Source: an uncultured Alphaproteobacteria bacterium (GTDB lineage: Bacteria > Pseudomonadota > Alphaproteobacteria > Rs-D84). Taken from it: DNA of 64,000 nt. The DNA is taken from assembly GCA_947646585.1 (NCBI GenBank), contig CANSHD010000002.1, forward strand, positions 203,614 through 267,613, given 5' to 3'. Below, in pieces: positions 1-64,000 of this stretch (positions are counted from its first letter, which is position 1; each line of letters opens with the position of its first letter). The translations under genes were made by a program, and so were the position numbers. The notes beneath the pieces were generated by a model. The model ran no database searches and was not told the DNA's origin. It saw only the letters and a list, made by a program, of their open reading frames with translations.

Positions 1-233
1 CGGCCGTTGCGCAGAATGCTGCCGGACAGGCGCGCAAACTCCAACGGCATGTTTTCAGGTGTCAATTCCACCGCGTCCGCCGGGGTGCAGTACAGGCCGT
101 CGGTGCCGCCGCGGATTCCGATAACAGACCAATCGCGCGAATCCGCCGCCGAAACCAGGCGCTGAATCACGGTGTTCAGACCACTGCAATCGCCGCCTGT
201 GGTCATGATTCCAATTCTTTTTTTATCGCTCAT
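1..233 (-). CDS. 6-phosphofructokinase family protein, N-terminal part (CDS continues past window start)
   Basis: Open-ended, so absent from the ORF track. Minus-strand ATG at 233..231 gives MSDKKRIGIMTTGGDCSGLNTVIQRLV..., which contains the GGDxxGLN motif of the PFK family. Confidence 0.7.
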   Translation of the reverse strand, partial: MSDKKRIGIMTTGGDCSGLNTVIQRLVSAADSRDWSVIGIRGGTDGLYCTPADAVELTPENMPLEFARLSGSILRNG

Positions 234-340
234 ATTCCTTTCCTCTTTTTGCCGGTAAATTATAACACAATTAAGTTGACAAACAAATATCTTTTGCAAT
301 AATTTGTCCATGGTATTTATTCATCTTCGGAGACTGCGAA

Positions 341-1462
341 ATGGCAAAGAAAAACACAAAAACCAAGATTAAACCCTCTACAGACGATTTGATTGACAAT
401 GCAATCGCTCAGCAAAACTCGTGGATGGAAAACCGTCGCGCATTTGCACAGCGATTTTTGAAAAGTTTAAACATATTTGCGCGCCCGAATCCAAAGAAGG
501 CGGATGCGGCGTCCGCCGACAAATCTGAAAACCGCGGGTGGCGCCCGTACTGGTTCCCGATATTGTGCGCATTGGTCGTAATATTTGTGGCCGTTTGGGT
601 TGCGTTCTTTCATACGACAACGCATCGCGTTATTGTCGTTCCGGCGGTTCCCGACCCGGTGGTGCGCGCCATTGACACGGAAACAAAGCCCTCTTTCGAT
701 ATTGTTCGCATCGAACGCGGCGGCCAGATTGTCGTCGCCGGACGCTGGATTCCGCATCAGAACATTTCTATTTTAATCAACGGCAAAATCGTCGCGACCG
801 AGCGCACCGATTCCCGCGGCGAGTTCGTTTATTCGCCGACCCATCCGCTGGCGGCCGGCAATTACACGATTTCCTTGCTGGGGGTAAATCCGGACGTTCG
901 CAGCGAGGACAATGTTTTTGTATACATTTCGGAACAGGGATATAAAAATTCCATTTCTTTGTTAATGACACGCGACGGCAGCACCCTGCTCCAGGCGCCG
1001 ACCATGCTGGCCGACGGCGATTTGGTCGTTTCAAAAATTGATTATTTAAGCACGGGCCGCATCGTTGTGACCGGCAACGCGATGCCGCGTTTGCGCGTGT
1101 CGCTGACGCTGGGGGACAAATACATGGGCTTTGCGCGCGTGTCCGACCATCGTCATTTTGGCCTGGGGGCGGATGTCGGCGAATTAAAACCGGGTCAGGA
1201 ATACAGTCTGGCGGTGCGCCTGCATGACGGCGACGGACGCACGATTGCGACGGTGCGTCATAATTTTGTAATGCCGGAAATGACGGGCGACGACAATACG
1301 TATTACACGGTGCGCCGCGGCGACTGTCTGTGGATTATTGCGCGCAATTTTCTGCGCCGCGGGGTTTTATTCAGCATGATTGCCGAACGCAACAATATTG
1401 AAAATCCGGATTTGATTTATCCGAAGCAGCTGCTGCAGATTCCGGTTGACGAGTCGAAATAA
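341..1462 (+). CDS. membrane-anchored LysM peptidoglycan-binding protein with Ig-like repeats
   Basis: 373-aa ORF. One TM segment (WFPILCALVVIFVAVWVAFF). C-terminal LysM-like YTVRRGDCLWIIARNF...NPDLIYPKQLLQIP. Confidence 0.8.
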   Translation: MAKKNTKTKIKPSTDDLIDNAIAQQNSWMENRRAFAQRFLKSLNIFARPNPKKADAASADKSENRGWRPYWFPILCALVVIFVAVWVAFFHTTTHRVIVVPAVPDPVVRAIDTETKPSFDIVRIERGGQIVVAGRWIPHQNISILINGKIVATERTDSRGEFVYSPTHPLAAGNYTISLLGVNPDVRSEDNVFVYISEQGYKNSISLLMTRDGSTLLQAPTMLADGDLVVSKIDYLSTGRIVVTGNAMPRLRVSLTLGDKYMGFARVSDHRHFGLGADVGELKPGQEYSLAVRLHDGDGRTIATVRHNFVMPEMTGDDNTYYTVRRGDCLWIIARNFLRRGVLFSMIAERNNIENPDLIYPKQLLQIPVDESK

Positions 1463-2050
1463 ATGGCGGACGATATCAATTTTGACGAATCCCAAGAAGA
1501 TGCGCGCAAAGAGCGCATCCGCCGTCAAAACGCCGACTATTATGCGCGGCATCGGGATGAAATAAATCAGCGTTCCAAACAATATTATCAGGATAACAAG
1601 CGGGACTTGCGTCCAAAACGCAGGGTGCACGAAAAGAAATATCGCGAAAAGCACGCGGAATATGTGCGCAAAAGAAAACACGACTGGGATGTCGAGAATG
1701 CCGAGCGTTGTGCCGAATATGCGGCGGCCCGTTATCGCCAGTGTCGTGAAATGACGGAACGCGCCAAATTTGTTTGCCCCGCGTTTATGTTTTTAACGCA
1801 TGTGCGCGCGGAAAGCGTCGCGACCTATTCCATTGCATACAAGCCCGGCGAACGCGTGGTGCCGAAAATGGCAAAGTTGTGCGATGCGTTGCGTGTGATG
1901 GATTCGGGCATTTGTCCGCTGGTGCGCCGCGGCACGCAAGACCCGGCGGAGATGGCGGCGCAATGTCCGATGCGCGGTGCGTTTCTTATTTCTGGGGCCG
2001 CACGCGAAATTGCAAAAATTGCGAAAATATTACGACAGAATCAAAAATAA
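1463..2050 (+). CDS. hypothetical protein with a very basic N-terminal half
   Basis: 195-aa ORF whose ATG directly abuts the stop of the LysM gene. I recognise no family. Confidence 0.5.
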   Translation: MADDINFDESQEDARKERIRRQNADYYARHRDEINQRSKQYYQDNKRDLRPKRRVHEKKYREKHAEYVRKRKHDWDVENAERCAEYAAARYRQCREMTERAKFVCPAFMFLTHVRAESVATYSIAYKPGERVVPKMAKLCDALRVMDSGICPLVRRGTQDPAEMAAQCPMRGAFLISGAAREIAKIAKILRQNQK

Positions 2051-2075
2051 AATTGGCGCAAGGCCAATTTAATCT

Positions 2076-2149
2076 TGGTGCGGGCGAAGGGAATCGAACC
2101 CTCGTCTTCAGCTTGGGAAGCTGACGTGCTACCATTATACCACGCCCGC
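2076..2149 (-). tRNA. tRNA-Gly (anticodon CCC)
   Basis: The reverse complement GCGGGCGTGGTATAATGGTAGCACGTCAGCTTCCCAAGCTGAAGACGAGGGTTCGATTCCCTTCGCCCGCACCA folds as a cloverleaf. Anticodon loop is TTCCCAA and CCA is encoded. Confidence 0.9.
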
Positions 2150-2208
2150 AATGTTGTGCATTTTATCTGGACGTCATTTAAAAGTCCAGCATAAAAGTAT
2201 AAAAATAT

Positions 2209-2237
2209 TTGACTTTTGACAAAAACAAATGCATAAT
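2209..2237 (+). promoter_or_regulatory. candidate sigma70 promoter upstream of rpsP
   Basis: TTGACT, 17-nt spacer, CATAAT. This would give a 5' UTR of about 320 nt before rpsP. Confidence 0.35.
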
Positions 2238-2568
2238 AAGCCCGCAAATCCCAACAGATTGCCATTATTGTAAATCCAGTATGCGGTATGCATGTGGAAC
2301 ATCAACCGGCGAGTGTTCGCTCTTGATGCGGTTTTAAGTATGTGCTTTTTGGGATTAACAAAGGTATATGGAATATGAATAAAAATATATTGGGTTTGGG
2401 GTACGAGGCGCTGTTACAGCCTGATGTTGCGCCGCGTAAAACCGAATGCAAAACCGTGGCGATAAGTGCAGAGGCTCTGCAGGTCGCAAAGATTAAGTTT
2501 TTCGGGCTGGACCGTTTGTTCCAGCTGGGGCAAAAAGTAAAATAAAACAAAAAAGCAAGGAGTAAAAA

Positions 2569-2988
2569 ATGGCAACAGTTATCAGATTGGCACGTTATGG
2601 TGCGAAAAAGCGTCCGTATTACCACGTGGTTGTGACGGATTCCCGCAATGCGCGTAATTCCGGCAATGTTTTGGAAGTCGTTGGCAAATACGACCCGATG
2701 CAGCCGCGCGACAGCGAAAAGCGCGTTATGTTGAACCTGGATTTGGTAAAGTCTTGGTTGGCAAAGGGGGCGAAACCGTCCGACCGTGTTTACAAGTTCC
2801 TGGCGAATGCGGGCCTGGTTGCGAAAAAACCGGTTCCGGCTCAGACGAAAAAGCACCTGCAGTCTGAAAAGACACAGATGAAGATTAAGGACAAGGCGGA
2901 CAAGCTGGCCAAGGCTGCGGAAGAAAAAGCAGCGGCAGAGGCGGCGGCGAAAGCGGCCGCAGAAGCCCCGGCGGAATCTGCGGAATAA
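2569..2988 (+). CDS. rpsP: 30S ribosomal protein S16 with Ala/Lys/Glu-rich C-terminal extension
   Basis: MATVIRLARYGAKKRPYYHVVVTDSRNARNSG... Good RBS (AAGGAG). Conserved rpsP-rimM-trmD-rplS order. Confidence 0.95.
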   Translation: MATVIRLARYGAKKRPYYHVVVTDSRNARNSGNVLEVVGKYDPMQPRDSEKRVMLNLDLVKSWLAKGAKPSDRVYKFLANAGLVAKKPVPAQTKKHLQSEKTQMKIKDKADKLAKAAEEKAAAEAAAKAAAEAPAESAE

Positions 2989-3037
2989 TTTAATATGCCC
3001 GGGGATTTCCCCGGGTATATTAAAATGGGAGTATTTC

Positions 3038-3229
3038 ATGTCTAAATGTCCATATAATGACTCTGTTGAATGTGATAAAGAATTTCAGCAGAAGGAATTG
3101 ACGCGTCAGATGAATTTGGCGCTGCGCACGGGGATGTATTGGTTTAATACAACCCCGCAGGGTGTTTCATGCGCGGTTAAGCATTGGCAGTGCGCGCGTT
3201 TGGTTGCCTGTAACCAGGTACAGCGATAA
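3038..3229 (+). CDS. possible small Cys-containing protein inserted between rpsP and rimM
   Basis: 63-aa ORF with a GGGAG RBS 6 nt upstream. It follows the hairpin CCCGGGGATTTCCCCGGG, and its stop abuts the rimM ATG. No recognisable family. Confidence 0.3.
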   Translation: MSKCPYNDSVECDKEFQQKELTRQMNLALRTGMYWFNTTPQGVSCAVKHWQCARLVACNQVQR

Positions 3230-3676
3230 ATGGCTCAATCCGATAAAATTTTGGTTGGTAAAATTGTCGCCCCCCAGGGAATCCGGGGCGAGGTTCGCGT
3301 TCATACATTCACAACAGCACCCGCGGATTTTAAGGTGCTGCGAATTTTGAACGTGCCGTTGCGCTTTGTGCGGGCGGCGGGCGCCGATATTGCGATATGC
3401 CGCGTCGATGGCGTGAACGACCGCAACGCCGCAGAGGCTTTGCGCGGGATGGAGCTGTTTATTTCGCGTGACGCCCTGCCCGATTTGGATAACGGCGAAT
3501 ATTACCAGGCGGATTTAATCGGATTTGAAGTTGTGCGCGACAGTGCGAAAATCGGCACGGTCGCATGCTTTCAGAATTTTGGCGCCGGTGATATAATAGA
3601 ACTTGATAACGGCGACATGGTGTCGTTTAAAGGCGCCGTGGTCGATATGAAAACAAAAAACATAGTTGTAAAATAA
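3230..3676 (+). CDS. rimM: 16S rRNA processing protein RimM
   Basis: ILVGKIVAPQGIRGEVRV motif and conserved operon position. Confidence 0.9.
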   Translation: MAQSDKILVGKIVAPQGIRGEVRVHTFTTAPADFKVLRILNVPLRFVRAAGADIAICRVDGVNDRNAAEALRGMELFISRDALPDLDNGEYYQADLIGFEVVRDSAKIGTVACFQNFGAGDIIELDNGDMVSFKGAVVDMKTKNIVVK

Positions 3677-4357
3677 ATGCATTTCAACATACTGACCATT
3701 TTTCCGGAAATGTTTCCCGGCACACTGGGCGGCGGGGTTGTCGGGCGCGCGCTGGAACGCGGCATATGGTCGTATGATGTGATAAACATACGCGATTTTG
3801 CATACAACAATTATGGCAGTGTCGATGACGAGCAATTCGGCGGTGGCAAGGGTATGGTCATGCGTCCCGACGTTTTGGGGGCGGCGCTGGATTCCATTGA
3901 AAACCGTGGGCGCGTGATATATTTTTCGCCGCGCGGTCCGCGACTGACGCAGTCGATTGTTCGCGAATTTGCCGCCGCGCCGGATGCGACATATACGCTG
4001 TTGTGCGGCCGGTACGAGGGAATCGACCAACGAATCATCGAAGAATATGATATAATGGAGCTGTCTATCGGCGATTATATACTGTCGGGGGGCGAAATTG
4101 CCGCACAGGTTTTTGTTGACAGCACGGTTCGCTTGATAGATAATGTTGTCGGTGGCGGAACTGATGCCACCGCAAATGAAAGTTTTGAAATCGGGGGGCT
4201 GGAATGGCCGTTATACACCCGCCCGTCGGCATGGCGTGGACGAAATGTCCCAGAAGTCCTGCTGTCCGGTCACCACGGCAATATCGAACGGTGGCGGAAA
4301 CAACAATCGGACGAAATAACAAAAGAGCGTCGTCCGGATTTAATAAAGGAAAAGTAA
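3677..4357 (+). CDS. trmD: tRNA (guanine37-N1)-methyltransferase
   Basis: MHFNILTIFPEMFPG... and LLCGRYEGIDQR motif. Confidence 0.95.
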   Translation: MHFNILTIFPEMFPGTLGGGVVGRALERGIWSYDVINIRDFAYNNYGSVDDEQFGGGKGMVMRPDVLGAALDSIENRGRVIYFSPRGPRLTQSIVREFAAAPDATYTLLCGRYEGIDQRIIEEYDIMELSIGDYILSGGEIAAQVFVDSTVRLIDNVVGGGTDATANESFEIGGLEWPLYTRPSAWRGRNVPEVLLSGHHGNIERWRKQQSDEITKERRPDLIKEK

Positions 4358-4360
4358 AAG

Positions 4361-4753
4361 ATGAGCATCATTAAAAAAATCGAAGAAAAACAGATTGCCA
4401 AATTAAAAGGCGACAAGAAAATCCCGGCATTCAAGGCGGGTGACACACTGAAAGTGCATGTAAAAATTAAAGATGGCGACAAATTCCGTATCCAGGTATT
4501 CGAAGGCGTTGTCATTGCGCGCGACGGCGGCAACGGAAACAATGCGTCGTTCACGGTTCGCCGCGAATCTTATGGCGTGGGCGTGGAACGCAAATTCCCG
4601 CTGTACAGCCCGGCGATTGAAAAAATTGAAAAGATTCGTATCGGTCGCGTACGTCGTGCAAAGCTGTTCTTCCTGCGCGGTTTGTCCGGCAAAAAGGCAC
4701 GTATCGTCGAAGACTTGGCGGCGGCGTCTGCGGAAAAGAACGCGAACAAATAA
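4361..4753 (+). CDS. rplS: 50S ribosomal protein L19
   Basis: 130-aa ORF with [34 protein letters not shown]. Confidence 0.95.
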
Positions 4754-4770
4754 TTTGTATTTGTTTTATG

Positions 4771-4800
4771 AAAATCCCGCCAAACGGCGGGATTTTTTTA
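4771..4800. terminator. bidirectional rho-independent terminator
   Basis: AAAATCCCGCC-AAAC-GGCGGGATTTTTTT lies between the convergent rplS and the metallophosphoesterase gene. Confidence 0.7.
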
Positions 4801-5322
4801 TCTTTGGAAAACGCGCGGTTTTAAAATATGCGGATTTATCAGCGGGACCGGGCGATAGTCTGTTTTTTCAACGCTGACATTTATACAATAATCGTGGTTT
4901 TTAAAGTCATAGTCCTGGATATGTATATGACCGTGATAGTTAACAATCGGCGGATTTGCGCCAAATTCCGGCAACGGTTCGTGCGACAACAGTATGTATA
5001 GCTGCGCATTATACACCGGGTGTTCGAACACCTGGTCGAATCCGGCGTCCATCCACCAGCTTGGGCGATGGCTGCGGTCGTGATTGCCCAGAATCAGATA
5101 CTTGCGCCCGCGCATGCGTGACAGAATTGCGCGCACGCGTTCTTTGGTGGCGCCAAACATAACGTCGCCCAGCCAATAGCAGACGTCGTTTTTTCCGACG
5201 GTCGCATTGTATCTTTCGATTAAGGTGTTGTTCATTTCGGCCACGGTTTTAAACGGCCGGTTGCCAAATTGAATAATTTTTTCAGAATAGAAATGCGGGT
5301 CCGAGTACACAAATGTCGCCAT
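4798..5322 (-). CDS. metallophosphoesterase (calcineurin-like phosphoesterase family)
   Basis: Motifs SDPHF, GDVMFG, GNHD and HGHIH in canonical order. Confidence 0.8.
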   Translation of the reverse strand: MATFVYSDPHFYSEKIIQFGNRPFKTVAEMNNTLIERYNATVGKNDVCYWLGDVMFGATKERVRAILSRMRGRKYLILGNHDRSHRPSWWMDAGFDQVFEHPVYNAQLYILLSHEPLPEFGANPPIVNYHGHIHIQDYDFKNHDYCINVSVEKTDYRPVPLINPHILKPRVFQR

Positions 5323-5326
5323 ATAT

Positions 5327-6286
5327 CTACCTCCCCTGGCCGTTGATTTTGTTGCAGCGCGCCTGCAGGGTCTCCAGTTTTGTCATAATTTCCGCCCATT
5401 GCGGCGGTACGCCCAAGAATTCCTCCCTCATCGCATCGTAATCCTGCTTGAGTTCAAGCAGGACGGCCGGCGCCGGCCGTAAAGACAGGTCTGCCGGAGA
5501 ATGTATGGCCGGGATGTTTTTTGTTGTGTAAATTTGCTGGTACAGAACCGTGTTTTGCAGCATATGCCGGGTGTCGCGCAAATTTACAAACGGCATCAAT
5601 GTCGCAACGTCATAATAGTGGCGCGACAAGAAAAATCTGTTTTTAGGTTTGCCAATCGTCGCAAAAGAATTTAATGCGAACATTTTATCCCAGAATGTTT
5701 GCTCGTACGCAACGGTCGGGATAACGCCCATCGGTTCCCTTGTGGAATACGGTGTAACGGCGCTGTAATTTATCGTATCTTTGTCATATTTTCGCGGAAT
5801 AATTTCAATGCATATATGCTGAAACATTCTGTTCAATGCCGATTGATACAGGACGTGCAACGTCGGATAAGACGTTTGCTGTTCCGGATTATGCAGTGCG
5901 CGCCATTCGCGGTCGTTCGACAGCATAAAGCGCTTGTCCTGATTTATCGCATAGTTTATGCGCGGCATCAGTACGTCAAATACAAATTCCTTGAAATTTG
6001 CCACGTGTTTTTTCAGGCGGCACTTGGACCGCGCCATCGGCAGTTCTTCAAACTCGTTCGTCGCCAGGTCGATATCGTGACTGGCGCGCTGGCATATGTT
6101 GTAAGATTTTCTAAGCGTTGCGCCGCCAGAAAACACCAGCGTGTCGAATGCCGACTTGTCTTCAAACAGTGCGTTAAGAATTTCGCATTCCATATAGTCG
6201 CACTCTGCCATAATCGGATTTGGCATGCTTTGGAAAATTTTTTGAGTTGTGGCGCTTTTTATAGACATATTTGTTTTATAGTACAT
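5327..6286 (-). CDS. AbiEii/AbiGii-like (DUF1814) nucleotidyltransferase
   Basis: FSGGATLRKSYNICQRASHDIDL resembles the GGTAL...R.S.DIDF core of AbiEii/MenT-type nucleotidyltransferases. No AbiEi-like gene lies upstream. Confidence 0.65.
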   Translation of the reverse strand: MYYKTNMSIKSATTQKIFQSMPNPIMAECDYMECEILNALFEDKSAFDTLVFSGGATLRKSYNICQRASHDIDLATNEFEELPMARSKCRLKKHVANFKEFVFDVLMPRINYAINQDKRFMLSNDREWRALHNPEQQTSYPTLHVLYQSALNRMFQHICIEIIPRKYDKDTINYSAVTPYSTREPMGVIPTVAYEQTFWDKMFALNSFATIGKPKNRFFLSRHYYDVATLMPFVNLRDTRHMLQNTVLYQQIYTTKNIPAIHSPADLSLRPAPAVLLELKQDYDAMREEFLGVPPQWAEIMTKLETLQARCNKINGQGR

Positions 6287-6361
6287 TGACGGGCTTTTGT
6301 CAAGTTTTGTTGATTTAAGAATTTGACATTACCGGCCGGCGGCGTTAATATGTAGTTCGGT

Positions 6362-6709
6362 ATGAAAAAATATATTTCTGCATTTTTTATGATTGGCGCC
6401 CTGCTGGCCGTAACGCCCGCAGACGCGTATGTTGAGCGCGATACCGCGGTTGTGCGCGTAATGAACAAGGCCGCCGGCAAGGCCCAGACAATAAAGGCGC
6501 CCGTCGGTCGCAAGGTTTCTTTTGAGAAGCTGGACTTGGTGGTGCGCACGTGCAAGCAGACGGATCCTTTTCAGGCTCAGGATTTTTTCATGTTCATAGA
6601 AATATCACAGGATTCCAAGATTTTCAGTGGCTGGATGAGCCATAACGAACCCGGCAATAATCCGTTGCAGCACCCTGATTACGACCTGTGGCTGGTGGGG
6701 TGCGAGTAA
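6362..6709 (+). CDS. DUF2155-like periplasmic protein
   Basis: Signal peptide. C-terminal ...FSGWM....NPLQHPDYDLWLVGC matches my memory of the alphaproteobacterial DUF2155 family. Confidence 0.7.
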   Translation: MKKYISAFFMIGALLAVTPADAYVERDTAVVRVMNKAAGKAQTIKAPVGRKVSFEKLDLVVRTCKQTDPFQAQDFFMFIEISQDSKIFSGWMSHNEPGNNPLQHPDYDLWLVGCE

Positions 6710-6713
6710 AGCG

Positions 6714-7115
6714 ATGGCCGATGTATATATTATAAATTTGTCCGGATTTATGCTGGGCACCGACAAAGATGTGCTGCAGCCTGGCCAGAAATGGCTGCCA
6801 TATGACACAGAGGTGTATGTCTGTCGCAACATTGATGTCGCAAAGCGTCTGTTACAGTTATCACAGCGCGGCTTTGTGGATGGGATAAACCCGGTTTGGA
6901 CGACGGTCTATCATGTCGTTGCGCCGATGGTAAAATGCACGCGCGCGGACAATGCAATGTTATGGACGCCCGACGCGTCGAAAATCGTCGTTGACCGTCT
7001 GGTGTTTCAACAAGCGCCGCACCAGTTGTCTGAGGCCGCATTGCTGGACAATGCCAAGGCGCAGATGGCGGCATTTATGGGACTAATGAATTTATCAAGG
7101 GAGAAGAAGAAATGA
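6714..7115 (+). CDS. hypothetical protein
   Basis: 133-aa ORF, tightly packed with its neighbours on the same strand. Confidence 0.5.
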   Translation: MADVYIINLSGFMLGTDKDVLQPGQKWLPYDTEVYVCRNIDVAKRLLQLSQRGFVDGINPVWTTVYHVVAPMVKCTRADNAMLWTPDASKIVVDRLVFQQAPHQLSEAALLDNAKAQMAAFMGLMNLSREKKK

Positions 7116-7417
7116 ACTTTATAAAAAAATACTTAAAGATTTTAATCGGCGCGGCGGCACTGTTGCTGGTGTTTACAATATTTGTCATGACCCAGCGTTC
7201 GGAAAATCTGGAAACGGCGGCACTGAAAAAATGGCCCGCCGCATCGATGGAGCGCAGACTGGCGGCGACCAAGATTCTGATTGGCACGGACCAGAATGCG
7301 GAACTGATTGTGCAGTGCATTGATAAAATCGCCGCATTGCCCGATTCTGGTGAAATGGCGGTGCGCGACGCGGCGTCGCTGTGCTATACAGGGGTTCAGT
7401 TAAAGGAAAATCTGTAA
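7112..7417 (+). CDS. hypothetical membrane-anchored protein
   Basis: 101-aa ORF with an N-terminal hydrophobic helix and a 4-nt overlap with the upstream ORF. Confidence 0.5.
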   Translation: MNFIKKYLKILIGAAALLLVFTIFVMTQRSENLETAALKKWPAASMERRLAATKILIGTDQNAELIVQCIDKIAALPDSGEMAVRDAASLCYTGVQLKENL

Positions 7418-7421
7418 AGAT

Positions 7422-8114
7422 ATGCGCGGATTTATATTTGCCATTTTTGCGGTTGCGGGGTGCGTTTTTTGCGCGCCCCGTAATGATATCGGGGCGCAAT
7501 ATCTGGGCGCGCGATATGTCCTTGATCCGTTGGGCGAGGCCGCCGGATACGACCCGGACCCGCTGATACGCGACGATGCGTTCGACTGTACTACATTTGT
7601 TGAAACGGCGCTGGCCGACGGCGATATGGCGCGTCTTATGAAAATCAGATACCGCGACGGCCAGGCGCGCTGGGAAAACAGAAATCACTTTATTGAGACG
7701 GACTGGCTGGCGAATAACGCCGATTTGTTACGCAATGTCAGCGCGTGCTATGGCGCCGCCGCCGTGCGTCATGTAATTGTTGACAAGCGGTCGTGGGCGC
7801 GCGTCGTGCACGGCATGGTTATTGATGTGGCGCCGGTAAATGCCGATATTGAATATCTGCCGTATGACAATGTAAAGGATATAAATAACGCCGAACCGCT
7901 GATTGTCTTATTTATCGTTGGCAATTCCGAAAAAAATGATAAAATCGCAACAGATATCGCCGTGGTGCACATGGGCTTTTTACTGCCCGGCGGTCGTGTG
8001 TTGCGGCATGCATCGGTTGGGCGTGGTGTTGTTGACGACGACTTTGCCGAATATCTGGCAATGCGGCGAAAATTAAAGAATAATATCGGTATTGCACTGG
8101 TGGAAATAAAATGA
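7422..8114 (+). CDS. DUF1460-like (amidase-like) putative lipoprotein
   Basis: Lipobox-like AVAGC. Contains DPLGE...DPDPLIRDDAFDCTTFVETALA. Confidence 0.6.
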   Translation: MRGFIFAIFAVAGCVFCAPRNDIGAQYLGARYVLDPLGEAAGYDPDPLIRDDAFDCTTFVETALADGDMARLMKIRYRDGQARWENRNHFIETDWLANNADLLRNVSACYGAAAVRHVIVDKRSWARVVHGMVIDVAPVNADIEYLPYDNVKDINNAEPLIVLFIVGNSEKNDKIATDIAVVHMGFLLPGGRVLRHASVGRGVVDDDFAEYLAMRRKLKNNIGIALVEIK

Positions 8115-9244
8115 ATACGGACGAAAACATTATCAAGATGGATATGGGAACGCTGCGCGGGGATGCGTCGGCGGCGGGCGGCCTGCTGTGCCTGGGGATA
8201 GAATCTTCGTGTGACGAAACATCCGCGGCGATTGTTGACGGCAACAGAAACATTTTGTCGCATATCATTTACTCGCAAATACCGGAACATCAGAAATACG
8301 GCGGCGTTGTGCCGGAACTGGCGGCGCGCGCGCATATATTGGCGATTGACACCGTCGTGCGCCAGACTCTGGCGGCCGCCGGAAAGGATATCCGCGATAT
8401 TGATGTTATCGCGGCGACGGCGGGCCCGGGGCTGATTGGCGGCGTGTTGATAGGCTGGATGGCGGCAACCGGAATGGCCCAGGCGACGGGCAAACCATTG
8501 GTTGCGGTAAATCATTTGGAGGGGCACGCACTGGTCCCGCGTCTGCACGCGTCGGCGGCCGACGGTACGGATTTGGCCGCGGGGGTTGAATTTCCATATC
8601 TGTTAATGCTGGCGTCCGGCGGGCACTGCCAGATATTGCTGGTGCGTGGCGTCGGGCAATATGAACAAATCGGCCAGACGCTGGACGACAGTGCCGGCGA
8701 GGCCTTTGACAAAGTCGCAAAGATGCTGGGGCTGGGGTATCCAGGCGGGCCGGTTGTTGATTCGCGCGCCCAGTCGGGGAACCCCACGCGATTTAAATTC
8801 CCGCGGCCGCTGTGCGACAAACCGGGCTGTGACTTTTCTTTCAGTGGGATAAAGACCGCGGCGCGCACCATGCTGGACAAGACGCCCGCGCCATATTGCG
8901 ATGAATTTATAAATGATTTTTGTGCATCTTTTCAGGCAGCGGTTGTGGACTGCATTGTAAATCGTCTGGGGCATGCGATGGAAGACGCGCGCGTTCGCGC
9001 CACCGCGCCGCGCACGTTGGTCGTTGCGGGCGGCGTCGCCAAGAACAGCGCCATTCGTGCCGCGATGCAGCGTCTGGCCCGGGTGAACGGCATGACGTTT
9101 GCCGCCCCGCCGCTAAATCTGTGCACGGATAACGGCGCCATGATTGCGTGGGCCGGAATTGAAAATTACCGCGCGGGCAAGATTGTGCGCACGCCGGTCG
9201 CACCGCGCCCCAGATGGCCGCTGACGGAATTGTCAAATGCGTAA
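8111..9244 (+). CDS. tsaD: tRNA N6-adenosine threonylcarbamoyltransferase
   Basis: LGIESSCDETSAAIV and GYPGGP motifs. ATGA overlap with the upstream gene. Confidence 0.95.
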   Translation: MNTDENIIKMDMGTLRGDASAAGGLLCLGIESSCDETSAAIVDGNRNILSHIIYSQIPEHQKYGGVVPELAARAHILAIDTVVRQTLAAAGKDIRDIDVIAATAGPGLIGGVLIGWMAATGMAQATGKPLVAVNHLEGHALVPRLHASAADGTDLAAGVEFPYLLMLASGGHCQILLVRGVGQYEQIGQTLDDSAGEAFDKVAKMLGLGYPGGPVVDSRAQSGNPTRFKFPRPLCDKPGCDFSFSGIKTAARTMLDKTPAPYCDEFINDFCASFQAAVVDCIVNRLGHAMEDARVRATAPRTLVVAGGVAKNSAIRAAMQRLARVNGMTFAAPPLNLCTDNGAMIAWAGIENYRAGKIVRTPVAPRPRWPLTELSNA

Positions 9245-9265
9245 TAATGTGATATAATTACCGCT

Positions 9266-9757
9266 ATGAAAGACTATGTAGCAAGTTATGATGCCGCAAC
9301 CCGGCGGGTGTTGGAGAATGCGGCCAGAATAGACAAGTTTGCGCTGCCGCAAATTGACACGCCCTATTCTTTATATGATATCGCGTCGGTTTTGCGGAAA
9401 AAGTACAAGGACCATCTTTTCCGTGACAAATATGTCGGCGACATGCAGTTCCAGGGATTCACGCCATATCCAAAGGGATTTTGTGCGTTAAGCTCCATAT
9501 GTGTATACGAACTGTATGGCGGCGCGGATATCTGGGTGCCGTCGGCCATTCATTTGGGCGACTGTGAGTATGCGCCGGTGGTGTTTCTGCGTGACAAGGA
9601 ATTCGGTATTCCGTTCGACGCAACAGGCGACCAGTTTGCGCCGTTGCGTGTGCCGTATGAATTGGGTACGCCGATAAATCGCCCGATTGGCAAAATGCGC
9701 ACGCCGAACAAAGAAACTTTTATCAAACAAATAAAGCAAGAATTGGACAGACGTTAA
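9266..9757 (+). CDS. hypothetical protein
   Basis: 163-aa ORF whose stop abuts the xseA start. Confidence 0.55.
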   Translation: MKDYVASYDAATRRVLENAARIDKFALPQIDTPYSLYDIASVLRKKYKDHLFRDKYVGDMQFQGFTPYPKGFCALSSICVYELYGGADIWVPSAIHLGDCEYAPVVFLRDKEFGIPFDATGDQFAPLRVPYELGTPINRPIGKMRTPNKETFIKQIKQELDRR

Positions 9758-10996
9758 ATGCAAAAACCGGAACCATTTGTAAAATCAGATACCGTATTCA
9801 GTGTGACCGATGCGGCCGCATTGTTAAAGGGTGTCGTTGAAACCGCGTTCCCGTGCATTCGCATTCGCGGCGAACTGTCACAGATTACGCGCGCATCGTC
9901 CGGACACATGTACATGACGATAAAAGACGCCGGTGCCGCAATATCCGCAATCATATGGCGTGGCACACCGGTTAATTTCAGACTGGAAGACGGGCTGGAG
10001 GTTATAATAACCGGCCGCCTGACAACCTATCCTGCGCGCAGCAACTATCAAATAATCGTCAATGAAATAGAAATGGCGGGCGTCGGCGCAATCTTAAAAA
10101 TGCTGGAAGAGCGCAAGCGCAAACTGGCGGCCGAGGGATTGTTTGACGCCGCGCGTAAAAAGCCCCTGCCGCGTTTTCCGCAGCGTGTGGGTGTCGTTAC
10201 CAGTCCGACAGGCGCTGCATTTCAGGATATTCAGAACCGTCTGCGCGAACGCTTTCCGGTGCATGTCGTTTTGTATCCCGCAACTGTTCAGGGCGCCACC
10301 GCCGCGGCAGAGGTTGCGGCCGGCATCGAATACTTTAACCGTGCAAAGAACGTTGATGTAATAATCGTTGCGCGCGGCGGCGGCGCGTTGGAAGACCTGT
10401 TGCCATTTTCTGAGGAAATTGTCGTACGTGCCGCCGCGGCCAGTGAAATCCCGTTGATATCCGGCGTCGGACACGAGCCGGACTGGATGCTGATTGATTT
10501 TGCCGCCGACTTTCGTGCGCCGACACCAACCGGTGCGGCGGAAACCGTCGTCCCGACCAAGCTGTCGTTGATTCAAGAACTGGATAACATGTGGCACCGC
10601 CTGTCTGGAAACTTTACAACGCGCCTGGCGAATGCGCGTGCGCGTATGGATTCCATTTCCGTAAAGAACCCGCGCCAGATGGTTATGGAACGGGCCCAGC
10701 GTCTGGACGATATCGGGCGCAGCATGGACATAATAATCGGCGCCAAGGTTCAATCCGCCCGCCAGGCGATGCAAAGCGCCGCAACATTTCCAAATATTCT
10801 GACGACCCGCATGGCCACATTGGGCCAGAATGTGGCGCACATGGGACAAATGCTGAATTCATTGAGTTATAAAAGCGTTTTGTCGCGCGGATATGCGATT
10901 GTCCGTGATGGTGACAATAACATAATCAGCAGTGCAGAAACGCAGGCTGTGCCAGTGTCCATAGAATTTACGGATGGCGTTATTCAGATGCGTTAA
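9758..10996 (+). CDS. xseA: exodeoxyribonuclease VII large subunit
   Basis: 412 aa. Contains GELSQITRASSGHMYMTIKD (OB fold) and VGVVTSPTGAAFQDI. Confidence 0.9.
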   Translation: MQKPEPFVKSDTVFSVTDAAALLKGVVETAFPCIRIRGELSQITRASSGHMYMTIKDAGAAISAIIWRGTPVNFRLEDGLEVIITGRLTTYPARSNYQIIVNEIEMAGVGAILKMLEERKRKLAAEGLFDAARKKPLPRFPQRVGVVTSPTGAAFQDIQNRLRERFPVHVVLYPATVQGATAAAEVAAGIEYFNRAKNVDVIIVARGGGALEDLLPFSEEIVVRAAAASEIPLISGVGHEPDWMLIDFAADFRAPTPTGAAETVVPTKLSLIQELDNMWHRLSGNFTTRLANARARMDSISVKNPRQMVMERAQRLDDIGRSMDIIIGAKVQSARQAMQSAATFPNILTTRMATLGQNVAHMGQMLNSLSYKSVLSRGYAIVRDGDNNIISSAETQAVPVSIEFTDGVIQMR

Positions 10997-11035
10997 ATAA
11001 GCCTTGAAAAAATACGCGCAATATGCCAGAATATA

Positions 11036-11091
11036 AGGCATATAGCCGTTGGTTTATATGCCTAATTAAATTGAACCCTTTTATTAGGCAT
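11036..11091 (+). promoter_or_regulatory. overlapping inverted repeats containing the TATGCCTAAT/ATTAGGCATA motif
   Basis: AGGCATATA (11036..11044) pairs with TATATGCCT (11054..11062). TATGCCTAAT (11056..11065) pairs with ATTAGGCATA (11082..11091). The two pairings exclude each other. The motif recurs upstream of other Cys-rich paralogs. Confidence 0.5.
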
Positions 11092-11109
11092 AACAGAAGG
11101 AATAAAAAC

Positions 11110-11751
11110 ATGCAGAAATCGGGAATTTATAAAAAATTAACATATGCCATTTTTAACGTTGGATTCCTATGCGGGATGATGAATGGGGTCCATGGTGCGA
11201 CTGTTGATTTGGCAGGCAACCCCAGCAATTCAGAACAGCCGAGCATAAATGGAGATACCGCGCAGCAATATTATAAATGCAGCAACACTATTACGCCTAC
11301 ATCTGGATGGCAATGGGCGGGGTATATGAGAATTAGCTATACGTCAATAGCTAGGAAAACCGGCAGCAGCGGTGCACCCCATATTTTGTCCGGCTGTTCT
11401 TTTGTCTCTTATCTTTGTGAGGAAGATCGCTACAAAAGTGGTAATACGTGCGCAAAATGTGCGACTTCGCCGAATACGAATAAACAACTCTATGCCGTAA
11501 GTGCGTCTGATAGAAGCAGTGGCCAAAGCTTTCATAATAATACGGCATGCAATTATTGTAGTTATAATGAGTACAAAACTGTATATAATCCTGTGCCGGG
11601 TGTTTCGCTGGATATGTGTGTTGATTGTCCGGGCGGCGGGGAAAGTGATGGTGTGGGCGCAATCACAACATGCTGCCTGCCGTCGGGCACAAAATCCAAT
11701 GATAATACCGGTGATTTTGAGATTATTGATGGAAAGTGTTGTTATAGCTAA
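11110..11751 (+). CDS. secreted cysteine-rich protein, family member P1
   Basis: Start moved to the ATG at 11110 (MQKSGIYKKLTYAIFNVGFLCGMMNGVHG signal peptide). C-terminus is ...CVDCPGGGESDGVGAITTCCLPSGTKSNDNTGDFEIIDGKCCYS. Confidence 0.75.
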   Translation: MQKSGIYKKLTYAIFNVGFLCGMMNGVHGATVDLAGNPSNSEQPSINGDTAQQYYKCSNTITPTSGWQWAGYMRISYTSIARKTGSSGAPHILSGCSFVSYLCEEDRYKSGNTCAKCATSPNTNKQLYAVSASDRSSGQSFHNNTACNYCSYNEYKTVYNPVPGVSLDMCVDCPGGGESDGVGAITTCCLPSGTKSNDNTGDFEIIDGKCCYS

Positions 11752-11752
11752 A

Positions 11753-11780
11753 ATAAAACCGGCATGTGCCGGTTTTATTT
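11753..11780. terminator. bidirectional terminator hairpin between P1 and recN
   Basis: AAAACCGGCA-TGT-GCCGGTTTTATTTT. It overlaps the recN stop codon. Confidence 0.65.
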
Positions 11781-13427
11781 TATCAATGTGCGTGCCATTG
11801 TCAGGGATTCGGGCGTTATCTCGGCGCCGCTGATAATGCGAGCAACCTCGTTTAATCGCGCCTCGCCCGATATTTCGCATACGCTGGTTGTGGTAATGTC
11901 GTTTGCGACGCTTTTGCTGATTTTAAAGTGATGGTCGGCATATCCCGCAACCTGGGCGGAGTGCGTGATTACCAATGCTTGGGCTCCGGCAGCCAGGCGG
12001 TTTAATCTGTTGCCGACGGCACTGGCGGTGGCGCCGCTGATTCCGGTGTCGATTTCGTCAAAAATGAATGTGCGCGCGTCCGCGCCACCGGCCAGCACAA
12101 CACGCAGCGCCAGCATAAATCGCGCCAATTCGCCACCGGATGCAGTTTTATGCAATGCGCCAAACGGCATGCCCGGATTGGTCTTTATCATGAATGTGAC
12201 GCCGTCAATACCGGCGGCCGACGCATCGACGGGCGCCAGTTCCGCGACAAAGTCCGCCTGCCCCAACTTTAAATCCGGCAGTTCGGCCAGTATGCGCGTG
12301 CGCAACGCATCGGCCGCGGCCGCGCGCGCATCATGCAGCGCCGCCGCGCACCGGTCAAATTCGGCGCGCTTTTGAGACATCTGTGCGGTCAGCTTTTTTA
12401 GCTCAGCATCCGAATTGTCAATCGCATTTAATTGTGCCGACATCTGCGACAGCTTTTCCGGCAATTCATCGGCCGGAATACGGTGTTTGCGCGCCACGGC
12501 GCGAATTGCAAACAGGCGCTCTTCGACCTCTTCCAGACTGGCGGTGTCCATGTCCGACGGTGTCAGCGCCCCGGCGACGTCGGATATGGTTTGCGCCGCC
12601 TCGTACAGCTTGTCGATTTGTTCCTGGTACGGGTTGGGCGTTGTTTTTATATGCTCCAAAATATGCGCAACGGAATAAACGGCCGAATCCAGCGAATTGC
12701 CACGCGGCGCGATTGCCGCCATGGCGTCGGTCAAAATCGCCGCGTCTTTTTCCGCGTTCATCATCGCCGCGCGACGCGTCGCCAGCTCCTCCTCTTCGCC
12801 GACATGCACATCCAATGACGCCAGTTCCGCAACATTGTGTTCCAAAAATTCACGCTCTATTTCCGCGCGCGACAACATTTCCGTTAACTCCGTCATGCGC
12901 TTTTGTGCATCCTGATATTCGGCGTATGCGTTTTTTGTCGCGGCGACCAAGCCGGTAAATTCGGGGTTGTTTCGCGTGGCAAAATCATCCAGCGCGCCGC
13001 GATGCGTCGCACCATCCAGCAATGCGTGGTTTGCAAACTGGCCGTGAATTTCAACCAATATGTCGCCGACGGCTTTTAAGGTCTTTACGGATACCGCACA
13101 GTCGTTTATCCATGCGCGCCCTTTGCCGTCCGGCGACAGTGTTCGGCGCAGAATCAATACGTCGTCATCGCAATCAACACCGACGTCCGTCAGAATTTGA
13201 CGAATGGCGGGCGTAACGGAATCAAACTCGGCCGTGACGGCGGCGCCGTCCGTGCCACGACGAACCAGGCCGGCATCGCCGCGCGCGCCCAGCGCCAGCG
13301 CCAATGCATCCAATAAAATACTTTTTCCGGCACCCGTTTCGCCGGTCAGAACGTTCAGCCCCGCCCCGAATTCCAGATTCAGGCGTTCAATCAATACGAT
13401 ATTCGATATATTTAAACGTGTTAACAT
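11775..13427 (-). CDS. recN: DNA repair protein RecN
   Basis: Start set at MLTRLNISNIVLIERL... Walker A is GETGAGKSILLDAL, followed by a long coiled coil. Confidence 0.95.
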   Translation of the reverse strand: MLTRLNISNIVLIERLNLEFGAGLNVLTGETGAGKSILLDALALALGARGDAGLVRRGTDGAAVTAEFDSVTPAIRQILTDVGVDCDDDVLILRRTLSPDGKGRAWINDCAVSVKTLKAVGDILVEIHGQFANHALLDGATHRGALDDFATRNNPEFTGLVAATKNAYAEYQDAQKRMTELTEMLSRAEIEREFLEHNVAELASLDVHVGEEEELATRRAAMMNAEKDAAILTDAMAAIAPRGNSLDSAVYSVAHILEHIKTTPNPYQEQIDKLYEAAQTISDVAGALTPSDMDTASLEEVEERLFAIRAVARKHRIPADELPEKLSQMSAQLNAIDNSDAELKKLTAQMSQKRAEFDRCAAALHDARAAAADALRTRILAELPDLKLGQADFVAELAPVDASAAGIDGVTFMIKTNPGMPFGALHKTASGGELARFMLALRVVLAGGADARTFIFDEIDTGISGATASAVGNRLNRLAAGAQALVITHSAQVAGYADHHFKISKSVANDITTTSVCEISGEARLNEVARIISGAEITPESLTMARTLIK

Positions 13428-13469
13428 ATGGGAATTATAGCGCCCAGCGCCGCCGTATTTCAAGGGCTT

Positions 13470-13913
13470 TTATATAACCTCAAGCGTCCAGTCGTGCGTC
13501 CACAGTATTGCGGCGGATATTGTAAATCCGGGATATATCGCGCCCAGCAAATCACGGTATTCCTGCAGCTGGATTTTGTATTTGTCACGGCGCGCGCGGC
13601 GGTCCGTGTCGGTTTTGTAATCCAAAATCTTTATTGTCTTTGCGGCGGTGTCAACAATTATGCGGTCGATGCGGCGGCTGATAAAGCGGCCGTTTATTGT
13701 ACCGGCAACGGGCACCTCTGTCCGGGCGTTCGGGCCAAAGTATTCCGCCAAGTGCGCGTTTGTTTGTATGCGCGCAATCAGTTCCGCATCGCCGCGTGCG
13801 GCGGCGCCGTCGATTGCGATTTTGCGCAGGCGTTCGTGCATGTCGGTGCCGGCGCTGGTTGCAAAACGCATGTCGCGGCCGCGGCGGATAAAATCATACG
13901 GACTGGTCGGCAT
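13470..13913 (-). CDS. AddA-type PD-(D/E)xK nuclease domain, in a different frame from the helicase body
   Basis: MPTSPYDFIRRG...GTDMHERLRKI...EVPVAGTINGRFISRRIDRIIVD...ILDYKTD...YKIQLQEY carries the AddA/RecB nuclease motifs. The ATG at 13913 overlaps the end of the 869-aa ORF by 20 nt in another frame. Confidence 0.6.
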   Translation of the reverse strand: MPTSPYDFIRRGRDMRFATSAGTDMHERLRKIAIDGAAARGDAELIARIQTNAHLAEYFGPNARTEVPVAGTINGRFISRRIDRIIVDTAAKTIKILDYKTDTDRRARRDKYKIQLQEYRDLLGAIYPGFTISAAILWTHDWTLEVI

Positions 13914-16503
13914 TTGTAATCCTTGTCGGTTCGTTTGCGTCGTTGCCGAAAACACTCCACAGGCGCGCGTGCCACGAGTCTGCATTCGGCGCCTTGTTCG
14001 ATGTGTATCCGAATATATACAGACGGTCGCGCGCACGCGTCATCGCCACATATAACAGACGGTAATATTCAGCTATCTTGTCGCGCATTGCGGCGTCGGC
14101 GGCCATGTCGCGCCGGGCGGACGGCATTGCACGCGGTACCCAAATCCATGGGCGCGGCATATCGGCGTCGGCCGCTGGTATCGGAATAAACTTTTCACCG
14201 TCCGGCATGTTCGTCGTATCGATTAAAAATACAACGGACGCCTCCAGCCCCTTGCTGCCGTGAACGGTGACGATGCGCACGCCGCTGTTTTCGTCCATGT
14301 CGCGTTTTATCTCGCTGCCGCCGGTGATAAACCATTTTAAAAAGTGACGCATTGTGCCCGGCTGTGTTCTTTCGTATGCCAGACATATCGTCAAAAATTC
14401 CTCCAGCGGGTCGATTATTTGATTGCCCAGTGCGGCAATCATTTCGCGGCGCGTGTCGTTGGAATTTAGAATTTGTGAAAAGAACGTATATGGACCACAT
14501 TTTGCCGCCCATTCCATTGCCGCACTTAATCGCAAAAAAATATCCGGGCGCATTGTCTGCAGAATATTGAATACCGTGACCGTTTTTGTGTCGTCCGCCA
14601 GGCGTTTTATCGCATCGGTGCGCGCAGTGCATAAATTTAAAATATCGCGTTCTGTCAATCTGAAAATCGGACTTTTTAATACGCAGCATAAACTGTAATC
14701 GTCGGCCGGATTAAGGCAAAAACGCGTTAGGTTCAACAGGTCGCGAACCGCGGGAAAATCCGGCAAAACGATACGGTCACTGCCAGCGACGTCAATGCCG
14801 CGACGTTTAAGTTCTGTGACCAGCGGCGGCGCCAGTGGCTTTCTTTTTTGTACCAGTATCATTATGTCGGACGCGCGACATTCGCCGGTGGAAATCATCT
14901 GTTGTATCCGGTCGGCAATCATTGATATGTATTCCGGCACGCCGGCATCTGTTTCCTTTTTTGATACAACCGGATGCAGTTCAACCGCGCCGACGGCGTC
15001 GCGGCGGAAGCATTTGTGTGCATTGTTGGAAAAGCCTGTTAACTCAACAATTTCGCGATTGCCAAAGAAAGTATCAACGAATCCGAGAATTGGCGCCGTA
15101 GAGCGAAAACTTTGCGTCAAAGGAATCTCTGATATCGTCCGCATGTTGTTGCTTATTTGGTCGGCAATTTCCTGGCGGCTGGCGGCAAAGGCATTCGGGT
15201 CCGCACCTTGGAACCCATATATCGACTGTTTGCTGTCGCCGACAACGAACAGCGAATGCGGGTCGTCCGACGTATCGCCATCCGTAAAAAAGTCGCCGGC
15301 CATCATGCGTAAAATATCCCATTGCTGGGGGCTGGTATCCTGGGCCTCGTCAACCAGTATGTGATTCAGGCCCAAATCCAGCTGCGACAATACCCACCCC
15401 ATTGTGTCGGGCTTTGAAAACAGGCGACGGGTATATAAAATTAAATCGTCAAAATCCAACAGGTTGCGAGCATGTTTTAATTCCATGTATGAACGTGCAA
15501 ATGCGGACGCTAAATCAAACATTGCGATTGAATCCCGGGCTATTTGGCTGTTTACCTCGTACTGTGCCATGGCGTAGACACGCTCCAGCTCCGTTTTGGC
15601 ATAATCCAGCTTTGCCAGGTCTTTCTTTGGTTCCAAATCCTGTTTTAGATATGTGTATTTGTATTCTTCAAAATTTATTGACGTATCAATGTACTGTTTT
15701 GTTTTATTGATAAGCTCTGTCAAATACTTTACCGGTGTTTTTCGCGAATTTTGGTCCGCTGTGGCATTTTCGATGATTTTTTGTAATAACATCGGGTCTG
15801 CCGCCGCCGGTTCGTTAAAATCGGAAAATAAAAATTTGTTAATCGTATCAATAAAGTATTCGCGATATTTATTAACGTTTTCAACTTGGAAAAACGTCTT
15901 GTACTGCCCTGTTAATTCTTTTAACAGGTCGGGCATATAATATTCCGAAACCCGTCCGACGATATGCGCAAACGCATCGGATGTTCGCGGGTCGTTTCCG
16001 GCAAATAAAATCATCCGGTCAAAGGCGTCCTGTAACAATACCTTTTGATTGGCGTCGGATACCAAAGTCCATGCCGGCGACAGGCCGGCCTCCATCGGAA
16101 AGCGATGCAGAATTTCTTCACAGAAACCGTGAATGGTTTTTATCTTTAATATATCGGGATTGTCGATGTACTTAAAGAATATTGCGCGCGCGCGTTTTAA
16201 ATCCGCGTCGGTCGGCGTCTGTGAAAAAGCAACGCCCGCCAGCATGTCGCGCAAATCATCGTCGCCCGCCATGGCCCATTTGCGCAGCATTGCCAAAATT
16301 CTGTTGCGCATTTCCCCGGCCGCCGCGTTTGTATACGTTAAGCACAATATCCCGGCCTCCGATTTCGCACGGAACAGTATGCGCAATAAACGCTGGACCA
16401 GAACACTGGTTTTGCCCGTTCCTGCATTCGCCTGAACCCATACGTTTTCAGACGGCGACGCGGCCTTGTCCTGTTCCGGTGAAAGTATCGTTTTTTTTGC
16501 CAT
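13894..16503 (-). CDS. addA: UvrD/AddA-like ATP-dependent helicase (helicase body of AddA)
   Basis: 869 aa. Motifs ANAGTGKTSVLVQR, ILVDEAQDTSPQQW, VGDSKQSIYGFQGA and LLYVAMTRARDRLYIFG. Confidence 0.85.
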   Translation of the reverse strand: MAKKTILSPEQDKAASPSENVWVQANAGTGKTSVLVQRLLRILFRAKSEAGILCLTYTNAAAGEMRNRILAMLRKWAMAGDDDLRDMLAGVAFSQTPTDADLKRARAIFFKYIDNPDILKIKTIHGFCEEILHRFPMEAGLSPAWTLVSDANQKVLLQDAFDRMILFAGNDPRTSDAFAHIVGRVSEYYMPDLLKELTGQYKTFFQVENVNKYREYFIDTINKFLFSDFNEPAAADPMLLQKIIENATADQNSRKTPVKYLTELINKTKQYIDTSINFEEYKYTYLKQDLEPKKDLAKLDYAKTELERVYAMAQYEVNSQIARDSIAMFDLASAFARSYMELKHARNLLDFDDLILYTRRLFSKPDTMGWVLSQLDLGLNHILVDEAQDTSPQQWDILRMMAGDFFTDGDTSDDPHSLFVVGDSKQSIYGFQGADPNAFAASRQEIADQISNNMRTISEIPLTQSFRSTAPILGFVDTFFGNREIVELTGFSNNAHKCFRRDAVGAVELHPVVSKKETDAGVPEYISMIADRIQQMISTGECRASDIMILVQKRKPLAPPLVTELKRRGIDVAGSDRIVLPDFPAVRDLLNLTRFCLNPADDYSLCCVLKSPIFRLTERDILNLCTARTDAIKRLADDTKTVTVFNILQTMRPDIFLRLSAAMEWAAKCGPYTFFSQILNSNDTRREMIAALGNQIIDPLEEFLTICLAYERTQPGTMRHFLKWFITGGSEIKRDMDENSGVRIVTVHGSKGLEASVVFLIDTTNMPDGEKFIPIPAADADMPRPWIWVPRAMPSARRDMAADAAMRDKIAEYYRLLYVAMTRARDRLYIFGYTSNKAPNADSWHARLWSVFGNDANEPTRITNADQSV

Positions 16504-16586
16504 TTATACCCTTGCGTTGCATTAAAGATTCTAGTATAAATTTCATAGAACTTCAAGAATGATATATTTTGCGCGGAGGGCGAAAA

Positions 16587-18533
16587 ATGGAAGCCGGTTT
16601 ATCAGTTGTTTTTGCGAATAAGATAGTATGGATTGCATGCGGCGGCATGGCGGTTATGATGCTGGCGGCAATCGGGGCGCTGTTTTTTGTGTCGCGCAAA
16701 TCGCAGAAAGTAATGGAATCTTTGCTGGGCATTATGTTACAGCCGGAGCGCGTAAAAATCCACGACGCGTCGCGTGTTCTGCGCACACTGATGGCGGACG
16801 AAATCGCAAAGATAGAGGCCGGATTCAAAACCATGTCCGACACCCTGCGCGCCCAGATTGCGGCCGCGGACAAATTGAACGAAGAACTGGGGCTGCAGAA
16901 TGAAAAACTGGTCGCGACCGCGGATGCGGCCACCAAGAAACTGGTAACGATGTCCCAGCGTCTGGACAATACCGTAACCGGACTGCACGACGTTGTAAAT
17001 TCGGATACGTGGCACGACGTTGAAACGGCGACCGCGCGCTTTAACGAGACGATATCGGAATTGCTGGCGCGCATAGACGCAACATCGCAGGAGGCCGCCG
17101 CCCGCATCGCCCACATTCAGGAACAGATTGACGCCTGGCAGGAATCGGGCCGCCAGTTGTCGGAGCGCTTAACAGCGGAATTTGAATCGAACGGCACGCA
17201 AATGAAAGACATGTCCGAACAGTCGGCCGCCCTGCGCGATCAGCTGGGGGCGCTGTCGCAGTCCGTGGCGGACGGCTTTGGCGCGGTAAAGTCCGCGGCG
17301 GCGGATTACGAGTCGGTTATGACCGGCAACGACAAGCTGCTGGGCGAGCATATATCCAAAATGGAAAACTTTAGCAAACAGTCAAAGAAACAGTTAACCG
17401 CGCAGATGAACACCCTTACCAACACAGCCAATGTTGTCGGCGGCCAGGTGCGTCTGGCGGAATCGTCCATTGACAAGCAGGTGCGCAAGTTAACGGACGC
17501 GGTTGAAACACTGATGTCGTCGGCCACCACAACGGAAAATTCCGTCCGCGGCATATCGACGGAGCTGGCGACGCTGACAAACCGCTTTAACGGCGAGATA
17601 AAGGAATTTGCGACGGGCGTCGTGTCCGAGTTAAAGACGGTGTCGGGCGTTGCGAATGTGACGCTGGAAAACACCAAGACGGCGGCGGGCGCATTCTCTG
17701 AATCCGTGCGCGCAATGGCGACCGGCGTGCGCGAAACGCTGATTGAAATGAACACGGCACACACTCAGCTGTCGGGCCAGTCGGCCGGCCTGATAAAAAT
17801 GTCGGCTGAAACAACCGCCCAGCTGCAGCCGCTGTCGGCGTTGATAGAAAAATATTATGCGGCCCTGCCCGATTTGTCGCGCGGCTCGGCCAAGACGACG
17901 GAGACGCTTGAAAAGATTGTCGGCAGTCTGAATGAAAAAATCAATTTAATGCGCGACACTGTTTCGGAATCGATGAATGCGATATCGGATTCGTCCGTAA
18001 AGCTGGAAGACTTGGCGGGACAATCGCGCCAACAGATGATAGATTTAATGGCGGATTACGCCAAGGCCGTGAACACCATGCAGACACTGAACAAACAGAT
18101 GATGGTTGCGCGCGCGTCCGCCCCGATGGATGCCATAAAGACGGCGCCGGCGGATTCATTTGCCCGCGTCAGCAGCCAGGATTTCCTGAAACAGAGCGAA
18201 AAGCTGTTTGAAAAAATGCATGAACAGTCGCTGGATTTAACGCGTGCGGCGGGTGCGGAAATACCGGACGTCGTGTGGAAGAAATATCATGCCGGCGACA
18301 AGACAATATTTTCAAAGTGGCTGGCCAAAATGATGGCGGCGGCGGATAAAAAGCGTGTTCGTGAAATGCTGAAATCCGATGCCGTGTTCCGTTCCCAGGC
18401 AACACAGTTCGTACGCAGCTTTGACAAAGTTCTGGCCGCGTCGCGCCAGGCGGACAATGCAGACAAACTGGCGGCGACACTGATAAAAACGGATTTAGGA
18501 CAGATTTATGCCGCATTAAAGGGGCATGTATAA
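16587..18533 (+). CDS. membrane-anchored long coiled-coil protein
   Basis: Start set at ATG 16587, with a GGAGGG RBS 6 nt upstream. One N-terminal TM helix, then about 600 aa of heptad-like sequence. Confidence 0.7.
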   Translation: MEAGLSVVFANKIVWIACGGMAVMMLAAIGALFFVSRKSQKVMESLLGIMLQPERVKIHDASRVLRTLMADEIAKIEAGFKTMSDTLRAQIAAADKLNEELGLQNEKLVATADAATKKLVTMSQRLDNTVTGLHDVVNSDTWHDVETATARFNETISELLARIDATSQEAAARIAHIQEQIDAWQESGRQLSERLTAEFESNGTQMKDMSEQSAALRDQLGALSQSVADGFGAVKSAAADYESVMTGNDKLLGEHISKMENFSKQSKKQLTAQMNTLTNTANVVGGQVRLAESSIDKQVRKLTDAVETLMSSATTTENSVRGISTELATLTNRFNGEIKEFATGVVSELKTVSGVANVTLENTKTAAGAFSESVRAMATGVRETLIEMNTAHTQLSGQSAGLIKMSAETTAQLQPLSALIEKYYAALPDLSRGSAKTTETLEKIVGSLNEKINLMRDTVSESMNAISDSSVKLEDLAGQSRQQMIDLMADYAKAVNTMQTLNKQMMVARASAPMDAIKTAPADSFARVSSQDFLKQSEKLFEKMHEQSLDLTRAAGAEIPDVVWKKYHAGDKTIFSKWLAKMMAAADKKRVREMLKSDAVFRSQATQFVRSFDKVLAASRQADNADKLAATLIKTDLGQIYAALKGHV

Positions 18534-18541
18534 AAACTTTC

Positions 18542-18570
18542 TTGTATTCCGCCGGCGATTGGCATATAAT
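18542..18570 (+). promoter_or_regulatory. candidate sigma70 promoter of leader A
   Basis: TTGTAT, 17-nt spacer, TATAAT. It sits immediately before the block conserved with leader B. Confidence 0.5.
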
Positions 18571-18574
18571 GCAT

Positions 18575-18816
18575 ATGCCTGCGGGTGTTCCGCAGGTGGG
18601 GCGTCAGAACCTCTGCCTTAGCGTCGGGATAAGATTCAACAGGCGCGCATTTCCGCGCCGATTTTATTATCACGGCGACAAATATACTCCTGAACAAACG
18701 GTTCAGGAGGGTTCGCGGAATATCCAATACGCGACGCAATTCTAAGGATTGTTCTGAACCTCCTGAACCACCAATGTTTGGTGGTTTTTTCATAAAACAT
18801 CAGGAGAAAAAGAACT
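18575..18816 (+). ncRNA. structured 5' leader A (candidate riboswitch or attenuator)
   Basis: About 240 nt, alignable along its length to the minus-strand leader at 22347..22585. Contains hairpin CCTGCGG-GTGTT-CCGCAGG, two hairpin-plus-T-run terminators and alternative pairings. Confidence 0.55.
18766..18790 (+). terminator. intrinsic terminator inside leader A
   Basis: AACCACCAA-TGT-TTGGTGGTTTTTT, 27 nt before the ATG at 18817. Confidence 0.65.
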
Positions 18817-19089
18817 ATGAAAAAAACTTTAGTGATTATATGTGGTGGCGTACTGTTTGCCGGTCCGGCAATGACAATGACGTGCAGCATTAGTTCGGTG
18901 CCGGCATCTTGCATAGCAAATACCGAAACTTGCAGTGGGGGATATTGTACAACCACCTATAAATATACCGCGGCCAGTCAAAAGTGCACATGCTCAGGCA
19001 ACGGATGCTGCACATGTGCATATTTATCAAATCCGTTGTGCACCCAATGCCCGACCTCGTTCAAAGGCGTGGAATGTCCATTATGCTAA
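18817..19089 (+). CDS. small secreted Cys-dense peptide (90 aa)
   Basis: AGGAG RBS and signal peptide MKKTLVIICGGVLFAGPAMT. The mature part of about 70 aa has about 15 Cys. Confidence 0.65.
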   Translation: MKKTLVIICGGVLFAGPAMTMTCSISSVPASCIANTETCSGGYCTTTYKYTAASQKCTCSGNGCCTCAYLSNPLCTQCPTSFKGVECPLC

Positions 19090-19107
19090 TCGGTTTGGGG
19101 GTATAAA

Positions 19108-19509
19108 ATGCGAAAGAATATTTTATTGGCGTGTGCGGTTGTGTCCGCAACAACAATCTCCAATGCTTTGGCGGACTGCAATCCATCGGGCACCAGCTGC
19201 AGCGCATGTACAACATACAGGTGCAATTCAGGTTATTACGGAACAGCAACATCTGGCAGTTCCGGCTGTACGGTCTGTCCGTCAAATGCAACATGCGCCG
19301 GCGGCAATGGTTCAACTTTTATATGCAACCAGGGGTATTATAAAAGCGGCTCTGCCTGTGCGCGCTGTCCGGCATCGGGCGGAGTGTACGGCACGACCAA
19401 GTCCACGGGGGCAACGTCCATAACGGCATGTTATATTCCGTCCGGAACCGCATTTACTGACACCGGTGGCAGTGGTTCGTACACAGGCGACTGTTATTAC
19501 ACCAATTAA
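19108..19509 (+). CDS. secreted cysteine-rich protein, family member P2
   Basis: Signal peptide and CxxGYY units. C-terminus is CARCPASGGVYGTTKSTGATSITACYIPSGTAFTDTGGSGSYTGDCYYTN. Confidence 0.8.
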   Translation: MRKNILLACAVVSATTISNALADCNPSGTSCSACTTYRCNSGYYGTATSGSSGCTVCPSNATCAGGNGSTFICNQGYYKSGSACARCPASGGVYGTTKSTGATSITACYIPSGTAFTDTGGSGSYTGDCYYTN

Positions 19510-19531
19510 GACAATCGCCCTTAACGGGCGA

Positions 19532-21097
19532 TTAAAAATCAAATGACAGGGATAGTGTTGCGCTGTATGACATTCCCATATTGTCATGTAGCGCCCCTAT
19601 TCCGACATAAATAATCGCATCGTCTTCCGGCAAAGAAAGTCCAATTCGTGCATCGGCCTGCAGGCCGCCGTCGTTGTCTGAAATTATTCGGGCGTCATAT
19701 GTATAATTAATGTCTGTGGTTTTATGCGTATGGCGCGCAATGACACCGGCCCTAAGATTTATATCGGTTGAATGTTGTATAACATTTGCATAACGTGCCG
19801 CCAGCCCCACAATCGGCGTTAGCGTCATGTTATCTGCTACCAGAAATTTCGGCCCGGTGTCGGCATAAAAATCAGCGGCAAAGCCCGACGGGTCGGACGC
19901 GGTTGCGGCGCCCGATTGTAATACCGGCGTGGTGAACCGGGCCGCGGTTATGGTAATGCCGGAATCGGCAAAAATATGCGGCGCGTCATACCGGACATAT
20001 GCGTCACCGCCCGCCAGTTTGGCCGAATAATCATCGATACCGTCCGTGAAATTCATATCCGCCGCATGAATTGTAACCGATGCGCGCACCGGTTTGGCTG
20101 TGCCGGTGTTCAAGCCCGCCCTGATTCCGTATGCATCAATATTTTGACCGGTGATAATAAACGGTGCGATTTGCATTGGAGCCGGCACCCCGTCATCCGT
20201 GTGCATTGCGCCGACGTGTCTGTTAAATGTCTGTATGGGGCGGGCCAATGCGCGCGTGTTGATGCGCATAGATTTGTTCATTATGCGCCCCAGCGCGGGC
20301 ATGTCTGTCGCCCGGTCCAGACGTTGCAGCAGATTGTCATCGGGATTTATCGTACGCAGGGCGTTTAAAAATTCGCCCGTCTGATTTCCCATTATTTTAT
20401 AATAATCCGTTTCACGTGCCAATTCAGCGTACAAGGCGCCGCCGCGAATCACCGTGCGCAACGCATACAGCGGATTTATATCGTCGGCATGCAGATGCAT
20501 TGTGCCGCTGCCCGTGACACGCCAGAAAATCGGCGTGTTAAAATCAATGTCTGCCATTTTTATGTGCAGCTCGTTATCGCCGACCAACTCTATCGGCACC
20601 GGCATCGCACGCGACATAAGCATTATTTCGGGCGACAGAACAATTCCGGAATCGACCAGTATGACTTTGTCCGCGGCGGACGATATGCGCCGAATATCCG
20701 TCCACTGTAAATCGGCCGCCCTGTACACGATGATATTGTAGTTGTCGGCGACATTTATGTCCGTAATGTCATCGGGCGTGCGAATAATTTGCGTTAAGCT
20801 GGCGCTTGCGCCCAATGTAATTTCGCCGTCAATCGTGCCGCTGTTTTTAATATAAACATCACGGCCGTCCGCGACAAACACGTCGCCGGACAAAACGCCA
20901 TGGTTCTGCAGGTAAGATGATGCGGTAATGTTGATTTGATTAAAGTCCAGAAAAGCTCCACCGTCAACAACAGTGCTGTCCGCAATATTCAAGATATCGC
21001 CGTACATGTTGCTGTCAAAATATTCTGCCATGGCCGGCATAGGTATCAACATAATGCACAGCATAAAACGATGCTTCACCAATCCCCCCATCTCCAA
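19532..21097 (-). CDS. autotransporter-like outer-membrane protein
   Basis: 521 aa with signal peptide ...MLIPMPAMA and a repetitive passenger region. C-terminal beta-barrel-like alternating pattern ends ...SATLSLSFDF (terminal Phe). The exact start is ambiguous. Confidence 0.7.
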   Translation of the reverse strand: MEMGGLVKHRFMLCIMLIPMPAMAEYFDSNMYGDILNIADSTVVDGGAFLDFNQINITASSYLQNHGVLSGDVFVADGRDVYIKNSGTIDGEITLGASASLTQIIRTPDDITDINVADNYNIIVYRAADLQWTDIRRISSAADKVILVDSGIVLSPEIMLMSRAMPVPIELVGDNELHIKMADIDFNTPIFWRVTGSGTMHLHADDINPLYALRTVIRGGALYAELARETDYYKIMGNQTGEFLNALRTINPDDNLLQRLDRATDMPALGRIMNKSMRINTRALARPIQTFNRHVGAMHTDDGVPAPMQIAPFIITGQNIDAYGIRAGLNTGTAKPVRASVTIHAADMNFTDGIDDYSAKLAGGDAYVRYDAPHIFADSGITITAARFTTPVLQSGAATASDPSGFAADFYADTGPKFLVADNMTLTPIVGLAARYANVIQHSTDINLRAGVIARHTHKTTDINYTYDARIISDNDGGLQADARIGLSLPEDDAIIYVGIGALHDNMGMSYSATLSLSFDF

Positions 21098-21135
21098 TGG
21101 AGGTCAGATTAGCACATAAGAATATTTTCTTAAAG

Positions 21136-21741
21136 TTAAAATTGACGTTCGCGACATATGCGCCGCAAAAAAGCCTGAAGACGCGATGATATTATGGTCT
21201 CGTCCGCGCTGCATTTTACAAGAAAATCCATGTCCAGGCCCGCGCGCAGAAAATCCAGCGGCGTGCACGTATTTGTGACACGCACACGATTGTCGTCTGG
21301 CATGTTGGCGCGGATGCGGGCGATATCAAAATTATTTTCCGGCGGGATAAAATACAGTGTCTTGAACGAATAATCACGCCCGTAACCGTTTCTCAGGAAC
21401 CAGTCGCGCAATTGTGCGGCATATTTCGGCTGAATGACGTCATAGACCAGATTCGTGTCCATGTGGTTTAGTATTTCGGATTCCGGAACACCGTATAACC
21501 ATTTGGGCTTGCCGGGCGTCCAAAAGGCCTCGTTCACCCACAGGCGGGTTGCCAGTGCTGCGGTGTCAAAATATTGTTCGTCGCGGAAATAATATTCACG
21601 ACCATCGACCTCGCCCGGGCGCATGGGGCGTGTTGTCGCCGAAACCAGCTTATGAAAATGACCCGCCGGCAGGTGATGCTCTATAAAATAGGATTTTCCA
21701 CTGCCCGACAGGCCACAGCAACACAGAACTGTCTTTTTCAT
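21136..21741 (-). CDS. guanylate-kinase-like P-loop kinase
   Basis: GLSGSGKS P-loop and SATTRPMRPGEVDGREYYF (Gmk signature TTRxxRxGExxGxxYxF). The C-terminal half is divergent. Confidence 0.65.
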   Translation of the reverse strand: MKKTVLCCCGLSGSGKSYFIEHHLPAGHFHKLVSATTRPMRPGEVDGREYYFRDEQYFDTAALATRLWVNEAFWTPGKPKWLYGVPESEILNHMDTNLVYDVIQPKYAAQLRDWFLRNGYGRDYSFKTLYFIPPENNFDIARIRANMPDDNRVRVTNTCTPLDFLRAGLDMDFLVKCSADETIISSRLQAFLRRICRERQF

Positions 21742-21803
21742 TATCGCCCCCTTATGCTTTCATATGCCTTATTGTAAATAAAAATGCATTCGGGGGCAAC
21801 GGT

Positions 21804-22346
21804 TTAGTTTTTATAATAGCAGTTTCCGGTATATTCAAACGAGCCTGTCGAATCGCTGGACTTGGTGCCCGCCGGGATATAACACTCTGTTATCGCCGTG
21901 GCGCCGGGCCCCGACGTGGTGCCTGCAACGCCACCCGATGACGGACATGCGGTGCAACCACTGCAGCTGGTTTTTAAATTGTTCAGTTTTGCCGTGCCGT
22001 AATACCCCTTTTGACAGCGCGCGGTTATATCGTATGTGCAAACATTGTTGACGCATCCTTTGCTTGCCACCTTGTCGCAACCACCGCCCATGTCGGTAAC
22101 CGTTTCGCTGTTGCATGTGGTGGGGTCACATACTATCGGATCGATTGGATCAACGACGCCTACATTGCATGGCTCGCAACAAGTGGCATCATACCTTATA
22201 CATTCGCCATATACGGGCCCGTTTACGTCCTGAGAAATCCTTCGACATTCGAAACATGTTATTGTTGGGTCGACAAAGACTGCGTATGCATTTCCAATCA
22301 ATGTCACACCTGCACCGATTGCGGATATTATTATTTTGGTTTTCAT
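21804..22346 (-). CDS. secreted cysteine-rich protein, family member P3
   Basis: Start moved to ATG 22346 (AGGAG RBS; MKTKIIISAIGAGVTLIGNAYA). C-terminus is CTACPSSGGVAGTTSGPGATAITECYIPAGTKSSDSTGSFEYTGNCYYKN. Confidence 0.8.
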   Translation of the reverse strand: MKTKIIISAIGAGVTLIGNAYAVFVDPTITCFECRRISQDVNGPVYGECIRYDATCCEPCNVGVVDPIDPIVCDPTTCNSETVTDMGGGCDKVASKGCVNNVCTYDITARCQKGYYGTAKLNNLKTSCSGCTACPSSGGVAGTTSGPGATAITECYIPAGTKSSDSTGSFEYTGNCYYKN

Positions 22347-22585
22347 TTGTTCAATCTCCTGGCTTTTTTCGAAATGAAAAACCACCAAAACATTTGGTGG
22401 TCAGGAGGTTGACTACAATCTTACGAATTGTGTGCTTATTCAATATATTCGCAGCCCTCCTGACCGGGTCAGGAGTTTATTTTTCGCCCAAATAGTAAAA
22501 ACGGCGCCAAACAGCGCGCCATATGTACATATTTCGACGCGTAAGCAGAGGTAGTCACACCCCACAAGCGGAACACCCGCCTGCA
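22347..22585 (-). ncRNA. structured 5' leader B, homolog of leader A
   Basis: The minus strand reads ATGCAGGCGGGTGTTCCGCTTGTGGGG...CTCCTGACCCGGTCAGGAGG...CCTCCTGACCACCAAATGTTTTGGTGGTTTTT, with the same element order as leader A. Confidence 0.55.
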
Positions 22586-22591
22586 TAAAAA

Positions 22592-22620
22592 ATTATATAG
22601 CGCGGCGCATTATATTTCAA
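22592..22620 (-). promoter_or_regulatory. candidate sigma70 promoter of leader B
   Basis: The minus strand reads TTGAAA, 17-nt spacer, TATAAT, then TTTTT and the conserved leader start. Confidence 0.55.
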
Positions 22621-22623
22621 TAT

Positions 22624-22650
22624 AAAAAATCCCGGCGTAATGGCCGGGAT
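22624..22650 (-). terminator. rpoD intrinsic terminator
   Basis: The minus strand reads CCCGGCC-ATTA-CGCCGGGATTTTTT directly after the rpoD stop. Confidence 0.7.
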
Positions 22651-22653
22651 ATG

Positions 22654-24735
22654 TTAATCTTCCAAGAAACTGCGCAATTTTCTGGCGCGCGTCGGGTGCT
22701 TTAACTTGTTAAGCGCCTTTTGCTCTATCTGGCGGATACGTTCACGCGTAACACCGATATATTCGCCAACCTCTTCCAGTGTGCTGGTTTTGTTGGTGCT
22801 CATACCGAAACGCTGGCGCAGAACGGTTTCCTCTTTCGGGTCCAGTTCCGACAAAATCTGTGTAACGATTTTGCGCAGGTTTTTCTGGGCCGCCGATGTG
22901 AACGGATTCTTGGCCGTTTCGTCCGCGATGATTTCAATACGGCTGCTGTCGTCTTCGGTGCCGACGGGCGCCTCCAGCGAAATCGGCTTTAAGTTGACTT
23001 TCATCGCCTTGTGTATCTTGTCCACCGGCAGATAGATAATCTTTGACAATTCTTCGGCGGTCGGATTGCGGCCGTATTTGTGCATAAACTGGCGCGACGC
23101 ACGCTGAATCTTGTGTATGTTGTCAATCATGTGCACCGGGATACGAATTGTACGCGCCTGGTCGGCGATACTGCGTGATATGCCCTGCTGAATCCAGTTG
23201 GTCGCATATGTCGAGAATTTGTTACCCAGACGATAATCAAACTTGTCAACCGCCTTCATCAAACCGATATTACCGTCCTGAACCAAGTCCGAGAAATCAA
23301 GGCCCAGACCACGGTTGCTGGATTTTTTTGCAAATTTGATAACAAGACGCAGGTTGGCTTCTATCATTTCGCGCTTTGCACGGGCGGCCTCGGTCTGGCC
23401 GCGGCGGACCAGTTCCACAACCTTTTTGTATTCCGCGGTCGGCTGGCCGGTCTCGTTGGCGATAGCGGTGATGTCGTCCTGAATCTTTAAGATATCCTTT
23501 TCGTGCTTTTTGGCAAAGTTCGCCCAGACGGCATTCTTTGATTTCGCCAGCTTTTTTACCCAGTTGCGGTTCAATTCATTGCCCGCATATTCGGCCAGGA
23601 AGTCTTCGCGCTTAATCTTGTTTGCCAGCGCCAGACGCAGCAGCTTGCCCTCAAGCCCCATCAACAACTGGTCGCGCTGTGTCAGGCGTTCCAGAATTTC
23701 GGCATTGCGGTCGTCGTTTAAGCGAATCTTGCTGACGTGTTCAAACAATTCCAGACGCATTTTGGCGTATTTCTTTTCCAGCGCCTCGTCCGGCGTATTG
23801 GAGGTCAACAGATTTTCCAGACGTTTCGCCTGCAGTTTCTGCATGCTGTTGAATGTCTTTTTAATCTTGGCGAACAGTTCCGTCACCATCGGCATTAAAG
23901 CCTCTTCCATGACAGGAATCGGAACGCCCGACGTGCCGCGCGGCGTTTCTTCTTTCTTTACGCCGTCTTCGTCATCCGCATCTTCGTCCTCGTCGTCTTC
24001 GTCCGATGCGGTGGATTCCTCCAAGTCGTCCAGTTCGTCGTCATCCAGTTCATCCACATGCTCAACGCCCTTGGATTTCAAGGCCTCTGACAATGCGGCC
24101 AGGGATTTCTGTTCGGCGTCACTGGAATACATAACCTCAAGATTCACGATATAGCGCAGGCGAATGTCCTCGTTTAACAACTGCTGATACCAATCCAGCA
24201 TTGCCTGAATTGTCATCGGGCTTTCGCACAGGCCGTATACCATCAGGCGCGACGCGGCCTCTATACGCTGGGCGATTGCAACCTCGCCCGCCGCGGTTAA
24301 CAACTGAACCGTGCCGATTTGTTTTAAATATGACTGTACGGAATCCTGAACGCCCAAAACCAGACTGCCGGTCTGGCTGCGTTCCAGCTGTTTGGCGAAA
24401 TGTTCATAATCGTCGTCGTTGACGTCAACCTGTTCGGCGTCCGCGTTTAACAGATTACGTGTCTTATCGCGCGGCTCGTCCGAGTCGTCGTCATAATATT
24501 TCCCCATGTCCTGCGGGAAATTATCCGACTCCAGGATTTCCAATCCCAAATCCTGCTGAAAGAAATCCAGGACTTCGTCCTGTTCTTCGGCCGGAATTTC
24601 GTCGGCCTCGGTTGCGGCGTCAAAGTCCATCTGGGACATATAGCCAACCTCGGCGGCGCTGGTCGCAAGTTTTTGTAAATTTTCCGGCAGAGACTCTATC
24701 AACAATCTTGTTGCGTCGTCCAGTTTTTTCGCCAT
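22654..24735 (-). CDS. rpoD: RNA polymerase sigma-70 factor RpoD
   Basis: Start set at ATG 24735 (MAKKLDD). Acidic insertion. Regions 2-4 include [18 protein letters not shown]-like [18 protein letters not shown] and [20 protein letters not shown]. Confidence 0.95.
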
Positions 24736-24769
24736 GAACAAACCCCTGAATTTCTAAGGTTATAAAGAA

Positions 24770-25288
24770 TTATTTTTTCGCCTTGGCCACAGCCTCGTGC
24801 AGGGCGGATTCGGACACCAGACCCAACACTATCGGGCTTTGAATCTGAATCAAAGAATAGGATTTGTGCGTCTTGTTCCGTACGGACGCAACCGTCGGAT
24901 TCGTGCTGCGCATCAGGCGCGCAATCTGGCCGTCGGACAATTCCGGATAATTCTTTACAATCCACAAAATGCCGCCCAGACGGTTCTGGCGGTGCAGTTT
25001 CGGCGTATAACCGACGCCCTTTTTATTCTGGGCTTTTTGTGCAACCACGATTTCTTCACGCAGTGTTAAACGCGCATTCGGGTCCGCTTCGCACTTTTCA
25101 ATGTCTTCACGTGTTACCTGGCCGTTCAAAATCGGATTCAGCCCCTGGACCTTGCATGTTTCGGCGTCGGCTATGTTCTTAACCTCCAATTCATGCATGC
25201 CGCAGAAATCTGCAATCTGTTCAAACGTCAGGGCTGTATTTTCAATCAACCAAAGTGCGGTGGATTTAGGCATATATGGATAATTCAT
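24770..25288 (-). CDS. DUF1013 (TrcR-like) protein
   Basis: Start set at MNYPYMPKSTALWLIENTALTFEQIADFCGMHELEV, matching the conserved alphaproteobacterial DUF1013 N-terminus. Confidence 0.75.
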   Translation of the reverse strand: MNYPYMPKSTALWLIENTALTFEQIADFCGMHELEVKNIADAETCKVQGLNPILNGQVTREDIEKCEADPNARLTLREEIVVAQKAQNKKGVGYTPKLHRQNRLGGILWIVKNYPELSDGQIARLMRSTNPTVASVRNKTHKSYSLIQIQSPIVLGLVSESALHEAVAKAKK

Positions 25289-25349
25289 GGATATTCCTCT
25301 TATTGCTGGGGGCAATATAGCGTAAAACAGCCCTGATTTCAAGAATAAA

Positions 25350-26777
25350 TTATGCCTTTTTGATGATTTTTGCCCCGTCTTTGGTATCAACCACACTCCA
25401 ACCGGCCGCATCTATCTGCGCACGCAGTTCGTCGGCGCGCGCCCAATCACGGGCGGCCTTGGCCGCGGCGCGGGCGTTTGCCAGTGCCAAAATGTCCGCC
25501 GGCACATCCGCGGCTTCAAGTTCCTTTAACTTTTGCGCGGCCGGAATTAAGCGCAGGCCCAACAGGCGGTCGATAAATTCAACCAAAGCGTATTTGGTAT
25601 CCGCGTCAACAGACGGGCTTTTTAACAGTTCCTGAACGGCAACCAAGGCCTCGGCCGTTTTTAAATTATCCGACACCGCCCCCAATATTTTATCATGCCA
25701 TTCGTCAAACACGGCGGAATCTATGGCATTGGATGCTTTTGTATCAATTATGTCCGCAACGCGACGGACCAGATTTTTATATCCGTTTGCGGCGGCGTCC
25801 AGCCCCTCCCACGAGAAGGCCAGCTGGGACTGGTAATGTCCCATCAGCAACATATAGCGATATGCCATCGGGTCGTATCCGCGATTTTTTAACACCGACA
25901 GGGTTAAAAACTCACCGCTGGATTTGGACATTTTTTCGCCGCTTTTATCCACCAAAAATTCAGAATGCACCCAGTATTTCACCCATGGCGCACCGGTAAT
26001 CGGTTCGCTTTGCGCGATTTCATTTGCATGATGCACGCGCGACAGGTCAACGCCGCCGGTATGAATATCGAAATGCGCCCCCAGCAGCGCCATGGACATT
26101 GCGCTGCATTCTATGTGCCAGCCGGGGAATCCGACACCCCAGGGACTTGCCCATTCCATCTGGCGCTTTTTATCCGTGGGCGAAAATTTCCACAATGCAA
26201 AGTCTGTGGGATTGCGTTTGGCATCATTGAACTCCACACGGGCGCCCGCACGGTTTCCGCCCAACGCCCCGCCGGTCAGCGCGCCGTATGCCGCAAATTT
26301 GGACGTGTCGTAATAAATACCGTCGCCCGGAATTTCATATGTATACCCCAAATCGACAAGTTTCTGCACCAGGTCAATCTGCTGCTGTATGTATTCGGTT
26401 GCACGCGGGCGCGCAGACGGTTCCAACAAATTCAAATCGGCCGAATCCCGCAGAAATTCATCCGTATAAAATTTTGCAACATCCCAGACAGACTTGTTTT
26501 CGCGGGCGGCGCCCTTTTCCATTTTGTCTTCGCCGGAATCGTCGTCGTCACTGGTTAAATGACCGACGTCCGTTATGTTCATAACATTGAACACCTCGTA
26601 TCCGTTTTCCAGAAACATGCGCTTTAACAAATCGGCCAAAACAAAACTGCGCAGGTTGCCGATATGCGTGTAATGATACACCGTCGGACCGCATGAATAA
26701 AAGCCCACATGCCCCGGTGTCAAGGGTTGAAAGTCTTCCATTTTTCGCGACATTGTATTGAAAAGTCTGATATTCAT
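25350..26777 (-). CDS. cysS: cysteine--tRNA ligase
   Basis: FYSCGPTVYHYTHIGNLR (HIGH region) and KMSKSSG (KMSKS). Confidence 0.95.
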   Translation of the reverse strand: MNIRLFNTMSRKMEDFQPLTPGHVGFYSCGPTVYHYTHIGNLRSFVLADLLKRMFLENGYEVFNVMNITDVGHLTSDDDDSGEDKMEKGAARENKSVWDVAKFYTDEFLRDSADLNLLEPSARPRATEYIQQQIDLVQKLVDLGYTYEIPGDGIYYDTSKFAAYGALTGGALGGNRAGARVEFNDAKRNPTDFALWKFSPTDKKRQMEWASPWGVGFPGWHIECSAMSMALLGAHFDIHTGGVDLSRVHHANEIAQSEPITGAPWVKYWVHSEFLVDKSGEKMSKSSGEFLTLSVLKNRGYDPMAYRYMLLMGHYQSQLAFSWEGLDAAANGYKNLVRRVADIIDTKASNAIDSAVFDEWHDKILGAVSDNLKTAEALVAVQELLKSPSVDADTKYALVEFIDRLLGLRLIPAAQKLKELEAADVPADILALANARAAAKAARDWARADELRAQIDAAGWSVVDTKDGAKIIKKA

Positions 26778-26888
26778 TATGCGTCCTTTTATGTATGTTC
26801 GGAGATATATTTGATACGAATTTTACAGCAAATCGGCCGGCCTGCACAAGCTTTTTAACAACAACAGAAAAAATCGGTATAAATTAAA

Positions 26889-26914
26889 GCCATACAAAAA
26901 GTATGGCTTATTTG
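26889..26914 (-). terminator. hairpin terminator downstream of the glycosyltransferase gene
   Basis: AGCCATAC-AAAAA-GTATGGCT with flanking T-rich sequence on the minus strand. Confidence 0.45.
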
Positions 26915-26935
26915 GCGTAGCAAGTCAATCGTTAT

Positions 26936-28045
26936 TCACTGCGCGGTCAGGCGTTCGTATACTTTTATTGTATCCGCCAGCATCCGGCGACGCGTATAGC
27001 GCATACGAAAACGCGCATATCCCGCAACCGCCATTTTGGCACGCAGTGACTTGTTTTCTATCAGGCGCATCATGGCCGCCGCGTATTCCGACGGGTTTAT
27101 CGTATGCTCAGGCCCCATGTCCACAAACAGTGCCGCATCGCCAAACATTTCAACCATTGCGCTTTCGTTCGTGGATACCACGGGCAAATTGTACGCCATG
27201 GCCTCTATGCCGGCAAAAGAACACGCCTCTGTCCGCGATGCGAACAGTGCCGCGTCCGCGTGCTCATAACACTCGCGTATTTTCGCCGCATCTGTTACCA
27301 GCCCCAGACGCACAATCGGCAGGTCTTTCAATTCATCGAACAGCGCCTCGTCCTCGCGCGCATGGCCGCCCAGAACAACCACCTCTATCTTATGTTTTTT
27401 TGCCACCATGCGTATCGCTGGTATGATTTTCGTAAAGCCCTTATGCGGCGACCATCCGTTTGCAAAAATAAATCTGAACACGCCGTCTTTTGGTTTCTTT
27501 GATTTTATCTCCGGCTTTTCCACACCGTTATAAATAACGCTCCACGGACGGCGGCAACGCCAATAATCCATATATTTGCGCCCGTTGTCGCCGACCAGTA
27601 TTATTTCATCCATGTTGAAATAAGGGTCGGCCGGAACAAAGCCCGGCGCGGTGTTCATCAAGGGCTGGCAATGCAGAACGCCGATTGTTTTACAGTAAAT
27701 GCGGCTTTTTATCATGTACGCCAGGCCTTCGCACTGCAGACAGTCGCTTTTTACAATCAGGTTCGGCATCGCGCTTAAACGTGGCGCGACATACGTAAAC
27801 ACCGCCTCAAACAGTGCCGGGAATGGATATGCCATCGGGTGATGTATCTGAAGCTCGCCCTCTGTATCGACGATACGAATCTCCTTGTATTCCGGCGCGC
27901 GATAAAAGACAATGTTGTATGTCGATATGTTTGACGGCATGCCTGCACGCAAAACATTAAAGTATGTGGCGATACCGCTTTGATAGCGTGCGTCACGCGC
28001 GTCAATTTCAACAATGTTTATTTGTTTTTTCACGGCGCCCCCCAT
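26936..28045 (-). CDS. family-1 (GT4-type) glycosyltransferase
   Basis: 369 aa. The C-terminal half has the typical GT4 pattern ...LFASRTEACSFAGIEAMAYNLPVVST... The start codon abuts the stop of P4. Confidence 0.8.
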   Translation of the reverse strand: MGGAVKKQINIVEIDARDARYQSGIATYFNVLRAGMPSNISTYNIVFYRAPEYKEIRIVDTEGELQIHHPMAYPFPALFEAVFTYVAPRLSAMPNLIVKSDCLQCEGLAYMIKSRIYCKTIGVLHCQPLMNTAPGFVPADPYFNMDEIILVGDNGRKYMDYWRCRRPWSVIYNGVEKPEIKSKKPKDGVFRFIFANGWSPHKGFTKIIPAIRMVAKKHKIEVVVLGGHAREDEALFDELKDLPIVRLGLVTDAAKIRECYEHADAALFASRTEACSFAGIEAMAYNLPVVSTNESAMVEMFGDAALFVDMGPEHTINPSEYAAAMMRLIENKSLRAKMAVAGYARFRMRYTRRRMLADTIKVYERLTAQ

Positions 28046-28882
28046 TTATGCCTTATAAGGACAGCCGCCCGTTATGCTGTATGTGCCGACCCCGTCGTTA
28101 TATTCTGTTCTGGGTGGAAATGCGATGCAGCTGGTTATACCGTATCCGGTGGGCGAATACCAAGAGTAACCGCCGCTGGAATTTGTCGGCAAATTATGCG
28201 TGTATGTGGTCGCGGTCGCCGTGCCGGAATTAAAATCTTTCATGCCGGGGCATGCCGCGCAGCACGAGGTTAACTGGCCGGTCGACGATACGTTGCTGGT
28301 TCCATTGCATACCGCGGTATTCGCCGTTAAGTACCATCCGGAAACACAGCCGGCCGCCTTGTATGATTGAGATGTATACGCCCCATCCCATGTTCCCGTT
28401 GATGCCGTCAGGCCGTATTTTGCAAATACGCCGGTGGATTCGCAGAACATACCCGTTTCGTTGCACGTGCCGGCGCCGTTACAGCCGGGCACGGCGTTGG
28501 CACCGTTGTCAAACATGCACTTGTACCATGTGCAATACAGCGTATCCAGGCCACTTATCACGCTTTCAGACGGACCGGAACCTGTTCCCGTGCCGGTGCC
28601 GCCGCCAACGGACGTTCTGTCATAACATTCGGTCGGGTCAAAAACACAGCCTGTAATCCCCGTATCTGTTCTGACACAGCCCGGAAGCGATAAGTTTGCC
28701 CACAAATTTCTGTTTTCAAATCCTGTGTATCGCGGGTATGTGACGGTGCCTGTATAATTTGTATATCCCGCTTTCCCGCTTACTGAACCTGTTATTATTT
28801 GCTTTGCCGCCATTGCATGTTGGGCAAAGCAGGCCACCCCGGCAATCCCGACCCCGCAAGCCCTGATTAACGCTCTTTTCAT
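28046..28882 (-). CDS. secreted cysteine-rich protein, family member P4
   Basis: Signal peptide MKRALIRACGVGIAGVACFAQHAMA. C-terminus is ...CCAACPG...GYGITSCIAFPPRTEYNDGVGTYSITGGCPYKA. Confidence 0.75.
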   Translation of the reverse strand: MKRALIRACGVGIAGVACFAQHAMAAKQIITGSVSGKAGYTNYTGTVTYPRYTGFENRNLWANLSLPGCVRTDTGITGCVFDPTECYDRTSVGGGTGTGTGSGPSESVISGLDTLYCTWYKCMFDNGANAVPGCNGAGTCNETGMFCESTGVFAKYGLTASTGTWDGAYTSQSYKAAGCVSGWYLTANTAVCNGTSNVSSTGQLTSCCAACPGMKDFNSGTATATTYTHNLPTNSSGGYSWYSPTGYGITSCIAFPPRTEYNDGVGTYSITGGCPYKA

Positions 28883-29049
28883 GATTTCCCCCGTATCCGA
28901 ACAAAACCACCGTTTGAATTAGGCATAAAACGAGAATAAAAAGTCTTAAGTTTTAGGGCTTTTTGAAAATAAAAAATACCGTCAGGAAAACGGTCCTTTT
29001 TATTAGGCATAAAAACACAGACATTTACACCCGGAAAAGATGTAAATTC

Positions 29050-29139
29050 TGGCGGAGCGTATAGGACTCGAACCTATGGACCGCTAATGTCACGGTCACG
29101 GATTAGCAATCCGCTGCATTACCACTCTGCCAACGCTCC
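29050..29139 (-). tRNA. tRNA-Ser (anticodon GCU)
   Basis: The reverse complement GGAGCGTTGGCAGAGTGG...GCGGATTGCTAATCCGT...long variable arm GACCG/CGGTC...GGTTCGAGTCC...ACGCTCCGCCA is a class II cloverleaf. Confidence 0.9.
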
Positions 29140-29185
29140 GCTGCGGAGGTCATTATACAGAATACAAAGAATAAAAGCAAGCGGG

Positions 29186-29214
29186 AAAATAAAAAATCCC
29201 CCGTAGGGGGGATT
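29186..29214 (-). terminator. intrinsic terminator after accDA
   Basis: The minus strand reads AATCCCCCC-TAC-GGGGGATTTTTTATTTT. Confidence 0.65.
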
Positions 29215-30936
29215 TTATTCGGTCACACTTTCAATGTCGCGCGTCATTTTCAAGAATTTATCAGCGCGCGCCTTTGGCAGTTTTTCCGGCTTTTGCTGTT
29301 GCAGCTCTTTTATCTGCGCCGCAACCGCAGACGACAGGTATTCCATCGTTGTCTGCCAATCGGTGTGCGCACCGCCCGCCGGTTCCGGGATGATTTGGTC
29401 GATTACCTTCATATCGGCCATGTCACGCGCCGTTAATTTCATCGCCTGGGCGGCGTCGGCCTTGAACTTGTTATCCTTCCACAAAATGCTGGCACAGGAT
29501 TCCGGTGCGATAACGGAATAAATCGCGTTTTCCATCATCAGCACACGATCGCCCGTTCCGATTGCAATCGCCCCGCCGGAGCCGCCCTGGCCCACGTTGA
29601 CCGCGACATATGGCGTTTTCACAGACAGACCCGTCGCAATCGACGACGCAACCGCCTGGGACTGGCCGCGCTCTTCCCCTTCGCGGCCGGCAAAGGCGCC
29701 CGCCGTGTCAAACAGCGATATTATCGGCAGATTAAACTTCTCGGCCAGACGCATCATACGCTGAGCCTTGCGATAACCGTCGGGATTCGCCATACCAAAG
29801 CGATGCTTTTGACGTGTTTCAATGTCACGGCCCTGTTCCTGGCCGATGATTACGGCCGGGATGCCGTGCCAGAAACCGATACCGCTGCCCATGGCCGCGT
29901 CTTCGGCGAACGAGCGGTCACCCGCCAAATATGTCCAATCTTCGACAATTCCGTTTATATAGTCCAGGAAATGCGGACGGTTTTCATTACGCGCCAGCAG
30001 CACCTTGTCATATGCCGCGGTTTCGCCCATACCACGCGCGGGCTTGTTCGCCGCCGCGGGTGTCGCGACATTTATTTCCTTTGGCGTGCGCGACTGCTGG
30101 GTTAAAACCGCCAAAATCTTGGCTATCTTATCATGCAGCTCCGCACGTGGCACAACCATATCGACCATGCCGTGTTCATACAGATAATCCGCCGTTTGAA
30201 AATTTGACGGCAGCTTTTCCCGTATGTTTTGTTCTATAACGCGACGTCCCGCAAATCCTATGCGCGCGCCCTGCTCTGCGATATGAATATCGCCCAGCAT
30301 GGCGAACGACGCCGTCACGCCGCCATATGTCGGATCGGTCAACAGCACGATATAAGGAATGCTGTTTTCATGCAGACGGTTAACCGCAACGGTTGTGCGC
30401 GCCATCTGCATTAAGGACAAAATGTTTTCCTGCATGCGGGCGCCGCCACTGCACGCAACCATTATAAACGGGCGACGCTGTTCGATTGCATGATCTATGC
30501 TGGCGATAATGCCGTCGCCGGCCGCACGCCCCATGGACCCCATCATAAAGTCGCCGTTTAACACGCACACCGTTGACGGAATGCCGCCGATTGTGCCGTC
30601 GGCGGTTGTTATCGCATCGTTGCATCCCGTATCCTTGCGCGCTTTGACCAAGCGTTCCGCATAAGGCATGCGGTCCGTAAAGTGCAGCGGGTCGTCGGTG
30701 ACCGTCGGCAGTGCGATTTTTTCCCACGTCATGTCGTCGAACAGCAAATCAAAACGCTGTTTCGGCGTCATGATAAACGCACGGCCGCACATCGGGCAGA
30801 TATAATGGTTATCCTTGTAATCTTTGTAATAAACCAGTTTCCCGCAGGATTCGCATTTAATCCACATCAGGCGGCGAACGCGGTCATAGCGCTCGCGGTT
30901 TCTGTTTTTTATACCGGATTTCTTGCCAAACAACAT
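29215..30936 (-). CDS. accD/accA: acetyl-CoA carboxylase carboxyltransferase, fused beta (AccD) and alpha (AccA) subunits
   Basis: 573 aa. The N-terminal half has the AccD zinc ribbon CESCGKLVYY...CPMCG and SGGARMQE. The C-terminal half has AccA motifs GMANPDGYRKAQRMMRLAEKFNLPIISLFDTAGA and GQGGSGGAIAIG. Confidence 0.85.
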   Translation of the reverse strand: MLFGKKSGIKNRNRERYDRVRRLMWIKCESCGKLVYYKDYKDNHYICPMCGRAFIMTPKQRFDLLFDDMTWEKIALPTVTDDPLHFTDRMPYAERLVKARKDTGCNDAITTADGTIGGIPSTVCVLNGDFMMGSMGRAAGDGIIASIDHAIEQRRPFIMVACSGGARMQENILSLMQMARTTVAVNRLHENSIPYIVLLTDPTYGGVTASFAMLGDIHIAEQGARIGFAGRRVIEQNIREKLPSNFQTADYLYEHGMVDMVVPRAELHDKIAKILAVLTQQSRTPKEINVATPAAANKPARGMGETAAYDKVLLARNENRPHFLDYINGIVEDWTYLAGDRSFAEDAAMGSGIGFWHGIPAVIIGQEQGRDIETRQKHRFGMANPDGYRKAQRMMRLAEKFNLPIISLFDTAGAFAGREGEERGQSQAVASSIATGLSVKTPYVAVNVGQGGSGGAIAIGTGDRVLMMENAIYSVIAPESCASILWKDNKFKADAAQAMKLTARDMADMKVIDQIIPEPAGGAHTDWQTTMEYLSSAVAAQIKELQQQKPEKLPKARADKFLKMTRDIESVTE

Positions 30937-30939
30937 TGT

Positions 30940-31218
30940 TTATCCATTCATTTTTTTAGTCAATTCACGACTGGGCTTGAAAAGTATTGTTGTGCCCGCG
31001 TCAAGATGCATCGGCTGGCCGGTGCAGGGATTATACCCTATTTTAGTCGCACGGGCGCGCGGCTGAAAAGTACCGAATCCGCGAACCTCTATGCGGTCGC
31101 CGGCGGCGACAACCTCTATCATATGATTGGCAACCGCGTCCAATATTGCGGCCGCATCCGCCATGCGCATATGCTTAAACTGAACCTGTATCGAGCGAAC
31201 AATGTCAGAACGTTTCAT
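30940..31218 (-). CDS. ihfB: integration host factor beta subunit
   Basis: 92 aa of the HU/IHF family. DRIEVRGFGTF and FKPSRELTKKMN match the IHF-beta pattern. Confidence 0.8.
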   Translation of the reverse strand: MKRSDIVRSIQVQFKHMRMADAAAILDAVANHMIEVVAAGDRIEVRGFGTFQPRARATKIGYNPCTGQPMHLDAGTTILFKPSRELTKKMNG

Positions 31219-31372
31219 CTTTTTCCCCTAAATTGATTGCCTCATATTATTTATATCTTAGCATATTTTATCAAGAGTAAAGTTTTTTCTTGCGCGGATA
31301 AGGTTCCTGCGGCCCGGCGGCGGCACGAGTGATAGTCTGAACACATGCATAAACTAAAAAAAGGAGGACAAA

Positions 31373-32158
31373 ATGCATGACTTGTTCGAAGTGTGTCCAT
31401 GCGAAGAGTGCAATCAGGGCGATACGCCGACAATGCCGCTGATTGGCGACCGGGCCCCGGAATTTACCGCGCATACGACAAACGGCGTTGTGAACTTTCC
31501 CGGCGATTATGCGGGACAATGGGTGGTGCTGTTTTCACACCCGGCCGATTTTACACCTGTATGCACGTCCGAATTCATGGCGTTTCAGGCGCTGCAGGAA
31601 GAGCTGGCGGAAATAAACACGGCCTTAATCGGCCTGTCCGTCGGCAGCATATCGTCGCATCTGGCGTGGATAGACGCAATACGCCATATAAAGTGGCGCG
31701 ATTGGGAAAATCTGGAGATTACATTTCCGGTAATTGACGATTCAAATATGAAAATCGCAAAAATGTACGGCATGATTCATCCCAACGCGTCCGACACACA
31801 CGCCGTGCGCGCGGTGTTTATAATAGACCCCGCGGGAATTATCCGTGCCATACTGTATTATCCAGCGTCAACCGGACGCAATTTCGATGAAATAAAGCGG
31901 ATGGTTATCGCCCTGCAAACCACGGATGCGTTCAAGGTATCGACGCCGGCGGACTGGGTTCCGGGCGAAGAGATTTTGGTCGGCGCGCCGTCAACAGCCG
32001 CAGATATGCGCCGCACGATGCAGTCCATGGGCAACCCCGACCGAAAAAGAGATGTTCAGGCATGGTTTTTAACGTTCAAGCCGCTGGCGGCGGACGAAAT
32101 AGAATCACGCCTGCGCAAGCGCTCGGCACCGAAAAAGAAACCCAAAAGCATCGCATAA
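31373..32158 (+). CDS. 1-Cys/Prx6-type peroxiredoxin with N- and C-terminal extensions
   Basis: FSHPADFTPVCTSEF active site. A strong AGGAGG RBS precedes ATG 31373, which adds a 20-aa N-terminus containing CPCEEC. Confidence 0.85.
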   Translation: MHDLFEVCPCEECNQGDTPTMPLIGDRAPEFTAHTTNGVVNFPGDYAGQWVVLFSHPADFTPVCTSEFMAFQALQEELAEINTALIGLSVGSISSHLAWIDAIRHIKWRDWENLEITFPVIDDSNMKIAKMYGMIHPNASDTHAVRAVFIIDPAGIIRAILYYPASTGRNFDEIKRMVIALQTTDAFKVSTPADWVPGEEILVGAPSTAADMRRTMQSMGNPDRKRDVQAWFLTFKPLAADEIESRLRKRSAPKKKPKSIA

Positions 32159-32188
32159 AACAACGGGGCCGCGGCCCCGTTTTCATGT

Positions 32189-32533
32189 TTAAAACACCAA
32201 TGGCAAATCCCGAATATCCATCGGCATGCCGTCGCGGTCCGGGTCCCACTGATATTCCTCCATCACGACCTTTTTTTCTTTTGTGAATTTTACGCCTTCG
32301 GCCCGCAGGGCCTTGTACTGTTGCTCGAAAAATCCGGCGCCGCACAGACTGCCGTCCTTGAACACGACGCGGTGCCACGGCAGATGCCACGACGCCTTGT
32401 TGTTGGACGCATATCCGACAAAGCGCGCCATGCGCGGACGACCAATCATACGCGCAATCTGGCCGAATGTGGCGACGCGGCCCGCAGGTATTTTCGCAAC
32501 AATATCATAAACCTGTTCGTTAAATGTTTTCAT
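32189..32533 (-). CDS. alkyltransferase-like (ATL) protein, MGMT family without the catalytic Cys
   Basis: VYDIVAKIPAGRVATFGQIARMIG... The motif is LPWHRVV instead of PCHRV, as in E. coli YbaZ/Atl. Confidence 0.75.
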   Translation of the reverse strand: MKTFNEQVYDIVAKIPAGRVATFGQIARMIGRPRMARFVGYASNNKASWHLPWHRVVFKDGSLCGAGFFEQQYKALRAEGVKFTKEKKVVMEEYQWDPDRDGMPMDIRDLPLVF

Positions 32534-33251
32534 TTTGTGTCTTTTCCGTCAAAGTAAATTCCGTGTTCCCTGTTATCGGTGCCAGCGGGAATATCCGGGC
32601 GGCCGGCGATTCCGGCGACAGGGAATATATTTTCACATTAAACTTATCCATGTATTGTTTTATTATATCCCATTGAAAGTCGGTCGGATGATAAGATTTT
32701 ATCCACTGCAAGTCCGCATCCGACGTCTTGGCCGCAGAGTACGCATACCGCGGACCGCTTTCATAATCACAGTCGATTCCGGCGATATATATTTCCCGGA
32801 ACCCCTCCAGTATCGCCCGCACAATCGCGGCAACACCGCTGAACAAATGCCGGTCATGGGTGTCGCGGGCATGTGCAATCACGGGCCATATGCCGACGTG
32901 AAGCGCGGAATCCAAAAGTTCTATCTCTGCAAAATGATTTTTTGCGTTTGGCATCGGCATTGCTGTGAAAAAATTATCAAAGTTAATATCATATATGCCC
33001 GCGTCCGCCAATTTTTGCATAACATCCCGCCGCGCCGATATTTCATCGCGATTACCACCGTTGAACACAGCGTCAACGTGACGCCCCAGATAGTATTTCT
33101 GTTCTTTAAAAAAGTTATTTATACGCCATACGGCAATGTTGCCCACGGGATAGCGACGATAGTCTATCCGCGACAAGCTGGGGCCGGAACCGCCAATAAT
33201 GACACGCTCCACTTTCGGGACATTACAAAAATGTTTTGATACAGGGGACAT
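32520..33251 (-). CDS. GT42-like (Cst-type) sialyltransferase homolog
   Basis: IIGGSGPSLSRIDYRRYPVGNIAVWRINNFFKEQKYYLGRHVDAVF parallels Campylobacter CstII IIAGNGPSLKEIDYSRLPNDFDVFRCNQFYFEDKYYLGKKCKAVF. Also FREIYIAGIDCDY...YAY versus YKEIYLSGIDFYQ...YAF. Confidence 0.7.
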   Translation of the reverse strand: MSPVSKHFCNVPKVERVIIGGSGPSLSRIDYRRYPVGNIAVWRINNFFKEQKYYLGRHVDAVFNGGNRDEISARRDVMQKLADAGIYDINFDNFFTAMPMPNAKNHFAEIELLDSALHVGIWPVIAHARDTHDRHLFSGVAAIVRAILEGFREIYIAGIDCDYESGPRYAYSAAKTSDADLQWIKSYHPTDFQWDIIKQYMDKFNVKIYSLSPESPAARIFPLAPITGNTEFTLTEKTQNENI

Positions 33252-33265
33252 GGCGCTTTAAATTC

Positions 33266-33286
33266 TGGCGGAGAAGAAGGGATTCG
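33266..33286 (-). repeat. 21-nt duplicate of the tRNA-Ser(CGA) 3' end (att-like scar)
   Basis: TGGCGGAGAAGAAGGGATTCG is identical to 33415..33435. No matching 5' acceptor strand follows, so it is not a second tRNA. Confidence 0.7.
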
Positions 33287-33414
33287 CTTGGCTGCGCCTG
33301 CGCGGCACTCGTTTCCGCTCGCCTGATGGCTTGCGGACTCGTAGTCGAACCCTGGGTTCTCTTACCTTATTTTGCCGCAAAAATAAAAAACACCCTTCGG
33401 GTAATTTTTATTTT

Positions 33415-33504
33415 TGGCGGAGAAGAAGGGATTCGAACCCTTGATACGGTTGCCCGTATACACGATTTCGAGTCGCGCGCATTCGACCACTCTGCCACTT
33501 CTCC
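33415..33504 (-). tRNA. tRNA-Ser (anticodon CGA)
   Basis: The reverse complement GGAGAAGTGGCAGAGTGGTCGAATGC...CGCGACTCGAAATCGTG...long variable arm...GGTTCGAATCCCTTCTTCTCCGCCA. Confidence 0.9.
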
Positions 33505-33562
33505 GCGAGGGGTATTATACAGACTTTGTTTTCTTTTGCAAGGTTTAAAATCGGACCGTTTG

Positions 33563-34720
33563 TTATACGTCGAAATTATATTTCTTTATCGACTTTAAAA
33601 TCGCGTTCGCCAGCTTGTTCTGGTGCGAATCCGATTTCAATAATTTTTCTTCGGCCGCGTTTGACAGATGCCCCAATTCAACCAAAGCCCCCGGCACGGT
33701 CGAACGCAACACCGCAAACGGCGCATGACGCACGTTTGCACCGGGCTGCTGCTCTATGCCGCTGCCACGGAATGTTTTGGCGCAACCCATGGCGTATTCC
33801 TCGCTAAGCTCGGCCACGGCATGCTGCTGCAGTGCGGACAATGCAATACGTATATCCTTGGAAAATTCGGAAAATCCGCTGACGTCGATTTTGTCCGCCG
33901 CGTTTTCCGCATCGGCAAGCTTTTGCGCTTCTTCGTCGGACGCTTTTTCAGACAGCGTGTAAACGGAGAAACCTTTCATTGCGCGGCTGGGGTTTGCGTT
34001 TGCATGCAGCGATATGAACAGGTCGCCTTTGCGCTTTTCGGCGATGGCCGCGCGCTCCGCCAATTTTAAATATGTATCGTCGCTGCGCGTCAAATATGTT
34101 TTGAAACCGGCCGCATCCAGCTTTGCCTTCAGCTTTTTGGCAACAGACAAAACGACGACTTTTTCTTTTGTGCCGCCCTTACCTATACAGCCCGGGTCCT
34201 TGCCGCCATGGCCGGCATCAATAACAATCGTATATTTTTTTGCGGGGGTGGCCGCCGCAATCTGTTGCGCCGCCGCCTGATTTGATTGCGAGGCCGCGGT
34301 TCCGGCGGCAAAATCCAGAACCAGACGATAATCCGTATCGCCGTTCGGCGACAAAATCATTATCTGATTTTTCGGAATTTCAGAAACCGGTTTGCGCAAC
34401 GCCGCACGAATTTCCAGCGTGTCGCCACTTTGCACCTGGGTAATCCCGGATATCAATGTTCCAGATGCCATGGTCGGCGCCATCGACGCATTTGCCGCGG
34501 TGTTCGCCAGGCGGACAATCAGCTGATTTTCGCCATAAGCCAAAGTATAGGACGGCCGCGACGCGGTTTCGATTACCAGTCGGGTTTTATTGCCGGGCTG
34601 TACCCCCGTCCGCAACGAGCGTAAAGAATTGCGCGCCGCAAAAGCCACCCGTGGCGCCATCGCAACCGCCAAAGTGCCGATTCCCGTTATTTTTAAAAGA
34701 CTTCTTCTGGATATTTTCAT
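33563..34720 (-). CDS. amiC: N-acetylmuramoyl-L-alanine amidase (AmiC-like, Tat-exported)
   Basis: Start set at MKISRRSLLKITGIGTLAVAMAPRVAFA (twin-arginine signal). Amidase_3 motif IVIDAGHGGKDPG. Confidence 0.85.
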   Translation of the reverse strand: MKISRRSLLKITGIGTLAVAMAPRVAFAARNSLRSLRTGVQPGNKTRLVIETASRPSYTLAYGENQLIVRLANTAANASMAPTMASGTLISGITQVQSGDTLEIRAALRKPVSEIPKNQIMILSPNGDTDYRLVLDFAAGTAASQSNQAAAQQIAAATPAKKYTIVIDAGHGGKDPGCIGKGGTKEKVVVLSVAKKLKAKLDAAGFKTYLTRSDDTYLKLAERAAIAEKRKGDLFISLHANANPSRAMKGFSVYTLSEKASDEEAQKLADAENAADKIDVSGFSEFSKDIRIALSALQQHAVAELSEEYAMGCAKTFRGSGIEQQPGANVRHAPFAVLRSTVPGALVELGHLSNAAEEKLLKSDSHQNKLANAILKSIKKYNFDV

Positions 34721-34763
34721 GTCAAAAATTATATCAAAAAATGCCGATACTGGCAAGTGATAA

Positions 34764-34797
34764 TAAAAAAACAGCCGCCATTTGGCGGCCTGTTTTT
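34764..34797 (-). terminator. intrinsic terminator after the 34796..36040 gene
   Basis: The minus strand reads ACAGGCCGCC-AAA-TGGCGGCTGTTTTTTT. Confidence 0.65.
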
Positions 34798-36040
34798 ACT
34801 GATTTCGACAGCTGGCGAATGTCTGGGCCATCAATGACGACTCTTGTGTCGTCAGCGGCTGTACCGGAATCGTATAGCAGCGCGCGCCGTCCTCGATAAC
34901 GAATACTTTTGTCCCCAGTTTATACGCGTTTTGCATACTGTCCATCTGGGCGGATGTTAAAAACGCATTCTGGGTCATTGCGGAATTTGTCAGCGCCGCA
35001 TTCACAACTTGTTTTGCGGTGTTGTAATCGTCCAGACGCGACAAAGACTGAACCTGCATGTACAAGCTTTGGTTCTGATACGGGTTGTCCACTTTCGCGC
35101 CGCCCGCGTTCGGGAATGCGACACCGCTTATCAGTGCGGCGGCGGTTTGCAGTGTCGTCGGCTGTGACGATGAGCCGGCCGAATAATCCGCCGTGTTTAT
35201 CTGCAGATTTTCCCCGCACGCCAGATTCATGCGATTTGTATATCCGGCCAGAACGGAATCAACCGCCGCCTGCCAGTCGGCACCCTTGTTGTTCATGTCC
35301 AGGCTGACAATTTTTTCAGCCCAGCCCCAAATATTCGCACCGACATTGCCGGCATTGGCAAAGCGTGTAACCATTTCCGTACTGCCCCCCGGGACGCCGG
35401 CGCCGCAGTAATCCGTCAACTGTGCGTTCAGCTTGCTGGCGGTTTCGTTGCCGTACGCCATCGCAATGGAATGACAGGCCATTGCCGCCTCCAGCTCCTG
35501 GCGGCGCTGAAGACACAAATCGGAATGGGATTTCGACAGCTGGTCGGACATGCTGGCCATGGCCAGATATGACATAACCTCCTGCTGGACATAGGACGGG
35601 CACAGTCGGGCCGCCGTGTTCATGCCGGCGTTCATTGTTCCGGTTGCATACTGCGGCAACAATACCGACGTATCCTTTTGCAGGCACAGCATGGCGTAAT
35701 TATACAATTCGCTTTCCGATGAATACTGGCAACGACCGGACCGCTGGCCCGGGACGGCGGTAACATCGCCGCAATAATCCGACAGGCACTTATATATACG
35801 CTCGCGGCATGCCGTATCGACGTCGGGCTGGGTCACCATATAGTATGTGTTGCGCTGATTTGCCTTGTACGCATTGGCCAACTGTTGCTTGCCACGAAAG
35901 CCACCGCTTGTCTGGGTGTAGTTTCCGGCCACGCCACTGCGCGCGGCGGCGGCACCAACAGTCCCGGCAGATGCGCCATACGACGCGCCGCCCCAGCAGA
36001 CAAAGGCGCCCAAACAGAATATCAGCGTAAAATTCTTCAT
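34796..36040 (-). CDS. secreted hypothetical protein (about 414 aa, about 14 Cys)
   Basis: Start set at MKNFTLIFCLGAFVCWGGASYG (signal peptide). No family recognised. Confidence 0.6.
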   Translation of the reverse strand: MKNFTLIFCLGAFVCWGGASYGASAGTVGAAAARSGVAGNYTQTSGGFRGKQQLANAYKANQRNTYYMVTQPDVDTACRERIYKCLSDYCGDVTAVPGQRSGRCQYSSESELYNYAMLCLQKDTSVLLPQYATGTMNAGMNTAARLCPSYVQQEVMSYLAMASMSDQLSKSHSDLCLQRRQELEAAMACHSIAMAYGNETASKLNAQLTDYCGAGVPGGSTEMVTRFANAGNVGANIWGWAEKIVSLDMNNKGADWQAAVDSVLAGYTNRMNLACGENLQINTADYSAGSSSQPTTLQTAAALISGVAFPNAGGAKVDNPYQNQSLYMQVQSLSRLDDYNTAKQVVNAALTNSAMTQNAFLTSAQMDSMQNAYKLGTKVFVIEDGARCYTIPVQPLTTQESSLMAQTFASCRNQ

Positions 36041-36141
36041 AGAAATCCCTCTCGTTAATGGAAATTTTAACATATCGGTCTTTAAAAGGCAAACATTCAT
36101 TTTAGGTTGATTTGCATTTTATAACTGTTAATATCTCCAGC

Positions 36142-37213
36142 ATGATTATGCCCAACGAAGTTTTATCACAAATTCACGACGACATTACCGCCGTAAGGGG
36201 GTTTCTTTGACCCCGAAAAACTGCAATCTGATATAAATGAGCTGAACAAGTCGGCTGAAAACCCGGAATTATGGTCTAATCCGGACGCGGCGCGCGCCAT
36301 TTTGCAAAAAAAATCGGCATTGGAAAAATCATTGGCCGAGTTAAACAGCCTGGAAACCGAGTACCATACATTGGCCGAACTGTACCAGATTGCGCCGGAC
36401 GACGCGGACGTAATCGCGGGCATAGAAAAATTAAGCGACGACGCCCATCGGGCAAAGTTTATCACCCTGTTCCGCGACCCGGCCGACAACAACGGCGCAT
36501 TTCTGTTCATTCAGGCCGGCGCCGGCGGGACCGAGGCTCAGGACTGGGCCCAGATGCTTAGCCGAATGTACGCCCGGTGGGCCGAGCGGCACGGATTTTC
36601 CATCGATATCATAGAAGAGCACGAAGGCGACACGGCCGGCATAAAAAACATTACATACAGAATAAACGGCACGCGCGCATACGGGTGGCTGAAAAACGAA
36701 ATCGGCGTTCATCGCCTGGTTCGCATTTCGCCGTTCAACGCCAACGGCAAGCGCCAGACCAGCTTTGCCTCGGTTGACGTATGGCCCGACGTTGATGACA
36801 CAATTGAAATCGAAATAAACGACAAAGACCTGCGCATCGACACATATCGCGCATCGGGTGCCGGCGGCCAGCATGTTAACAAAACCGACAGCGCGGTGCG
36901 TATAACCCACATTCCGACAAACACAGTCGTCACATGCCAGAACGAGCGCAGCCAGATTCAAAACAAAGAAATGGCGATGAAAATGCTGCGTTCGCGCCTG
37001 TACGAGCTGGAAATGCAAAAACGCGCCGCGGAACAGGACGCCGCAAAAGCAGCCCAAAAGAAAATCGAATGGGGCAGCCAGATACGAAACTATGTCCTGT
37101 ATCCGTACCAGCTGGTAAAAGACGTGCGCACGGGCGTTGAAAAAACGGATTCCGACGCGGTTCTGGACGGCGATTTGGACGATTTTATGCTGGCGCTGTT
37201 GCAACGCGGATAA
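36142..37213 (+). CDS. prfB: peptide chain release factor 2, programmed +1 frameshift (36142..36207 joined to 36209..37213)
   Basis: Frame 1 is MIMPNEVLSQIHDDITAVRGFL-TGA. After a +1 shift it reads DPEKLQSDINELNK... and runs into the 303-aa ORF with SPF and GGQHVNKTDSAVR motifs. Confidence 0.9.
36196..36211 (+). promoter_or_regulatory. RF2 autoregulatory +1 frameshift site
   Basis: AGGGGG TTT CTT TGA C: an internal SD-like element, the slippery CTT, and an in-frame TGA followed by C. Confidence 0.9.
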
Positions 37214-37291
37214 AAAAGAAATTTAGCCGCTTGACTTTCATAATATTGACTATAAAATAATTTCGACAACTTGAATTTCGAGGTTAAACTG

Positions 37292-38104
37292 ATGACGGAC
37301 AAAATCCCAGATTTTTATAAACAGGCTGTCTACCACGCATTCCACGGGGTCATCGACATTCGCTATCCCAATATGCGCGGTGCGCACAATAATGTGCTTT
37401 TTGTGAAAACAAACGAAGGCGATTATACAACAAAGTTTATAAGCCACGACATGGCGCTTAAAAACAGTGCGGCGGCCCGACTGATGTCCGCACACGGAAT
37501 TCCGGTGCCGGAAACCCGTATTTTCAACTGTAACGGCACATGGATTGAGCGCTATCCGTTGATTCCCGGAAAAACATTGCATGAACAGATACGCATCGGC
37601 ATGCCAGAGGAGCAAATACGTCGTGCATACGAAGATATACTAACCCACTTTGTCGCCATGGAAAACATTCCGATAAGCCGGTTTGTTGTCGCCGCCAAAA
37701 CCCGCGAAGTTCACAACATGGCATATGAAAACGTCAAAGCGACAAACGGCACGGTTATGGCAACCGTTATGCGACCGCTGGCATATTTGGCAAATTGCGG
37801 ACGCAGCCGCAACACGGCCCTGTTGCACAGCGACATAACCCCCAAAAATGTTATCGTTGATGAAAACGGGCGCCTGGTATCGTTTTTGGATTTGGACGGC
37901 GTCACTCTGTGCAACCGCAGCTATGCGTTTGCGGTTATGGCCGACAAATGGCGCGAACTGGGCTTTAACCCGACAGAGCTGTATGACAAATATGAAATAA
38001 TGGCGGGCAAGCCGTTAAACCGCGGCCGTATAAACGCAATGCTGAACGCGGTACACTTCATGAAAACCATGATGTACCACACCAGCAAGCTGCGCGGGAA
38101 ATAA
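37292..38104 (+). CDS. aminoglycoside/choline-kinase-like phosphotransferase (APH family)
   Basis: Start set at ATG 37292 (GAGG RBS). Catalytic LLHSDITPKNVIVDENGRLVSFLDLDG (HxDxxxxN...D). Confidence 0.7.
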   Translation: MTDKIPDFYKQAVYHAFHGVIDIRYPNMRGAHNNVLFVKTNEGDYTTKFISHDMALKNSAAARLMSAHGIPVPETRIFNCNGTWIERYPLIPGKTLHEQIRIGMPEEQIRRAYEDILTHFVAMENIPISRFVVAAKTREVHNMAYENVKATNGTVMATVMRPLAYLANCGRSRNTALLHSDITPKNVIVDENGRLVSFLDLDGVTLCNRSYAFAVMADKWRELGFNPTELYDKYEIMAGKPLNRGRINAMLNAVHFMKTMMYHTSKLRGK

Positions 38105-38119
38105 GCGAATAATCATAAG

Positions 38120-38147
38120 TTGATTTTATTAAAAAAAGCGATATAAT
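38120..38147 (+). promoter_or_regulatory. promoter of the disrupted chromosomal tRNA-Arg gene
   Basis: TTGATT, 16-nt spacer, TATAAT, 16 nt before the tRNA 5' end. The architecture matches the element-borne tRNA promoter at 45759..45786. Confidence 0.55.
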
Positions 38148-38163
38148 CACTGGCGTCAAAAAA

Positions 38164-38202
38164 GCACCCATAGCACAACTGGATAATGCGCCGCCCTCCG
38201 AA
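38164..38202 (+). pseudogene. 5' half of a tRNA-Arg(CCG) gene interrupted in the anticodon loop
   Basis: GCACCCA-TA-GCAC-AACTGGATA-ATGC-G-CCGCC-CTCCGAA, followed by non-tRNA sequence. It pairs perfectly with the 3' half at 46019..46063. Confidence 0.85.
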
Positions 38203-38322
38203 TTTCGTAAGTCATTGTTTCCACTTGTTTCTTTTTGTTTGATTTTGCTGTATTTTTTCAGTTGCGTTCTATTCTGCACCGAGGTATAACGCTGTACGTA
38301 GTAGGCGGGAATTGTATAACGC

Positions 38323-38347
38323 AGGTTAGCCATAGGTTGGCCACCCC
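38323..38347 (+). repeat. 25-nt direct repeat, left copy (candidate arm-type integrase site)
   Basis: AGGTTAGCCATAGGTTGGCCACCCC is identical to 45913..45937. A degenerate third copy GGTTAGCCAGGCGTGGC follows at about 38355..38371. Confidence 0.85.
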
Positions 38348-38398
38348 AAATGCGGGTTAGCCAGGCGTGGCAGACCACGGAAGCAAAGGAAAACAAGC

Positions 38399-39631
38399 AT
38401 GCCCGCACAATTAAACGAGCGAAAATTCAATTTCACAGAAGCCAGTGTCGCCGCACTGCCGTTTGCCCCAAATGGCAAGCGTATCGTGTACTATGATAGC
38501 TATGTTCAAAATTTGGCGCTGCGCGTCAGTTCGGCGAACAAAATATATTATCTAGTCAAAAAAATAGCTGGACAAACTGTGTTCTCTAAAATCGGTGACA
38601 GCCGGAATACTGCGCTGAAAGACGCCCGAAAACAAGTGTATGAGCTTATGAATCATGCAAATCGTGGTGAAAATCCCAACGACGACAAACGCAGAATCCG
38701 GGAATCTATCACAGTTCAGGAATTTTTTGACGAGTACTATTTTCCAGACCACAGCCTTTTGCGCAAACAGGTGGCATCATGCAAAATGGATAATGTGAGT
38801 ATGCGGCTGTATATCCCGGCTGATATAAAACACCGTAAATTACTCAGCCTTTCCCGAGCCGATATGGAACGCATGCACAACAGCATTTGGAAACGCACCA
38901 ACAGTGTCTATTCTGCAAATCGCGGTTTGAAGCTGATGCGCCAAATGTTCAACAAAGCCATTGACTGGGGTATGCAATGTCATAATCCGGCGGCCAGAAT
39001 CAAACTATTCCCAGAAGCAAAACGCGACCGCTTTTTACAGCCTGACGAACTGCCACGGTTATTTGCGGCACTGGCGCAAGACCCAGACATGCACTTTCGT
39101 GCATTCATTTTATTGTGTATTCTGGTCGGCCAACGCCGACGCAACATGCAGTCTTTACGCTGGTCGGATATAAGTTTTGAACGCCGCGCTTTATATATAA
39201 AGAAAACCAAAAACGGCGACCCGCAAGCGGTGCCGTTGCCCGAACAGGCGCTTGTTATACTGCGCGAACTGGAAACATTTAAGACCAGTGAATGGGTATT
39301 CCCAAGCAAGCAATCTCGCAGTGGCCATCTTGAAAATCCACAAGTCCGCTGGCGCTCCTTGCTGAAACGTGCGGGTATTGAAAACATGCGCCTGCATGAC
39401 CTGCGTCGGACGTTTGCCAGCTATCAGGCAATCAATGGCGCATCAAATGAAATTATCGGCAAGGCTCTGGGCGACAAATCACCTGCCGTGATACCGATTT
39501 ATGCGCGCCTGACCGAGGCGCCTGTACGCCAAAGTATTCAAAACGCTGCCAACAGTATTTTACCAATGGCGAACCTGTTGCCTGCCGACCCCCGAAAAAA
39601 CCGAACAAGACCCAAAGGAAGGAACAAATGA
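38399..39631 (+). CDS. int: P4-type tyrosine integrase
   Basis: 410 aa with a DUF4102-like N-terminus. Catalytic region has GQRRRNMQSLRW, HDLRRTFAS and IPIYARL (R..HxxR..Y). Confidence 0.9.
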   Translation: MPAQLNERKFNFTEASVAALPFAPNGKRIVYYDSYVQNLALRVSSANKIYYLVKKIAGQTVFSKIGDSRNTALKDARKQVYELMNHANRGENPNDDKRRIRESITVQEFFDEYYFPDHSLLRKQVASCKMDNVSMRLYIPADIKHRKLLSLSRADMERMHNSIWKRTNSVYSANRGLKLMRQMFNKAIDWGMQCHNPAARIKLFPEAKRDRFLQPDELPRLFAALAQDPDMHFRAFILLCILVGQRRRNMQSLRWSDISFERRALYIKKTKNGDPQAVPLPEQALVILRELETFKTSEWVFPSKQSRSGHLENPQVRWRSLLKRAGIENMRLHDLRRTFASYQAINGASNEIIGKALGDKSPAVIPIYARLTEAPVRQSIQNAANSILPMANLLPADPRKNRTRPKGRNK

Positions 39632-40248
39632 CCTGTACTCTATATGAAGCACTGACATGGGTGGCATTTGGCGCGTTTGACGTGCCATTTGCCGAACGAA
39701 ATAAAAATCAGGAAACACTGGACAAAGCGAAACAACTTTTGCGCCGTGCATTTATCGCTGGGCACGTACATATAGGGTCCGGCAAAGAGGTGTTGCATAT
39801 GACGGAAAATATTGCGCTTGACTGGGATACAAACAGCATTGTGTTATGCACATATCCCGGGCAATATATATCTGAACAAATGCTGATAAAGAATATTCAG
39901 GTTATTACCGAAGATTTGAAACGTGAATTTCCAAAGCCTGTGCATGAACACCAACCGCTTATTGAAAAAGAAAGTTCAAAACGACCGGGTGCAAGCATCC
40001 TGCATGACATCGCATATTATCTGTGGGAAAAAGAACAAAATCTTTCCGCCAAAGAGATATACCATATCGTCAATGCCGTCATGGGCACTTATCCAAGGTA
40101 TAAAGACCGCACGGTGGTCCAACTGAGCAGTGTTGAAAAATGGCTGACGGGGTTCCGCAATGGCACATATAAGCCAGCGAACGAAAAACACATATTGATA
40201 AAACAATTCCCTGGTCTGTTTGATAAAATGCGCAAAGCGCACAGATGA
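39628..40248 (+). CDS. hypothetical protein (element-encoded)
   Basis: 206-aa ORF with a 4-nt overlap with int. Confidence 0.55.
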   Translation: MTCTLYEALTWVAFGAFDVPFAERNKNQETLDKAKQLLRRAFIAGHVHIGSGKEVLHMTENIALDWDTNSIVLCTYPGQYISEQMLIKNIQVITEDLKREFPKPVHEHQPLIEKESSKRPGASILHDIAYYLWEKEQNLSAKEIYHIVNAVMGTYPRYKDRTVVQLSSVEKWLTGFRNGTYKPANEKHILIKQFPGLFDKMRKAHR

Positions 40249-40259
40249 CGATTCGTGAA

Positions 40260-40298
40260 TTGGAATCTGACACGAATCCAACTGGAATCCAACACGAA
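40260..40298 (+). repeat. two 17-nt direct repeats spaced 22 nt (operator or iteron candidates)
   Basis: TGGAATCTGACACGAAT (40260..40276) and TGGAATCCAACACGAAT (40282..40298). An inverted ATTCGTG lies at 40250..40256. Confidence 0.5.
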
Positions 40299-40325
40299 TT
40301 TAAGACATTTTATTTTGCTCTGACA

Positions 40326-40350
40326 CGCCCGTAAATCGGGCGATTTTTTT
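40326..40350 (+). terminator. intrinsic terminator
   Basis: CGCCCG-TAAAT-CGGGCGATTTTTTT. Confidence 0.6.
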
Positions 40351-40462
40351 ATTCTCACTCTTATATTCATTTTTTAGTGGTCTGATTATTTTTTCGCCAT
40401 TGCTAGTTTCCCAGTGTCGCGCTGGCAATGGTGCCGGGCGTCCAAAATCAAGGGAGTTAAAA

Positions 40463-40672
40463 ATGATTTTGAAACAACAATATTTCAGTACTGACGAACT
40501 CGCCGAGTTATTGCGGGTGCGTAAAAATACAGTGGAAAAGTGGCGCAACAGCCGTTCGTGTCCTTTCAGCTGGACAAAGGTCTGTGGCCGGATTTTATTT
40601 GACCGCGACGAAGTACTGAAATATCTAGAATCCAACAAACGTCAATCAATACATACAACCACAGGAATATAA
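40463..40672 (+). CDS. AlpA/excisionase-like helix-turn-helix protein
   Basis: Start set at ATG 40463 (GGGAG RBS). MILKQQYFSTDELAELLRVRKNTVEKWRN... resembles the MerR/Xis-type HTH typical of islands. Confidence 0.6.
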   Translation: MILKQQYFSTDELAELLRVRKNTVEKWRNSRSCPFSWTKVCGRILFDRDEVLKYLESNKRQSIHTTTGI

Positions 40673-40673
40673 A

Positions 40674-42512
40674 ATGAAAAATTTTTTAATTGAAAAACTA
40701 CAAACTGCGGGCATTGAATTGCCGCGTGATATAAAGGCTGACGGCTTCACACGCTGGGGGCATAACAACAAGTACTGGTTGACACCGGTCGCGGACGGCT
40801 ACGCGTTCGGCGATTGGTCAAGTGGTGAAAAGCATTTCGCTTTTCCGAACGACGTCAATCTGTTGTCGCCAGCCGAACAAGCGGAAATAAACCGCAAAAT
40901 TGCTGCTGAACGCGCAAAATACCATGCCGAGCAACAGGAACAACAAAATAAGGTTGCGGAAACAGCCGCGGCACAGTTTGCAAAAATGGACGACGCACCG
41001 GCGGAACATCCGTATTTGGCGCGCAAGCAAATCACGGCCAACGCCGCAAAGTACAACCCGGGCACACAATCATTGGTGGTGCCCTTGTATGATACCAACG
41101 GCAAACTGTGGTCGTTGCAATATATCGGTCCAAACGGCGAAAAGCGCTTCATACCAGGCGGTCGTAAAAAGGGTTGTTTCTGCCCATTCGGCGACGAAAC
41201 AGATACAATTATTATCTGTGAAGGATTCGCCACTGCGGCGACCATTCATGCCGCCACTGGTCTGCACACTATTGCCGCAATGGACGCTGGTAATCTGTCG
41301 CCTGTGGCGCAGTCAATCCGCTCAAAATATCCAACCGCAAAAATGATTATTGCGGCGGATAATGACTGGGAATCTGAAATCAATACCGGTGTAAATGCTG
41401 CTGCCGTGGCTGCGGACACAGTCTGTGCCACCCTGTGCGTGCCGACAATAGATACACACGGCATGTCGGATTTTAACGACATAGCGGTCAGCCAAGGTTT
41501 AGCACAGGTAAAACAACAACTGAACGCGGCCATTGCGGTTGCAATGCGTCCATTAAACGGGGGATTCCGTGTTATAAGCGCGGCGGAATTTCTGGGACAA
41601 GAACTGCCACCGATTGAGTTCCTGTTGTATCCGCTGATACCACAAAACGGATTATCGTTGTTGTATTCTGAAAGAGGCGCAGGCAAAACATTCATGGCCA
41701 TGGCTATTGCAATCGCGGCCGCCAGCGGCTTTGATTTCTTGAATTTCAAGGCGGAAAAACCGCGCCGTGTTCTTTACATTGATGGTGAAATGGACGCACG
41801 TGAAATGCAGGACAGATTTAACCTGCTTATTGCCGGGTTTGAGTCAGAAGGCAAAGAGGTAATCCGTGACAATATAACCTTGTTCTTGTCGGGTTTGCAA
41901 GACAATGCAACCATGCCAGACCTTGCGACACCAATCGGCCAGCGTCAGGTGGAACTGTACGCCAAAAATGCTGACCTGATTATAGTGGACAATATCTTTT
42001 CACTATACACCGCAGGACGTGAAAATGACGCGGACAGTTGGGTAAAATACAACGAATGGTCGCGTAAAATGCGCGCAATGGGGAAGTCCATATTGTGGCT
42101 GCACCACACCGGCAAAGATAAGACCCGGGGACCGCGTGGCTCGTCCGCGATAGAAGCGATATTGAACACGTCTATTGCGTTGGAGGTGTCAAGCAACCAC
42201 AAAGCCAACGACGGCGCCGAAGTTCTGGCGGAGTATCACAAATCCCGCGGGGTCAGTGGCGACGATGTCCGTCCGTTTGCGGCTAAACTGGTATCCATTC
42301 GTGACAACGACGGCAAGATAATCGCCCTTAAATGGGCAATAATGGATACGCCACAAGACGCGCAGCGCAACGAAATTACCGAATTGCATGCAGCCGGTAA
42401 AACCATAGCGGAAATATCCGAAGAAACCGGCATTAAAAAATCAACGGTTCACCGCCGCCTGAAAGCCTGGGGCCTGACCGGCAGGACAACCGCCCCGGCA
42501 AATCAGCCGTAA
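40674..42512 (+). CDS. primase (Toprim) fused to a RepA-like AAA/RecA-type helicase, with C-terminal HTH
   Basis: Toprim IIICEGFATAATIH...IIAADNDWE. P-loop SERGAGKTF. Walker B-like LIIVDN. C-terminal TIAEISEETGIKKSTVHRRL. Confidence 0.8.
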   Translation: MKNFLIEKLQTAGIELPRDIKADGFTRWGHNNKYWLTPVADGYAFGDWSSGEKHFAFPNDVNLLSPAEQAEINRKIAAERAKYHAEQQEQQNKVAETAAAQFAKMDDAPAEHPYLARKQITANAAKYNPGTQSLVVPLYDTNGKLWSLQYIGPNGEKRFIPGGRKKGCFCPFGDETDTIIICEGFATAATIHAATGLHTIAAMDAGNLSPVAQSIRSKYPTAKMIIAADNDWESEINTGVNAAAVAADTVCATLCVPTIDTHGMSDFNDIAVSQGLAQVKQQLNAAIAVAMRPLNGGFRVISAAEFLGQELPPIEFLLYPLIPQNGLSLLYSERGAGKTFMAMAIAIAAASGFDFLNFKAEKPRRVLYIDGEMDAREMQDRFNLLIAGFESEGKEVIRDNITLFLSGLQDNATMPDLATPIGQRQVELYAKNADLIIVDNIFSLYTAGRENDADSWVKYNEWSRKMRAMGKSILWLHHTGKDKTRGPRGSSAIEAILNTSIALEVSSNHKANDGAEVLAEYHKSRGVSGDDVRPFAAKLVSIRDNDGKIIALKWAIMDTPQDAQRNEITELHAAGKTIAEISEETGIKKSTVHRRLKAWGLTGRTTAPANQP

Positions 42513-42522
42513 TGCGCCCATA

Positions 42523-42569
42523 AATCCCATTTTCCCACACACTATATAGACGGAAAATGGGATTTTTTA
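42523..42569. terminator. bidirectional terminator hairpin
   Basis: ATCCCATTTTCC...GGAAAATGGGATTTTTT lies between the convergent primase-helicase and Slam-like genes. Confidence 0.6.
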
Positions 42570-42581
42570 TTGTTCCGAATA

Positions 42582-43916
42582 CTAAAACCGCCGCATGATT
42601 TCAATTTCCACGCGGTGTTTATCAAATTCGCTTGTTGGAACATTGGAATCTCGCCGGGTGTATGTATATGACACCGCTGGAATCAGATTGCACCAGTTTA
42701 ATTTATTGTTTGACACGCGAACATATGCCGACCATACCGTGTCATGACGTGTTTTCTGTTCAAAGGCATTGTCTATAACAAAATACCGCGACGCGTGATA
42801 TTTTGTGCTTGTTAAATCCAACCGCGCCAGCACCGCGAACCCATAACGAAATTCCCCGAAATACCCGACTGAATATGTCATGCTGTCGTTCCCGTATGCC
42901 CGAACGTGCGTATTTTCCTGACCGAACCGCAGACCGGCTAAAACAAAACTCTTGTTGTTCAAATAATACCGGGGTTGCAGTGACACACTCCAATCATACC
43001 CACGCAAGGCATCGTTTATATAATCCGTATGATACTGGTTGCGGTACAGACTTGCACCACCACCCAGCAACCAACGCCGCCCAAGCTGCCAGTTTGTATC
43101 CAAACGCAACCCGTATGAATAGTTGTAAAAATCCCCCGCATACCACCGCGCAACCGTTACGGGTTGCAGGCTTATCTCGCCACTGTCAAACACGTATCGC
43201 GGCCCGGTTGCAAGATACAGCGAATAATCGTCAAAATCACCGCCCGGAAAATCCAACACATTCACGCCGGCTGTTGTACGAATCCCCAGTCGTCGGCTTA
43301 GCCGTAAATAATAATCTCCGTCGGCGTTCAAACGAACCCCAACACCGTGTTTGCGCGTTTCCAGTGGCCGGCACAGCGGGCCGAATATTGTATTTATACA
43401 TTCTTCATTTTCCGTGCCTGCATTGTTGATATTTGAATCCGGCACAATGCCAAAACCGAAATCCAAAGACCAATTTTTGCGCATGCGTATCAGGGTCAAA
43501 TATCTGTCTATATTCTCGCGCACTGCGGCGGGCAAACCCGACGTTGCACGCACAAATTCAAAATGGAACTGCGCCGCTTGAAAATCGCCGTTCATAAAAT
43601 AAGCACGCGCCAGTTCTAGGCGCACCCGTGACAGGTTCGGATTTGCGTCCACAATCGCACGATATGCGCCAATCGCAGCACTGTAATCCCCACGCGCCAT
43701 TGCGATATTGCCCAGTTGGAATTGTGATTCTGTGCGCATATCTGCGCTTGCACTATGCGATATGGCAGAATATATCGGTTGCGCAGCGTCTAAATCACCA
43801 TGCGCCGCCATATTATCGGCCACAGCCAACAGTTCTGATTCCGTCAGGTGTTGTTCAGCCCCTGCTGAGGTGGCGGCCAATAATACCGCAACCCCAGCAT
43901 ACAATACCACGCGCAT
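42582..43916 (-). CDS. Slam-like (DUF560) outer-membrane protein: N-terminal TPR plus C-terminal beta-barrel
   Basis: Signal peptide and TPR-like repeats (GDYSAAIGAYRAIVDANPN...ARAYFMNGDF). The barrel region starts with WSLDFGFGIVPDSNINNA. The protein ends ...VEIEIMRRF. Confidence 0.65.
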   Translation of the reverse strand: MRVVLYAGVAVLLAATSAGAEQHLTESELLAVADNMAAHGDLDAAQPIYSAISHSASADMRTESQFQLGNIAMARGDYSAAIGAYRAIVDANPNLSRVRLELARAYFMNGDFQAAQFHFEFVRATSGLPAAVRENIDRYLTLIRMRKNWSLDFGFGIVPDSNINNAGTENEECINTIFGPLCRPLETRKHGVGVRLNADGDYYLRLSRRLGIRTTAGVNVLDFPGGDFDDYSLYLATGPRYVFDSGEISLQPVTVARWYAGDFYNYSYGLRLDTNWQLGRRWLLGGGASLYRNQYHTDYINDALRGYDWSVSLQPRYYLNNKSFVLAGLRFGQENTHVRAYGNDSMTYSVGYFGEFRYGFAVLARLDLTSTKYHASRYFVIDNAFEQKTRHDTVWSAYVRVSNNKLNWCNLIPAVSYTYTRRDSNVPTSEFDKHRVEIEIMRRF

Positions 43917-43919
43917 TTA

Positions 43920-45197
43920 TCAGTCCTTTACCGCCCCAAAGGAGAAATTTATATCACGATAATAACCGTCCTGCATTTGCACATTACTTGTTCCAACTGT
44001 GCCAACTGTTTCTGTGGCTGGCAGAAAAGCATCGGGGCCATAATATTGTATATCTTTGGTGTAGATACTTTTGGGATTCTCAACTTTGAATTTTGGGTCT
44101 GTTGTGGGGTTGCCGACATATACCAATTCATTGTCTTTTGTATACACCTTGTACCACCCAGCATCTGTAAAATCCATGACCAAGTTCTCTGTACCGTTAT
44201 CAGCATTAAAAGATAACTTGACCGTGCCGTCTGCTGTGAATCCTGGCATGTCGTCAATTTCTATAAACTCATAACCTGAACTTGAGCCGACTTTATTTGT
44301 TTTCCCTGTTGATATTCCAACAAATGCCTTGCCAGAATAAGTGTGATTCCCCGTAATTACTCCAATGTCCGCCAATGTGTGCATATCAACCGCACGCGCC
44401 GGGTCGCCAGATTTCCAGCCCGCAAAGGTATAAACAGAATAAGGGTGTCCATAGGCTGTTTTGGGGATAATACGCTCCCAGTACCCAAAATCTGAAAATC
44501 GTAGCGGAACATTTGAATTCTTACTCCCTACTGTGAACTCTGCTCGCCCGGCATTGCCGTTATAGGAAAATTCTTTTACAAACTTGCCGTCCGTAGAGTT
44601 TTTTAGGTCAAAAATTATTTCTGGCTCTGAATCATTTTCCAACAAACAACCGTTTATATCCCTACATATAACAGTTATTTCTTTACCTTGGTCTGCATGC
44701 GATGCACAGCCACCAGGCAAATCACATTGAGACCTATACCATTCTTGTTTCCCTGATGCGTAATTAGTAAATTTATAATAATATTCCCCATAATTATATG
44801 ACAAATCACAACCGGATTCTTCTTGACATGTACTGGTATATGTATATTGGTATGGTCGCAATCGTTGGATTCGTAGTTCCTCATTTTCTTTATCAAAAAC
44901 ACCGGCAATACGATATGGCTCATTTGTACTCGTAGAAAAAGTCCCCATTGATACAGTTAGTTTTTTACTGTCCGGAACATTCGGGTATTTTATATTATCA
45001 CTTGGCTGTTGAGTGTTATCGCCGGGCTTTTCTGTGGTATTATCGCCACCGGGCTGTTCTCCAGGTTTTGTTGTGGTGCCGCCACTGATTCCGGCACTGC
45101 TTCCTATATTATATTTTGCACCACCGCCCCCATGGCCGCCGCCATTGTTGCATGCGCACAACGATACCAACATCGCCATAAAAACATATTTACGCAT
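43920..45197 (-). CDS. surface lipoprotein candidate with TbpB/fHbp-like C-terminal barrel
   Basis: Lipobox MAMLVSLCAC followed by a Gly-rich linker. The C-terminus ...GTVKLSFNADNG...YYGPDAFLPATETVGTVG...INFSFGAVKD resembles TbpB-type lobes. It lies immediately upstream of the Slam-like gene. Confidence 0.6.
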   Translation of the reverse strand: MRKYVFMAMLVSLCACNNGGGHGGGGAKYNIGSSAGISGGTTTKPGEQPGGDNTTEKPGDNTQQPSDNIKYPNVPDSKKLTVSMGTFSTSTNEPYRIAGVFDKENEELRIQRLRPYQYTYTSTCQEESGCDLSYNYGEYYYKFTNYASGKQEWYRSQCDLPGGCASHADQGKEITVICRDINGCLLENDSEPEIIFDLKNSTDGKFVKEFSYNGNAGRAEFTVGSKNSNVPLRFSDFGYWERIIPKTAYGHPYSVYTFAGWKSGDPARAVDMHTLADIGVITGNHTYSGKAFVGISTGKTNKVGSSSGYEFIEIDDMPGFTADGTVKLSFNADNGTENLVMDFTDAGWYKVYTKDNELVYVGNPTTDPKFKVENPKSIYTKDIQYYGPDAFLPATETVGTVGTSNVQMQDGYYRDINFSFGAVKD

Positions 45198-45417
45198 CTC
45201 TCTCCCCCTTTTTGTTGTTTTGTTTACTATTTATGCTTTGAAAAACTAGCCAGCCAAACACAATGCCACCAAACAACAATATGATTTGGAAACATTCCTG
45301 TGCGTCACTCCATTGACTGATTGAAAAACACAACGCCGCAAGGGTAATCATGTACGCCATGTTTTCTTTACTTATTTTGGGCGCCACTGTACTTCTGGGT
45401 GACTGATTATCTGACAT
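45190..45417 (-). CDS. small membrane protein (75 aa)
   Basis: ATG 45417 is preceded by AAGGAG. Two hydrophobic segments. It overlaps the lipoprotein start by 8 nt. Confidence 0.45.
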   Translation of the reverse strand: MSDNQSPRSTVAPKISKENMAYMITLAALCFSISQWSDAQECFQIILLFGGIVFGWLVFQSINSKQNNKKGERDA

Positions 45418-45758
45418 TTGTATCTCCTTATTGCAAAACAAAAACCGCCAAAGGAATGGCGGTCGGGCGTTTTCAAAATCATACGATAAATGACCCTGTT
45501 GCTTTCGGTCAGGCCTATTATATAACAACAGACACCCGACCTTGCGGCCAGGCATAATCGGATTACGACGCAACACACGCCGTATCGTATGGGTTTTGAA
45601 AGACCCCGAACCCAATTCCCATTGGATTCATTTGCATTATATCAGGAATTTTGCCCGTTGTAAATACCGACGGACCAAACAAAAGGTACTCATACGGATT
45701 TTGTGGGGGGATACGGTGTACGTTGTGTATATTTTATGATTTTTTTAGTAATTCATGT

Positions 45759-45786
45759 TTGATTTTACCGGAAATCACTGTATAAT
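45759..45786 (+). promoter_or_regulatory. promoter of the element-borne tRNA-Arg
   Basis: TTGATT, 16-nt spacer, TATAAT, 17 nt before the tRNA 5' end. Confidence 0.55.
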
Positions 45787-45803
45787 TACATGCAAATCAG
45801 ATT

Positions 45804-45880
45804 GCACCCGTGGCCTAACTGGATATGGCACGTCCCTCCGAAGGACGGGGTTGCAGGTTCGAATCCTGCCGGGTGCGCCA
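45804..45880 (+). tRNA. tRNA-Arg (anticodon CCG), carried inside the element
   Basis: GCACCCG-TG-GCCT-AACTGGATA-TGGC-A-CGTCC-CTCCGAA-GGACG-GGGTT-GCAGG-TTCGAAT-CCTGC-CGGGTGC-G-CCA. Confidence 0.9.
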
Positions 45881-45912
45881 AGTTTTGTTGCGTCGGAATG
45901 CGCTGCATAAAA

Positions 45913-45937
45913 AGGTTAGCCATAGGTTGGCCACCCC
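45913..45937 (+). repeat. 25-nt direct repeat, right copy
   Basis: AGGTTAGCCATAGGTTGGCCACCCC is identical to 38323..38347. Confidence 0.85.
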
Positions 45938-46018
45938 GACAGCGGCAAAAATAAGCGCCCGCTGAAGCGTGCAGAAAACAAGGAAAAATTAGCGACTCAA
46001 ACCCGGCAAGTCCTGAAA

Positions 46019-46063
46019 CTCCGAAGGCGGAGATTACAGGTTCGAGTCCTGTTGGGTGCGCCA
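46019..46063 (+). pseudogene. 3' half of the interrupted tRNA-Arg(CCG) gene
   Basis: CTCCGAA-GGCGG-AGATT-ACAGG-TTCGAGT-CCTGT-TGGGTGC-G-CCA. GGCGG pairs with CCGCC, and TGGGTGC pairs with GCACCCA of the 5' half. Confidence 0.85.
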
Positions 46064-46067
46064 GAAT

Positions 46068-46100
46068 CAAAAAAGCCGACTTGTTGTCGGCTTTCTTTTT
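46068..46100. terminator. bidirectional intrinsic terminator
   Basis: AAAAAGCCGAC-TTGTT-GTCGGCTTTCTTTTT lies between the tRNA 3' half and the convergent ABC transporter gene. Confidence 0.7.
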
Positions 46101-47871
46101 ATTGCTTTTTAAACTGCATGTCATGCAGGGCACGATACGCCCCGCCCTCGATGGCCAGCAGCTCTTCATGAGTGCCGCATTCGACGATTTCGCCATGATT
46201 TATTACGGCAATCTTGGTCGCGTTGCGTATTGTGGACAGGCGGTGCGCAATGACGAACACCGTTTTGTCCTCCATCAGGTTTTCAATGGCTTTTTGCACG
46301 ACCGCCTCCGCCTTGTTGTCAAGGGCGGAGGTGGCCTCGTCCAGAACCAATATAGGCGCATTTTTCAAGAATGCGCGTGCGATTGCGACACGCTGTTTCT
46401 GGCCGCCGGACAACAGAATGCCGCGCTCGCCAATCTGGGTGTCGACACCGTTCGCCAATGTGGCGACAAAGTCGTCCAGGTACGCCATTTTTATTGCGCG
46501 CCACATATCCTCTTCGGTTGCATTTTCATTGCCCAGCATAATATTCTCGCGGATGGTGCCGGCGAACAGGAAATTATCCTGGAAAACGACCGCGATATTG
46601 CGACGCAATGACTTTAACGTAAAGTCGCGGATATCCGTGCCGTCAATCTTTATCGCACCGGCGGTCGGGTCATAGAAACGCGGCAGCAGGCTGACCAGCG
46701 TTGATTTGCCGCCGCCGGAATTGCCGACCAGCGCGATTGTATCCCCGCGGTTTGCGGTTAAATTTATATTCTTTAACACCGGCACGCGCGGAACATATTC
46801 GAAACACAGGTCGCAAAATTCAATCTTTTCCAATTTGCCGTCAAATTCACGGGCATTCGGACGATCTTTTATCCGCGGTTCGGCGTTCAATATGTCAAAC
46901 ACGCGGTCAATCGCCATGAACGACATAACCATCGAATTAAAGTTGCCGCCCAAGCTTTTCAGCGGCGTGTACAGCATGATAAGCGCGGTAAGGAATGAAA
47001 CAAAGCTGCCGCTGGTGATTTGGCCCGTCAAAATAAGATAAGAACCGAACCATATCGCCAGACCGATTCCGACAGACATAATCATGTGCATCAGGGGCGA
47101 GACCCAGCTGGTGCGCTGAATCATCTTGATGCGCAGCCAGAAAATATTGTCCAAAACCTTGGAAAACTTGTTCGTCTGGCACTGTTCCAGGTTGTACGAG
47201 ATAATTGTTTTGTTGCCGGCGTAAGACTCGTTATAAGCCGTTAAAATCGCCGCGTCGGCCGATATGGACTTTTTAATTACGGAATTGATTCTTTTCTTGA
47301 TGCGCGTCGCGGGCAAAAACGCAAAGACCAATATTGCGACGCAGACCAGCGCCAGCTGCCATGAATTATAGAACATAACGGCGATTAGGGATATCGAAGA
47401 GAACAAACGCTGAACGAACGTCTTTAGGTTCTTTAACAGCCCCGCGCACGCCATGTCGGCATTATTGTTAAACATAAAGATGACATCGCCGGAATTCTTG
47501 GTATTAAAGAAATTCGTGTCGAATTTCAGCATCTTTTTATACAGGTCGAATTTCAGACGGTTCGTTATTTTTGAGCCGGTCCATGTATTCAGATACGACG
47601 AGATATAGCCCAAACCGCCCTGCAAAGTGGTAAATGCGATGATAACCAACGGTATGTGCCACGATGCCTGAATGGATTTTTCAACCATGACCAAATCCAT
47701 GTACGGCTTTAACGACAATGCGATAACCGCATCCAAGGAACCGATTGGAATTGTAATCAATATCGCCAGCAGCGCGCGGAACCAATATGGCTTAACATAC
47801 GGCCACATGCGCCGATAATTAAAAACAAACGGATTATTAACTATTTTGTTTAAGCAGTCTTTGGCTGTCAT
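46099..47871 (-). CDS. ABC exporter, fused permease/ATPase (MsbA-like)
   Basis: 590 aa with six N-terminal TM helices. Walker A GNSGGGKST, signature LSGGQKQR, Walker B ILVLDEATSALD. Confidence 0.9.
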   Translation of the reverse strand: MTAKDCLNKIVNNPFVFNYRRMWPYVKPYWFRALLAILITIPIGSLDAVIALSLKPYMDLVMVEKSIQASWHIPLVIIAFTTLQGGLGYISSYLNTWTGSKITNRLKFDLYKKMLKFDTNFFNTKNSGDVIFMFNNNADMACAGLLKNLKTFVQRLFSSISLIAVMFYNSWQLALVCVAILVFAFLPATRIKKRINSVIKKSISADAAILTAYNESYAGNKTIISYNLEQCQTNKFSKVLDNIFWLRIKMIQRTSWVSPLMHMIMSVGIGLAIWFGSYLILTGQITSGSFVSFLTALIMLYTPLKSLGGNFNSMVMSFMAIDRVFDILNAEPRIKDRPNAREFDGKLEKIEFCDLCFEYVPRVPVLKNINLTANRGDTIALVGNSGGGKSTLVSLLPRFYDPTAGAIKIDGTDIRDFTLKSLRRNIAVVFQDNFLFAGTIRENIMLGNENATEEDMWRAIKMAYLDDFVATLANGVDTQIGERGILLSGGQKQRVAIARAFLKNAPILVLDEATSALDNKAEAVVQKAIENLMEDKTVFVIAHRLSTIRNATKIAVINHGEIVECGTHEELLAIEGGAYRALHDMQFKKQ

Positions 47872-47996
47872 TATATTCCCTTGTCAACAGGGACTACCAT
47901 AATCCAAGCATCAGGAATTGGCAAGTATTAAATGCTTGTTTTAAGCGGCCTGTTTGGTGTACAATAAAAGCCTCACACGACAGGGATACGATTATC

Positions 47997-48470
47997 ATGC
48001 GAAACACAATCTTTTTAACGGCGGCCGCAATATTTCTGGCCGGCTGCAACAGTATATATGTGAAACCCGGCACAATGACACCGGCCGAGACCGTATATGC
48101 CGACCGCGGCGGATATACAATGCGGCGCAGCATCAAAATAGAGCTGGAACGCCGCGGATACAACGTCGTTGTCGGCAAGGCGATAAGCAACCGGAATTGG
48201 TCCGACGGTGGCGATGATTTGGAAATTGAAACCAGCAAGGTTCCAAATCAGGCACGTTATTACATAAAGGTCAACGAGCGCAGCGAAAAGTTCCGGCCGA
48301 TTTGGTGCGCACTGAACGGCGTGTGGTGGTGGAACTTTAACGTTTCAATCGCCGACCAGAGTACCGGCAAAGAGCTGATGACGTGGCGCGGTCGCGGTTG
48401 TGCGGACAGTTCCATGCGTCTGTTGCGGCGAACACTGGACAAAATGGAGAGACAGAATGAACAACAATGA
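47997..48470 (+). CDS. hypothetical lipoprotein
   Basis: MRNTIFLTAAAIFLAGCNS has a lipobox. Confidence 0.6.
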   Translation: MRNTIFLTAAAIFLAGCNSIYVKPGTMTPAETVYADRGGYTMRRSIKIELERRGYNVVVGKAISNRNWSDGGDDLEIETSKVPNQARYYIKVNERSEKFRPIWCALNGVWWWNFNVSIADQSTGKELMTWRGRGCADSSMRLLRRTLDKMERQNEQQ

Positions 48471-48876
48471 CGCCGCCCCTATTCTGGCGGTAATAAACGC
48501 ATGCGAGGCGGTTATACTGGCCACATGCGACGGCAAACACCCCGATATGCGCCACGTCACAAATGCGATGAATATCGGCACGACAGAACTTAATTTGTTC
48601 TTTATGACATCGCGCGACACACCAAAATACGGGCAAATTCGCAACAATTCCGAATGCACATTATACTATTTTGACGACAAGACGCGGCATGCCGTGCGCC
48701 TGTACGGGAAAATTGAATTTGTCGAGGACGCGGATGTACGACGCGTACACTGGCGGCCGGAGTTTTCAAAATTCGGCTATGGCGGGCCGGAAAGCCTGGA
48801 TTTTATACTGATGCGCTTTGTGCCGGAACGCTATAAATATTATATCGGACCGGAAATAAAAACCGGAAAAATATAA
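48457..48876 (+). CDS. pyridoxamine 5'-phosphate oxidase-like FMN-binding protein
   Basis: Start set at ATG 48457 (GGAGAG RBS). The pattern ...ILATCDGKHPDMRHV...LFFMTSRDTPKYGQIRNNSECTLYYFD... is PNPOx-split-barrel-like. Confidence 0.65.
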   Translation: MNNNDAAPILAVINACEAVILATCDGKHPDMRHVTNAMNIGTTELNLFFMTSRDTPKYGQIRNNSECTLYYFDDKTRHAVRLYGKIEFVEDADVRRVHWRPEFSKFGYGGPESLDFILMRFVPERYKYYIGPEIKTGKI

Positions 48877-48877
48877 G

Positions 48878-48901
48878 AATCCCCGCAAGGGGATTTTTTT
48901 A
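48878..48901 (+). terminator. intrinsic terminator
   Basis: AATCCCC-GCAA-GGGGATTTTTTT. Confidence 0.75.
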
Positions 48902-48977
48902 TGGCAAGGCAAATAGAATTAAATACCCAGAAAATACTATATTTAAAGTAATTTCAAATAAATAAGGAGTAAATTCA

Positions 48978-49098
48978 TATGCCTAATTGAATTGAACGTT
49001 TTCATTAGAGACATTCTTTGAGAAAATTTTAGCCCAGAAATCCGCCCCATGTCAACAGCAAAATCTGCCTAATCCAAACGTTCCTTTTCATTAGGCAG
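48978..49098 (+). promoter_or_regulatory. two copies of the TGCCTAAT...ATTAGGCA-type element upstream of P5
   Basis: TATGCCTAATTGAATTGAACGTTTTCATTAG (48978..) is near-identical to the P1 upstream element. CTGCCTAAT-N16-ATTAGGCAG forms a 9-bp inverted repeat at 49065..49098. Confidence 0.5.
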
Positions 49099-49116
49099 AG
49101 TGTATTGGGGGAAAAT

Positions 49117-49797
49117 ATGAAAAAATGCCTAATTTCAACACTGGTAATATTTGGCGGATTATACGCATCGCCTTGTAATGCCGCATTATCTTTACAGATG
49201 TGTCCTGGAACTTCAATCTCCGTTGGAACAAAATGCTCTGCAATCCCAGACATGTTAAACTATTTTATCATAATGCCCGACTGTATGGATCGGCCAACTG
49301 GTCAAATGAAAAATACTTGTAAAACTTATTTATGTGATGGTCATTGCGAATGCAGAACGACACCATGTACAACTTTAATCGATCCAGACCCTATTCTCTT
49401 ATGTGATGCAAGTTGCTTTACCAATATAACATGGGAAACCTCTGCTTTTTCCGGGGTTCAAACAGGCACCCCAACAATTTCTGTAAGCAGCAATTGTACT
49501 AACTGCCCCGACAAATTGTACAGATGTCGCAGCGGATATTATACAACCGACGTATTTGCCACACTGGGGGTGCCGGACGGAACGACAAGCAGCTCAAAAC
49601 TTACTTGCACAGAGTGTCCGGCGGCCGCCGATGAAAAGACAGACGACGACGGTCCGATCATTATCGGCGCCCCGTCATATGTTGCATCCGCTGCGGGTTT
49701 GCCTTCTTTGACCGATTGCTATATCAAATCCGGCGCATCTATTACAAATGATGTCGGAACATATGAATATACCGCGGATTGCAAGTACACGAACTGA
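49117..49797 (+). CDS. secreted cysteine-rich protein, family member P5
   Basis: Start set at ATG 49117 (MKKCLISTLVIFGGLYASPCNA). C-terminus is CTECPAAADEK...LPSLTDCYIKSGASITNDVGTYEYTADCKYTN. Confidence 0.75.
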   Translation: MKKCLISTLVIFGGLYASPCNAALSLQMCPGTSISVGTKCSAIPDMLNYFIIMPDCMDRPTGQMKNTCKTYLCDGHCECRTTPCTTLIDPDPILLCDASCFTNITWETSAFSGVQTGTPTISVSSNCTNCPDKLYRCRSGYYTTDVFATLGVPDGTTSSSKLTCTECPAAADEKTDDDGPIIIGAPSYVASAAGLPSLTDCYIKSGASITNDVGTYEYTADCKYTN

Positions 49798-49812
49798 GTT
49801 CCCCCAAGAAAA

Positions 49813-49846
49813 AACACCGCCGGAAAATTCCGGCGGTGTTTTTTTA
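49813..49846. terminator. bidirectional intrinsic terminator
   Basis: AACACCGCCGG-AAAATT-CCGGCGGTGTTTTTTT. Confidence 0.75.
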
Positions 49847-49855
49847 TTCCCATTA

Positions 49856-50479
49856 TTAGTCTTTGTTTGTGTATTCGCAGAAACCTTCGCTGGTGTCGCA
49901 ACGGGATACGATGCCTTCGCTGATGAAATAGCCCTGCGGATGCAGACATGCGGGACATACCTGCGGAGCCTCGGTTCCAATATGCCAATTGCCACAGTTT
50001 GTGCAGCGCCACATGACAATTTTATCAGATTTGAACAATGTGCCGTTTTCTATGGCCTCCGCCAATGCGCGGAAACGGGATTCGTGATAACGTTCGGCAT
50101 AGCCGATGTTTTTCAAAACCTCTGCAATTGCAGGGAAACCTTCCTGGGCCGCAATCTGGGCGAATTTCGGATACATATCGGTGTTTTCTTCGTGTTCACC
50201 GTATGCCGCCGCCTTTAAATTTTCCAGCGTGTCGCCAATTTTACCGGCCGGGAAAGACGCCGTTATTTCCAAATCGCCGCCCTCCAAGAATTTGAACAGA
50301 CGAGACGCGTGTTCCTTTTCCTGGTCCGCGGTTTCCAGAAAGATTTTCGAAATTGCCTGAAAACCTTCATTCTTTGCCTTGGACGCAAAGAATGTATAAC
50401 GATTGCGCGCCTGGGATTCGCCGGCAAATGCAATCATCAGATTCTTTTCGGTTTGTGTTCCTTTTAAGGATACTGTCAT
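49856..50479 (-). CDS. rbr: rubrerythrin
   Basis: GTQTEKNLMIAFAGESQARNRY diiron domain and C-terminal rubredoxin-like CTNCG...CPAC. Confidence 0.9.
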   Translation of the reverse strand: MTVSLKGTQTEKNLMIAFAGESQARNRYTFFASKAKNEGFQAISKIFLETADQEKEHASRLFKFLEGGDLEITASFPAGKIGDTLENLKAAAYGEHEENTDMYPKFAQIAAQEGFPAIAEVLKNIGYAERYHESRFRALAEAIENGTLFKSDKIVMWRCTNCGNWHIGTEAPQVCPACLHPQGYFISEGIVSRCDTSEGFCEYTNKD

Positions 50480-50545
50480 GATTTTTCTCCTTTGTGGTTA
50501 TTAACTGCAAAAATACTAGCAGAGGCGCACAGAAAAATCAAAAAT

Positions 50546-52430
<1,885 letters not shown>

Positions 52431-52463
52431 TTTGTTTATAATTAACGTAGAAAAGGCAAAAAA

Positions 52464-52694
52464 ATGTTTGGAAAAGTAAAAAAAGTATTCTTTACGGGTA
52501 TATTCGGTATTTTGTATGTATCTTTTGTGGCACAGCTGGTTTACGTGCTGGGCTGGGTTCCGGGGATTGAAGGCAAATTGAGCTGGCTGGGGGCGCTGTC
52601 CCTGGAATGGCTGGTCCTGATTGCGGCCCGCTATCTGTCAAAGCGCAGCAGCACCGGCGCACAGTACAACGGTTACAACAATCGTCGCCGTTAA
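52464..52694 (+). CDS. small hydrophobic protein (76 aa)
   Basis: Two predicted TM helices, followed by a hairpin plus T-run at about 52721..52746. The RBS is weak. Confidence 0.4.
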   Translation: MFGKVKKVFFTGIFGILYVSFVAQLVYVLGWVPGIEGKLSWLGALSLEWLVLIAARYLSKRSSTGAQYNGYNNRRR

Positions 52695-52779
52695 TAAAAT
52701 CCGATGATGCAACCGTTGAAAATCCTCCCATGAGGGGGATTTTTTATTGCCTTGAAAAATTATAAAAAAACTTTATATT

Positions 52780-54546
52780 ATGAACACCATGAAAGAATAT
52801 ATACTTCCGTTTAGAGATTTGGTTGTTCATCCGGGCCTGACAGTGCCCGTTTATATCGACAATCCGATGTCGGTCGCATGCATAGAGGCGGCAATGGAAT
52901 CCAACCGCCGCCTGGTTCTGGCGGCCCAGCACAGCTGGGGGTATCCGACGACGGCCGGCGACCTGTTTGACATCGGCACCATTGGCGATATCGCCCAGGT
53001 TCTGCGCATGCCGGACGGGGCGATTCACGCGATAATCCGCACCACCGACGCGGTCGAATTGCACGACATAACCGTGACGGACAATCTGTTCACGGCCGAG
53101 GTGACACCGATTGAACATATTAACGACGCCGAATCCGAGCAGACAATCGCCCTGCGCGACAGAATCGCGGAAAACCTGCAGGCGCTGGCGTCACGCTTTA
53201 AACTCAAAATAGACAAACTGCGCAACATTATTCAAAATTATCCGCTGCCGGCGTTTGTCGACGCGGTGATTCAGATGGCGGATATTGAAACGGACGCTGC
53301 CGTCGCCATCCTGCGCGCCGCATCGTGGCGGGACAAACTGGTGCTGTTGCTGGAACAGGTTAATCTGATGGCGGAAACCGCAAAGATAGAAGACTCCATC
53401 AACCGCCGCATTCATCAGCAGATGGAATCCGGCCGTCGCGAGGCGATTTTACAGGAAAAGATGCGCGCCATTCAAAAGGAAATGGGCGACGATGCCGAAG
53501 AGATGGACGCCGAAAACATGCGGCGCCGGATTGAGAAATCCCCACTGCCGGCCGAGGCGCGCGAAAAGGCGATGTCCGAATGGCGCAGAATGCGCTCCAT
53601 GGCACCGATGTCAAACGACGGCGCACTGTTAAAGGCGTATCTGGACGAACTGCTGGCGATGCCGTGGGCAAAGACGCCGCCGGCAAAAATCGACCTGAAT
53701 GCGGCGCGTGAAACCCTGAACGCCCAGCATTCCGGCATGACGCCCATCAAAGAACGCATACTGGAACACATTGCCGTTATGAAAAAGACCGGCAGCAACC
53801 GCGGCAGCATATTGTGCTTTGTCGGCGCGCCGGGTGTTGGCAAAACGTCGCTGTGCAAATCCATTGCGGACGCCCTGGGGCGCAAGTATCAGCGCATTTC
53901 ACTGGGCGGCATTTCGGACGAGGCGCATTTCCGCGGCCACCGCAAGACATATATCGGCGCACAGCCCGGGCGCATTATGGACGCGTTAAAGCGCAGCCAT
54001 ACAAACAATCCGGTAATCGTTCTGGACGAGATTGACAAAATGGGCCGCGACTGGCGCGGCGACCCGGAGGCGGCGCTGCTGGAAATAATGGACCCGGAAC
54101 AGAACAAGACTTTCCGCGACCATTATCTGGAGGTTGACTTCGACCTGTCGAACGTTTTGTTTATCGCAACGGCAAACAGCTTAAACATGTCGGGCGCATT
54201 AAAAGACCGAATGGAAATAATCGAAATTCCCGGATACGACGAGGCGGACAAGGTTCGCATTGCGCGCGAGCATCTGATAAAGCGCGCCGCGGCCGACACC
54301 GGATGGGACACGGAAAACATTATAATCGACGACGATGCCGTGCGCCACATTATACAAAACTATACGTCCGAGCAAGGCGTGCGCCAGCTGCAGCGTGAAT
54401 TAACCGCGATGCTGCGCCGCGCGCTGTTGGAAAATGACGGCGACGACGTGCGCACCGAATTTACATCGGAAAAGATTGACAAGCTGCTGTCGATACGCAA
54501 GGCGGCCGGCATGTCAAAACGCATCGGCTTTGGCGCCGCGGCATAA
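52780..54546 (+). CDS. Lon-like protein: LON N-domain plus AAA+ module, no S16 protease domain
   Basis: N-terminus is ILPFRDLVVHPGLTVPVYI. AAA+ region has GAPGVGKTSLCKSIA, VIVLDEIDKM and DRMEIIEIPGY. The ORF stops at 588 aa, where canonical Lon continues into the Ser-Lys protease domain. Confidence 0.8.
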   Translation: MNTMKEYILPFRDLVVHPGLTVPVYIDNPMSVACIEAAMESNRRLVLAAQHSWGYPTTAGDLFDIGTIGDIAQVLRMPDGAIHAIIRTTDAVELHDITVTDNLFTAEVTPIEHINDAESEQTIALRDRIAENLQALASRFKLKIDKLRNIIQNYPLPAFVDAVIQMADIETDAAVAILRAASWRDKLVLLLEQVNLMAETAKIEDSINRRIHQQMESGRREAILQEKMRAIQKEMGDDAEEMDAENMRRRIEKSPLPAEAREKAMSEWRRMRSMAPMSNDGALLKAYLDELLAMPWAKTPPAKIDLNAARETLNAQHSGMTPIKERILEHIAVMKKTGSNRGSILCFVGAPGVGKTSLCKSIADALGRKYQRISLGGISDEAHFRGHRKTYIGAQPGRIMDALKRSHTNNPVIVLDEIDKMGRDWRGDPEAALLEIMDPEQNKTFRDHYLEVDFDLSNVLFIATANSLNMSGALKDRMEIIEIPGYDEADKVRIAREHLIKRAAADTGWDTENIIIDDDAVRHIIQNYTSEQGVRQLQRELTAMLRRALLENDGDDVRTEFTSEKIDKLLSIRKAAGMSKRIGFGAAA

Positions 54547-54566
54547 CCCAAACAAAGAGACAAAAA

Positions 54567-54842
54567 ATGAATATTCTGCAGACATACAAGTTTTTCCAAG
54601 AAATCAAAAACGCCACCGCCAGCCCCTCTTTTAACGTCGGCCCGCTTCATGAAAGCTATACTTTGGAAACGACAGGGTATACGTTTGTAACAGAGGCGTC
54701 ATATCCCCATTACCACATGGAAAAGCCAACCCAGTATGATTTTACCGCCTATAACAAATCAACAAACCATACATTGCATCGCGGCGGAATGCTGGCGAAA
54801 ATTATTTTCATGCAAATGTCCAAGAAAGCCCAACAAAAATAA
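54567..54842 (+). CDS. hypothetical protein
   Basis: 91-aa ORF between the lon-like gene and tsaB. Weak RBS and no family recognised. Confidence 0.35.
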   Translation: MNILQTYKFFQEIKNATASPSFNVGPLHESYTLETTGYTFVTEASYPHYHMEKPTQYDFTAYNKSTNHTLHRGGMLAKIIFMQMSKKAQQK

Positions 54843-54853
54843 AGTCTGCGAAA

Positions 54854-55405
54854 ATGATTCTTGTAATAAACACATCCGGGGCGGGAATTGAATTCGCACT
54901 TGACGGGCGGCACAAAAGCGTGCCGACGGAAAAGCAATCGGTCGCCCTGCCGGCGGAATGTGAAAAATTCCTGGCCGAATGCGGCGCAAAATGGAGCGAT
55001 TTAAGTGCAATCGGCGTTGTCGTCGGCCCGGGCAGTTTTACGGGCGTGCGCCTGGGCATCGCATATGCAAAGGGGCTGGGCCTGGGGCTGAATATACCGG
55101 TTGTGGGAATAAACGCGTTTGAACTGTATCTGGCCGCGACGCCCGACGCATTTGTCGCAATTGAATCCGGACGCGGCGATTTCTTTGTCGCATCGCCCAT
55201 AACGGCGCCCCAGACAATGTCCATAGACGAATTGGAAACGCGCCAGATGGAATGCCCGCGGACCGTCGGGCACATGCCGTTTGACATAACGCTGGGAGCG
55301 AAAATAGTCCGCGCAAAATTGGACGCGGGCGATACAGCGCCCGCGGTGCCGATGTATCTGCGCCCCAGCTATGCCGAAGAGAATAAAAAATGCTGCAACA
55401 ACTAG
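54854..55405 (+). CDS. tsaB: tRNA threonylcarbamoyladenosine biosynthesis protein TsaB
   Basis: MILVINTSG... and GPGSFTGVRLGIAYAKGL. Confidence 0.85.
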   Translation: MILVINTSGAGIEFALDGRHKSVPTEKQSVALPAECEKFLAECGAKWSDLSAIGVVVGPGSFTGVRLGIAYAKGLGLGLNIPVVGINAFELYLAATPDAFVAIESGRGDFFVASPITAPQTMSIDELETRQMECPRTVGHMPFDITLGAKIVRAKLDAGDTAPAVPMYLRPSYAEENKKCCNN

Positions 55406-55776
55406 AAAGGCTGCATGCGGCATGCTTTCCGCATAAACCGTGGTCGGCGTCCGATTTTATGGATTTAAAAAAATCCGGGTGCGACATTATCGCCAGTGAA
55501 AACGGATTTATCGTATATCGCGTTGTCGCGGACGAGGCCGAGATTATCACAATCGGCGTCGCGCCGGACGCACGGCGCGGCGGGGTTGCGGCGGCAATGC
55601 TGGCGATTGCGGAGCAGGATGCCAAAAAACGCGGCGCCGCAAAAATGTTTTTAGAGGTGGCCACCGACAACACCGCGGCACGCGCGCTGTACTGCTCTGC
55701 GGGATATGCAGAGGTTGGCGTACGCCCCAAATATTATGACGGCGTTGACGCAATCCTGATGGCACGACAATTATAA
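55390..55776 (+). CDS. rimI: ribosomal-protein-alanine N-acetyltransferase (GNAT)
   Basis: GVAPDARRGGVAAAML GNAT motif A, with conserved tsaB-rimI adjacency. Confidence 0.8.
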   Translation: MLQQLERLHAACFPHKPWSASDFMDLKKSGCDIIASENGFIVYRVVADEAEIITIGVAPDARRGGVAAAMLAIAEQDAKKRGAAKMFLEVATDNTAARALYCSAGYAEVGVRPKYYDGVDAILMARQL

Positions 55777-56525
55777 TGAACAAGAAAACGGTGGCATCTG
55801 ACAATAACTTTCACAGCGGGCACCGCGAACGGTTGCGCCAGAAGTTTTTGGACGACAAAATCACAGATTACGAATTTTTGGAGTTGCTGCTGTCGTTTGT
55901 AATTCCGCGGCGCGACGTGCGCCCGATGGCACGCGGGCTGATTCAGAAATACAGCGGCCTGCACCAGATTTGCAGTCTGCCGATTGAAACACTGATGGAA
56001 TATCCGGGATTGGGCCGAAATACGGCGATATTTTTAAAGGCTTTGCGCCATGCAATGCTGACCGAATATCGCGAGCATTTGGACAAGCGCCAGGTATTTC
56101 GAACATTGCCGGTGCTGACGAATTACTGTCTGACGCTGCTGGGCGGGAAAGACATTGAAGAATTTCATGTACTGTATCTGGACCATGAACACAAATTGCT
56201 GTTGGACGAGACGCACAGTGTCGGCACAATCGACTGGTCGGCGGTTTATCCGCGCGAAATCGCACGACAGGCGCTGAATATAAACGCGCGCAGCATCATA
56301 ATGCTGCACAATCATCCGACGGCCGGCGTGCCGTTTTCCAGCCAGGATATCGCCATAACAACATTGACACAGGACATGCTGGAACCGTTGGGGATAGAGC
56401 TGTTCGACCATTTTCTGGTTACCGGCGGCCAGGTTTTATCCGCCCGCAACAGCCAGCTGTTAAACCGCAGCCAGACTAGCCGCGGACAGAATTCACAAAA
56501 TCAAGAACACGCGGGTCAAAAATAA
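55776..56525 (+). CDS. radC: RadC-family JAB-domain protein
   Basis: GHRERLRQKF N-terminus and the JAMM motif HNHPTAG. Confidence 0.85.
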   Translation: MNKKTVASDNNFHSGHRERLRQKFLDDKITDYEFLELLLSFVIPRRDVRPMARGLIQKYSGLHQICSLPIETLMEYPGLGRNTAIFLKALRHAMLTEYREHLDKRQVFRTLPVLTNYCLTLLGGKDIEEFHVLYLDHEHKLLLDETHSVGTIDWSAVYPREIARQALNINARSIIMLHNHPTAGVPFSSQDIAITTLTQDMLEPLGIELFDHFLVTGGQVLSARNSQLLNRSQTSRGQNSQNQEHAGQK

Positions 56526-57753
56526 CGTCCCGCGGCCGCAGCGGTGCGGCAATATGCATATCGACGGCGCGACGCGTACGCGACAGCGCGACATACGCCT
56601 GGCCGTGTGCGAACGCACCGCGCGAAATATCCACGACAACCGCATCCAGCGTTTTGCCCTGGGCCTTGTGTATCGTCATGGCATAGCCCAGACTTAACGG
56701 AAACTGGCGGTACGCCCCTATTTCATTTTCCACCAGGCGGTCGTTTTCATCACGCGTATATTCAATCTTTTCCCATTTTTCCGGCCGCACGGATACGGTT
56801 TCGCGGTTATCGGACAATAATTGAACGACTATTTCGCGCGCGCCCAGACTGCGCACGATTCCCATGGAGCCGTTATGCCATTTGTCGCCGTTCTTTACAA
56901 AGACGACCAATGCGCCGACCTTTAACACCAGACTTAACGGCGCGGGAACGTCGCGCTCGGAAAAATTCCCAGTAAGTTCGCCGTTATACGCGACCTCCGG
57001 CGCCGATATCTGGGCCAGGCGGGCGGCGTTTATACGCTCGGCCACGGCACGGAACGGCGTAATCAGAACCGCATTTTCACGACGCGACGCATCGTCGATG
57101 CGGCATGCGTTAAAGAATTCCAATGCGGACACGTCGCCCGTACGCAGGCGCGTTAAACTTTCCAACAGCGCCATGTCGTTTTGACGATACACCAAATCAA
57201 AATCATAGGTTATAAAATCGGCGCGCTTATAAACATTACTGTCAAAGAAATACGCATTTTCATGCCCGTAATTCTGTGCGTACAGCGCCGCCGCATCACG
57301 GGTTATAACAGGTGGCAGCTGAAACAAATCGCCGATTGCCAAAACCTGCAGGCCGCCGAACGGCGCATTGTTGCGCCGCGCCTGGCGGGCAAGAATGTCC
57401 ATCGCGTCCAGCAGATCGGGCGCAACCATCGAAATCTCGTCTATTATCAAAACGTCGGCGCCGGTCAAGACATTGCGTGTTTTCGCCTTTAGCTTTAAAA
57501 ATTCAGGCATGATGAAATCACGCGGCTGAATCTGAAACATGGAATGAATTGTCTGGCCCGAAATGTTCAGGGCGGACACCGCCGTCGGACATGCGCAAAT
57601 TATTCTTTTTTTGGACGCACTGCGCAGATAATTTACAAACGTCGATTTTCCCGTGCCGGCCTGGCCCATGATAAGAATGTTTGAATACGTGTTTTCCAGC
57701 GCGTTCATCGCCGCGGTCTGGGTTGCGTTCAATATCGGGACAATTTCAGACAT
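56476..57753 (-). CDS. Pif1/RecD-like SF1 DNA helicase
   Basis: Start set at MSEIVPILN... Walker A GQAGTGKST, Walker B LIIDEISMV, plus GDLFQLPPV and the C-terminal TIHKAQGKTLD. Confidence 0.8.
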   Translation of the reverse strand: MSEIVPILNATQTAAMNALENTYSNILIMGQAGTGKSTFVNYLRSASKKRIICACPTAVSALNISGQTIHSMFQIQPRDFIMPEFLKLKAKTRNVLTGADVLIIDEISMVAPDLLDAMDILARQARRNNAPFGGLQVLAIGDLFQLPPVITRDAAALYAQNYGHENAYFFDSNVYKRADFITYDFDLVYRQNDMALLESLTRLRTGDVSALEFFNACRIDDASRRENAVLITPFRAVAERINAARLAQISAPEVAYNGELTGNFSERDVPAPLSLVLKVGALVVFVKNGDKWHNGSMGIVRSLGAREIVVQLLSDNRETVSVRPEKWEKIEYTRDENDRLVENEIGAYRQFPLSLGYAMTIHKAQGKTLDAVVVDISRGAFAHGQAYVALSRTRRAVDMHIAAPLRPRDVIFDPRVLDFVNSVRG

Positions 57754-57842
57754 ATGCGCATGTTGGCACAACACACAGAAAAAAGCAACAGCGATAAAAT
57801 TTATCTTGCAACAAAATCGAAATCATATATAATGTGCGCCGT

Positions 57843-57919
57843 GGGTTAGTAGCTCAGTTGGTTAGAGCGGAGCGCTCATAACGCTTTGGTCGTGGGTTCA
57901 AGTCCTACCTAACCCACCA
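57843..57919 (+). tRNA. tRNA with CAU anticodon (elongator Met or lysidine-modified Ile2)
   Basis: GGGTTAGTAGCTCAGTTGGTTAGAGC...GAGCGCTCATAACGCTT...GGTTCAAGTCC...CTAACCCACCA. It lacks the initiator features (C1:A72 mismatch, three G:C pairs in the anticodon stem). Confidence 0.85.
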
Positions 57920-57926
57920 ACTTATT

Positions 57927-57947
57927 TCCGCCGACGGCGGATTTTTT
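57927..57947 (+). terminator. intrinsic terminator after the tRNA
   Basis: TCCGCC-GAC-GGCGGATTTTTT. Confidence 0.75.
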
Positions 57948-58040
57948 ATTTGATTTGGTACGTCATATAAAAAATGTATATTTTTCTCTTGCGCTGTATG
58001 GCGCTTTTTTTCTACCATAATTTACAAAAGAGAGGAAGTT

Positions 58041-61000
58041 ATGGAAAAAAAGCGCAGTTTCCTTGGGTTTTTGGCATCTTTATTCATTGTCTTTTTCACG
58101 GCAAATGCATTTGCCGCGGGTTATACCTGCGATAAATTAAAGAAATACACGTCGTGTAATGCGAACTATTATTTAAATGGCACGGACGTTGGAAACGCCT
58201 GTGTTGCATGCGCGACGGGTTATACAAAAGCCGCTGATTCCAATGTCGGGGCGCAGTATTGTACCCAAAGCTGCACCGTTAATTGTAAGCAACAGACATG
58301 TCCCGCCAACGCGACATGTACCCACGGAACTAAAACCGCTACCGGAACCAGAAATCAAACACAGGCGGCAGGCGTGTGTAGCGCGACACAACCAACCTGC
58401 TCCATCACGATAAGCTGTAACGCGTCTTACTATAAGACAAGCAGCAATACCTGTCAGGCTTGCGGCACCGGGCAGTACAGCGCAAAAGGCGCAACCAGCT
58501 GTAGTTCTTGTACAAACAAACCTGCAAACTCTTATTATACAGGCAACGCATCATCTAACGCATGTCCGTGGGCATGTAATAGCGGCTATCATAAAAACGC
58601 AGCCGGCACAGCATGTTATCCGAACACAAAATATGTTACCTGCTCTGGCGGATACTATATTGCCAAGGGTGCAACCGCATGTTCTACGGAGTGCCCGGCC
58701 AACAAATGGTGCGCAGGCGGTACATTTACCATATCATCTGCAGGTGCGGCGGCCGATACCGGAATAACCGGCAGCTGTCCGAGTAATTATACATCACCCA
58801 AAAAGAGTTCCTCTTACACGGCGTGCAGCACAAGTTGTACTGTTAACTGTTCCGGTAATGCAACATGTACATACGCTAATGCGACATGTACATATGATAC
58901 AACAAAAACATATACTGGGACAAAAACATGCCAGAACGTTGCGTGCAGCACACAAAGTTCTTGCAGCGCCAGTGGTACGTGCCCTGTCAACGGATTTAAT
59001 TGTAATTCATGCTATGTAAAGAATTCTGGCGGAACGGCATGTATTGGCGCCACATATACGATAACATATGCAAATGGCGGCGGCACCGGTAGCAGCCAGA
59101 CGCAATCTGTCAAATATAAGGGTTCATTTACAACGAAAGCCGCGAGTACATTCAGTCGTCCGGGCTATACGTTTAGCAGTTGGGGTGGCAATTATCCAAA
59201 TGCCAACAGCTCCTATACATATAATACGTGCGGCAACACAACGTTAACAGCAAGCTGGAATGCATGTACTGCAAACACCGGCGCCGCCGGCACATGCGGA
59301 TGCGGTTCAACCCAATATCCGAACGGGAGTGGCTGTTCGAACTGTAGCGTATCTTGTAGCGGAGTCACAGGTTTCACGCTTGGTACATACAATGTCTGCA
59401 ATGCCCAAACGAACAACATTTGTTATCGCAACTGTACGACTGCGGACGTTGCAAATTCCAAGACCGTGTCCGGAACCGTTACAAAAGGCGGAACCAGCAC
59501 ATGTAAGGCGACCGCATGTAAAGACGGATATTACTATAAAGACGGCGTCTGCAACGTATGTCCGGCAAATGCGGAATGTGACCCGAACCCGGGCAGCAAT
59601 CCGATTACCTGTGATGACGGTTATACGCTGAATGACGCCGGAACGGGCTGTACCGCGAACAAATATAATGTAACGTATTCCTGCGCCCCGGGCACAGGCA
59701 CAGTCGCGGGGAATACGGCGACATATAACCTGTCCTATTCGCCAAAGAGCAGCTCTTGTACGGCACCGTCAAAGCACAAGTTTGTCGGATGGACAATATC
59801 CGGCACAAGCACCGTGGTAACACCTGGCGCAAGCTTTACTTGGAAATATTTGGAAAACAAGACGTTTACGGCAAAATACGAGGCCACTTCCTGTGACAGC
59901 GGCCAGTATTTGAGCGGTGGCGCCTGTGTATCATGCCCCAGCGGATATACCGCCAGCGACCTGAACGCGACCAGCAATACGCAGTGCTATAAAGCATGCT
60001 CACAAAACTGTGTCTCGCCCAGCTGTCCGGCGAACTCAACCGAGTGCACGTTTGACACAACCGCAAAGTGGACCGGAAAGCAGTATTACAATTCATCCAC
60101 ATGCCAGATAAACGACGGCCAAAAAAGCGACTGTCCGATTGCGACACTGAATTGTAAGCGCACATATTATACAAACGGCTCTGTCTGCTCGTCCTGTTCC
60201 AGCTTGGGCGACGGCAGCTATACTCAGTCGCTGTCAACGAACAACAGTTCGCCATACGGCTGCTATGCAATGTGCACAATCCCATGTACACAGCAGGCGT
60301 GCCCGGCACATGCAACATGTACACATGGAACAGAAAAATCGGCCGGAGGCATCTATTATCCAAGCGAAGACTGTACTGCACCGGGGATTAGCTGTACCAT
60401 AAATATCACATGTGATAGCGGCTATGCGCTGGACGCAGGCTCGGCTACCTGTAATCCGGTTGTCACGCCGGTTGTATTGAACCGCAATTACAACAGCACG
60501 GATTCAGCGACGCTTGCGACGATATATCAGAAGTATGAAACAGGCTGGTATTCCAATTCGGCGGCGACAACCACGCTTTCCAAAGCGACGGTGCCGACAC
60601 GTGCAAATTATAATTTCTTGGGCTACTACACCGCAAGAACGGGTGGAAGTCAGGTAATCAAAGCGGACGGCACCCTGCCGATGAACACGACATATGAAAC
60701 GGCAACCTCTGTCACATTGTATGCCCAGTGGAGTCTGAACAACACAGATTGCCAAGCAGGGAAATACTACAACGGTAGCTCTCATGTGACATGTCCGGCC
60801 GGCAAATACTGCCCGGGCACGGGGAGCACGCCGATTGGAACGGCCGGATGCGCGGTAAACTGTCCGGCGGACGCGGCGGGCGGCACGGTGACATCCGATG
60901 CGGGCTCCAGCGTGGCGACGGCCTGCCGCACGGTTCGCACCAATCAGAATCTTAGCGACAATAGCGGTCGCGGCGACCAGACATGCTATTACAACACGCA

Positions 61001-64000
61001 AACCGCGAATTATTCCACAGGATGCACCATTAAAATTACGGCGTGTAATGCGGGATACTATCGCGAACAGGAGAACAGCACGACCTGCTCTTCCACGGAT
61101 ATCGGGGAATACAGCCCGGCAAACGACTTGGAAAAGTATCTGTGTAAGAACTTAAGCGGGGCGGCAACCGACGTGACAACGGCGGCTAAAAACTCCGGCG
61201 CGGCGACATTGTGCTATAACCCGTGCGGAAACGTGACGATTACAAACGGTACCCGCGTGCCTGTTAATGAAAAAGAGTTCTATGACGGCGCCAAGATACC
61301 GGCGTGTACATATACCACGAACTGTAACACCGGTTACCAGGCCAGCGGCACGACATGCGTTGCAAAAGTGCTGACAATCACGCTGAACCACAACAACGGA
61401 ACCGCCAACAGCACCATTTACTTAAAGTATGCGGACGGCTGGTATTCCAACTCCAACGCGTCGGCGTCATCAAAAATAACCACGGTAACGGTACCGTCAA
61501 AGGGCGACGGCATGGCATTCGAGGGTTATGTATCAACGAACAACGATGTTGTTGTCGGATCCGACGGCAAGCTGACAACCAACTATACTGTATTTAGCGC
61601 GAACGCCATAATTACGGCGCAATATGGTAATCGTACGGCGATACACTGTGATGCCGGAAAGTACTATGAAGGCGGCAGCAAGACCACATGCACGACATGT
61701 CCGGCGGGCAGCTATTGCCCGGGTGTGGACACGTTCGTCGGCGTTGACAGTCCGCGCGGTATAAACACCTGTGCGTCACTGGGCGGCACATACACCCATG
61801 CGGACGGCGCGGCGGCCACAACGGTCAGCTCGGCCGCGGGCGCGACGGGTCCGGCCGGATGCTATGCGACGAACGTTTCATACACGTCGTCCACGAACAA
61901 GGCGACCGGCAGCCAGACCTGCTATTTCAACGAATCAACAACGTCTTATACCGACAGTTGCAAGGACAAGGTCGTGTTAAGCTGCGTCGGCGGATACTGG
62001 CGCGCGAACGCGGCGGATACGGACTGCGTCGCGGTCGGCATCGGTTACTACAGCGCAGACAAGGCGACAACTCGCACGGCCTGCCCGAACCTTTCAACAA
62101 CGACGGGCGTCAAGACGTTCACGGAAACATCTGAAACGGTGACACAGTGCTATCTGGGCAACATATGGTACCAGGGACAGCACAGCGGTCACAGACGCAG
62201 CTGCTATCATACGGCGGACGCCACTGATACAAATGTGTCCAGCGGATACAGCTATAACTGCGACGTGTCCGTAATCGTGACATGCGATGCCGGATACTAT
62301 GACGACGGAAATTATACCTTTACAAACAGCAAGGGCGAAAGAGAACGCGACTGCGTGGCCGTGACAGATAAAAACTCTTACAGCCCGGCCCAATCGTTCT
62401 TCACATCCGAAGAGGCTCAACCGAATCAGGAAACACCGGGTAGCTCGACCAAGCTGCACAACTGTCCGGAGACCAAGTCCATTGCGAACGGTACGGCGCG
62501 CCGCGTGTTCAACGCCACATGGACAGCATCGGATTACGCGGTATGCGAATACAAGGCCGCAACATGTGACGCGGGGTATCGCGCGATTACAAGTGGTGCC
62601 ATTGCAAAGTGCGTATGGGACGACCCGGATGCGTGTCCGGAAGGGTTCTATTGCCCGGACGGCGGCGAGGAGCCGATAGAATGTCCGAAAGACAAAGCCG
62701 GACGCGACGGCACGACGGAAGTCGGTGCAAAGTCAATCGAACAGTGCTTTATTGCATACGACCCCTATTCCGCATTCAAAAACGGTACGGGTTCCGCAAT
62801 ATGCAACTATTCGGGCGACTCGAAAGACTATACGCGTTGCCATGACATTACCGCGAAATCTTGTAACGCCGGTTATTATTATCGCGATGCGGGAAGTGCG
62901 ACCTGTGTCGAGGTTGTAAGCGGGAACTATAGCCCGGCCGGAAACATCCAGCAGATTTCGTGCCCGAGCGGCGGAAACGGTTCCAACCAATTCGCGGCGA
63001 ACTGGGATGCATGTTACAAGAACTGTGAAATAACGGTTGCGCATTCTTCCACGGTTGCGGCCAAAGACAACACAGTGTTTGGTATAAGCGCCAACGGTTA
63101 TGCGGCATGCTCGTTCCATGTGACATGCCAGACAGGTTATTCGCCCAACAATAACGACACGGCGGCCCCGACATGCGATGCAAACCGCTATACGGTGACG
63201 CTGGATAAAAACGGCGGCGACGGGAATGTCGCGGCCAGCATAGAGTGCACGTTTGACAGCGGCGCATGCGCGTTGCCGGCGACGACCGGTCTGACACGCG
63301 CCGGATACAGCGTGGGCGCCAAATGGTGCACCGAGAAAGACGGTACGGGCACATGCTATAACGGCGGAACAACCGTGACGACCAACATATCGGCAAACGG
63401 AACCGCGACAACGCTGTACGCGATTTGGACGCCCAATGTGTATCAGATTACACTGAAACACGCGGACGCCACGGTTGCCGGCGCACCCGCCACGGCATAT
63501 CTGAAATATGCGACAGGCTGGTTCGCAGACAACAGCGCGACATTACCGCTGAGCCAGATGAGCAAGACACCTGAAAAGACAGGATATGAATTTGCAGGAT
63601 ACAAGGCGGCCAACAACACCGTCATTGTGGATACAAACGGCATGTTCCAGACAACACAGGCGGCCCTGACCTTTACAACCGCGGCGGCAGACGTAACAGT
63701 TGTATGGAGTGCGGGCAACACAAAGTGCGCGGCCGGTACATATTACCAGGGCACGGGCGCGACGTGCCTGCCATGTACGGACAACCATTATTGTCCTGGC
63801 GGCAGCTTTGCCACCGACGGCGGCCAGGCGGGTCTGAACGAATGCCGCGACAACGGTAAGACCGCGGCGGACGCCCATGCATCGTCGGAAACGCAGTGCT
63901 TTAAAGAAGACCTGCCGACATATGTGGCGGCGCACGGCAAGGGAACGCAGAAGTGCTATTTTGACACGGAAAACCTGACCTATTCCACGGAATGCACGGA
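58041..64000 (+). CDS. giant secreted cysteine-rich repeat protein (more than 1986 aa; continues past window end)
   Basis: Absent from the ORF track because no stop occurs. I translated the frame from ATG 58041 (RBS AGAGGAAG) to 64000 and found no stop. Signal peptide is MEKKRSFLGFLASLFIVFFTANAFA. CxxGYY / CxxCPxGxYCPG Cys-rich units alternate with six Listeria-Bacteroides (InlB B-repeat/Flg_new)-like modules. Confidence 0.85.
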   Translation, partial: MEKKRSFLGFLASLFIVFFTANAFAAGYTCDKLKKYTSCNANYYLNGTDVGNACVACATGYTKAADSNVGAQYCTQSCTVNCKQQTCPANATCTHGTKTATGTRNQTQAAGVCSATQPTCSITISCNASYYKTSSNTCQACGTGQYSAKGATSCSSCTNKPANSYYTGNASSNACPWACNSGYHKNAAGTACYPNTKYVTCSGGYYIAKGATACSTECPANKWCAGGTFTISSAGAAADTGITGSCPSNYTSPKKSSSYTACSTSCTVNCSGNATCTYANATCTYDTTKTYTGTKTCQNVACSTQSSCSASGTCPVNGFNCNSCYVKNSGGTACIGATYTITYANGGGTGSSQTQSVKYKGSFTTKAASTFSRPGYTFSSWGGNYPNANSSYTYNTCGNTTLTASWNACTANTGAAGTCGCGSTQYPNGSGCSNCSVSCSGVTGFTLGTYNVCNAQTNNICYRNCTTADVANSKTVSGTVTKGGTSTCKATACKDGYYYKDGVCNVCPANAECDPNPGSNPITCDDGYTLNDAGTGCTANKYNVTYSCAPGTGTVAGNTATYNLSYSPKSSSCTAPSKHKFVGWTISGTSTVVTPGASFTWKYLENKTFTAKYEATSCDSGQYLSGGACVSCPSGYTASDLNATSNTQCYKACSQNCVSPSCPANSTECTFDTTAKWTGKQYYNSSTCQINDGQKSDCPIATLNCKRTYYTNGSVCSSCSSLGDGSYTQSLSTNNSSPYGCYAMCTIPCTQQACPAHATCTHGTEKSAGGIYYPSEDCTAPGISCTINITCDSGYALDAGSATCNPVVTPVVLNRNYNSTDSATLATIYQKYETGWYSNSAATTTLSKATVPTRANYNFLGYYTARTGGSQVIKADGTLPMNTTYETATSVTLYAQWSLNNTDCQAGKYYNGSSHVTCPAGKYCPGTGSTPIGTAGCAVNCPADAAGGTVTSDAGSSVATACRTVRTNQNLSDNSGRGDQTCYYNTQTANYSTGCTIKITACNAGYYREQENSTTCSSTDIGEYSPANDLEKYLCKNLSGAATDVTTAAKNSGAATLCYNPCGNVTITNGTRVPVNEKEFYDGAKIPACTYTTNCNTGYQASGTTCVAKVLTITLNHNNGTANSTIYLKYADGWYSNSNASASSKITTVTVPSKGDGMAFEGYVSTNNDVVVGSDGKLTTNYTVFSANAIITAQYGNRTAIHCDAGKYYEGGSKTTCTTCPAGSYCPGVDTFVGVDSPRGINTCASLGGTYTHADGAAATTVSSAAGATGPAGCYATNVSYTSSTNKATGSQTCYFNESTTSYTDSCKDKVVLSCVGGYWRANAADTDCVAVGIGYYSADKATTRTACPNLSTTTGVKTFTETSETVTQCYLGNIWYQGQHSGHRRSCYHTADATDTNVSSGYSYNCDVSVIVTCDAGYYDDGNYTFTNSKGERERDCVAVTDKNSYSPAQSFFTSEEAQPNQETPGSSTKLHNCPETKSIANGTARRVFNATWTASDYAVCEYKAATCDAGYRAITSGAIAKCVWDDPDACPEGFYCPDGGEEPIECPKDKAGRDGTTEVGAKSIEQCFIAYDPYSAFKNGTGSAICNYSGDSKDYTRCHDITAKSCNAGYYYRDAGSATCVEVVSGNYSPAGNIQQISCPSGGNGSNQFAANWDACYKNCEITVAHSSTVAAKDNTVFGISANGYAACSFHVTCQTGYSPNNNDTAAPTCDANRYTVTLDKNGGDGNVAASIECTFDSGACALPATTGLTRAGYSVGAKWCTEKDGTGTCYNGGTTVTTNISANGTATTLYAIWTPNVYQITLKHADATVAGAPATAYLKYATGWFADNSATLPLSQMSKTPEKTGYEFAGYKAANNTVIVDTNGMFQTTQAALTFTTAAADVTVVWSAGNTKCAAGTYYQGTGATCLPCTDNHYCPGGSFATDGGQAGLNECRDNGKTAADAHASSETQCFKEDLPTYVAAHGKGTQKCYFDTENLTYSTECT

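What the first reader, a model, noticed from the sequence alone, without database searches (positions are those of the whole stretch)
19357..19509. Shared C-terminal module defines a dispersed five-member family
Five secreted proteins at separate loci end with the same roughly 45-50-aa pattern.
- P1: 11110..11751
- P2: 19108..19509
- P3: 21804..22346
- P4: 28046..28882
- P5: 49117..49797

The pattern is C-x2-C-P ... G-x-x-(A/S)-I-T-x-C-Y-I-P-x-G-T-x3-D-x2-G-x-(F/Y)-x-Y-T-x-x-C-x-Y-x-x-stop. P2 ends ATSITACYIPSGTAFTDTGGSGSYTGDCYYTN. P3 ends ATAITECYIPAGTKSSDSTGSFEYTGNCYYKN. P5 ends LPSLTDCYIKSGASITNDVGTYEYTADCKYTN. P1 and P4 are more diverged.

The N-terminal regions differ widely. An invariant extreme C-terminus on variable bodies suggests a sorting, anchoring or recognition tag. 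It could also be a common receptor-binding domain.
Basis: seen in the sequence. Interest (0 to 1): 0.7.

Follow-up and report, generated by a model that had tools for sequence, protein, structure and literature searches.

The report
Conserved cysteine-rich tail on variable exported proteins
Five small exported, cysteine-rich proteins of an uncultured gut alphaproteobacterium end in the same folded ~65-residue domain, a distant bacterial relative of the eukaryotic ephrin-receptor/TNF-receptor cysteine-rich repeat, and it stays almost unchanged while the rest of each protein evolves fast or is swapped outright.

Summary
All five ORFs exist at the stated coordinates (P3 and P4 on the minus strand). 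Each has a signal-peptide-like N-terminus and 13-19 Cys, and all end in the described pattern. A profile built only from database proteins scores P3 98, P2 90, P5 39 and P1 25 bits. P4 scores 9 bits, just above the best of 500 shuffles (7.9), so it is a marginal member.

The module is not a short linear tag. It is a confidently predicted all-beta, disulfide-rich domain (pLDDT 91). Its first ~45 residues are a remote Ephrin_rec_like (PF07699) / TNFR-like repeat. Its last ~25 residues (CYIPxGT..SD..G..YT..CYYxx-stop) match no known model, occur once per protein, and sit at the very end.

The family has 1156 clusters at 50% identity. Every genome hit is a gut Alphaproteobacteria MAG, one of them labelled Candidatus Enterousia. 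A sister MAG of about 1 Mb carries at least 13 dispersed copies.

Between near-identical strains, neighbouring genes are 94-100% identical and the module 94-100%, but the bodies only 48-76%. One whole gene is replaced in its slot.

Most likely this is a constant structural or docking domain on diversifying exported or surface proteins. A dedicated sorting role is possible but untested. I rate it a new variant of a known domain kind.

The parts
19108..19509 (+). P2, 133 aa. It has a signal-peptide-like N-terminus (MRKNILLACAVVSATTISNALA|D), two partial CxxGYY..CxxCP repeats and then the C-terminal module. The module is at 19318-19506; the finding's span 19357-19509 is the part from CxxCP to the stop.
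   Evidence: - ORF and translation.
- 89.8 bits to the database-only profile.
- AF2 pLDDT above 90 for residues 40-133.
- Module alone, pLDDT 91.
21804..22346 (-). P3, 180 aa, with the module at 21807-22022. A promoter-like site (22620-22592) and the rpoD terminator lie upstream.
   Evidence: - (98.3 bits).
- Orthologues P0001-P0011: module 94-100% identical, body 48-76%.
- Module dN/dS 0.02-0.03.
49117..49797 (+). P5, 226 aa, with the module at 49519-49794. A 13-residue insertion follows CxxCP.
   Evidence: 38.8 bits; shuffle maximum 8.8.
11110..11751 (+). P1, 213 aa, with the module at 11557-11748. This is the 'CC...CC' variant: the two Tyr residues that follow the fourth and last Cys are both replaced by Cys.
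   Evidence: - (E=2e-4 from a profile that did not include P1).
- (24.6 bits).
- (covariation).
- in a sister MAG the same slot holds a different family member.
28046..28882 (-). P4, 278 aa. The diverged module is at about 28049-28351, with a ~25-residue insertion between CxxCP and ITxC. Marginal member.
   Evidence: -: 9.0 bits against a shuffle maximum of 7.9; 26.6 against 18.3 without bias correction.
- end-to-end alignment, hmm positions 2-70.
- only one homologue cluster.
- Its stop codon abuts the start of a GT4 glycosyltransferase gene at 26936-28045.
58041..64000 (+). Giant Cys-rich ORF of at least 1986 aa with 139 Cys, running off the window. It has a signal peptide and a Listeria-Bacteroides repeat. 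It is built from the same CxxGYY / CxxCP blocks and has four internal stretches that resemble the module including the cap. The relationship is weak.
   Evidence: - (ORF).
- (PF09479, 3e-9).
- (hits only with bias correction off).
- (hhalign probability 48%, E 1.8e-4).

Best explanation
The five genes belong to a large family of small cysteine-rich proteins. The family was found only in uncultured, animal-gut Alphaproteobacteria MAGs, one of which is labelled Candidatus Enterousia.

The shared C-terminus is a folded, disulfide-stabilised domain of about 65 residues.
- The part from C-x2-G-Y-Y ... C-x2-C-P ... G-A-T-x-I-T-x-C is a remote relative of the Ephrin_rec_like / TNF-receptor-type cysteine-rich repeat.
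- The last ~25 residues (C-Y-I-P-x-G-T ... D-x2-G ... Y-T-x2-C-Y-Y-x-x-stop) are a family-specific cap. It folds back so that the final strand pairs with the 'CYIP' strand.

This domain is the constant end of the protein and is kept by strong purifying selection on the amino-acid sequence. The N-terminal bodies are diversified by rapid divergence, intragenic mosaicism and whole-gene replacement in fixed chromosomal slots.

Inferred, not shown:
- The proteins are exported by Sec, oxidised in the periplasm, and exposed on or released from the cell.
- The constant domain serves as the common structural or docking end, binding an invariant bacterial component.
- The variable bodies face a changing partner, host immune system or phage.
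For: Family and statistics:
- 1156 representative clusters match at E<=1e-3 and 196 at E<=1e-10. All of the top 150 are 79-312 aa.
- The module is terminal in 166 of 174 proteins, and in nearly all of 70 six-frame hits in 43 loci.

Domain identity:
- Relatives P0020, P0021, P0024 and P0027 score 25-40 bits to PF07699, above its 23.1-bit threshold. The Pfam domain ends exactly at the 'ITxC' Cys.
- 20 of 150 members hit PF07699 at E<0.01.
- The module consensus hits PF07699 positions 14-48 at E=0.0036.

Fold:
- AF2 gives pLDDT 82.8 for whole P2, above 90 over residues 40-133, and 91.1 for the module alone. Both models are all-beta hairpins.
- The Foldseek lists are made up almost only of TNFR, Eph, CaSR and thyroglobulin cysteine-rich domains.
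- The cap is part of the fold. The Tyr after the fourth Cys and the Tyr after the last Cys are both replaced by Cys in 3 of 231 sequences, and never singly.

Selection:
- For P3 against strain L040, the module has dN 0.012 and dS 0.43, while the body has dN 0.26 and dS 0.57. Neighbouring genes have dN 0.004-0.03 and dS 0.09-0.15.
- Amino-acid identity of neighbours is 94-100%, against 64-84% for P3 and 58-82% for P2.
- The xseA-recN slot holds P1 here and the unrelated member P0020 in the sister MAG. DNA homology resumes at the stop codon.

Copy number and dispersal:
- There are 13 copies in 9 loci of one ~1 Mb MAG, with no shared neighbour gene.

Lineage context:
- All 39 genome loci are gut Alphaproteobacteria MAGs, one labelled Ca. 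Enterousia.
- That group has genomes under 1 Mb and is proposed to be partner-dependent (PMC12306168).
Against: - No experiment or localisation data exist. The export route beyond the inner membrane, surface exposure and any docking partner are all inferred.
- The window's own five proteins do not reach any Pfam threshold.
- Foldseek E-values are not significant; the best are 0.27 and 1.1.
- dN/dS in the bodies is below 1 (0.2-0.5). Positive selection is therefore not shown. The elevated dS points to allele exchange rather than fast point mutation.
- No conserved neighbouring gene suggests a partner.
- A purely structural cap would not obviously require the tail length to be fixed at four residues.
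Confidence: 0.55

Rival explanations
1. The module is a C-terminal secretion or surface-attachment domain. An as yet unidentified outer-membrane machinery of these bacteria recognises it. The logic would match the T9SS C-terminal domain or the C-terminal domain of T11SS (Slam) cargo: Sec export first, then recognition of a folded C-terminal domain.
For: - The module is strictly terminal, once per protein, on otherwise unrelated bodies.
- The tail length after the last Cys is nearly fixed: 4 residues in 139 of 174 proteins.
- Protein-level conservation is extreme.
- The family is restricted to one lineage.
- No lipobox or membrane anchor is present that could otherwise hold the proteins on the cell (by inspection).
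Against: - No candidate machinery was identified.
- No conserved neighbour gene exists.
- There is no similarity to any known sorting-domain model.
- Part of the module is an ordinary repeat type that also occurs internally in the same proteins. Possibly the whole module occurs internally in the giant ORF (weak).
Confidence: 0.2
2. The module is itself the effector. It would be a conserved TNFR/Eph-type ligand-binding domain aimed at one invariant molecule of the host or partner cell. The variable bodies would be immunological or steric decoration.
For: - The fold class is one used for ligand binding in eukaryotic receptors.
- PF07699 is regarded as a domain of eukaryotic origin that is rare in bacteria (PMC6993872). 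A eukaryote-like protein in a host-associated, reduced-genome bacterium would fit (PMC12306168).
- The module is under strong constraint.
Against: - Thirteen or more paralogues with the same binding domain in a ~1 Mb genome would be redundant.
- Similarity to eukaryotic domains is remote and below threshold for the window proteins.
- No ligand is known for PF07699 repeats (PMC6993872).
Confidence: 0.15
3. The shared 3' end is kept alike at the DNA level, as a recombination anchor for cassette exchange or through gene conversion among paralogues, rather than for a protein function.
For: - P2 against strain L040 is a mosaic. The signal peptide and body have pS 0.76-0.88, but the module has dS 0.044.
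- Replacement of the P1 slot ends exactly at the stop codon.
Against: - The five paralogues share no DNA word longer than 11 nt. The only DNA alignment is 68% over 84 nt.
- In P3 the module has dS 0.27-0.43, at or above the neighbouring genes, with dN 0.006-0.012. Conservation is therefore on the amino acids.
Confidence: 0.05
4. The resemblance is a by-product of low-complexity, Cys/Gly/Thr/Ser/Tyr-rich composition, not homology. This is relevant mainly to P4 and the giant ORF.
For: - With HMMER's composition correction on, P4 scores only 9 bits and the giant ORF is not reported.
- P4 has no intermediate homologues.
Against: - P1, P2, P3 and P5 exceed every shuffle by 16-90 bits.
- P4 still exceeds all 500 shuffles and aligns end to end, ending at the stop.
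Confidence: 0.05

Closest known systems
Pfam PF07699 Ephrin_rec_like (formerly GCC2_GCC3), a TNF-receptor-like cysteine-rich repeat
   Same: - The motif C-x2-C-P-x-G ... G-A-T-S-x3-C is shared.
- The Pfam domain ends exactly on the module's fourth Cys in relatives that score above threshold.
- The predicted beta-hairpin, disulfide-rich fold retrieves TNFR, Eph and thyroglobulin cysteine-rich domains first.
   Different: - This family is bacterial and lineage-restricted.
- The five window proteins are below the Pfam threshold.
- The terminal 25-residue cap has no Pfam counterpart.
- The cap occurs once, at the very end.
- PF07699 is described as having emerged in eukaryotes, with only isolated bacterial cases (PMC6993872).
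Giardia variant-specific surface proteins (PF03302)
   Same: - Both are multicopy families of CXXC-rich extracellular proteins with variable bodies and an invariant C-terminus.
- HMM similarity is weak: P2 E=0.0077, and 5 of 150 members at E<0.01.
   Different: - From general knowledge, VSPs end in a transmembrane helix plus the cytoplasmic CRGKA tail. This family has no hydrophobic segment and the invariant part is a folded extracytoplasmic domain.
- Scores are far below the Pfam threshold of 31.4 bits.
- Mutually exclusive expression was not tested.
Folded C-terminal sorting domains of Gram-negative secretion (T9SS CTD; C-terminal domain of T11SS/Slam cargo)
   Same: The logic is the same: Sec signal peptide, then a variable passenger, then a conserved folded C-terminal domain shared by many cargo proteins in one genome.
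   Different: - There is no sequence match to any such model.
- The fold class differs: a small disulfide-rich hairpin stack rather than a beta-sandwich or beta-barrel.
- T9SS is not expected in Alphaproteobacteria (general knowledge).
- No machinery was identified.
Tripartite C-terminal sorting signals (LPXTG, PEP-CTERM, GlyGly-CTERM, MYXO-CTERM)
   Same: Conserved extreme C-terminus on diverse exported proteins.
   Different: Those signals are a short motif, a transmembrane helix and a basic tail. The last 30 residues here are polar (G/S/T/D/Y), folded and end in N, E or K. There were no NCBIfam hits.

Membership tests
Pfam PF07699 Ephrin_rec_like | HMM score at or above the gathering threshold (23.1 bits) | tested here: not met
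   P1-P5 have no PF07699 hit even at E<=10. The module consensus scores 17.5 bits, E=0.0036. Family relatives P0020, P0021, P0024 and P0027 do pass at 25-40 bits, and 20 of 150 members hit at E<0.01. The link is therefore transitive and remote.
Pfam PF07699 Ephrin_rec_like | Cysteine spacing C-x2-C-P-x-G ... C, with the domain boundary on a conserved Cys | tested here: met
   The alignments show this. Profile positions 1-48 or 14-48 end on the 'ITxC' Cys of the module.
TNFR-like cysteine-rich domain fold | Structural match to solved TNFR/Eph cysteine-rich domains | tested here: inconclusive
   The models are confident (pLDDT 82.8 and 91.1). The top Foldseek hits are OX40, DR4, DR6, CD40, 4-1BB, EphA2/B2 CRD, CaSR CRD and thyroglobulin. 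The best E-values are only 0.27 and 1.1, and TM-scores are at most 0.47.
Giardia VSP (PF03302) | HMM score at or above 31.4 bits; C-terminal transmembrane helix plus CRGKA tail | tested here: not met
   P2 scores 15.6 bits. None of the five sequences has a hydrophobic C-terminal segment.
Tripartite sortase/exosortase-type C-terminal signals | Short motif followed by a transmembrane helix and a basic cluster at the extreme C-terminus | tested here: not met
   The last 30 residues are polar and predicted to be folded. No NCBIfam model matches.
T9SS C-terminal domain | Match to the CTD models; host in Bacteroidota with T9SS genes | tested here: not met
   No Pfam or NCBIfam hit. The genomes are Alphaproteobacteria. 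The presence of T9SS genes was not examined.
Outer-membrane beta-barrel C-terminal signal | Terminal aromatic residue (usually Phe) ending an amphipathic beta-strand | tested here: not met
   The terminal residue is N, E or K in most members (CYYKN, CYYSN, CYYTN, CYYSE ...). By contrast, the neighbouring autotransporter-like ORF ends ...LSLSFDF.
Sec-exported proteins (signal peptidase I type) | N-terminal basic residues, a hydrophobic core and an AxA-like cleavage site; no lipobox | tested here: inconclusive
   Seen by eye and with a crude rule in P1-P5 and in 125 of 168 family proteins. No dedicated predictor was available.

The most novel reading that the evidence does not exclude
The capped C-terminal domain is the address label of a so far unknown surface-display or secretion route in reduced-genome gut Alphaproteobacteria. 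With it, the cell shows a large, exchangeable repertoire of eukaryote-like cysteine-rich 'heads'. This would be a bacterial counterpart of Giardia's variant surface proteins, used to attach to or evade a partner organism or the host immune system. The usually odd cysteine count would supply one free thiol for a covalent link.
Probability: 0.15. Interest if true: 0.8.

Novelty: new variant of a known kind. Interest (0 to 1): 0.5.

Why it matters
The related gut Alphaproteobacteria of order Rs-D84 (Ca. Enterousia) have genomes under 1 Mb. They lack respiration and standard transporters and are proposed to depend on a partner organism, but nothing is known about how they make contact (PMC12306168).

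At least 13 copies in about 1 Mb is a large investment for such a genome. Four features make this family a concrete candidate for the contact or evasion interface:
- it is exported;
- it is disulfide-rich;
- it diversifies fast on a constant, eukaryote-type domain;
- it gives a sequence handle (the module profile) for finding and counting the repertoire in metagenomes.

It would also be one of the largest bacterial expansions of a repeat type thought to be essentially eukaryotic (PMC6993872).

If the module proved to be a sorting domain, that would define a new secretion or anchoring signal.

Tried and rejected
- Direct Pfam and NCBIfam scans of the five proteins found nothing significant.
- A PDB sequence search with the module profile gave only chance hits (farnesyltransferase beta, E about 0.6).
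- Foldseek on the whole P2 model and on the module alone gave the right fold class but no significant E-value.
It was repeated with a tighter alignment.
- The adjacent Cys-rich ORF at 18817-19089 was tested as a sixth member and rejected: its score is inside the shuffle range.
- A homologue search for P4 aimed at bridging sequences returned only one cluster at 95% identity.
- Gene conversion or DNA repeats among the paralogues were rejected: the longest shared word is 11 nt.
- No partner gene was found in the neighbourhood; nothing is shared between loci except the family itself.
- The cap as a degenerate copy of an internal repeat: by eye, P-x-G-T..D..G resembles the start of a CxxCP repeat. 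A cap profile, however, finds nothing in the bodies beyond shuffled controls.
- A giant Cys-rich ORF in relative L014 does not end in the cap, so the cap is not shared by that large Cys-rich protein. The window's own giant ORF runs off the end, so its C-terminus is unknown.
- A CaaX-type lipidation motif does not fit: four, not three, residues follow the last Cys.
- dN/dS did not show positive selection; all values are below 1.

Full report
**1. The observation**

All five ORFs are present at the stated coordinates.
- P1: 11110-11751 (+)
- P2: 19108-19509 (+)
- P3: 21804-22346 (-)
- P4: 28046-28882 (-)
- P5: 49117-49797 (+)

The quoted C-terminal strings are exact. Each protein begins M-K/R-K, then a hydrophobic stretch, then an AxA-like site. 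Each contains 13-19 cysteines. The span given for the finding, 19357-19509, is the last 50 codons of P2 plus its stop.

**2. Is it more than chance?**

BLASTP:

| Pair | E-value |
|---|---|
| P2-P3 | 2e-17 |
| P2-P5 | 5e-10 |
| P3-P5 | 4e-9 |
| P1-P3 | 6e-6 |
| P4-P3 | 0.017 |

An HMM from P2, P3 and P5 alone, run on all 1271 six-frame ORFs of the window, recovers P1 at E=2e-4. It recovers nothing else and does not recover P4.

A profile built only from database proteins gives the scores below, compared with 500 composition-preserving shuffles of each tail.

| Protein | Score (bits) | Shuffle maximum |
|---|---|---|
| P3 | 98.3 | 6.2 |
| P2 | 89.8 | 7.7 |
| P5 | 38.8 | 8.8 |
| P1 | 24.6 | 5.1 |
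| P4 | 9.0 | 7.9 |

With the composition correction off, P4 scores 26.6 against a shuffle maximum of 18.3. It aligns end to end, up to its stop, across a ~25-residue insertion. P4's only database relative is one cluster at 95% identity.

Four members are therefore secure and P4 is a marginal, diverged member. The Cys-rich ORF just upstream of P2 (18817-19089) is not a member.

**3. Size and distribution of the family**

A search with P3 found 28 proteins. All are unnamed or 'hypothetical protein [Alphaproteobacteria bacterium]', and all end in the same module on different bodies.

A module profile searched against 1.84 billion representative proteins found 1156 clusters at E<=1e-3 and 196 at E<=1e-10. 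The top 150 are all 79-312 aa.
- In 166 of 174 proteins in hand, the module ends within three residues of the C-terminus.
- In 139 of 174, exactly four residues follow the last Cys (CYYKN, CYYSN, CYYTN, CYYSE ...).

A scan of 185,579 species genomes with one strict peptide pattern gave 39 loci. All are gut MAGs labelled Alphaproteobacteria or Proteobacteria (sample names include roe deer, yak and water deer). One is labelled Candidatus Enterousia.

One of these MAGs (CAMWON01) is syntenic with the window. Its neighbouring genes are 94-99% identical to the window's. In only nine fetched loci it carries 13 family genes, and those loci share no gene other than the family itself.

Only names of the 'hypothetical protein' type exist for the clusters looked up.

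Ca. Enterousia and its order Rs-D84 are described as having genomes under 1 Mb, no TCA cycle or respiration, and no standard transporters. A partner-dependent lifestyle is proposed for them (PMC12306168). The window's organism is not directly classified. The link to that order rests on the one labelled MAG among the family's hosts.

**4. What the module is**

The window's five proteins match nothing in Pfam or NCBIfam at significant levels. Family relatives do.
- P0020, P0021, P0024 and P0027 score 25-40 bits to PF07699 Ephrin_rec_like (threshold 23.1). The Pfam domain ends exactly on the 'ITxC' cysteine of the module.
- 20 of 150 members hit PF07699 at E<0.01. Smaller numbers hit TNFR_ELAPOR1_6th, NCD3G and Giardia VSP.
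- The module consensus hits PF07699 positions 14-48 at E=0.0036, 17.5 bits.
- The last ~25 residues have no match.

AlphaFold2 predicts P2 with pLDDT above 90 over residues 40-133. The module alone scores pLDDT 91.1. Both are stacks of short beta-hairpins.

Foldseek against the PDB gives no significant hit; the best E-values are 0.27 and 1.1. The lists, however, consist almost entirely of TNF-receptor family domains (OX40, DR4, DR6, CD40, 4-1BB), EphA2/EphB2 cysteine-rich domains, the CaSR cysteine-rich domain, thyroglobulin and EGF-like MSP1-19.

I conclude that the first two thirds of the module are a remote TNFR-like / Ephrin_rec_like repeat. The cap is a family-specific addition.

**5. The cap is folded and unique**

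In 231 sequences, the Tyr after the fourth Cys and the Tyr after the last Cys are both replaced by Cys in three cases (P1, P0087 and a CAMWON paralogue). They are never replaced singly. This fits the model, in which residues 109-110 and 129-130 of P2 form paired bridges.

A profile of the cap alone finds no copy inside the bodies of the family proteins beyond shuffled controls. Upstream internal matches to the module cover only its first 30 positions, C..GYY..C..CP. The cap therefore occurs once per protein and is always last.

The one possible exception is the giant ORF at 58041 to beyond 64000 (at least 1986 aa, 139 Cys, one Listeria-Bacteroides repeat). Four of its internal repeats align to the module, cap included, at hhalign probability 48% and E 1.8e-4. 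HMMER detects them only with the bias correction off. I treat this as weak evidence.

**6. How the family evolves**

Amino-acid identity to the window in three syntenic relatives:

| Relative | rpoD | 654-aa protein | AddA | GK-like | Autotransporter-like | P3 | P2 | 90-aa Cys-rich ORF |
|---|---|---|---|---|---|---|---|---|
| L040 | 100% (over the 234 aa held) | 99% | 97% | 96% | 93% | 84% | 82% | 58% |
| L042 | not in locus | 98% | 95% | 94% | 86% | 68% | 58% | 48% |
| L001 | 99% | 98% | 96% (over 227 aa) | 94% | 86% | 67% | 65% | 47% |

Within the P3 orthologues P0001-P0011, the module is 94-100% identical and the signal peptide 91-100% (45% in P0011). The body is only 48-76% identical.

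Nei-Gojobori estimates for P3 against L040:

| Segment | dN | dS | dN/dS |
|---|---|---|---|
| Module | 0.012 | 0.43 | 0.03 |
| Body | 0.26 | 0.57 | 0.46 |
| Neighbouring genes | 0.004-0.03 | 0.09-0.15 | 0.05-0.31 |

The module is therefore conserved at the amino-acid level while its synonymous sites drift. The body's excess divergence includes synonymous sites. That points to exchange of old, divergent alleles rather than only fast point mutation.

P2 against L040 is a mosaic. The signal peptide and body have pS 0.76-0.88, but the module has dS 0.044.

The slot between xseA and recN holds P1 (213 aa) in the window and the unrelated member P0020 (112 aa) in the sister MAG. Flanking DNA is 96% and 94% identical. 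Homology stops at window 10908 and resumes at 11750, which is P1's stop codon.

The five paralogues share no DNA word longer than 11 nt. Recent gene conversion among them is therefore excluded.

**7. Mechanism**

Shown:
- a folded, strictly terminal, strongly constrained cysteine-rich domain on diversifying bodies;
- many dispersed copies in a small genome.

Inferred:
- Sec export and periplasmic oxidation, from the N-termini and the cysteine content;
- exposure to an outside selective agent, from the pattern of divergence, which the neighbouring autotransporter-like gene shares;
- a common structural or docking role for the constant domain.

I put about 0.55 on this reading, 0.2 on a dedicated C-terminal-domain sorting or anchoring route, and 0.15 on the module being a conserved ligand-binding effector. 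DNA-level explanations and chance each get about 0.05 or less.

Anatomy and the lack of any model match exclude linear or tripartite sorting signals, the outer-membrane beta-signal, the T9SS CTD and a CaaX-type motif.

**8. Comparison and novelty**

The nearest known family is PF07699 Ephrin_rec_like / TNFR-like repeats. The window proteins fail its threshold, and the cap is new.

By logic the family resembles Giardia VSPs and cargo with a folded C-terminal sorting domain. It is a member of neither.

PF07699 is described as a eukaryotic invention of unknown function, with isolated bacterial occurrences attributed to transfer (PMC6993872). A bacterial expansion of more than 1000 clusters, with a lineage-specific terminal cap and cassette-like evolution, appears undescribed in the libraries and papers I could search.

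I rate it a new variant of a known kind, interest 0.5.

Noticed in passing
window 58041-64000 (+): Giant ORF of at least 1986 aa that runs off the window. It has a signal peptide, 139 Cys, one Listeria-Bacteroides repeat (PF09479, 3e-9) and long internal repeats of about 280 aa built from CxxGYY / CxxCP blocks. It is probably a huge surface protein. Its C-terminus is unknown.
   Followed up: partly
window 18817-19089 (+): 90-aa Cys-rich ORF (14 Cys) with a signal-peptide-like N-terminus, 18 nt upstream of P2. It is not a family member. It is the fastest-diverging gene in the region: 47-58% identity to its syntenic counterparts, against 94-100% for most neighbouring genes. No counterpart was detected in L002.
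   Followed up: partly
window 19532-21097 (-): 521-aa ORF convergent with P2. It ends ...LSLSFDF and has a weak Autotransporter beta-domain hit (PF03797, E 2.4e-4, below threshold). It diverges faster than its neighbours (93%, 86% and 53% identity in L040, L042 and L002), as expected for a surface protein. A hairpin at 19512-19534 lies between the two genes.
   Followed up: partly
family proteins (P0012-P0174) and window P1, P3, P4, P5: The predicted mature proteins usually have an odd number of cysteines.
- Where parity does not depend on the signal-peptide cut, the counts are 16/16, 21/21 and 7/7 odd.
- Where a Cys closely follows an AxA-like site, 50 are odd and 11 even.
- P2 and the shortest members (6 or 8 Cys) are even.

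This implies one unpaired or intermolecularly bonded Cys, probably in the body. No signal-peptide predictor was available, so the counts are approximate.
   Followed up: partly
window 10909-11749 versus L026 5077-6134: Whole-gene replacement in a fixed slot between xseA and recN. The window has P1 (213 aa); the sister MAG has P0020 (112 aa). Flanks are 94-96% identical at the DNA level, and the right breakpoint falls at the stop codon.
   Followed up: yes
window 28043-28048: The stop codon of P4 (28046-28048, minus strand) directly abuts the ATG of a GT4 glycosyltransferase gene (26936-28045; PF00534, 1.4e-16). This suggests co-transcription or translational coupling of an exported Cys-rich protein with a cytoplasmic glycosyltransferase.
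   Followed up: no
window 11557-11748 (P1 module); also P0087 and L038 5329-6147: 'CC...CC' variant of the cap. The two Tyr residues that follow the fourth and last Cys are both replaced by Cys, always together (3 of 231). This looks like an extra disulfide replacing a Tyr-Tyr contact.
   Followed up: yes
window 21804-22346 and 49117-49797: The bodies of P3 and P5 share a short motif upstream of the module (DPIDPIVCDPTTC in P3, DPDPILLCDASC in P5). Some bodies may therefore fall into subfamilies. This was not analysed.
   Followed up: no
window 16569-18533 (+): 654-aa protein with an N-terminal hydrophobic segment and a long, apparently coiled-coil, Ala/Gln/Thr-rich region. It has only a sub-threshold Baculo_PEP_C hit and is 98-99% conserved between strains. 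Function unknown.
   Followed up: no

Follow-up and report, generated by a model that had tools for sequence, protein, structure and literature searches.

Among islands that target tRNA genes, an anticodon-loop class was reportedly described by Williams in 2002. With a surrogate segment of ~20–50 bp, 3′ or rarely 5′, canonical islands of the Islander type regenerate an intact tRNA (PMC4383910), and tycheposons, with partial-tRNA repeats of ~40 nt, likewise keep the tRNA intact (Hackl et al., bioRxiv 10.1101/2020.12.28.424599). A distinct solution, tRNA-dependent lysogeny, occurs in the actinobacteriophages Fionnbharth/K4, cluster L, Gaia and Gordonia CQ2/DL, in which the phage tRNA is required where integration fails to rebuild that of the host (Guerrero-Bustamante and Hatfull, mBio 2024, PMC10865867). 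Two Lo5R7ANS-like prophages of Sinorhizobium meliloti do likewise (PMC11476347), and prophage Lj965 of Lactobacillus johnsonii likely belongs with them. The principle of disrupting a host tRNA gene and replacing it is thus already known, having been shown experimentally for mycobacteriophages (PMC10865867).

Here we describe a 7.8-kb satellite-like element inserted in a tRNA-Arg(CCG) gene (Table 1). The window, that is, the whole stretch of DNA analysed (64,000 nt), derives from an uncultured alphaproteobacterium (Rs-D84; GCA_947646585.1, contig CANSHD010000002.1, positions 203,614–267,613, forward strand). Candidatus Enterousia, to which the host belongs, comprises uncultured gut Alphaproteobacteria with reduced genomes of 0.75–1.0 Mb (PMC12306168). 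Our main reading, to which we assign a probability of roughly 85%, is that the element splits tRNA-Arg(CCG), complements the loss with the copy that it brings and excises precisely, with lock-in of the host possible. What sets this case apart is the carrier, a satellite-like int–xis–primase element without virion genes, together with its compact tRNA–attP–int cassette and the persistence of the arrangement across a clade.

Table 1. Features of the split tRNA-Arg(CCG) locus and its resident element (positions in the window)
Feature	Position	Strand	Evidence or remark
Promoter-like site TTGATT-16-TATAAT of interrupted host tRNA-Arg(CCG)	38120..38147	+	sequence motif
Host tRNA-Arg(CCG) 5′ half: acceptor 5′ strand, D arm, anticodon-stem 5′ strand, anticodon loop	38164..38202	+	
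attL core CTCCGAA	38196-38202	+	within host tRNA 5′ half
Integrated element	38203-46018		7.8 kb; satellite-like; host Candidatus Enterousia sp.
attP P′ arm, element left end, 196 nt	38203..38398	+	
Arm-type repeats GGTTRGCCA, three, P′ arm	38324-38332, 38335-38343, 38355-38363		same orientation
Tyrosine integrase, N-terminal arm-DNA-binding domain	38399..39631	+	PF00589 6e-25, PF13356, phrog_1
206-aa ORF, no assigned function	39628..40248	+	directly after int
Excisionase-family/AlpA-like HTH protein	40463..40672	+	PF12728; TIGR01764 31.1 bits (cutoff 28.8); phrog_66
Primase/helicase, Toprim + AAA_25, C-terminal HTH	40674..42512	+	phrog_2249 8e-72; replication module
Cargo: Slam-type outer-membrane surface-lipoprotein assembly modulator	42582..43916	-	PF04575 3e-34, PF24575
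Cargo: 425-aa protein, lipoprotein-like N-terminus MRKYVFMAMLVSLCAC, then Gly-rich linker	43920..45197	-	
Small ORF of 75 aa, as called in related contigs	45190..45417	-	no assigned function
Conserved structured RNA region, upstream of element tRNA and antisense to it	45436..45640	-	
Promoter-like site TTGATT-16-TATAAT of element tRNA	45759..45786	+	sequence motif
Element tRNA-Arg(CCG), CCA encoded, self-consistent	45804..45880	+	ARAGORN; Rfam
attP P arm, element right end, 138 nt	45881..46018	+	
Arm-type repeats, two, P arm	45914-45922, 45925-45933		
attR core CTCCGAA	46019-46025	+	within 46019..46063
Displaced host tRNA 3′ half: anticodon-stem 3′ strand, variable loop, T arm, acceptor 3′ strand, CCA	46026-46063	+	
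Intrinsic terminator of host tRNA gene	46072..46094	+	now first + strand terminator 3′ of element tRNA

Comparison with described systems

The closest parallel is with tRNA-dependent lysogeny. In both, a tyrosine integrase with arm-type sites uses an attB inside a host tRNA gene, the carrier brings a tRNA of matching anticodon under a promoter of its own (promoter-like here), and canonical tRNA-rebuilding elements occur among close integrase relatives. The common core is 8–17 bp in the phages, 7 bp here and 7–19 bp in the relatives of this element, and because it is so short, neither junction rebuilds the tRNA in either system. The differences are nevertheless substantial. The carriers here are 5–8-kb int–xis–primase elements without virion or lysis genes; their tRNA gene adjoins attP, 127–144 nt from the core, whereas that of Fionnbharth lies elsewhere, overlapping gene 37; and an entire integrase clade is fixed for the trait, in contrast to its scattered occurrence among the phages. 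The host, moreover, is a reduced-genome gut alphaproteobacterium, and the need for the carried tRNA, experimental in the phages, is one that we infer. Temperate-phage lysogeny in the strict sense does not describe the element, which yields no structural, packaging or lysis matches in Pfam, PHROGs or NCBIfam and is absent from the viral-contig collection, where all relatives are at ≤32% identity.

With canonical islands, the element shares a tyrosine integrase, an anticodon-loop crossover and a displaced tRNA fragment at one end. Unlike theirs, the attP of its clade holds no more than the loop, sometimes extended into the stem by a few bases, and the gene remains broken. It is thus no canonical tRNA-restoring island: only the 7-bp loop is repeated and both junctions are non-tRNA, against repeats of 41–49 bp in distant relatives. 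Tycheposons and PICI-/P4-like satellites are likewise small elements at tRNA genes, with a tyrosine recombinase, xis, primase/helicase and variable cargo, and in them too integrase clades partition by target tRNA. The core of int, xis/alpA and primase/helicase plus variable cargo, in the ~5–15-kb class, is present here and in the relatives. Capsid-redirection and packaging genes were not recognised in the element: helper-hijacking families (capsid remodelling, terS, cos/pac) gave no matches in Pfam or PHROGs, with two element ORFs matching nothing at all.

The interrupted gene and the element within it

The earlier note, made from the bare sequence, had proposed that two distant segments form one flawless 77-nt tRNA-Arg(CCG), and ARAGORN confirms this for 38164–38202 joined to 46026–46063. 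The joined molecule has acceptor stem GCACCCA/TGGGTGC, anticodon stem CCGCC/GGCGG, T stem ACAGG/CCTGT and loop CTCCGAA, and its 5′ half is 100% identical to that of the intact gene in a related locus, L189. As also claimed, the anticodon loop stands as a direct repeat at both junctions, CTCCGAA being the sole identity common to the two (gcc-CTCCGAA-ttt on the left, aaa-CTCCGAA-ggc on the right). The host gene is, moreover, really broken. Neither ARAGORN nor a permissive Rfam scan of 36000–48000 finds a tRNA at attL or attR, and host/element hybrid tRNAs misfold, as seen for the host 5′ half with the element-tRNA 3′ half in the window, L007 and L020.

The complete replacement tRNA that the note had recognised inside the element shares the host anticodon, has a promoter-like site to itself and scores 62.6 bits in Rfam (gathering score 29). 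Its anticodon stem reads CGTCC/GGACG, as against the host stem given above. Its 3′ end lies 138 nt from the right core (previously put at about 140), and no + strand terminator was found between it and the host terminator. CGG accounts for 92 of 903 Arg codons and is present in 33 of 41 host ORFs. In the structured RNA region upstream, 48 pairs are predicted, 11 of them showing compensatory changes; a promoter-like site (45664–45636) and a terminator (45464–45443) accompany it on the − strand, and its match to sRNA-Xcc1 falls below threshold.

A tyrosine-integrase crossover in the anticodon loop is borne out by the arm-binding domain of the integrase, by arm-type repeats flanking the core and by canonical relatives that cross over there too. 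Across the 64 kb, the GGTTRGCCA motif is confined to the attP arms, and equivalent repeats are present in L020 and L021. Read as a circle, the cassette of ~1.8 kb comprises tRNA-Arg(CCG) with its promoter, the P arm (138 nt, two arm sites), CTCCGAA, the P′ arm (196 nt, three sites) and int, after which come the genes for an excisionase-like protein and a primase/helicase, and the cargo. By its family matches, the excisionase-like HTH protein is probably the recombination directionality factor. The ORF directly after int has a counterpart of 145–206 aa in the same position in every relative. The 425-aa cargo protein, for which neither a family match nor a PDB match was found, is presumably a substrate of the Slam-type protein.

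Empty sites, mobility and recurrence

A search for the empty attB found the gene uninterrupted in L189 and L224, with the same synteny of prfB and APH on one side and ABC on the other. In L189, prfB (92%) and APH precede, and ABC (91%) follows, an intact tRNA of 64.7 bits that is identical to the joined halves at 76 of 77 positions; the intact tRNA of L224 matches at 74 of 77. A second species of Candidatus Enterousia (L007) carries a 98.5%-identical element over 7.8 kb in the orthologous tRNA, whose allele differs from that of the window at 17 of 77 positions and was found uninterrupted (77/77) in five metagenome contigs. The chromosomal flanks of the two are only 73–76% identical, which contradicts one ancestral insertion. 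Sequence comparison thus marks the element as mobile, with near-identical copies in diverged hosts. The L022 and L228 elements, similarly, have attP arms in common and different host tRNA alleles. Every contig from the strain of the window has an occupied site, and the excised circle (attP junction) was not found, the viral-contig scan being negative and all contigs with the integrase being integrated.

The integrase has 813 homologs. In about ten further relatives (integrase 50–72% identical; L020, L021, L022, L228/229, L235, L025, L231/232, L233, L236–238 and L239) the layout is repeated: the host tRNA is split, and the element tRNA, of the same anticodon as the split gene, ends 127–144 nt inside one junction; in L235 and L239 the contig stops within the element tRNA, which leaves these two partial. 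The element tRNAs of the clade score 62.6–72 bits, and in every host the joined halves form a perfect tRNA. Where tRNA-Arg(TCT) is the target of a sub-clade, tRNA-Arg(TCT) is also what its elements carry, and the layout is retained through a change of target and a flip in orientation. In L025, the primase is 92% identical to that of the window and the integrase only 54%. A single anticodon-stem base-pair swap is the sole difference between element and host tRNA in L233, and in L021 an insertion of ~70 nt interrupts the displaced host 3′ half.

In a simple neighbour-joining tree without support values, the integrase clade is monophyletic, and its sisters are a canonical tRNA-Asn group (23–54-bp repeats) and canonical Met, Thr and Arg-CCT relatives (41–49-bp repeats). 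Distant relatives with integrases 31–47% identical rebuild their target tRNAs (tRNA-Met, Thr, Arg-CCT and Asn). The disrupt-and-replace strategy that the earlier note had proposed is therefore supported by empty sites, a mobile element, a recurring layout, a carried tRNA that tracks the target and canonical distant relatives. That it is a strategy rather than an accident is supported by the recurrence of the layout in the ten or so relatives and from the carriage of tRNA-Arg(TCT) where that gene is the target.

Mechanism, alternatives and implications

Sequence comparison shows that the lambda-type tyrosine integrase recombines attP with the chromosomal tRNA-Arg(CCG) gene at its anticodon stem-loop, the 7-nt loop serving as the overlap region. 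Since attP shows nothing resembling a tRNA to the left or right of its core, the host gene ends up as two non-functional halves, a promoter-bearing 5′ half at attL and a terminator-bearing 3′ half at attR. The element tRNA would take over CGG decoding, as suggested by its cognate anticodon, promoter-like site and covariance-model score, by CGG usage and the reduced genome, and by the experimental precedent of the phages. On excision, Int and the Xis-like protein would rebuild the host gene precisely. The likely advantage is that a target match is needed in the anticodon stem-loop only and no hybrid tRNA has to fold, so that one element could enter hosts with differing tRNA alleles.

Decay of the host halves after insertion would make the element tRNA indispensable, and L021, judged from its decayed host half, is in this lock-in state. 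The earlier note had likened the arrangement to addiction. This was overstated, because precise Int/Xis-type excision would heal the host gene; what stands is dependence once the halves decay, and L021 hints at an addiction-like reliance of this kind. The element tRNA is presumably essential to its host, for which CGG usage, the 0.75–1.0-Mb host genomes and the decayed 3′ half of L021 speak indirectly.

Of the competing explanations, the one that survives best, though we consider it improbable, treats the element tRNA as ordinary accessory cargo, useful in codon supply or in escaping tRNA-targeting defences, with another host CGG decoder making the disruption tolerable. Phage- and island-borne tRNAs often serve such roles (PMC10865867, discussion), and our tRNA calls cover the 64-kb window only; yet the carried anticodon is always that of the destroyed gene, even where the target has changed from Arg-CCG to Arg-TCT, the position beside attP stays fixed among integrases as little as 50% identical, most genes use CGG, and tRNA redundancy is unlikely given the small host genomes. 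Considerably harder to sustain is a decayed, immobile island, formerly canonical in restoring the tRNA at a junction, with an unrelated tRNA inside. The uniformly occupied contigs of the window strain, the missing circle junction and the decayed half in L021 would suit it, but the near-identical copy in a different species has precise, host-specific host halves, the int, xis and primase ORFs are intact, and the short-core layout, with joined halves that are perfect tRNAs, recurs in diverged relatives.

That the assembly is chimeric at 38202/38203 or at 46018/46019, a possibility which a metagenomic source might invite and which the earlier note had raised against itself, can be given next to no weight, as both junctions recur in independently assembled Logan contigs (>12 sequencing runs) and, identically, in MAGs of other projects. 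We give just as little to a functional split gene of the archaeal type, in which, as in Nanoarchaeum, separate transcripts of the two halves are joined in trans: the halves are perfect complements of one tRNA, but the flank duplex (−11.8 kcal/mol) shows no special complementarity relative to shuffles (mean −12.7), no promoter-like site was seen before the displaced 3′ half, bacteria are not known to have the archaeal splicing endonuclease, and the intervening DNA is a mobile element missing in related genomes.

A more tentative extension, which we hold to be possible but doubtful, is that the tRNA–attP–int cassette acts as an obligate portable integration module affecting host range, self-protection and tRNA gene turnover. 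We propose that it may free the satellite-like clade from limits set by tRNA sequence, that compensatory anticodon-stem changes, of which the swap in L233 is one, may keep the integrase off the element's own tRNA, and that the element tRNA with its upstream region may sometimes become the resident gene in reduced genomes, later to be re-targeted. Possible relics of such turnover lie beside chromosomal tRNAs in L189, L208 and L236.

Disrupt-and-replace reaches beyond the temperate phages of Actinobacteria, to small non-viral elements of uncultured gut Alphaproteobacteria, where it is a stable clade-wide trait packed as a tRNA–attP–int cassette. It would account for the use of diverged tRNA alleles by one element in different species. 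Islander/TIGER logic, which relies on a restored tRNA and a displaced fragment, probably overlooks such elements. In these tiny genomes, with tRNAs presumably in single copy, an essential translation gene can pass to a mobile element, as in L021, and the cassette might become an integration vector for organisms that now have none.

The split host tRNA-Arg(CCG) and the tRNA carried by the element

The two segments of the host tRNA-Arg(CCG) gene that flank the 7.8-kb element (38203-46018), when joined with the heptamer CTCCGAA counted once, yield a flawless 77-nt tRNA with an encoded CCA (ARAGORN), in agreement with the earlier note's claim that this gene is split in its anticodon loop. The heptamer, which constitutes the 7-nt loop, is the sole sequence common to the two junctions, where the note had described it as a direct repeat. 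No tRNA was detected at either junction by ARAGORN across the whole window or by a permissive Rfam scan of 36000-48000, and the host gene is truly broken, as the note had held. Its further claim of a separate, complete tRNA-Arg(CCG) is borne out by both searches, which returned a single such gene inside the element, with 62.6 bits in the Rfam scan against a gathering threshold of 29. The anticodon stems of the two tRNAs are distinct (host CCGCC/GGCGG versus element CGTCC/GGACG). The same type of promoter-like site precedes the host 5′ half and the element tRNA, and the first and only plus-strand terminator 3′ of the element tRNA is the host tRNA's own (see the table of coordinates). Trans-splicing of the tRNA halves was ruled out by a flank-complementarity test, in which the flank duplex energy was no better than that of shuffles.

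Together, the sequences point to a precise and in principle reversible crossover within the anticodon loop that destroys the host gene, and to an element equipped with a cognate, high-scoring tRNA behind a promoter-like site. The excised circle is predicted to contain the attP junction …AAGTCCTGAAA-CTCCGAA-TTTCGTAAGTC…, and the repaired attB would read …GCGCCGCC-CTCCGAA-GGCGGAGATT…; transcripts of the element tRNA can be told from those of the host halves by the stretch …GGCACGTCCCTCCGAAGGACGGGG….

Coordinates of features in the window and in comparison loci from other genomes or metagenomes (L-numbers)
Sequence	Feature	Positions	Strand or remark
Window	Promoter-like site TTGATT-16-TATAAT, host 5′ half	38120-38147	
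Window	Host tRNA 5′ half	38164-38202	
Window	Primase/helicase	40674-42512	+
Window	Cargo, Slam and 425-aa genes	42582-45197	-
Window	Conserved RNA-like region	45436-45640	-
Window	Its promoter-like site	45664-45636	
Window	Its terminator hairpin	45464-45443	
Window	Element-tRNA-upstream region	45692-45803	
Window	Promoter-like site TTGATT-16-TATAAT, element tRNA	45759-45786	
Window	Element tRNA-Arg(CCG)	45804-45880	
Window	Host tRNA 3′ half	46026-46063	
Window	Host tRNA terminator	46072-46094	+
L237	Conserved RNA homolog	5813-6016	94%
L025	Conserved RNA homolog	5979-6180	90%
L020	Conserved RNA homolog	16890-17075	76%
L021	Conserved RNA homolog	16440-16660	72%
L236	Conserved-RNA-like stretch	9262-9465	
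L236	Host tRNA-Arg(TCT) 5′ half	9551-9590	
L208	Conserved-RNA-like stretch	1198-1300	
L025	Primase/helicase	2710-4254	
L021	Displaced host 3′ half	17040-17152	
L189	tRNA-upstream sequence	8469-8578	reverse complement
L189	Intact tRNA	8579	start
L233	Locus with core inverted within attP	7742-12886	
L239	Locus with core inverted within attP	3255-3310, 9980-10023	
L239	Serine recombinase	1724-3304	
L020	Two-piece tmRNA	20293-20672	
L189	Two-piece tmRNA	55-395	

Empty sites, movement, and recurrence across the integrase clade

From integrase relatives in species-representative genomes, the host group was identified as Candidatus Enterousia, a genus of uncultured gut Alphaproteobacteria whose genomes measure 0.75-1.0 Mb (PMC12306168). 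Exact-protein look-ups recovered contigs with this element at this site from more than 12 sequencing runs; SRR28398869, SRR30663422, SRR21588802, and ERR13248727 are among the runs that gave such contigs. The look-ups with RF2, APH, and ABC returned only occupied or truncated contigs, and no empty site, for the window's strain. Empty sites came only from a degenerate-pattern metagenome scan, whose pattern matches the uninterrupted host-type gene alone and which yielded 45 loci. In one of these, L189, prfB (92%) and APH are followed by an intact tRNA, which matches the joined halves at 76/77 positions, and then by the ABC transporter (91%); L224 is a similar empty site with a tRNA identical at 74/77 positions; the two intact tRNAs score 64-65 bits. 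Because L189 and L224 have the intact gene in the same synteny, attB is uninterrupted in near relatives, a check that the earlier note had proposed. Occupied genomes include the window's, JBGUTP01, JAZROX01, and JAZNGD01; the ERZ777306 NODE-1213 bin and the 935-kb ERZ1026780 NODE-1 are among the empty relatives. An ABC-transporter ortholog at L097, considered as an alternative site state, lies in an unrelated context without a tRNA-Arg. In two Enterousia genomes, L020 and L189, an ordinary alphaproteobacterial tmRNA gene of the two-piece (permuted) type is found within a few kb of the tRNA-Arg(CCG) locus.

The possibility of an assembly chimera at the junctions, raised in the note, can be dismissed along with that of a one-off decayed relic, because a near-identical element occurs with its own flanks and its own tRNA allele at L007, an occupied locus in another Enterousia species. 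The two elements are 98.5% identical over 7.8 kb, the chromosomal flanks only 73-76%, and the split host tRNA of L007 is an allele that differs from the window's at 17 positions (60/77 identical) and that is intact at 77/77 in five metagenome contigs; the element has therefore moved recently between species, entering the orthologous tRNA each time. The excised-circle junction was not found: the attP pattern is absent from the viral contigs scanned, and no contig with the window integrase has the right end of the element upstream of the integrase.

Further loci were identified by taking each 7-mer common to the integrase-upstream region and downstream DNA, joining the flanks, and keeping joint-spanning ARAGORN calls. 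All loci listed below have a host tRNA interrupted in its anticodon loop, a common core of 7-19 bp, and two junctions that do not form tRNAs; in each, a complete tRNA with the anticodon of the target ends 127-144 nt inside one junction. All five Arg-TCT elements carry tRNA-Arg(TCT).

Integrase relatives at split host tRNAs
Locus	Integrase identity	Target	Remark
L020	72%	Arg-CCG	
L021	70%	Arg-CCG	
L022	57%	Arg-CCG	
L228/229	57%	Arg-CCG	
L235	60%	Arg-CCG	contig ends in element tRNA
L025	54%	Arg-TCT	
L231/232	56%	Arg-TCT	
L236-238	53%	Arg-TCT	
L233	50%	Arg-TCT	
L239	51%	Arg-TCT	contig ends in element tRNA

The disrupt-and-replace interpretation put forward in the earlier note is thus supported by its recurrence across the clade, by an anticodon that tracks the target, and by the empty attB in relatives. 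In a neighbor-joining integrase tree without support values, these elements form one clade, whose sister is a group that targets tRNA-Asn and has kept repeats of 23-54 bp. In more distant relatives, tRNA-Met, Thr(CGT), or Arg(CCT) is rebuilt, and the repeats, 41-49 bp long, extend between the 3′ end and the anticodon loop. The primase/helicase of L025 is 92% identical to the window's, their integrases only 54%, and their targets differ, which indicates that the tRNA-attP-int block has been swapped as a module. L233 and L239 have host gene and int on opposite strands, so that the core is inverted within attP; the layout is otherwise kept, and the element tRNA retains its position and strand. 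At L239, a gene for a large serine recombinase of 526 aa (Resolvase domain) directly adjoins the displaced half of the host tRNA, suggesting that another, unrelated mobile element is present at this locus.

Proposed complementation, lock-in, and possible tRNA turnover

The element tRNA would make good the loss of the host tRNA. We infer this complementation indirectly, because CGG is used (92 of 903 Arg codons, and 33 of the 41 host ORFs in the window), because the host genomes are very small, because the host 3′ half is broken in L021, and because the corresponding phage system is proven. A plausible advantage lies in the freedom from hybrid folding. A canonical element that crosses over in the anticodon loop would have to form a hybrid tRNA with both its acceptor and its anticodon stem paired across the joint, a constraint that a self-consistent tRNA brought along would lift. 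Joins of the host 5′ half to the 3′ half of the element tRNA misfold in the window, L007, and L020, and such freedom agrees with the use of host alleles 17 positions apart.

Nine pairs of element tRNA and target were examined, and in none are the two anticodon stems identical; the two tRNAs of L233 are distinguished by a single compensatory swap at 28:42 (C:G to T:A) and nothing else. This suggests, purely as a hypothesis, that stem differences may shield the element tRNA from its own integrase. A universal 29:41 rule (G:C in targets, A:T in element tRNAs) is broken by L231 and L233, where the differing pair is 27:43 or 28:42; the weaker rule, that the two stems always differ, survives among the pairs examined. 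No terminator separates the host tRNA promoter from int in the window, where this promoter could thus drive int after integration; as a general mechanism this was rejected, given that the host gene is on the other strand in L233 and L239.

The note's suggestion of an addiction-like hold is weakly supported. Imprecise deletion would be harmful if the host had no other CGG decoder, but precise Int/Xis excision would restore the host gene, and for that reason this is no addiction of the toxin-antitoxin kind. The displaced 3′ half of the host gene in L021 is broken in the T arm by a ~70-nt insertion, whose end motif (GCGAACTATCCGCCGGG) is repeated ~60 nt downstream, suggesting a small repeat or MITE-like insertion. 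Excision there could no longer restore the host tRNA, and the genome presumably lives on the element tRNA. Element loss would be lethal after such decay of a host half: a ratchet rather than an immediate addiction.

Just upstream of the element tRNA, and antisense to it, lies a conserved, RNA-like region of ~190 nt, with a promoter-like site and a terminator hairpin. Its consensus fold has 48 pairs, 11 with compensatory changes. Membership in sRNA-Xcc1 was rejected (38.9 bits in the window versus a gathering threshold of 53; absent at gathering in seven relatives), and the RNA could regulate the element or serve as leader of the cargo operon. The 110 nt 5′ of the intact L189 tRNA are ~83% identical to the element-tRNA-upstream region of the window and unrelated to the L224 site and to the window's host promoter; promoter regions have been swapped between chromosomal and element tRNA cassettes, in one direction or the other. 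Stretches 70-76% identical to the conserved RNA lie beside chromosomal target tRNAs in L236, to the left of the host 5′ half, and in L208, with no integrase nearby. They may have been left behind by earlier elements, and the resident tRNA gene may then itself be element-derived. Element-like relics were found near intact tRNA-Arg(CCG) at just 2 of 45 loci, which speaks against widespread turnover; tRNA turnover is occasional at most.

Element class and relationship to known systems

On its plus strand, the element has genes for a tyrosine integrase that includes an arm-binding domain, a protein of 206 aa, an HTH protein of the excisionase family, and a Toprim/AAA_25 primase-helicase; those for a Slam outer-membrane protein and a lipoprotein-like protein of 425 aa, together with a small ORF, are on the minus strand. 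Genes for virions, lysis, or conjugation were not found within 38203-46018 (Pfam, PHROGs, NCBIfam). The G+C content is 46.7% versus 50.8% for the window, and the reconstructed attP has GGTTRGCCA arm-type repeats in one orientation, two on the P side and three on the P′ side, a motif absent from the rest of the 64-kb window. We class it as a small integrative element, satellite-like or mobilizable, and not as a prophage. The Slam (surface-lipoprotein assembly modulator) gene adjoins that of the 425-aa protein, which has no relative in Pfam, PHROG, NCBIfam, or PDB; in this gut alphaproteobacterium, the two would form a mobile pair of Slam and substrate. Cargo varies among relatives, and the DUF488 and AAA_15/AAA_21 ATPase genes of L228 could be a defence system.

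The closest precedent is tRNA-dependent lysogeny, proven experimentally in phage, in which the core is 8-17 bp, the tRNA is not rebuilt, and a cognate phage tRNA is required for lysogeny (Guerrero-Bustamante and Hatfull 2024, PMC10865867). In that study, the pair pCG38 and pCG44 showed that viable integrants depend on the tRNA gene. Prophage Lj965 is cited as a probable case outside actinobacteriophages (PMC10865867), and two Sinorhizobium prophages are reported to inactivate tRNA-Leu(UAG) and bring a substitute (PMC11476347). Tycheposons, the most similar kind of element, are nonetheless canonical in that the tRNA is kept (bioRxiv 10.1101/2020.12.28.424599). In the literature searched, the strategy was not found described for non-phage islands or for satellites. 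The present element shares the principle of tRNA-dependent lysogeny (a short core, a tRNA that is not rebuilt, and a cognate tRNA carried along); however, its carrier is non-viral and falls outside the temperate-phage definition, and it is therefore not placed in that family. It differs further in the tight linkage of tRNA, attP, and int, in a trait fixed clade-wide through a target switch and an orientation flip, and in a host with a reduced genome. The strategy itself is already published; the present case adds a clean example at the level of a family, from a class of element and host that is new. Disrupt-and-replace elements have practical consequences for island detection.
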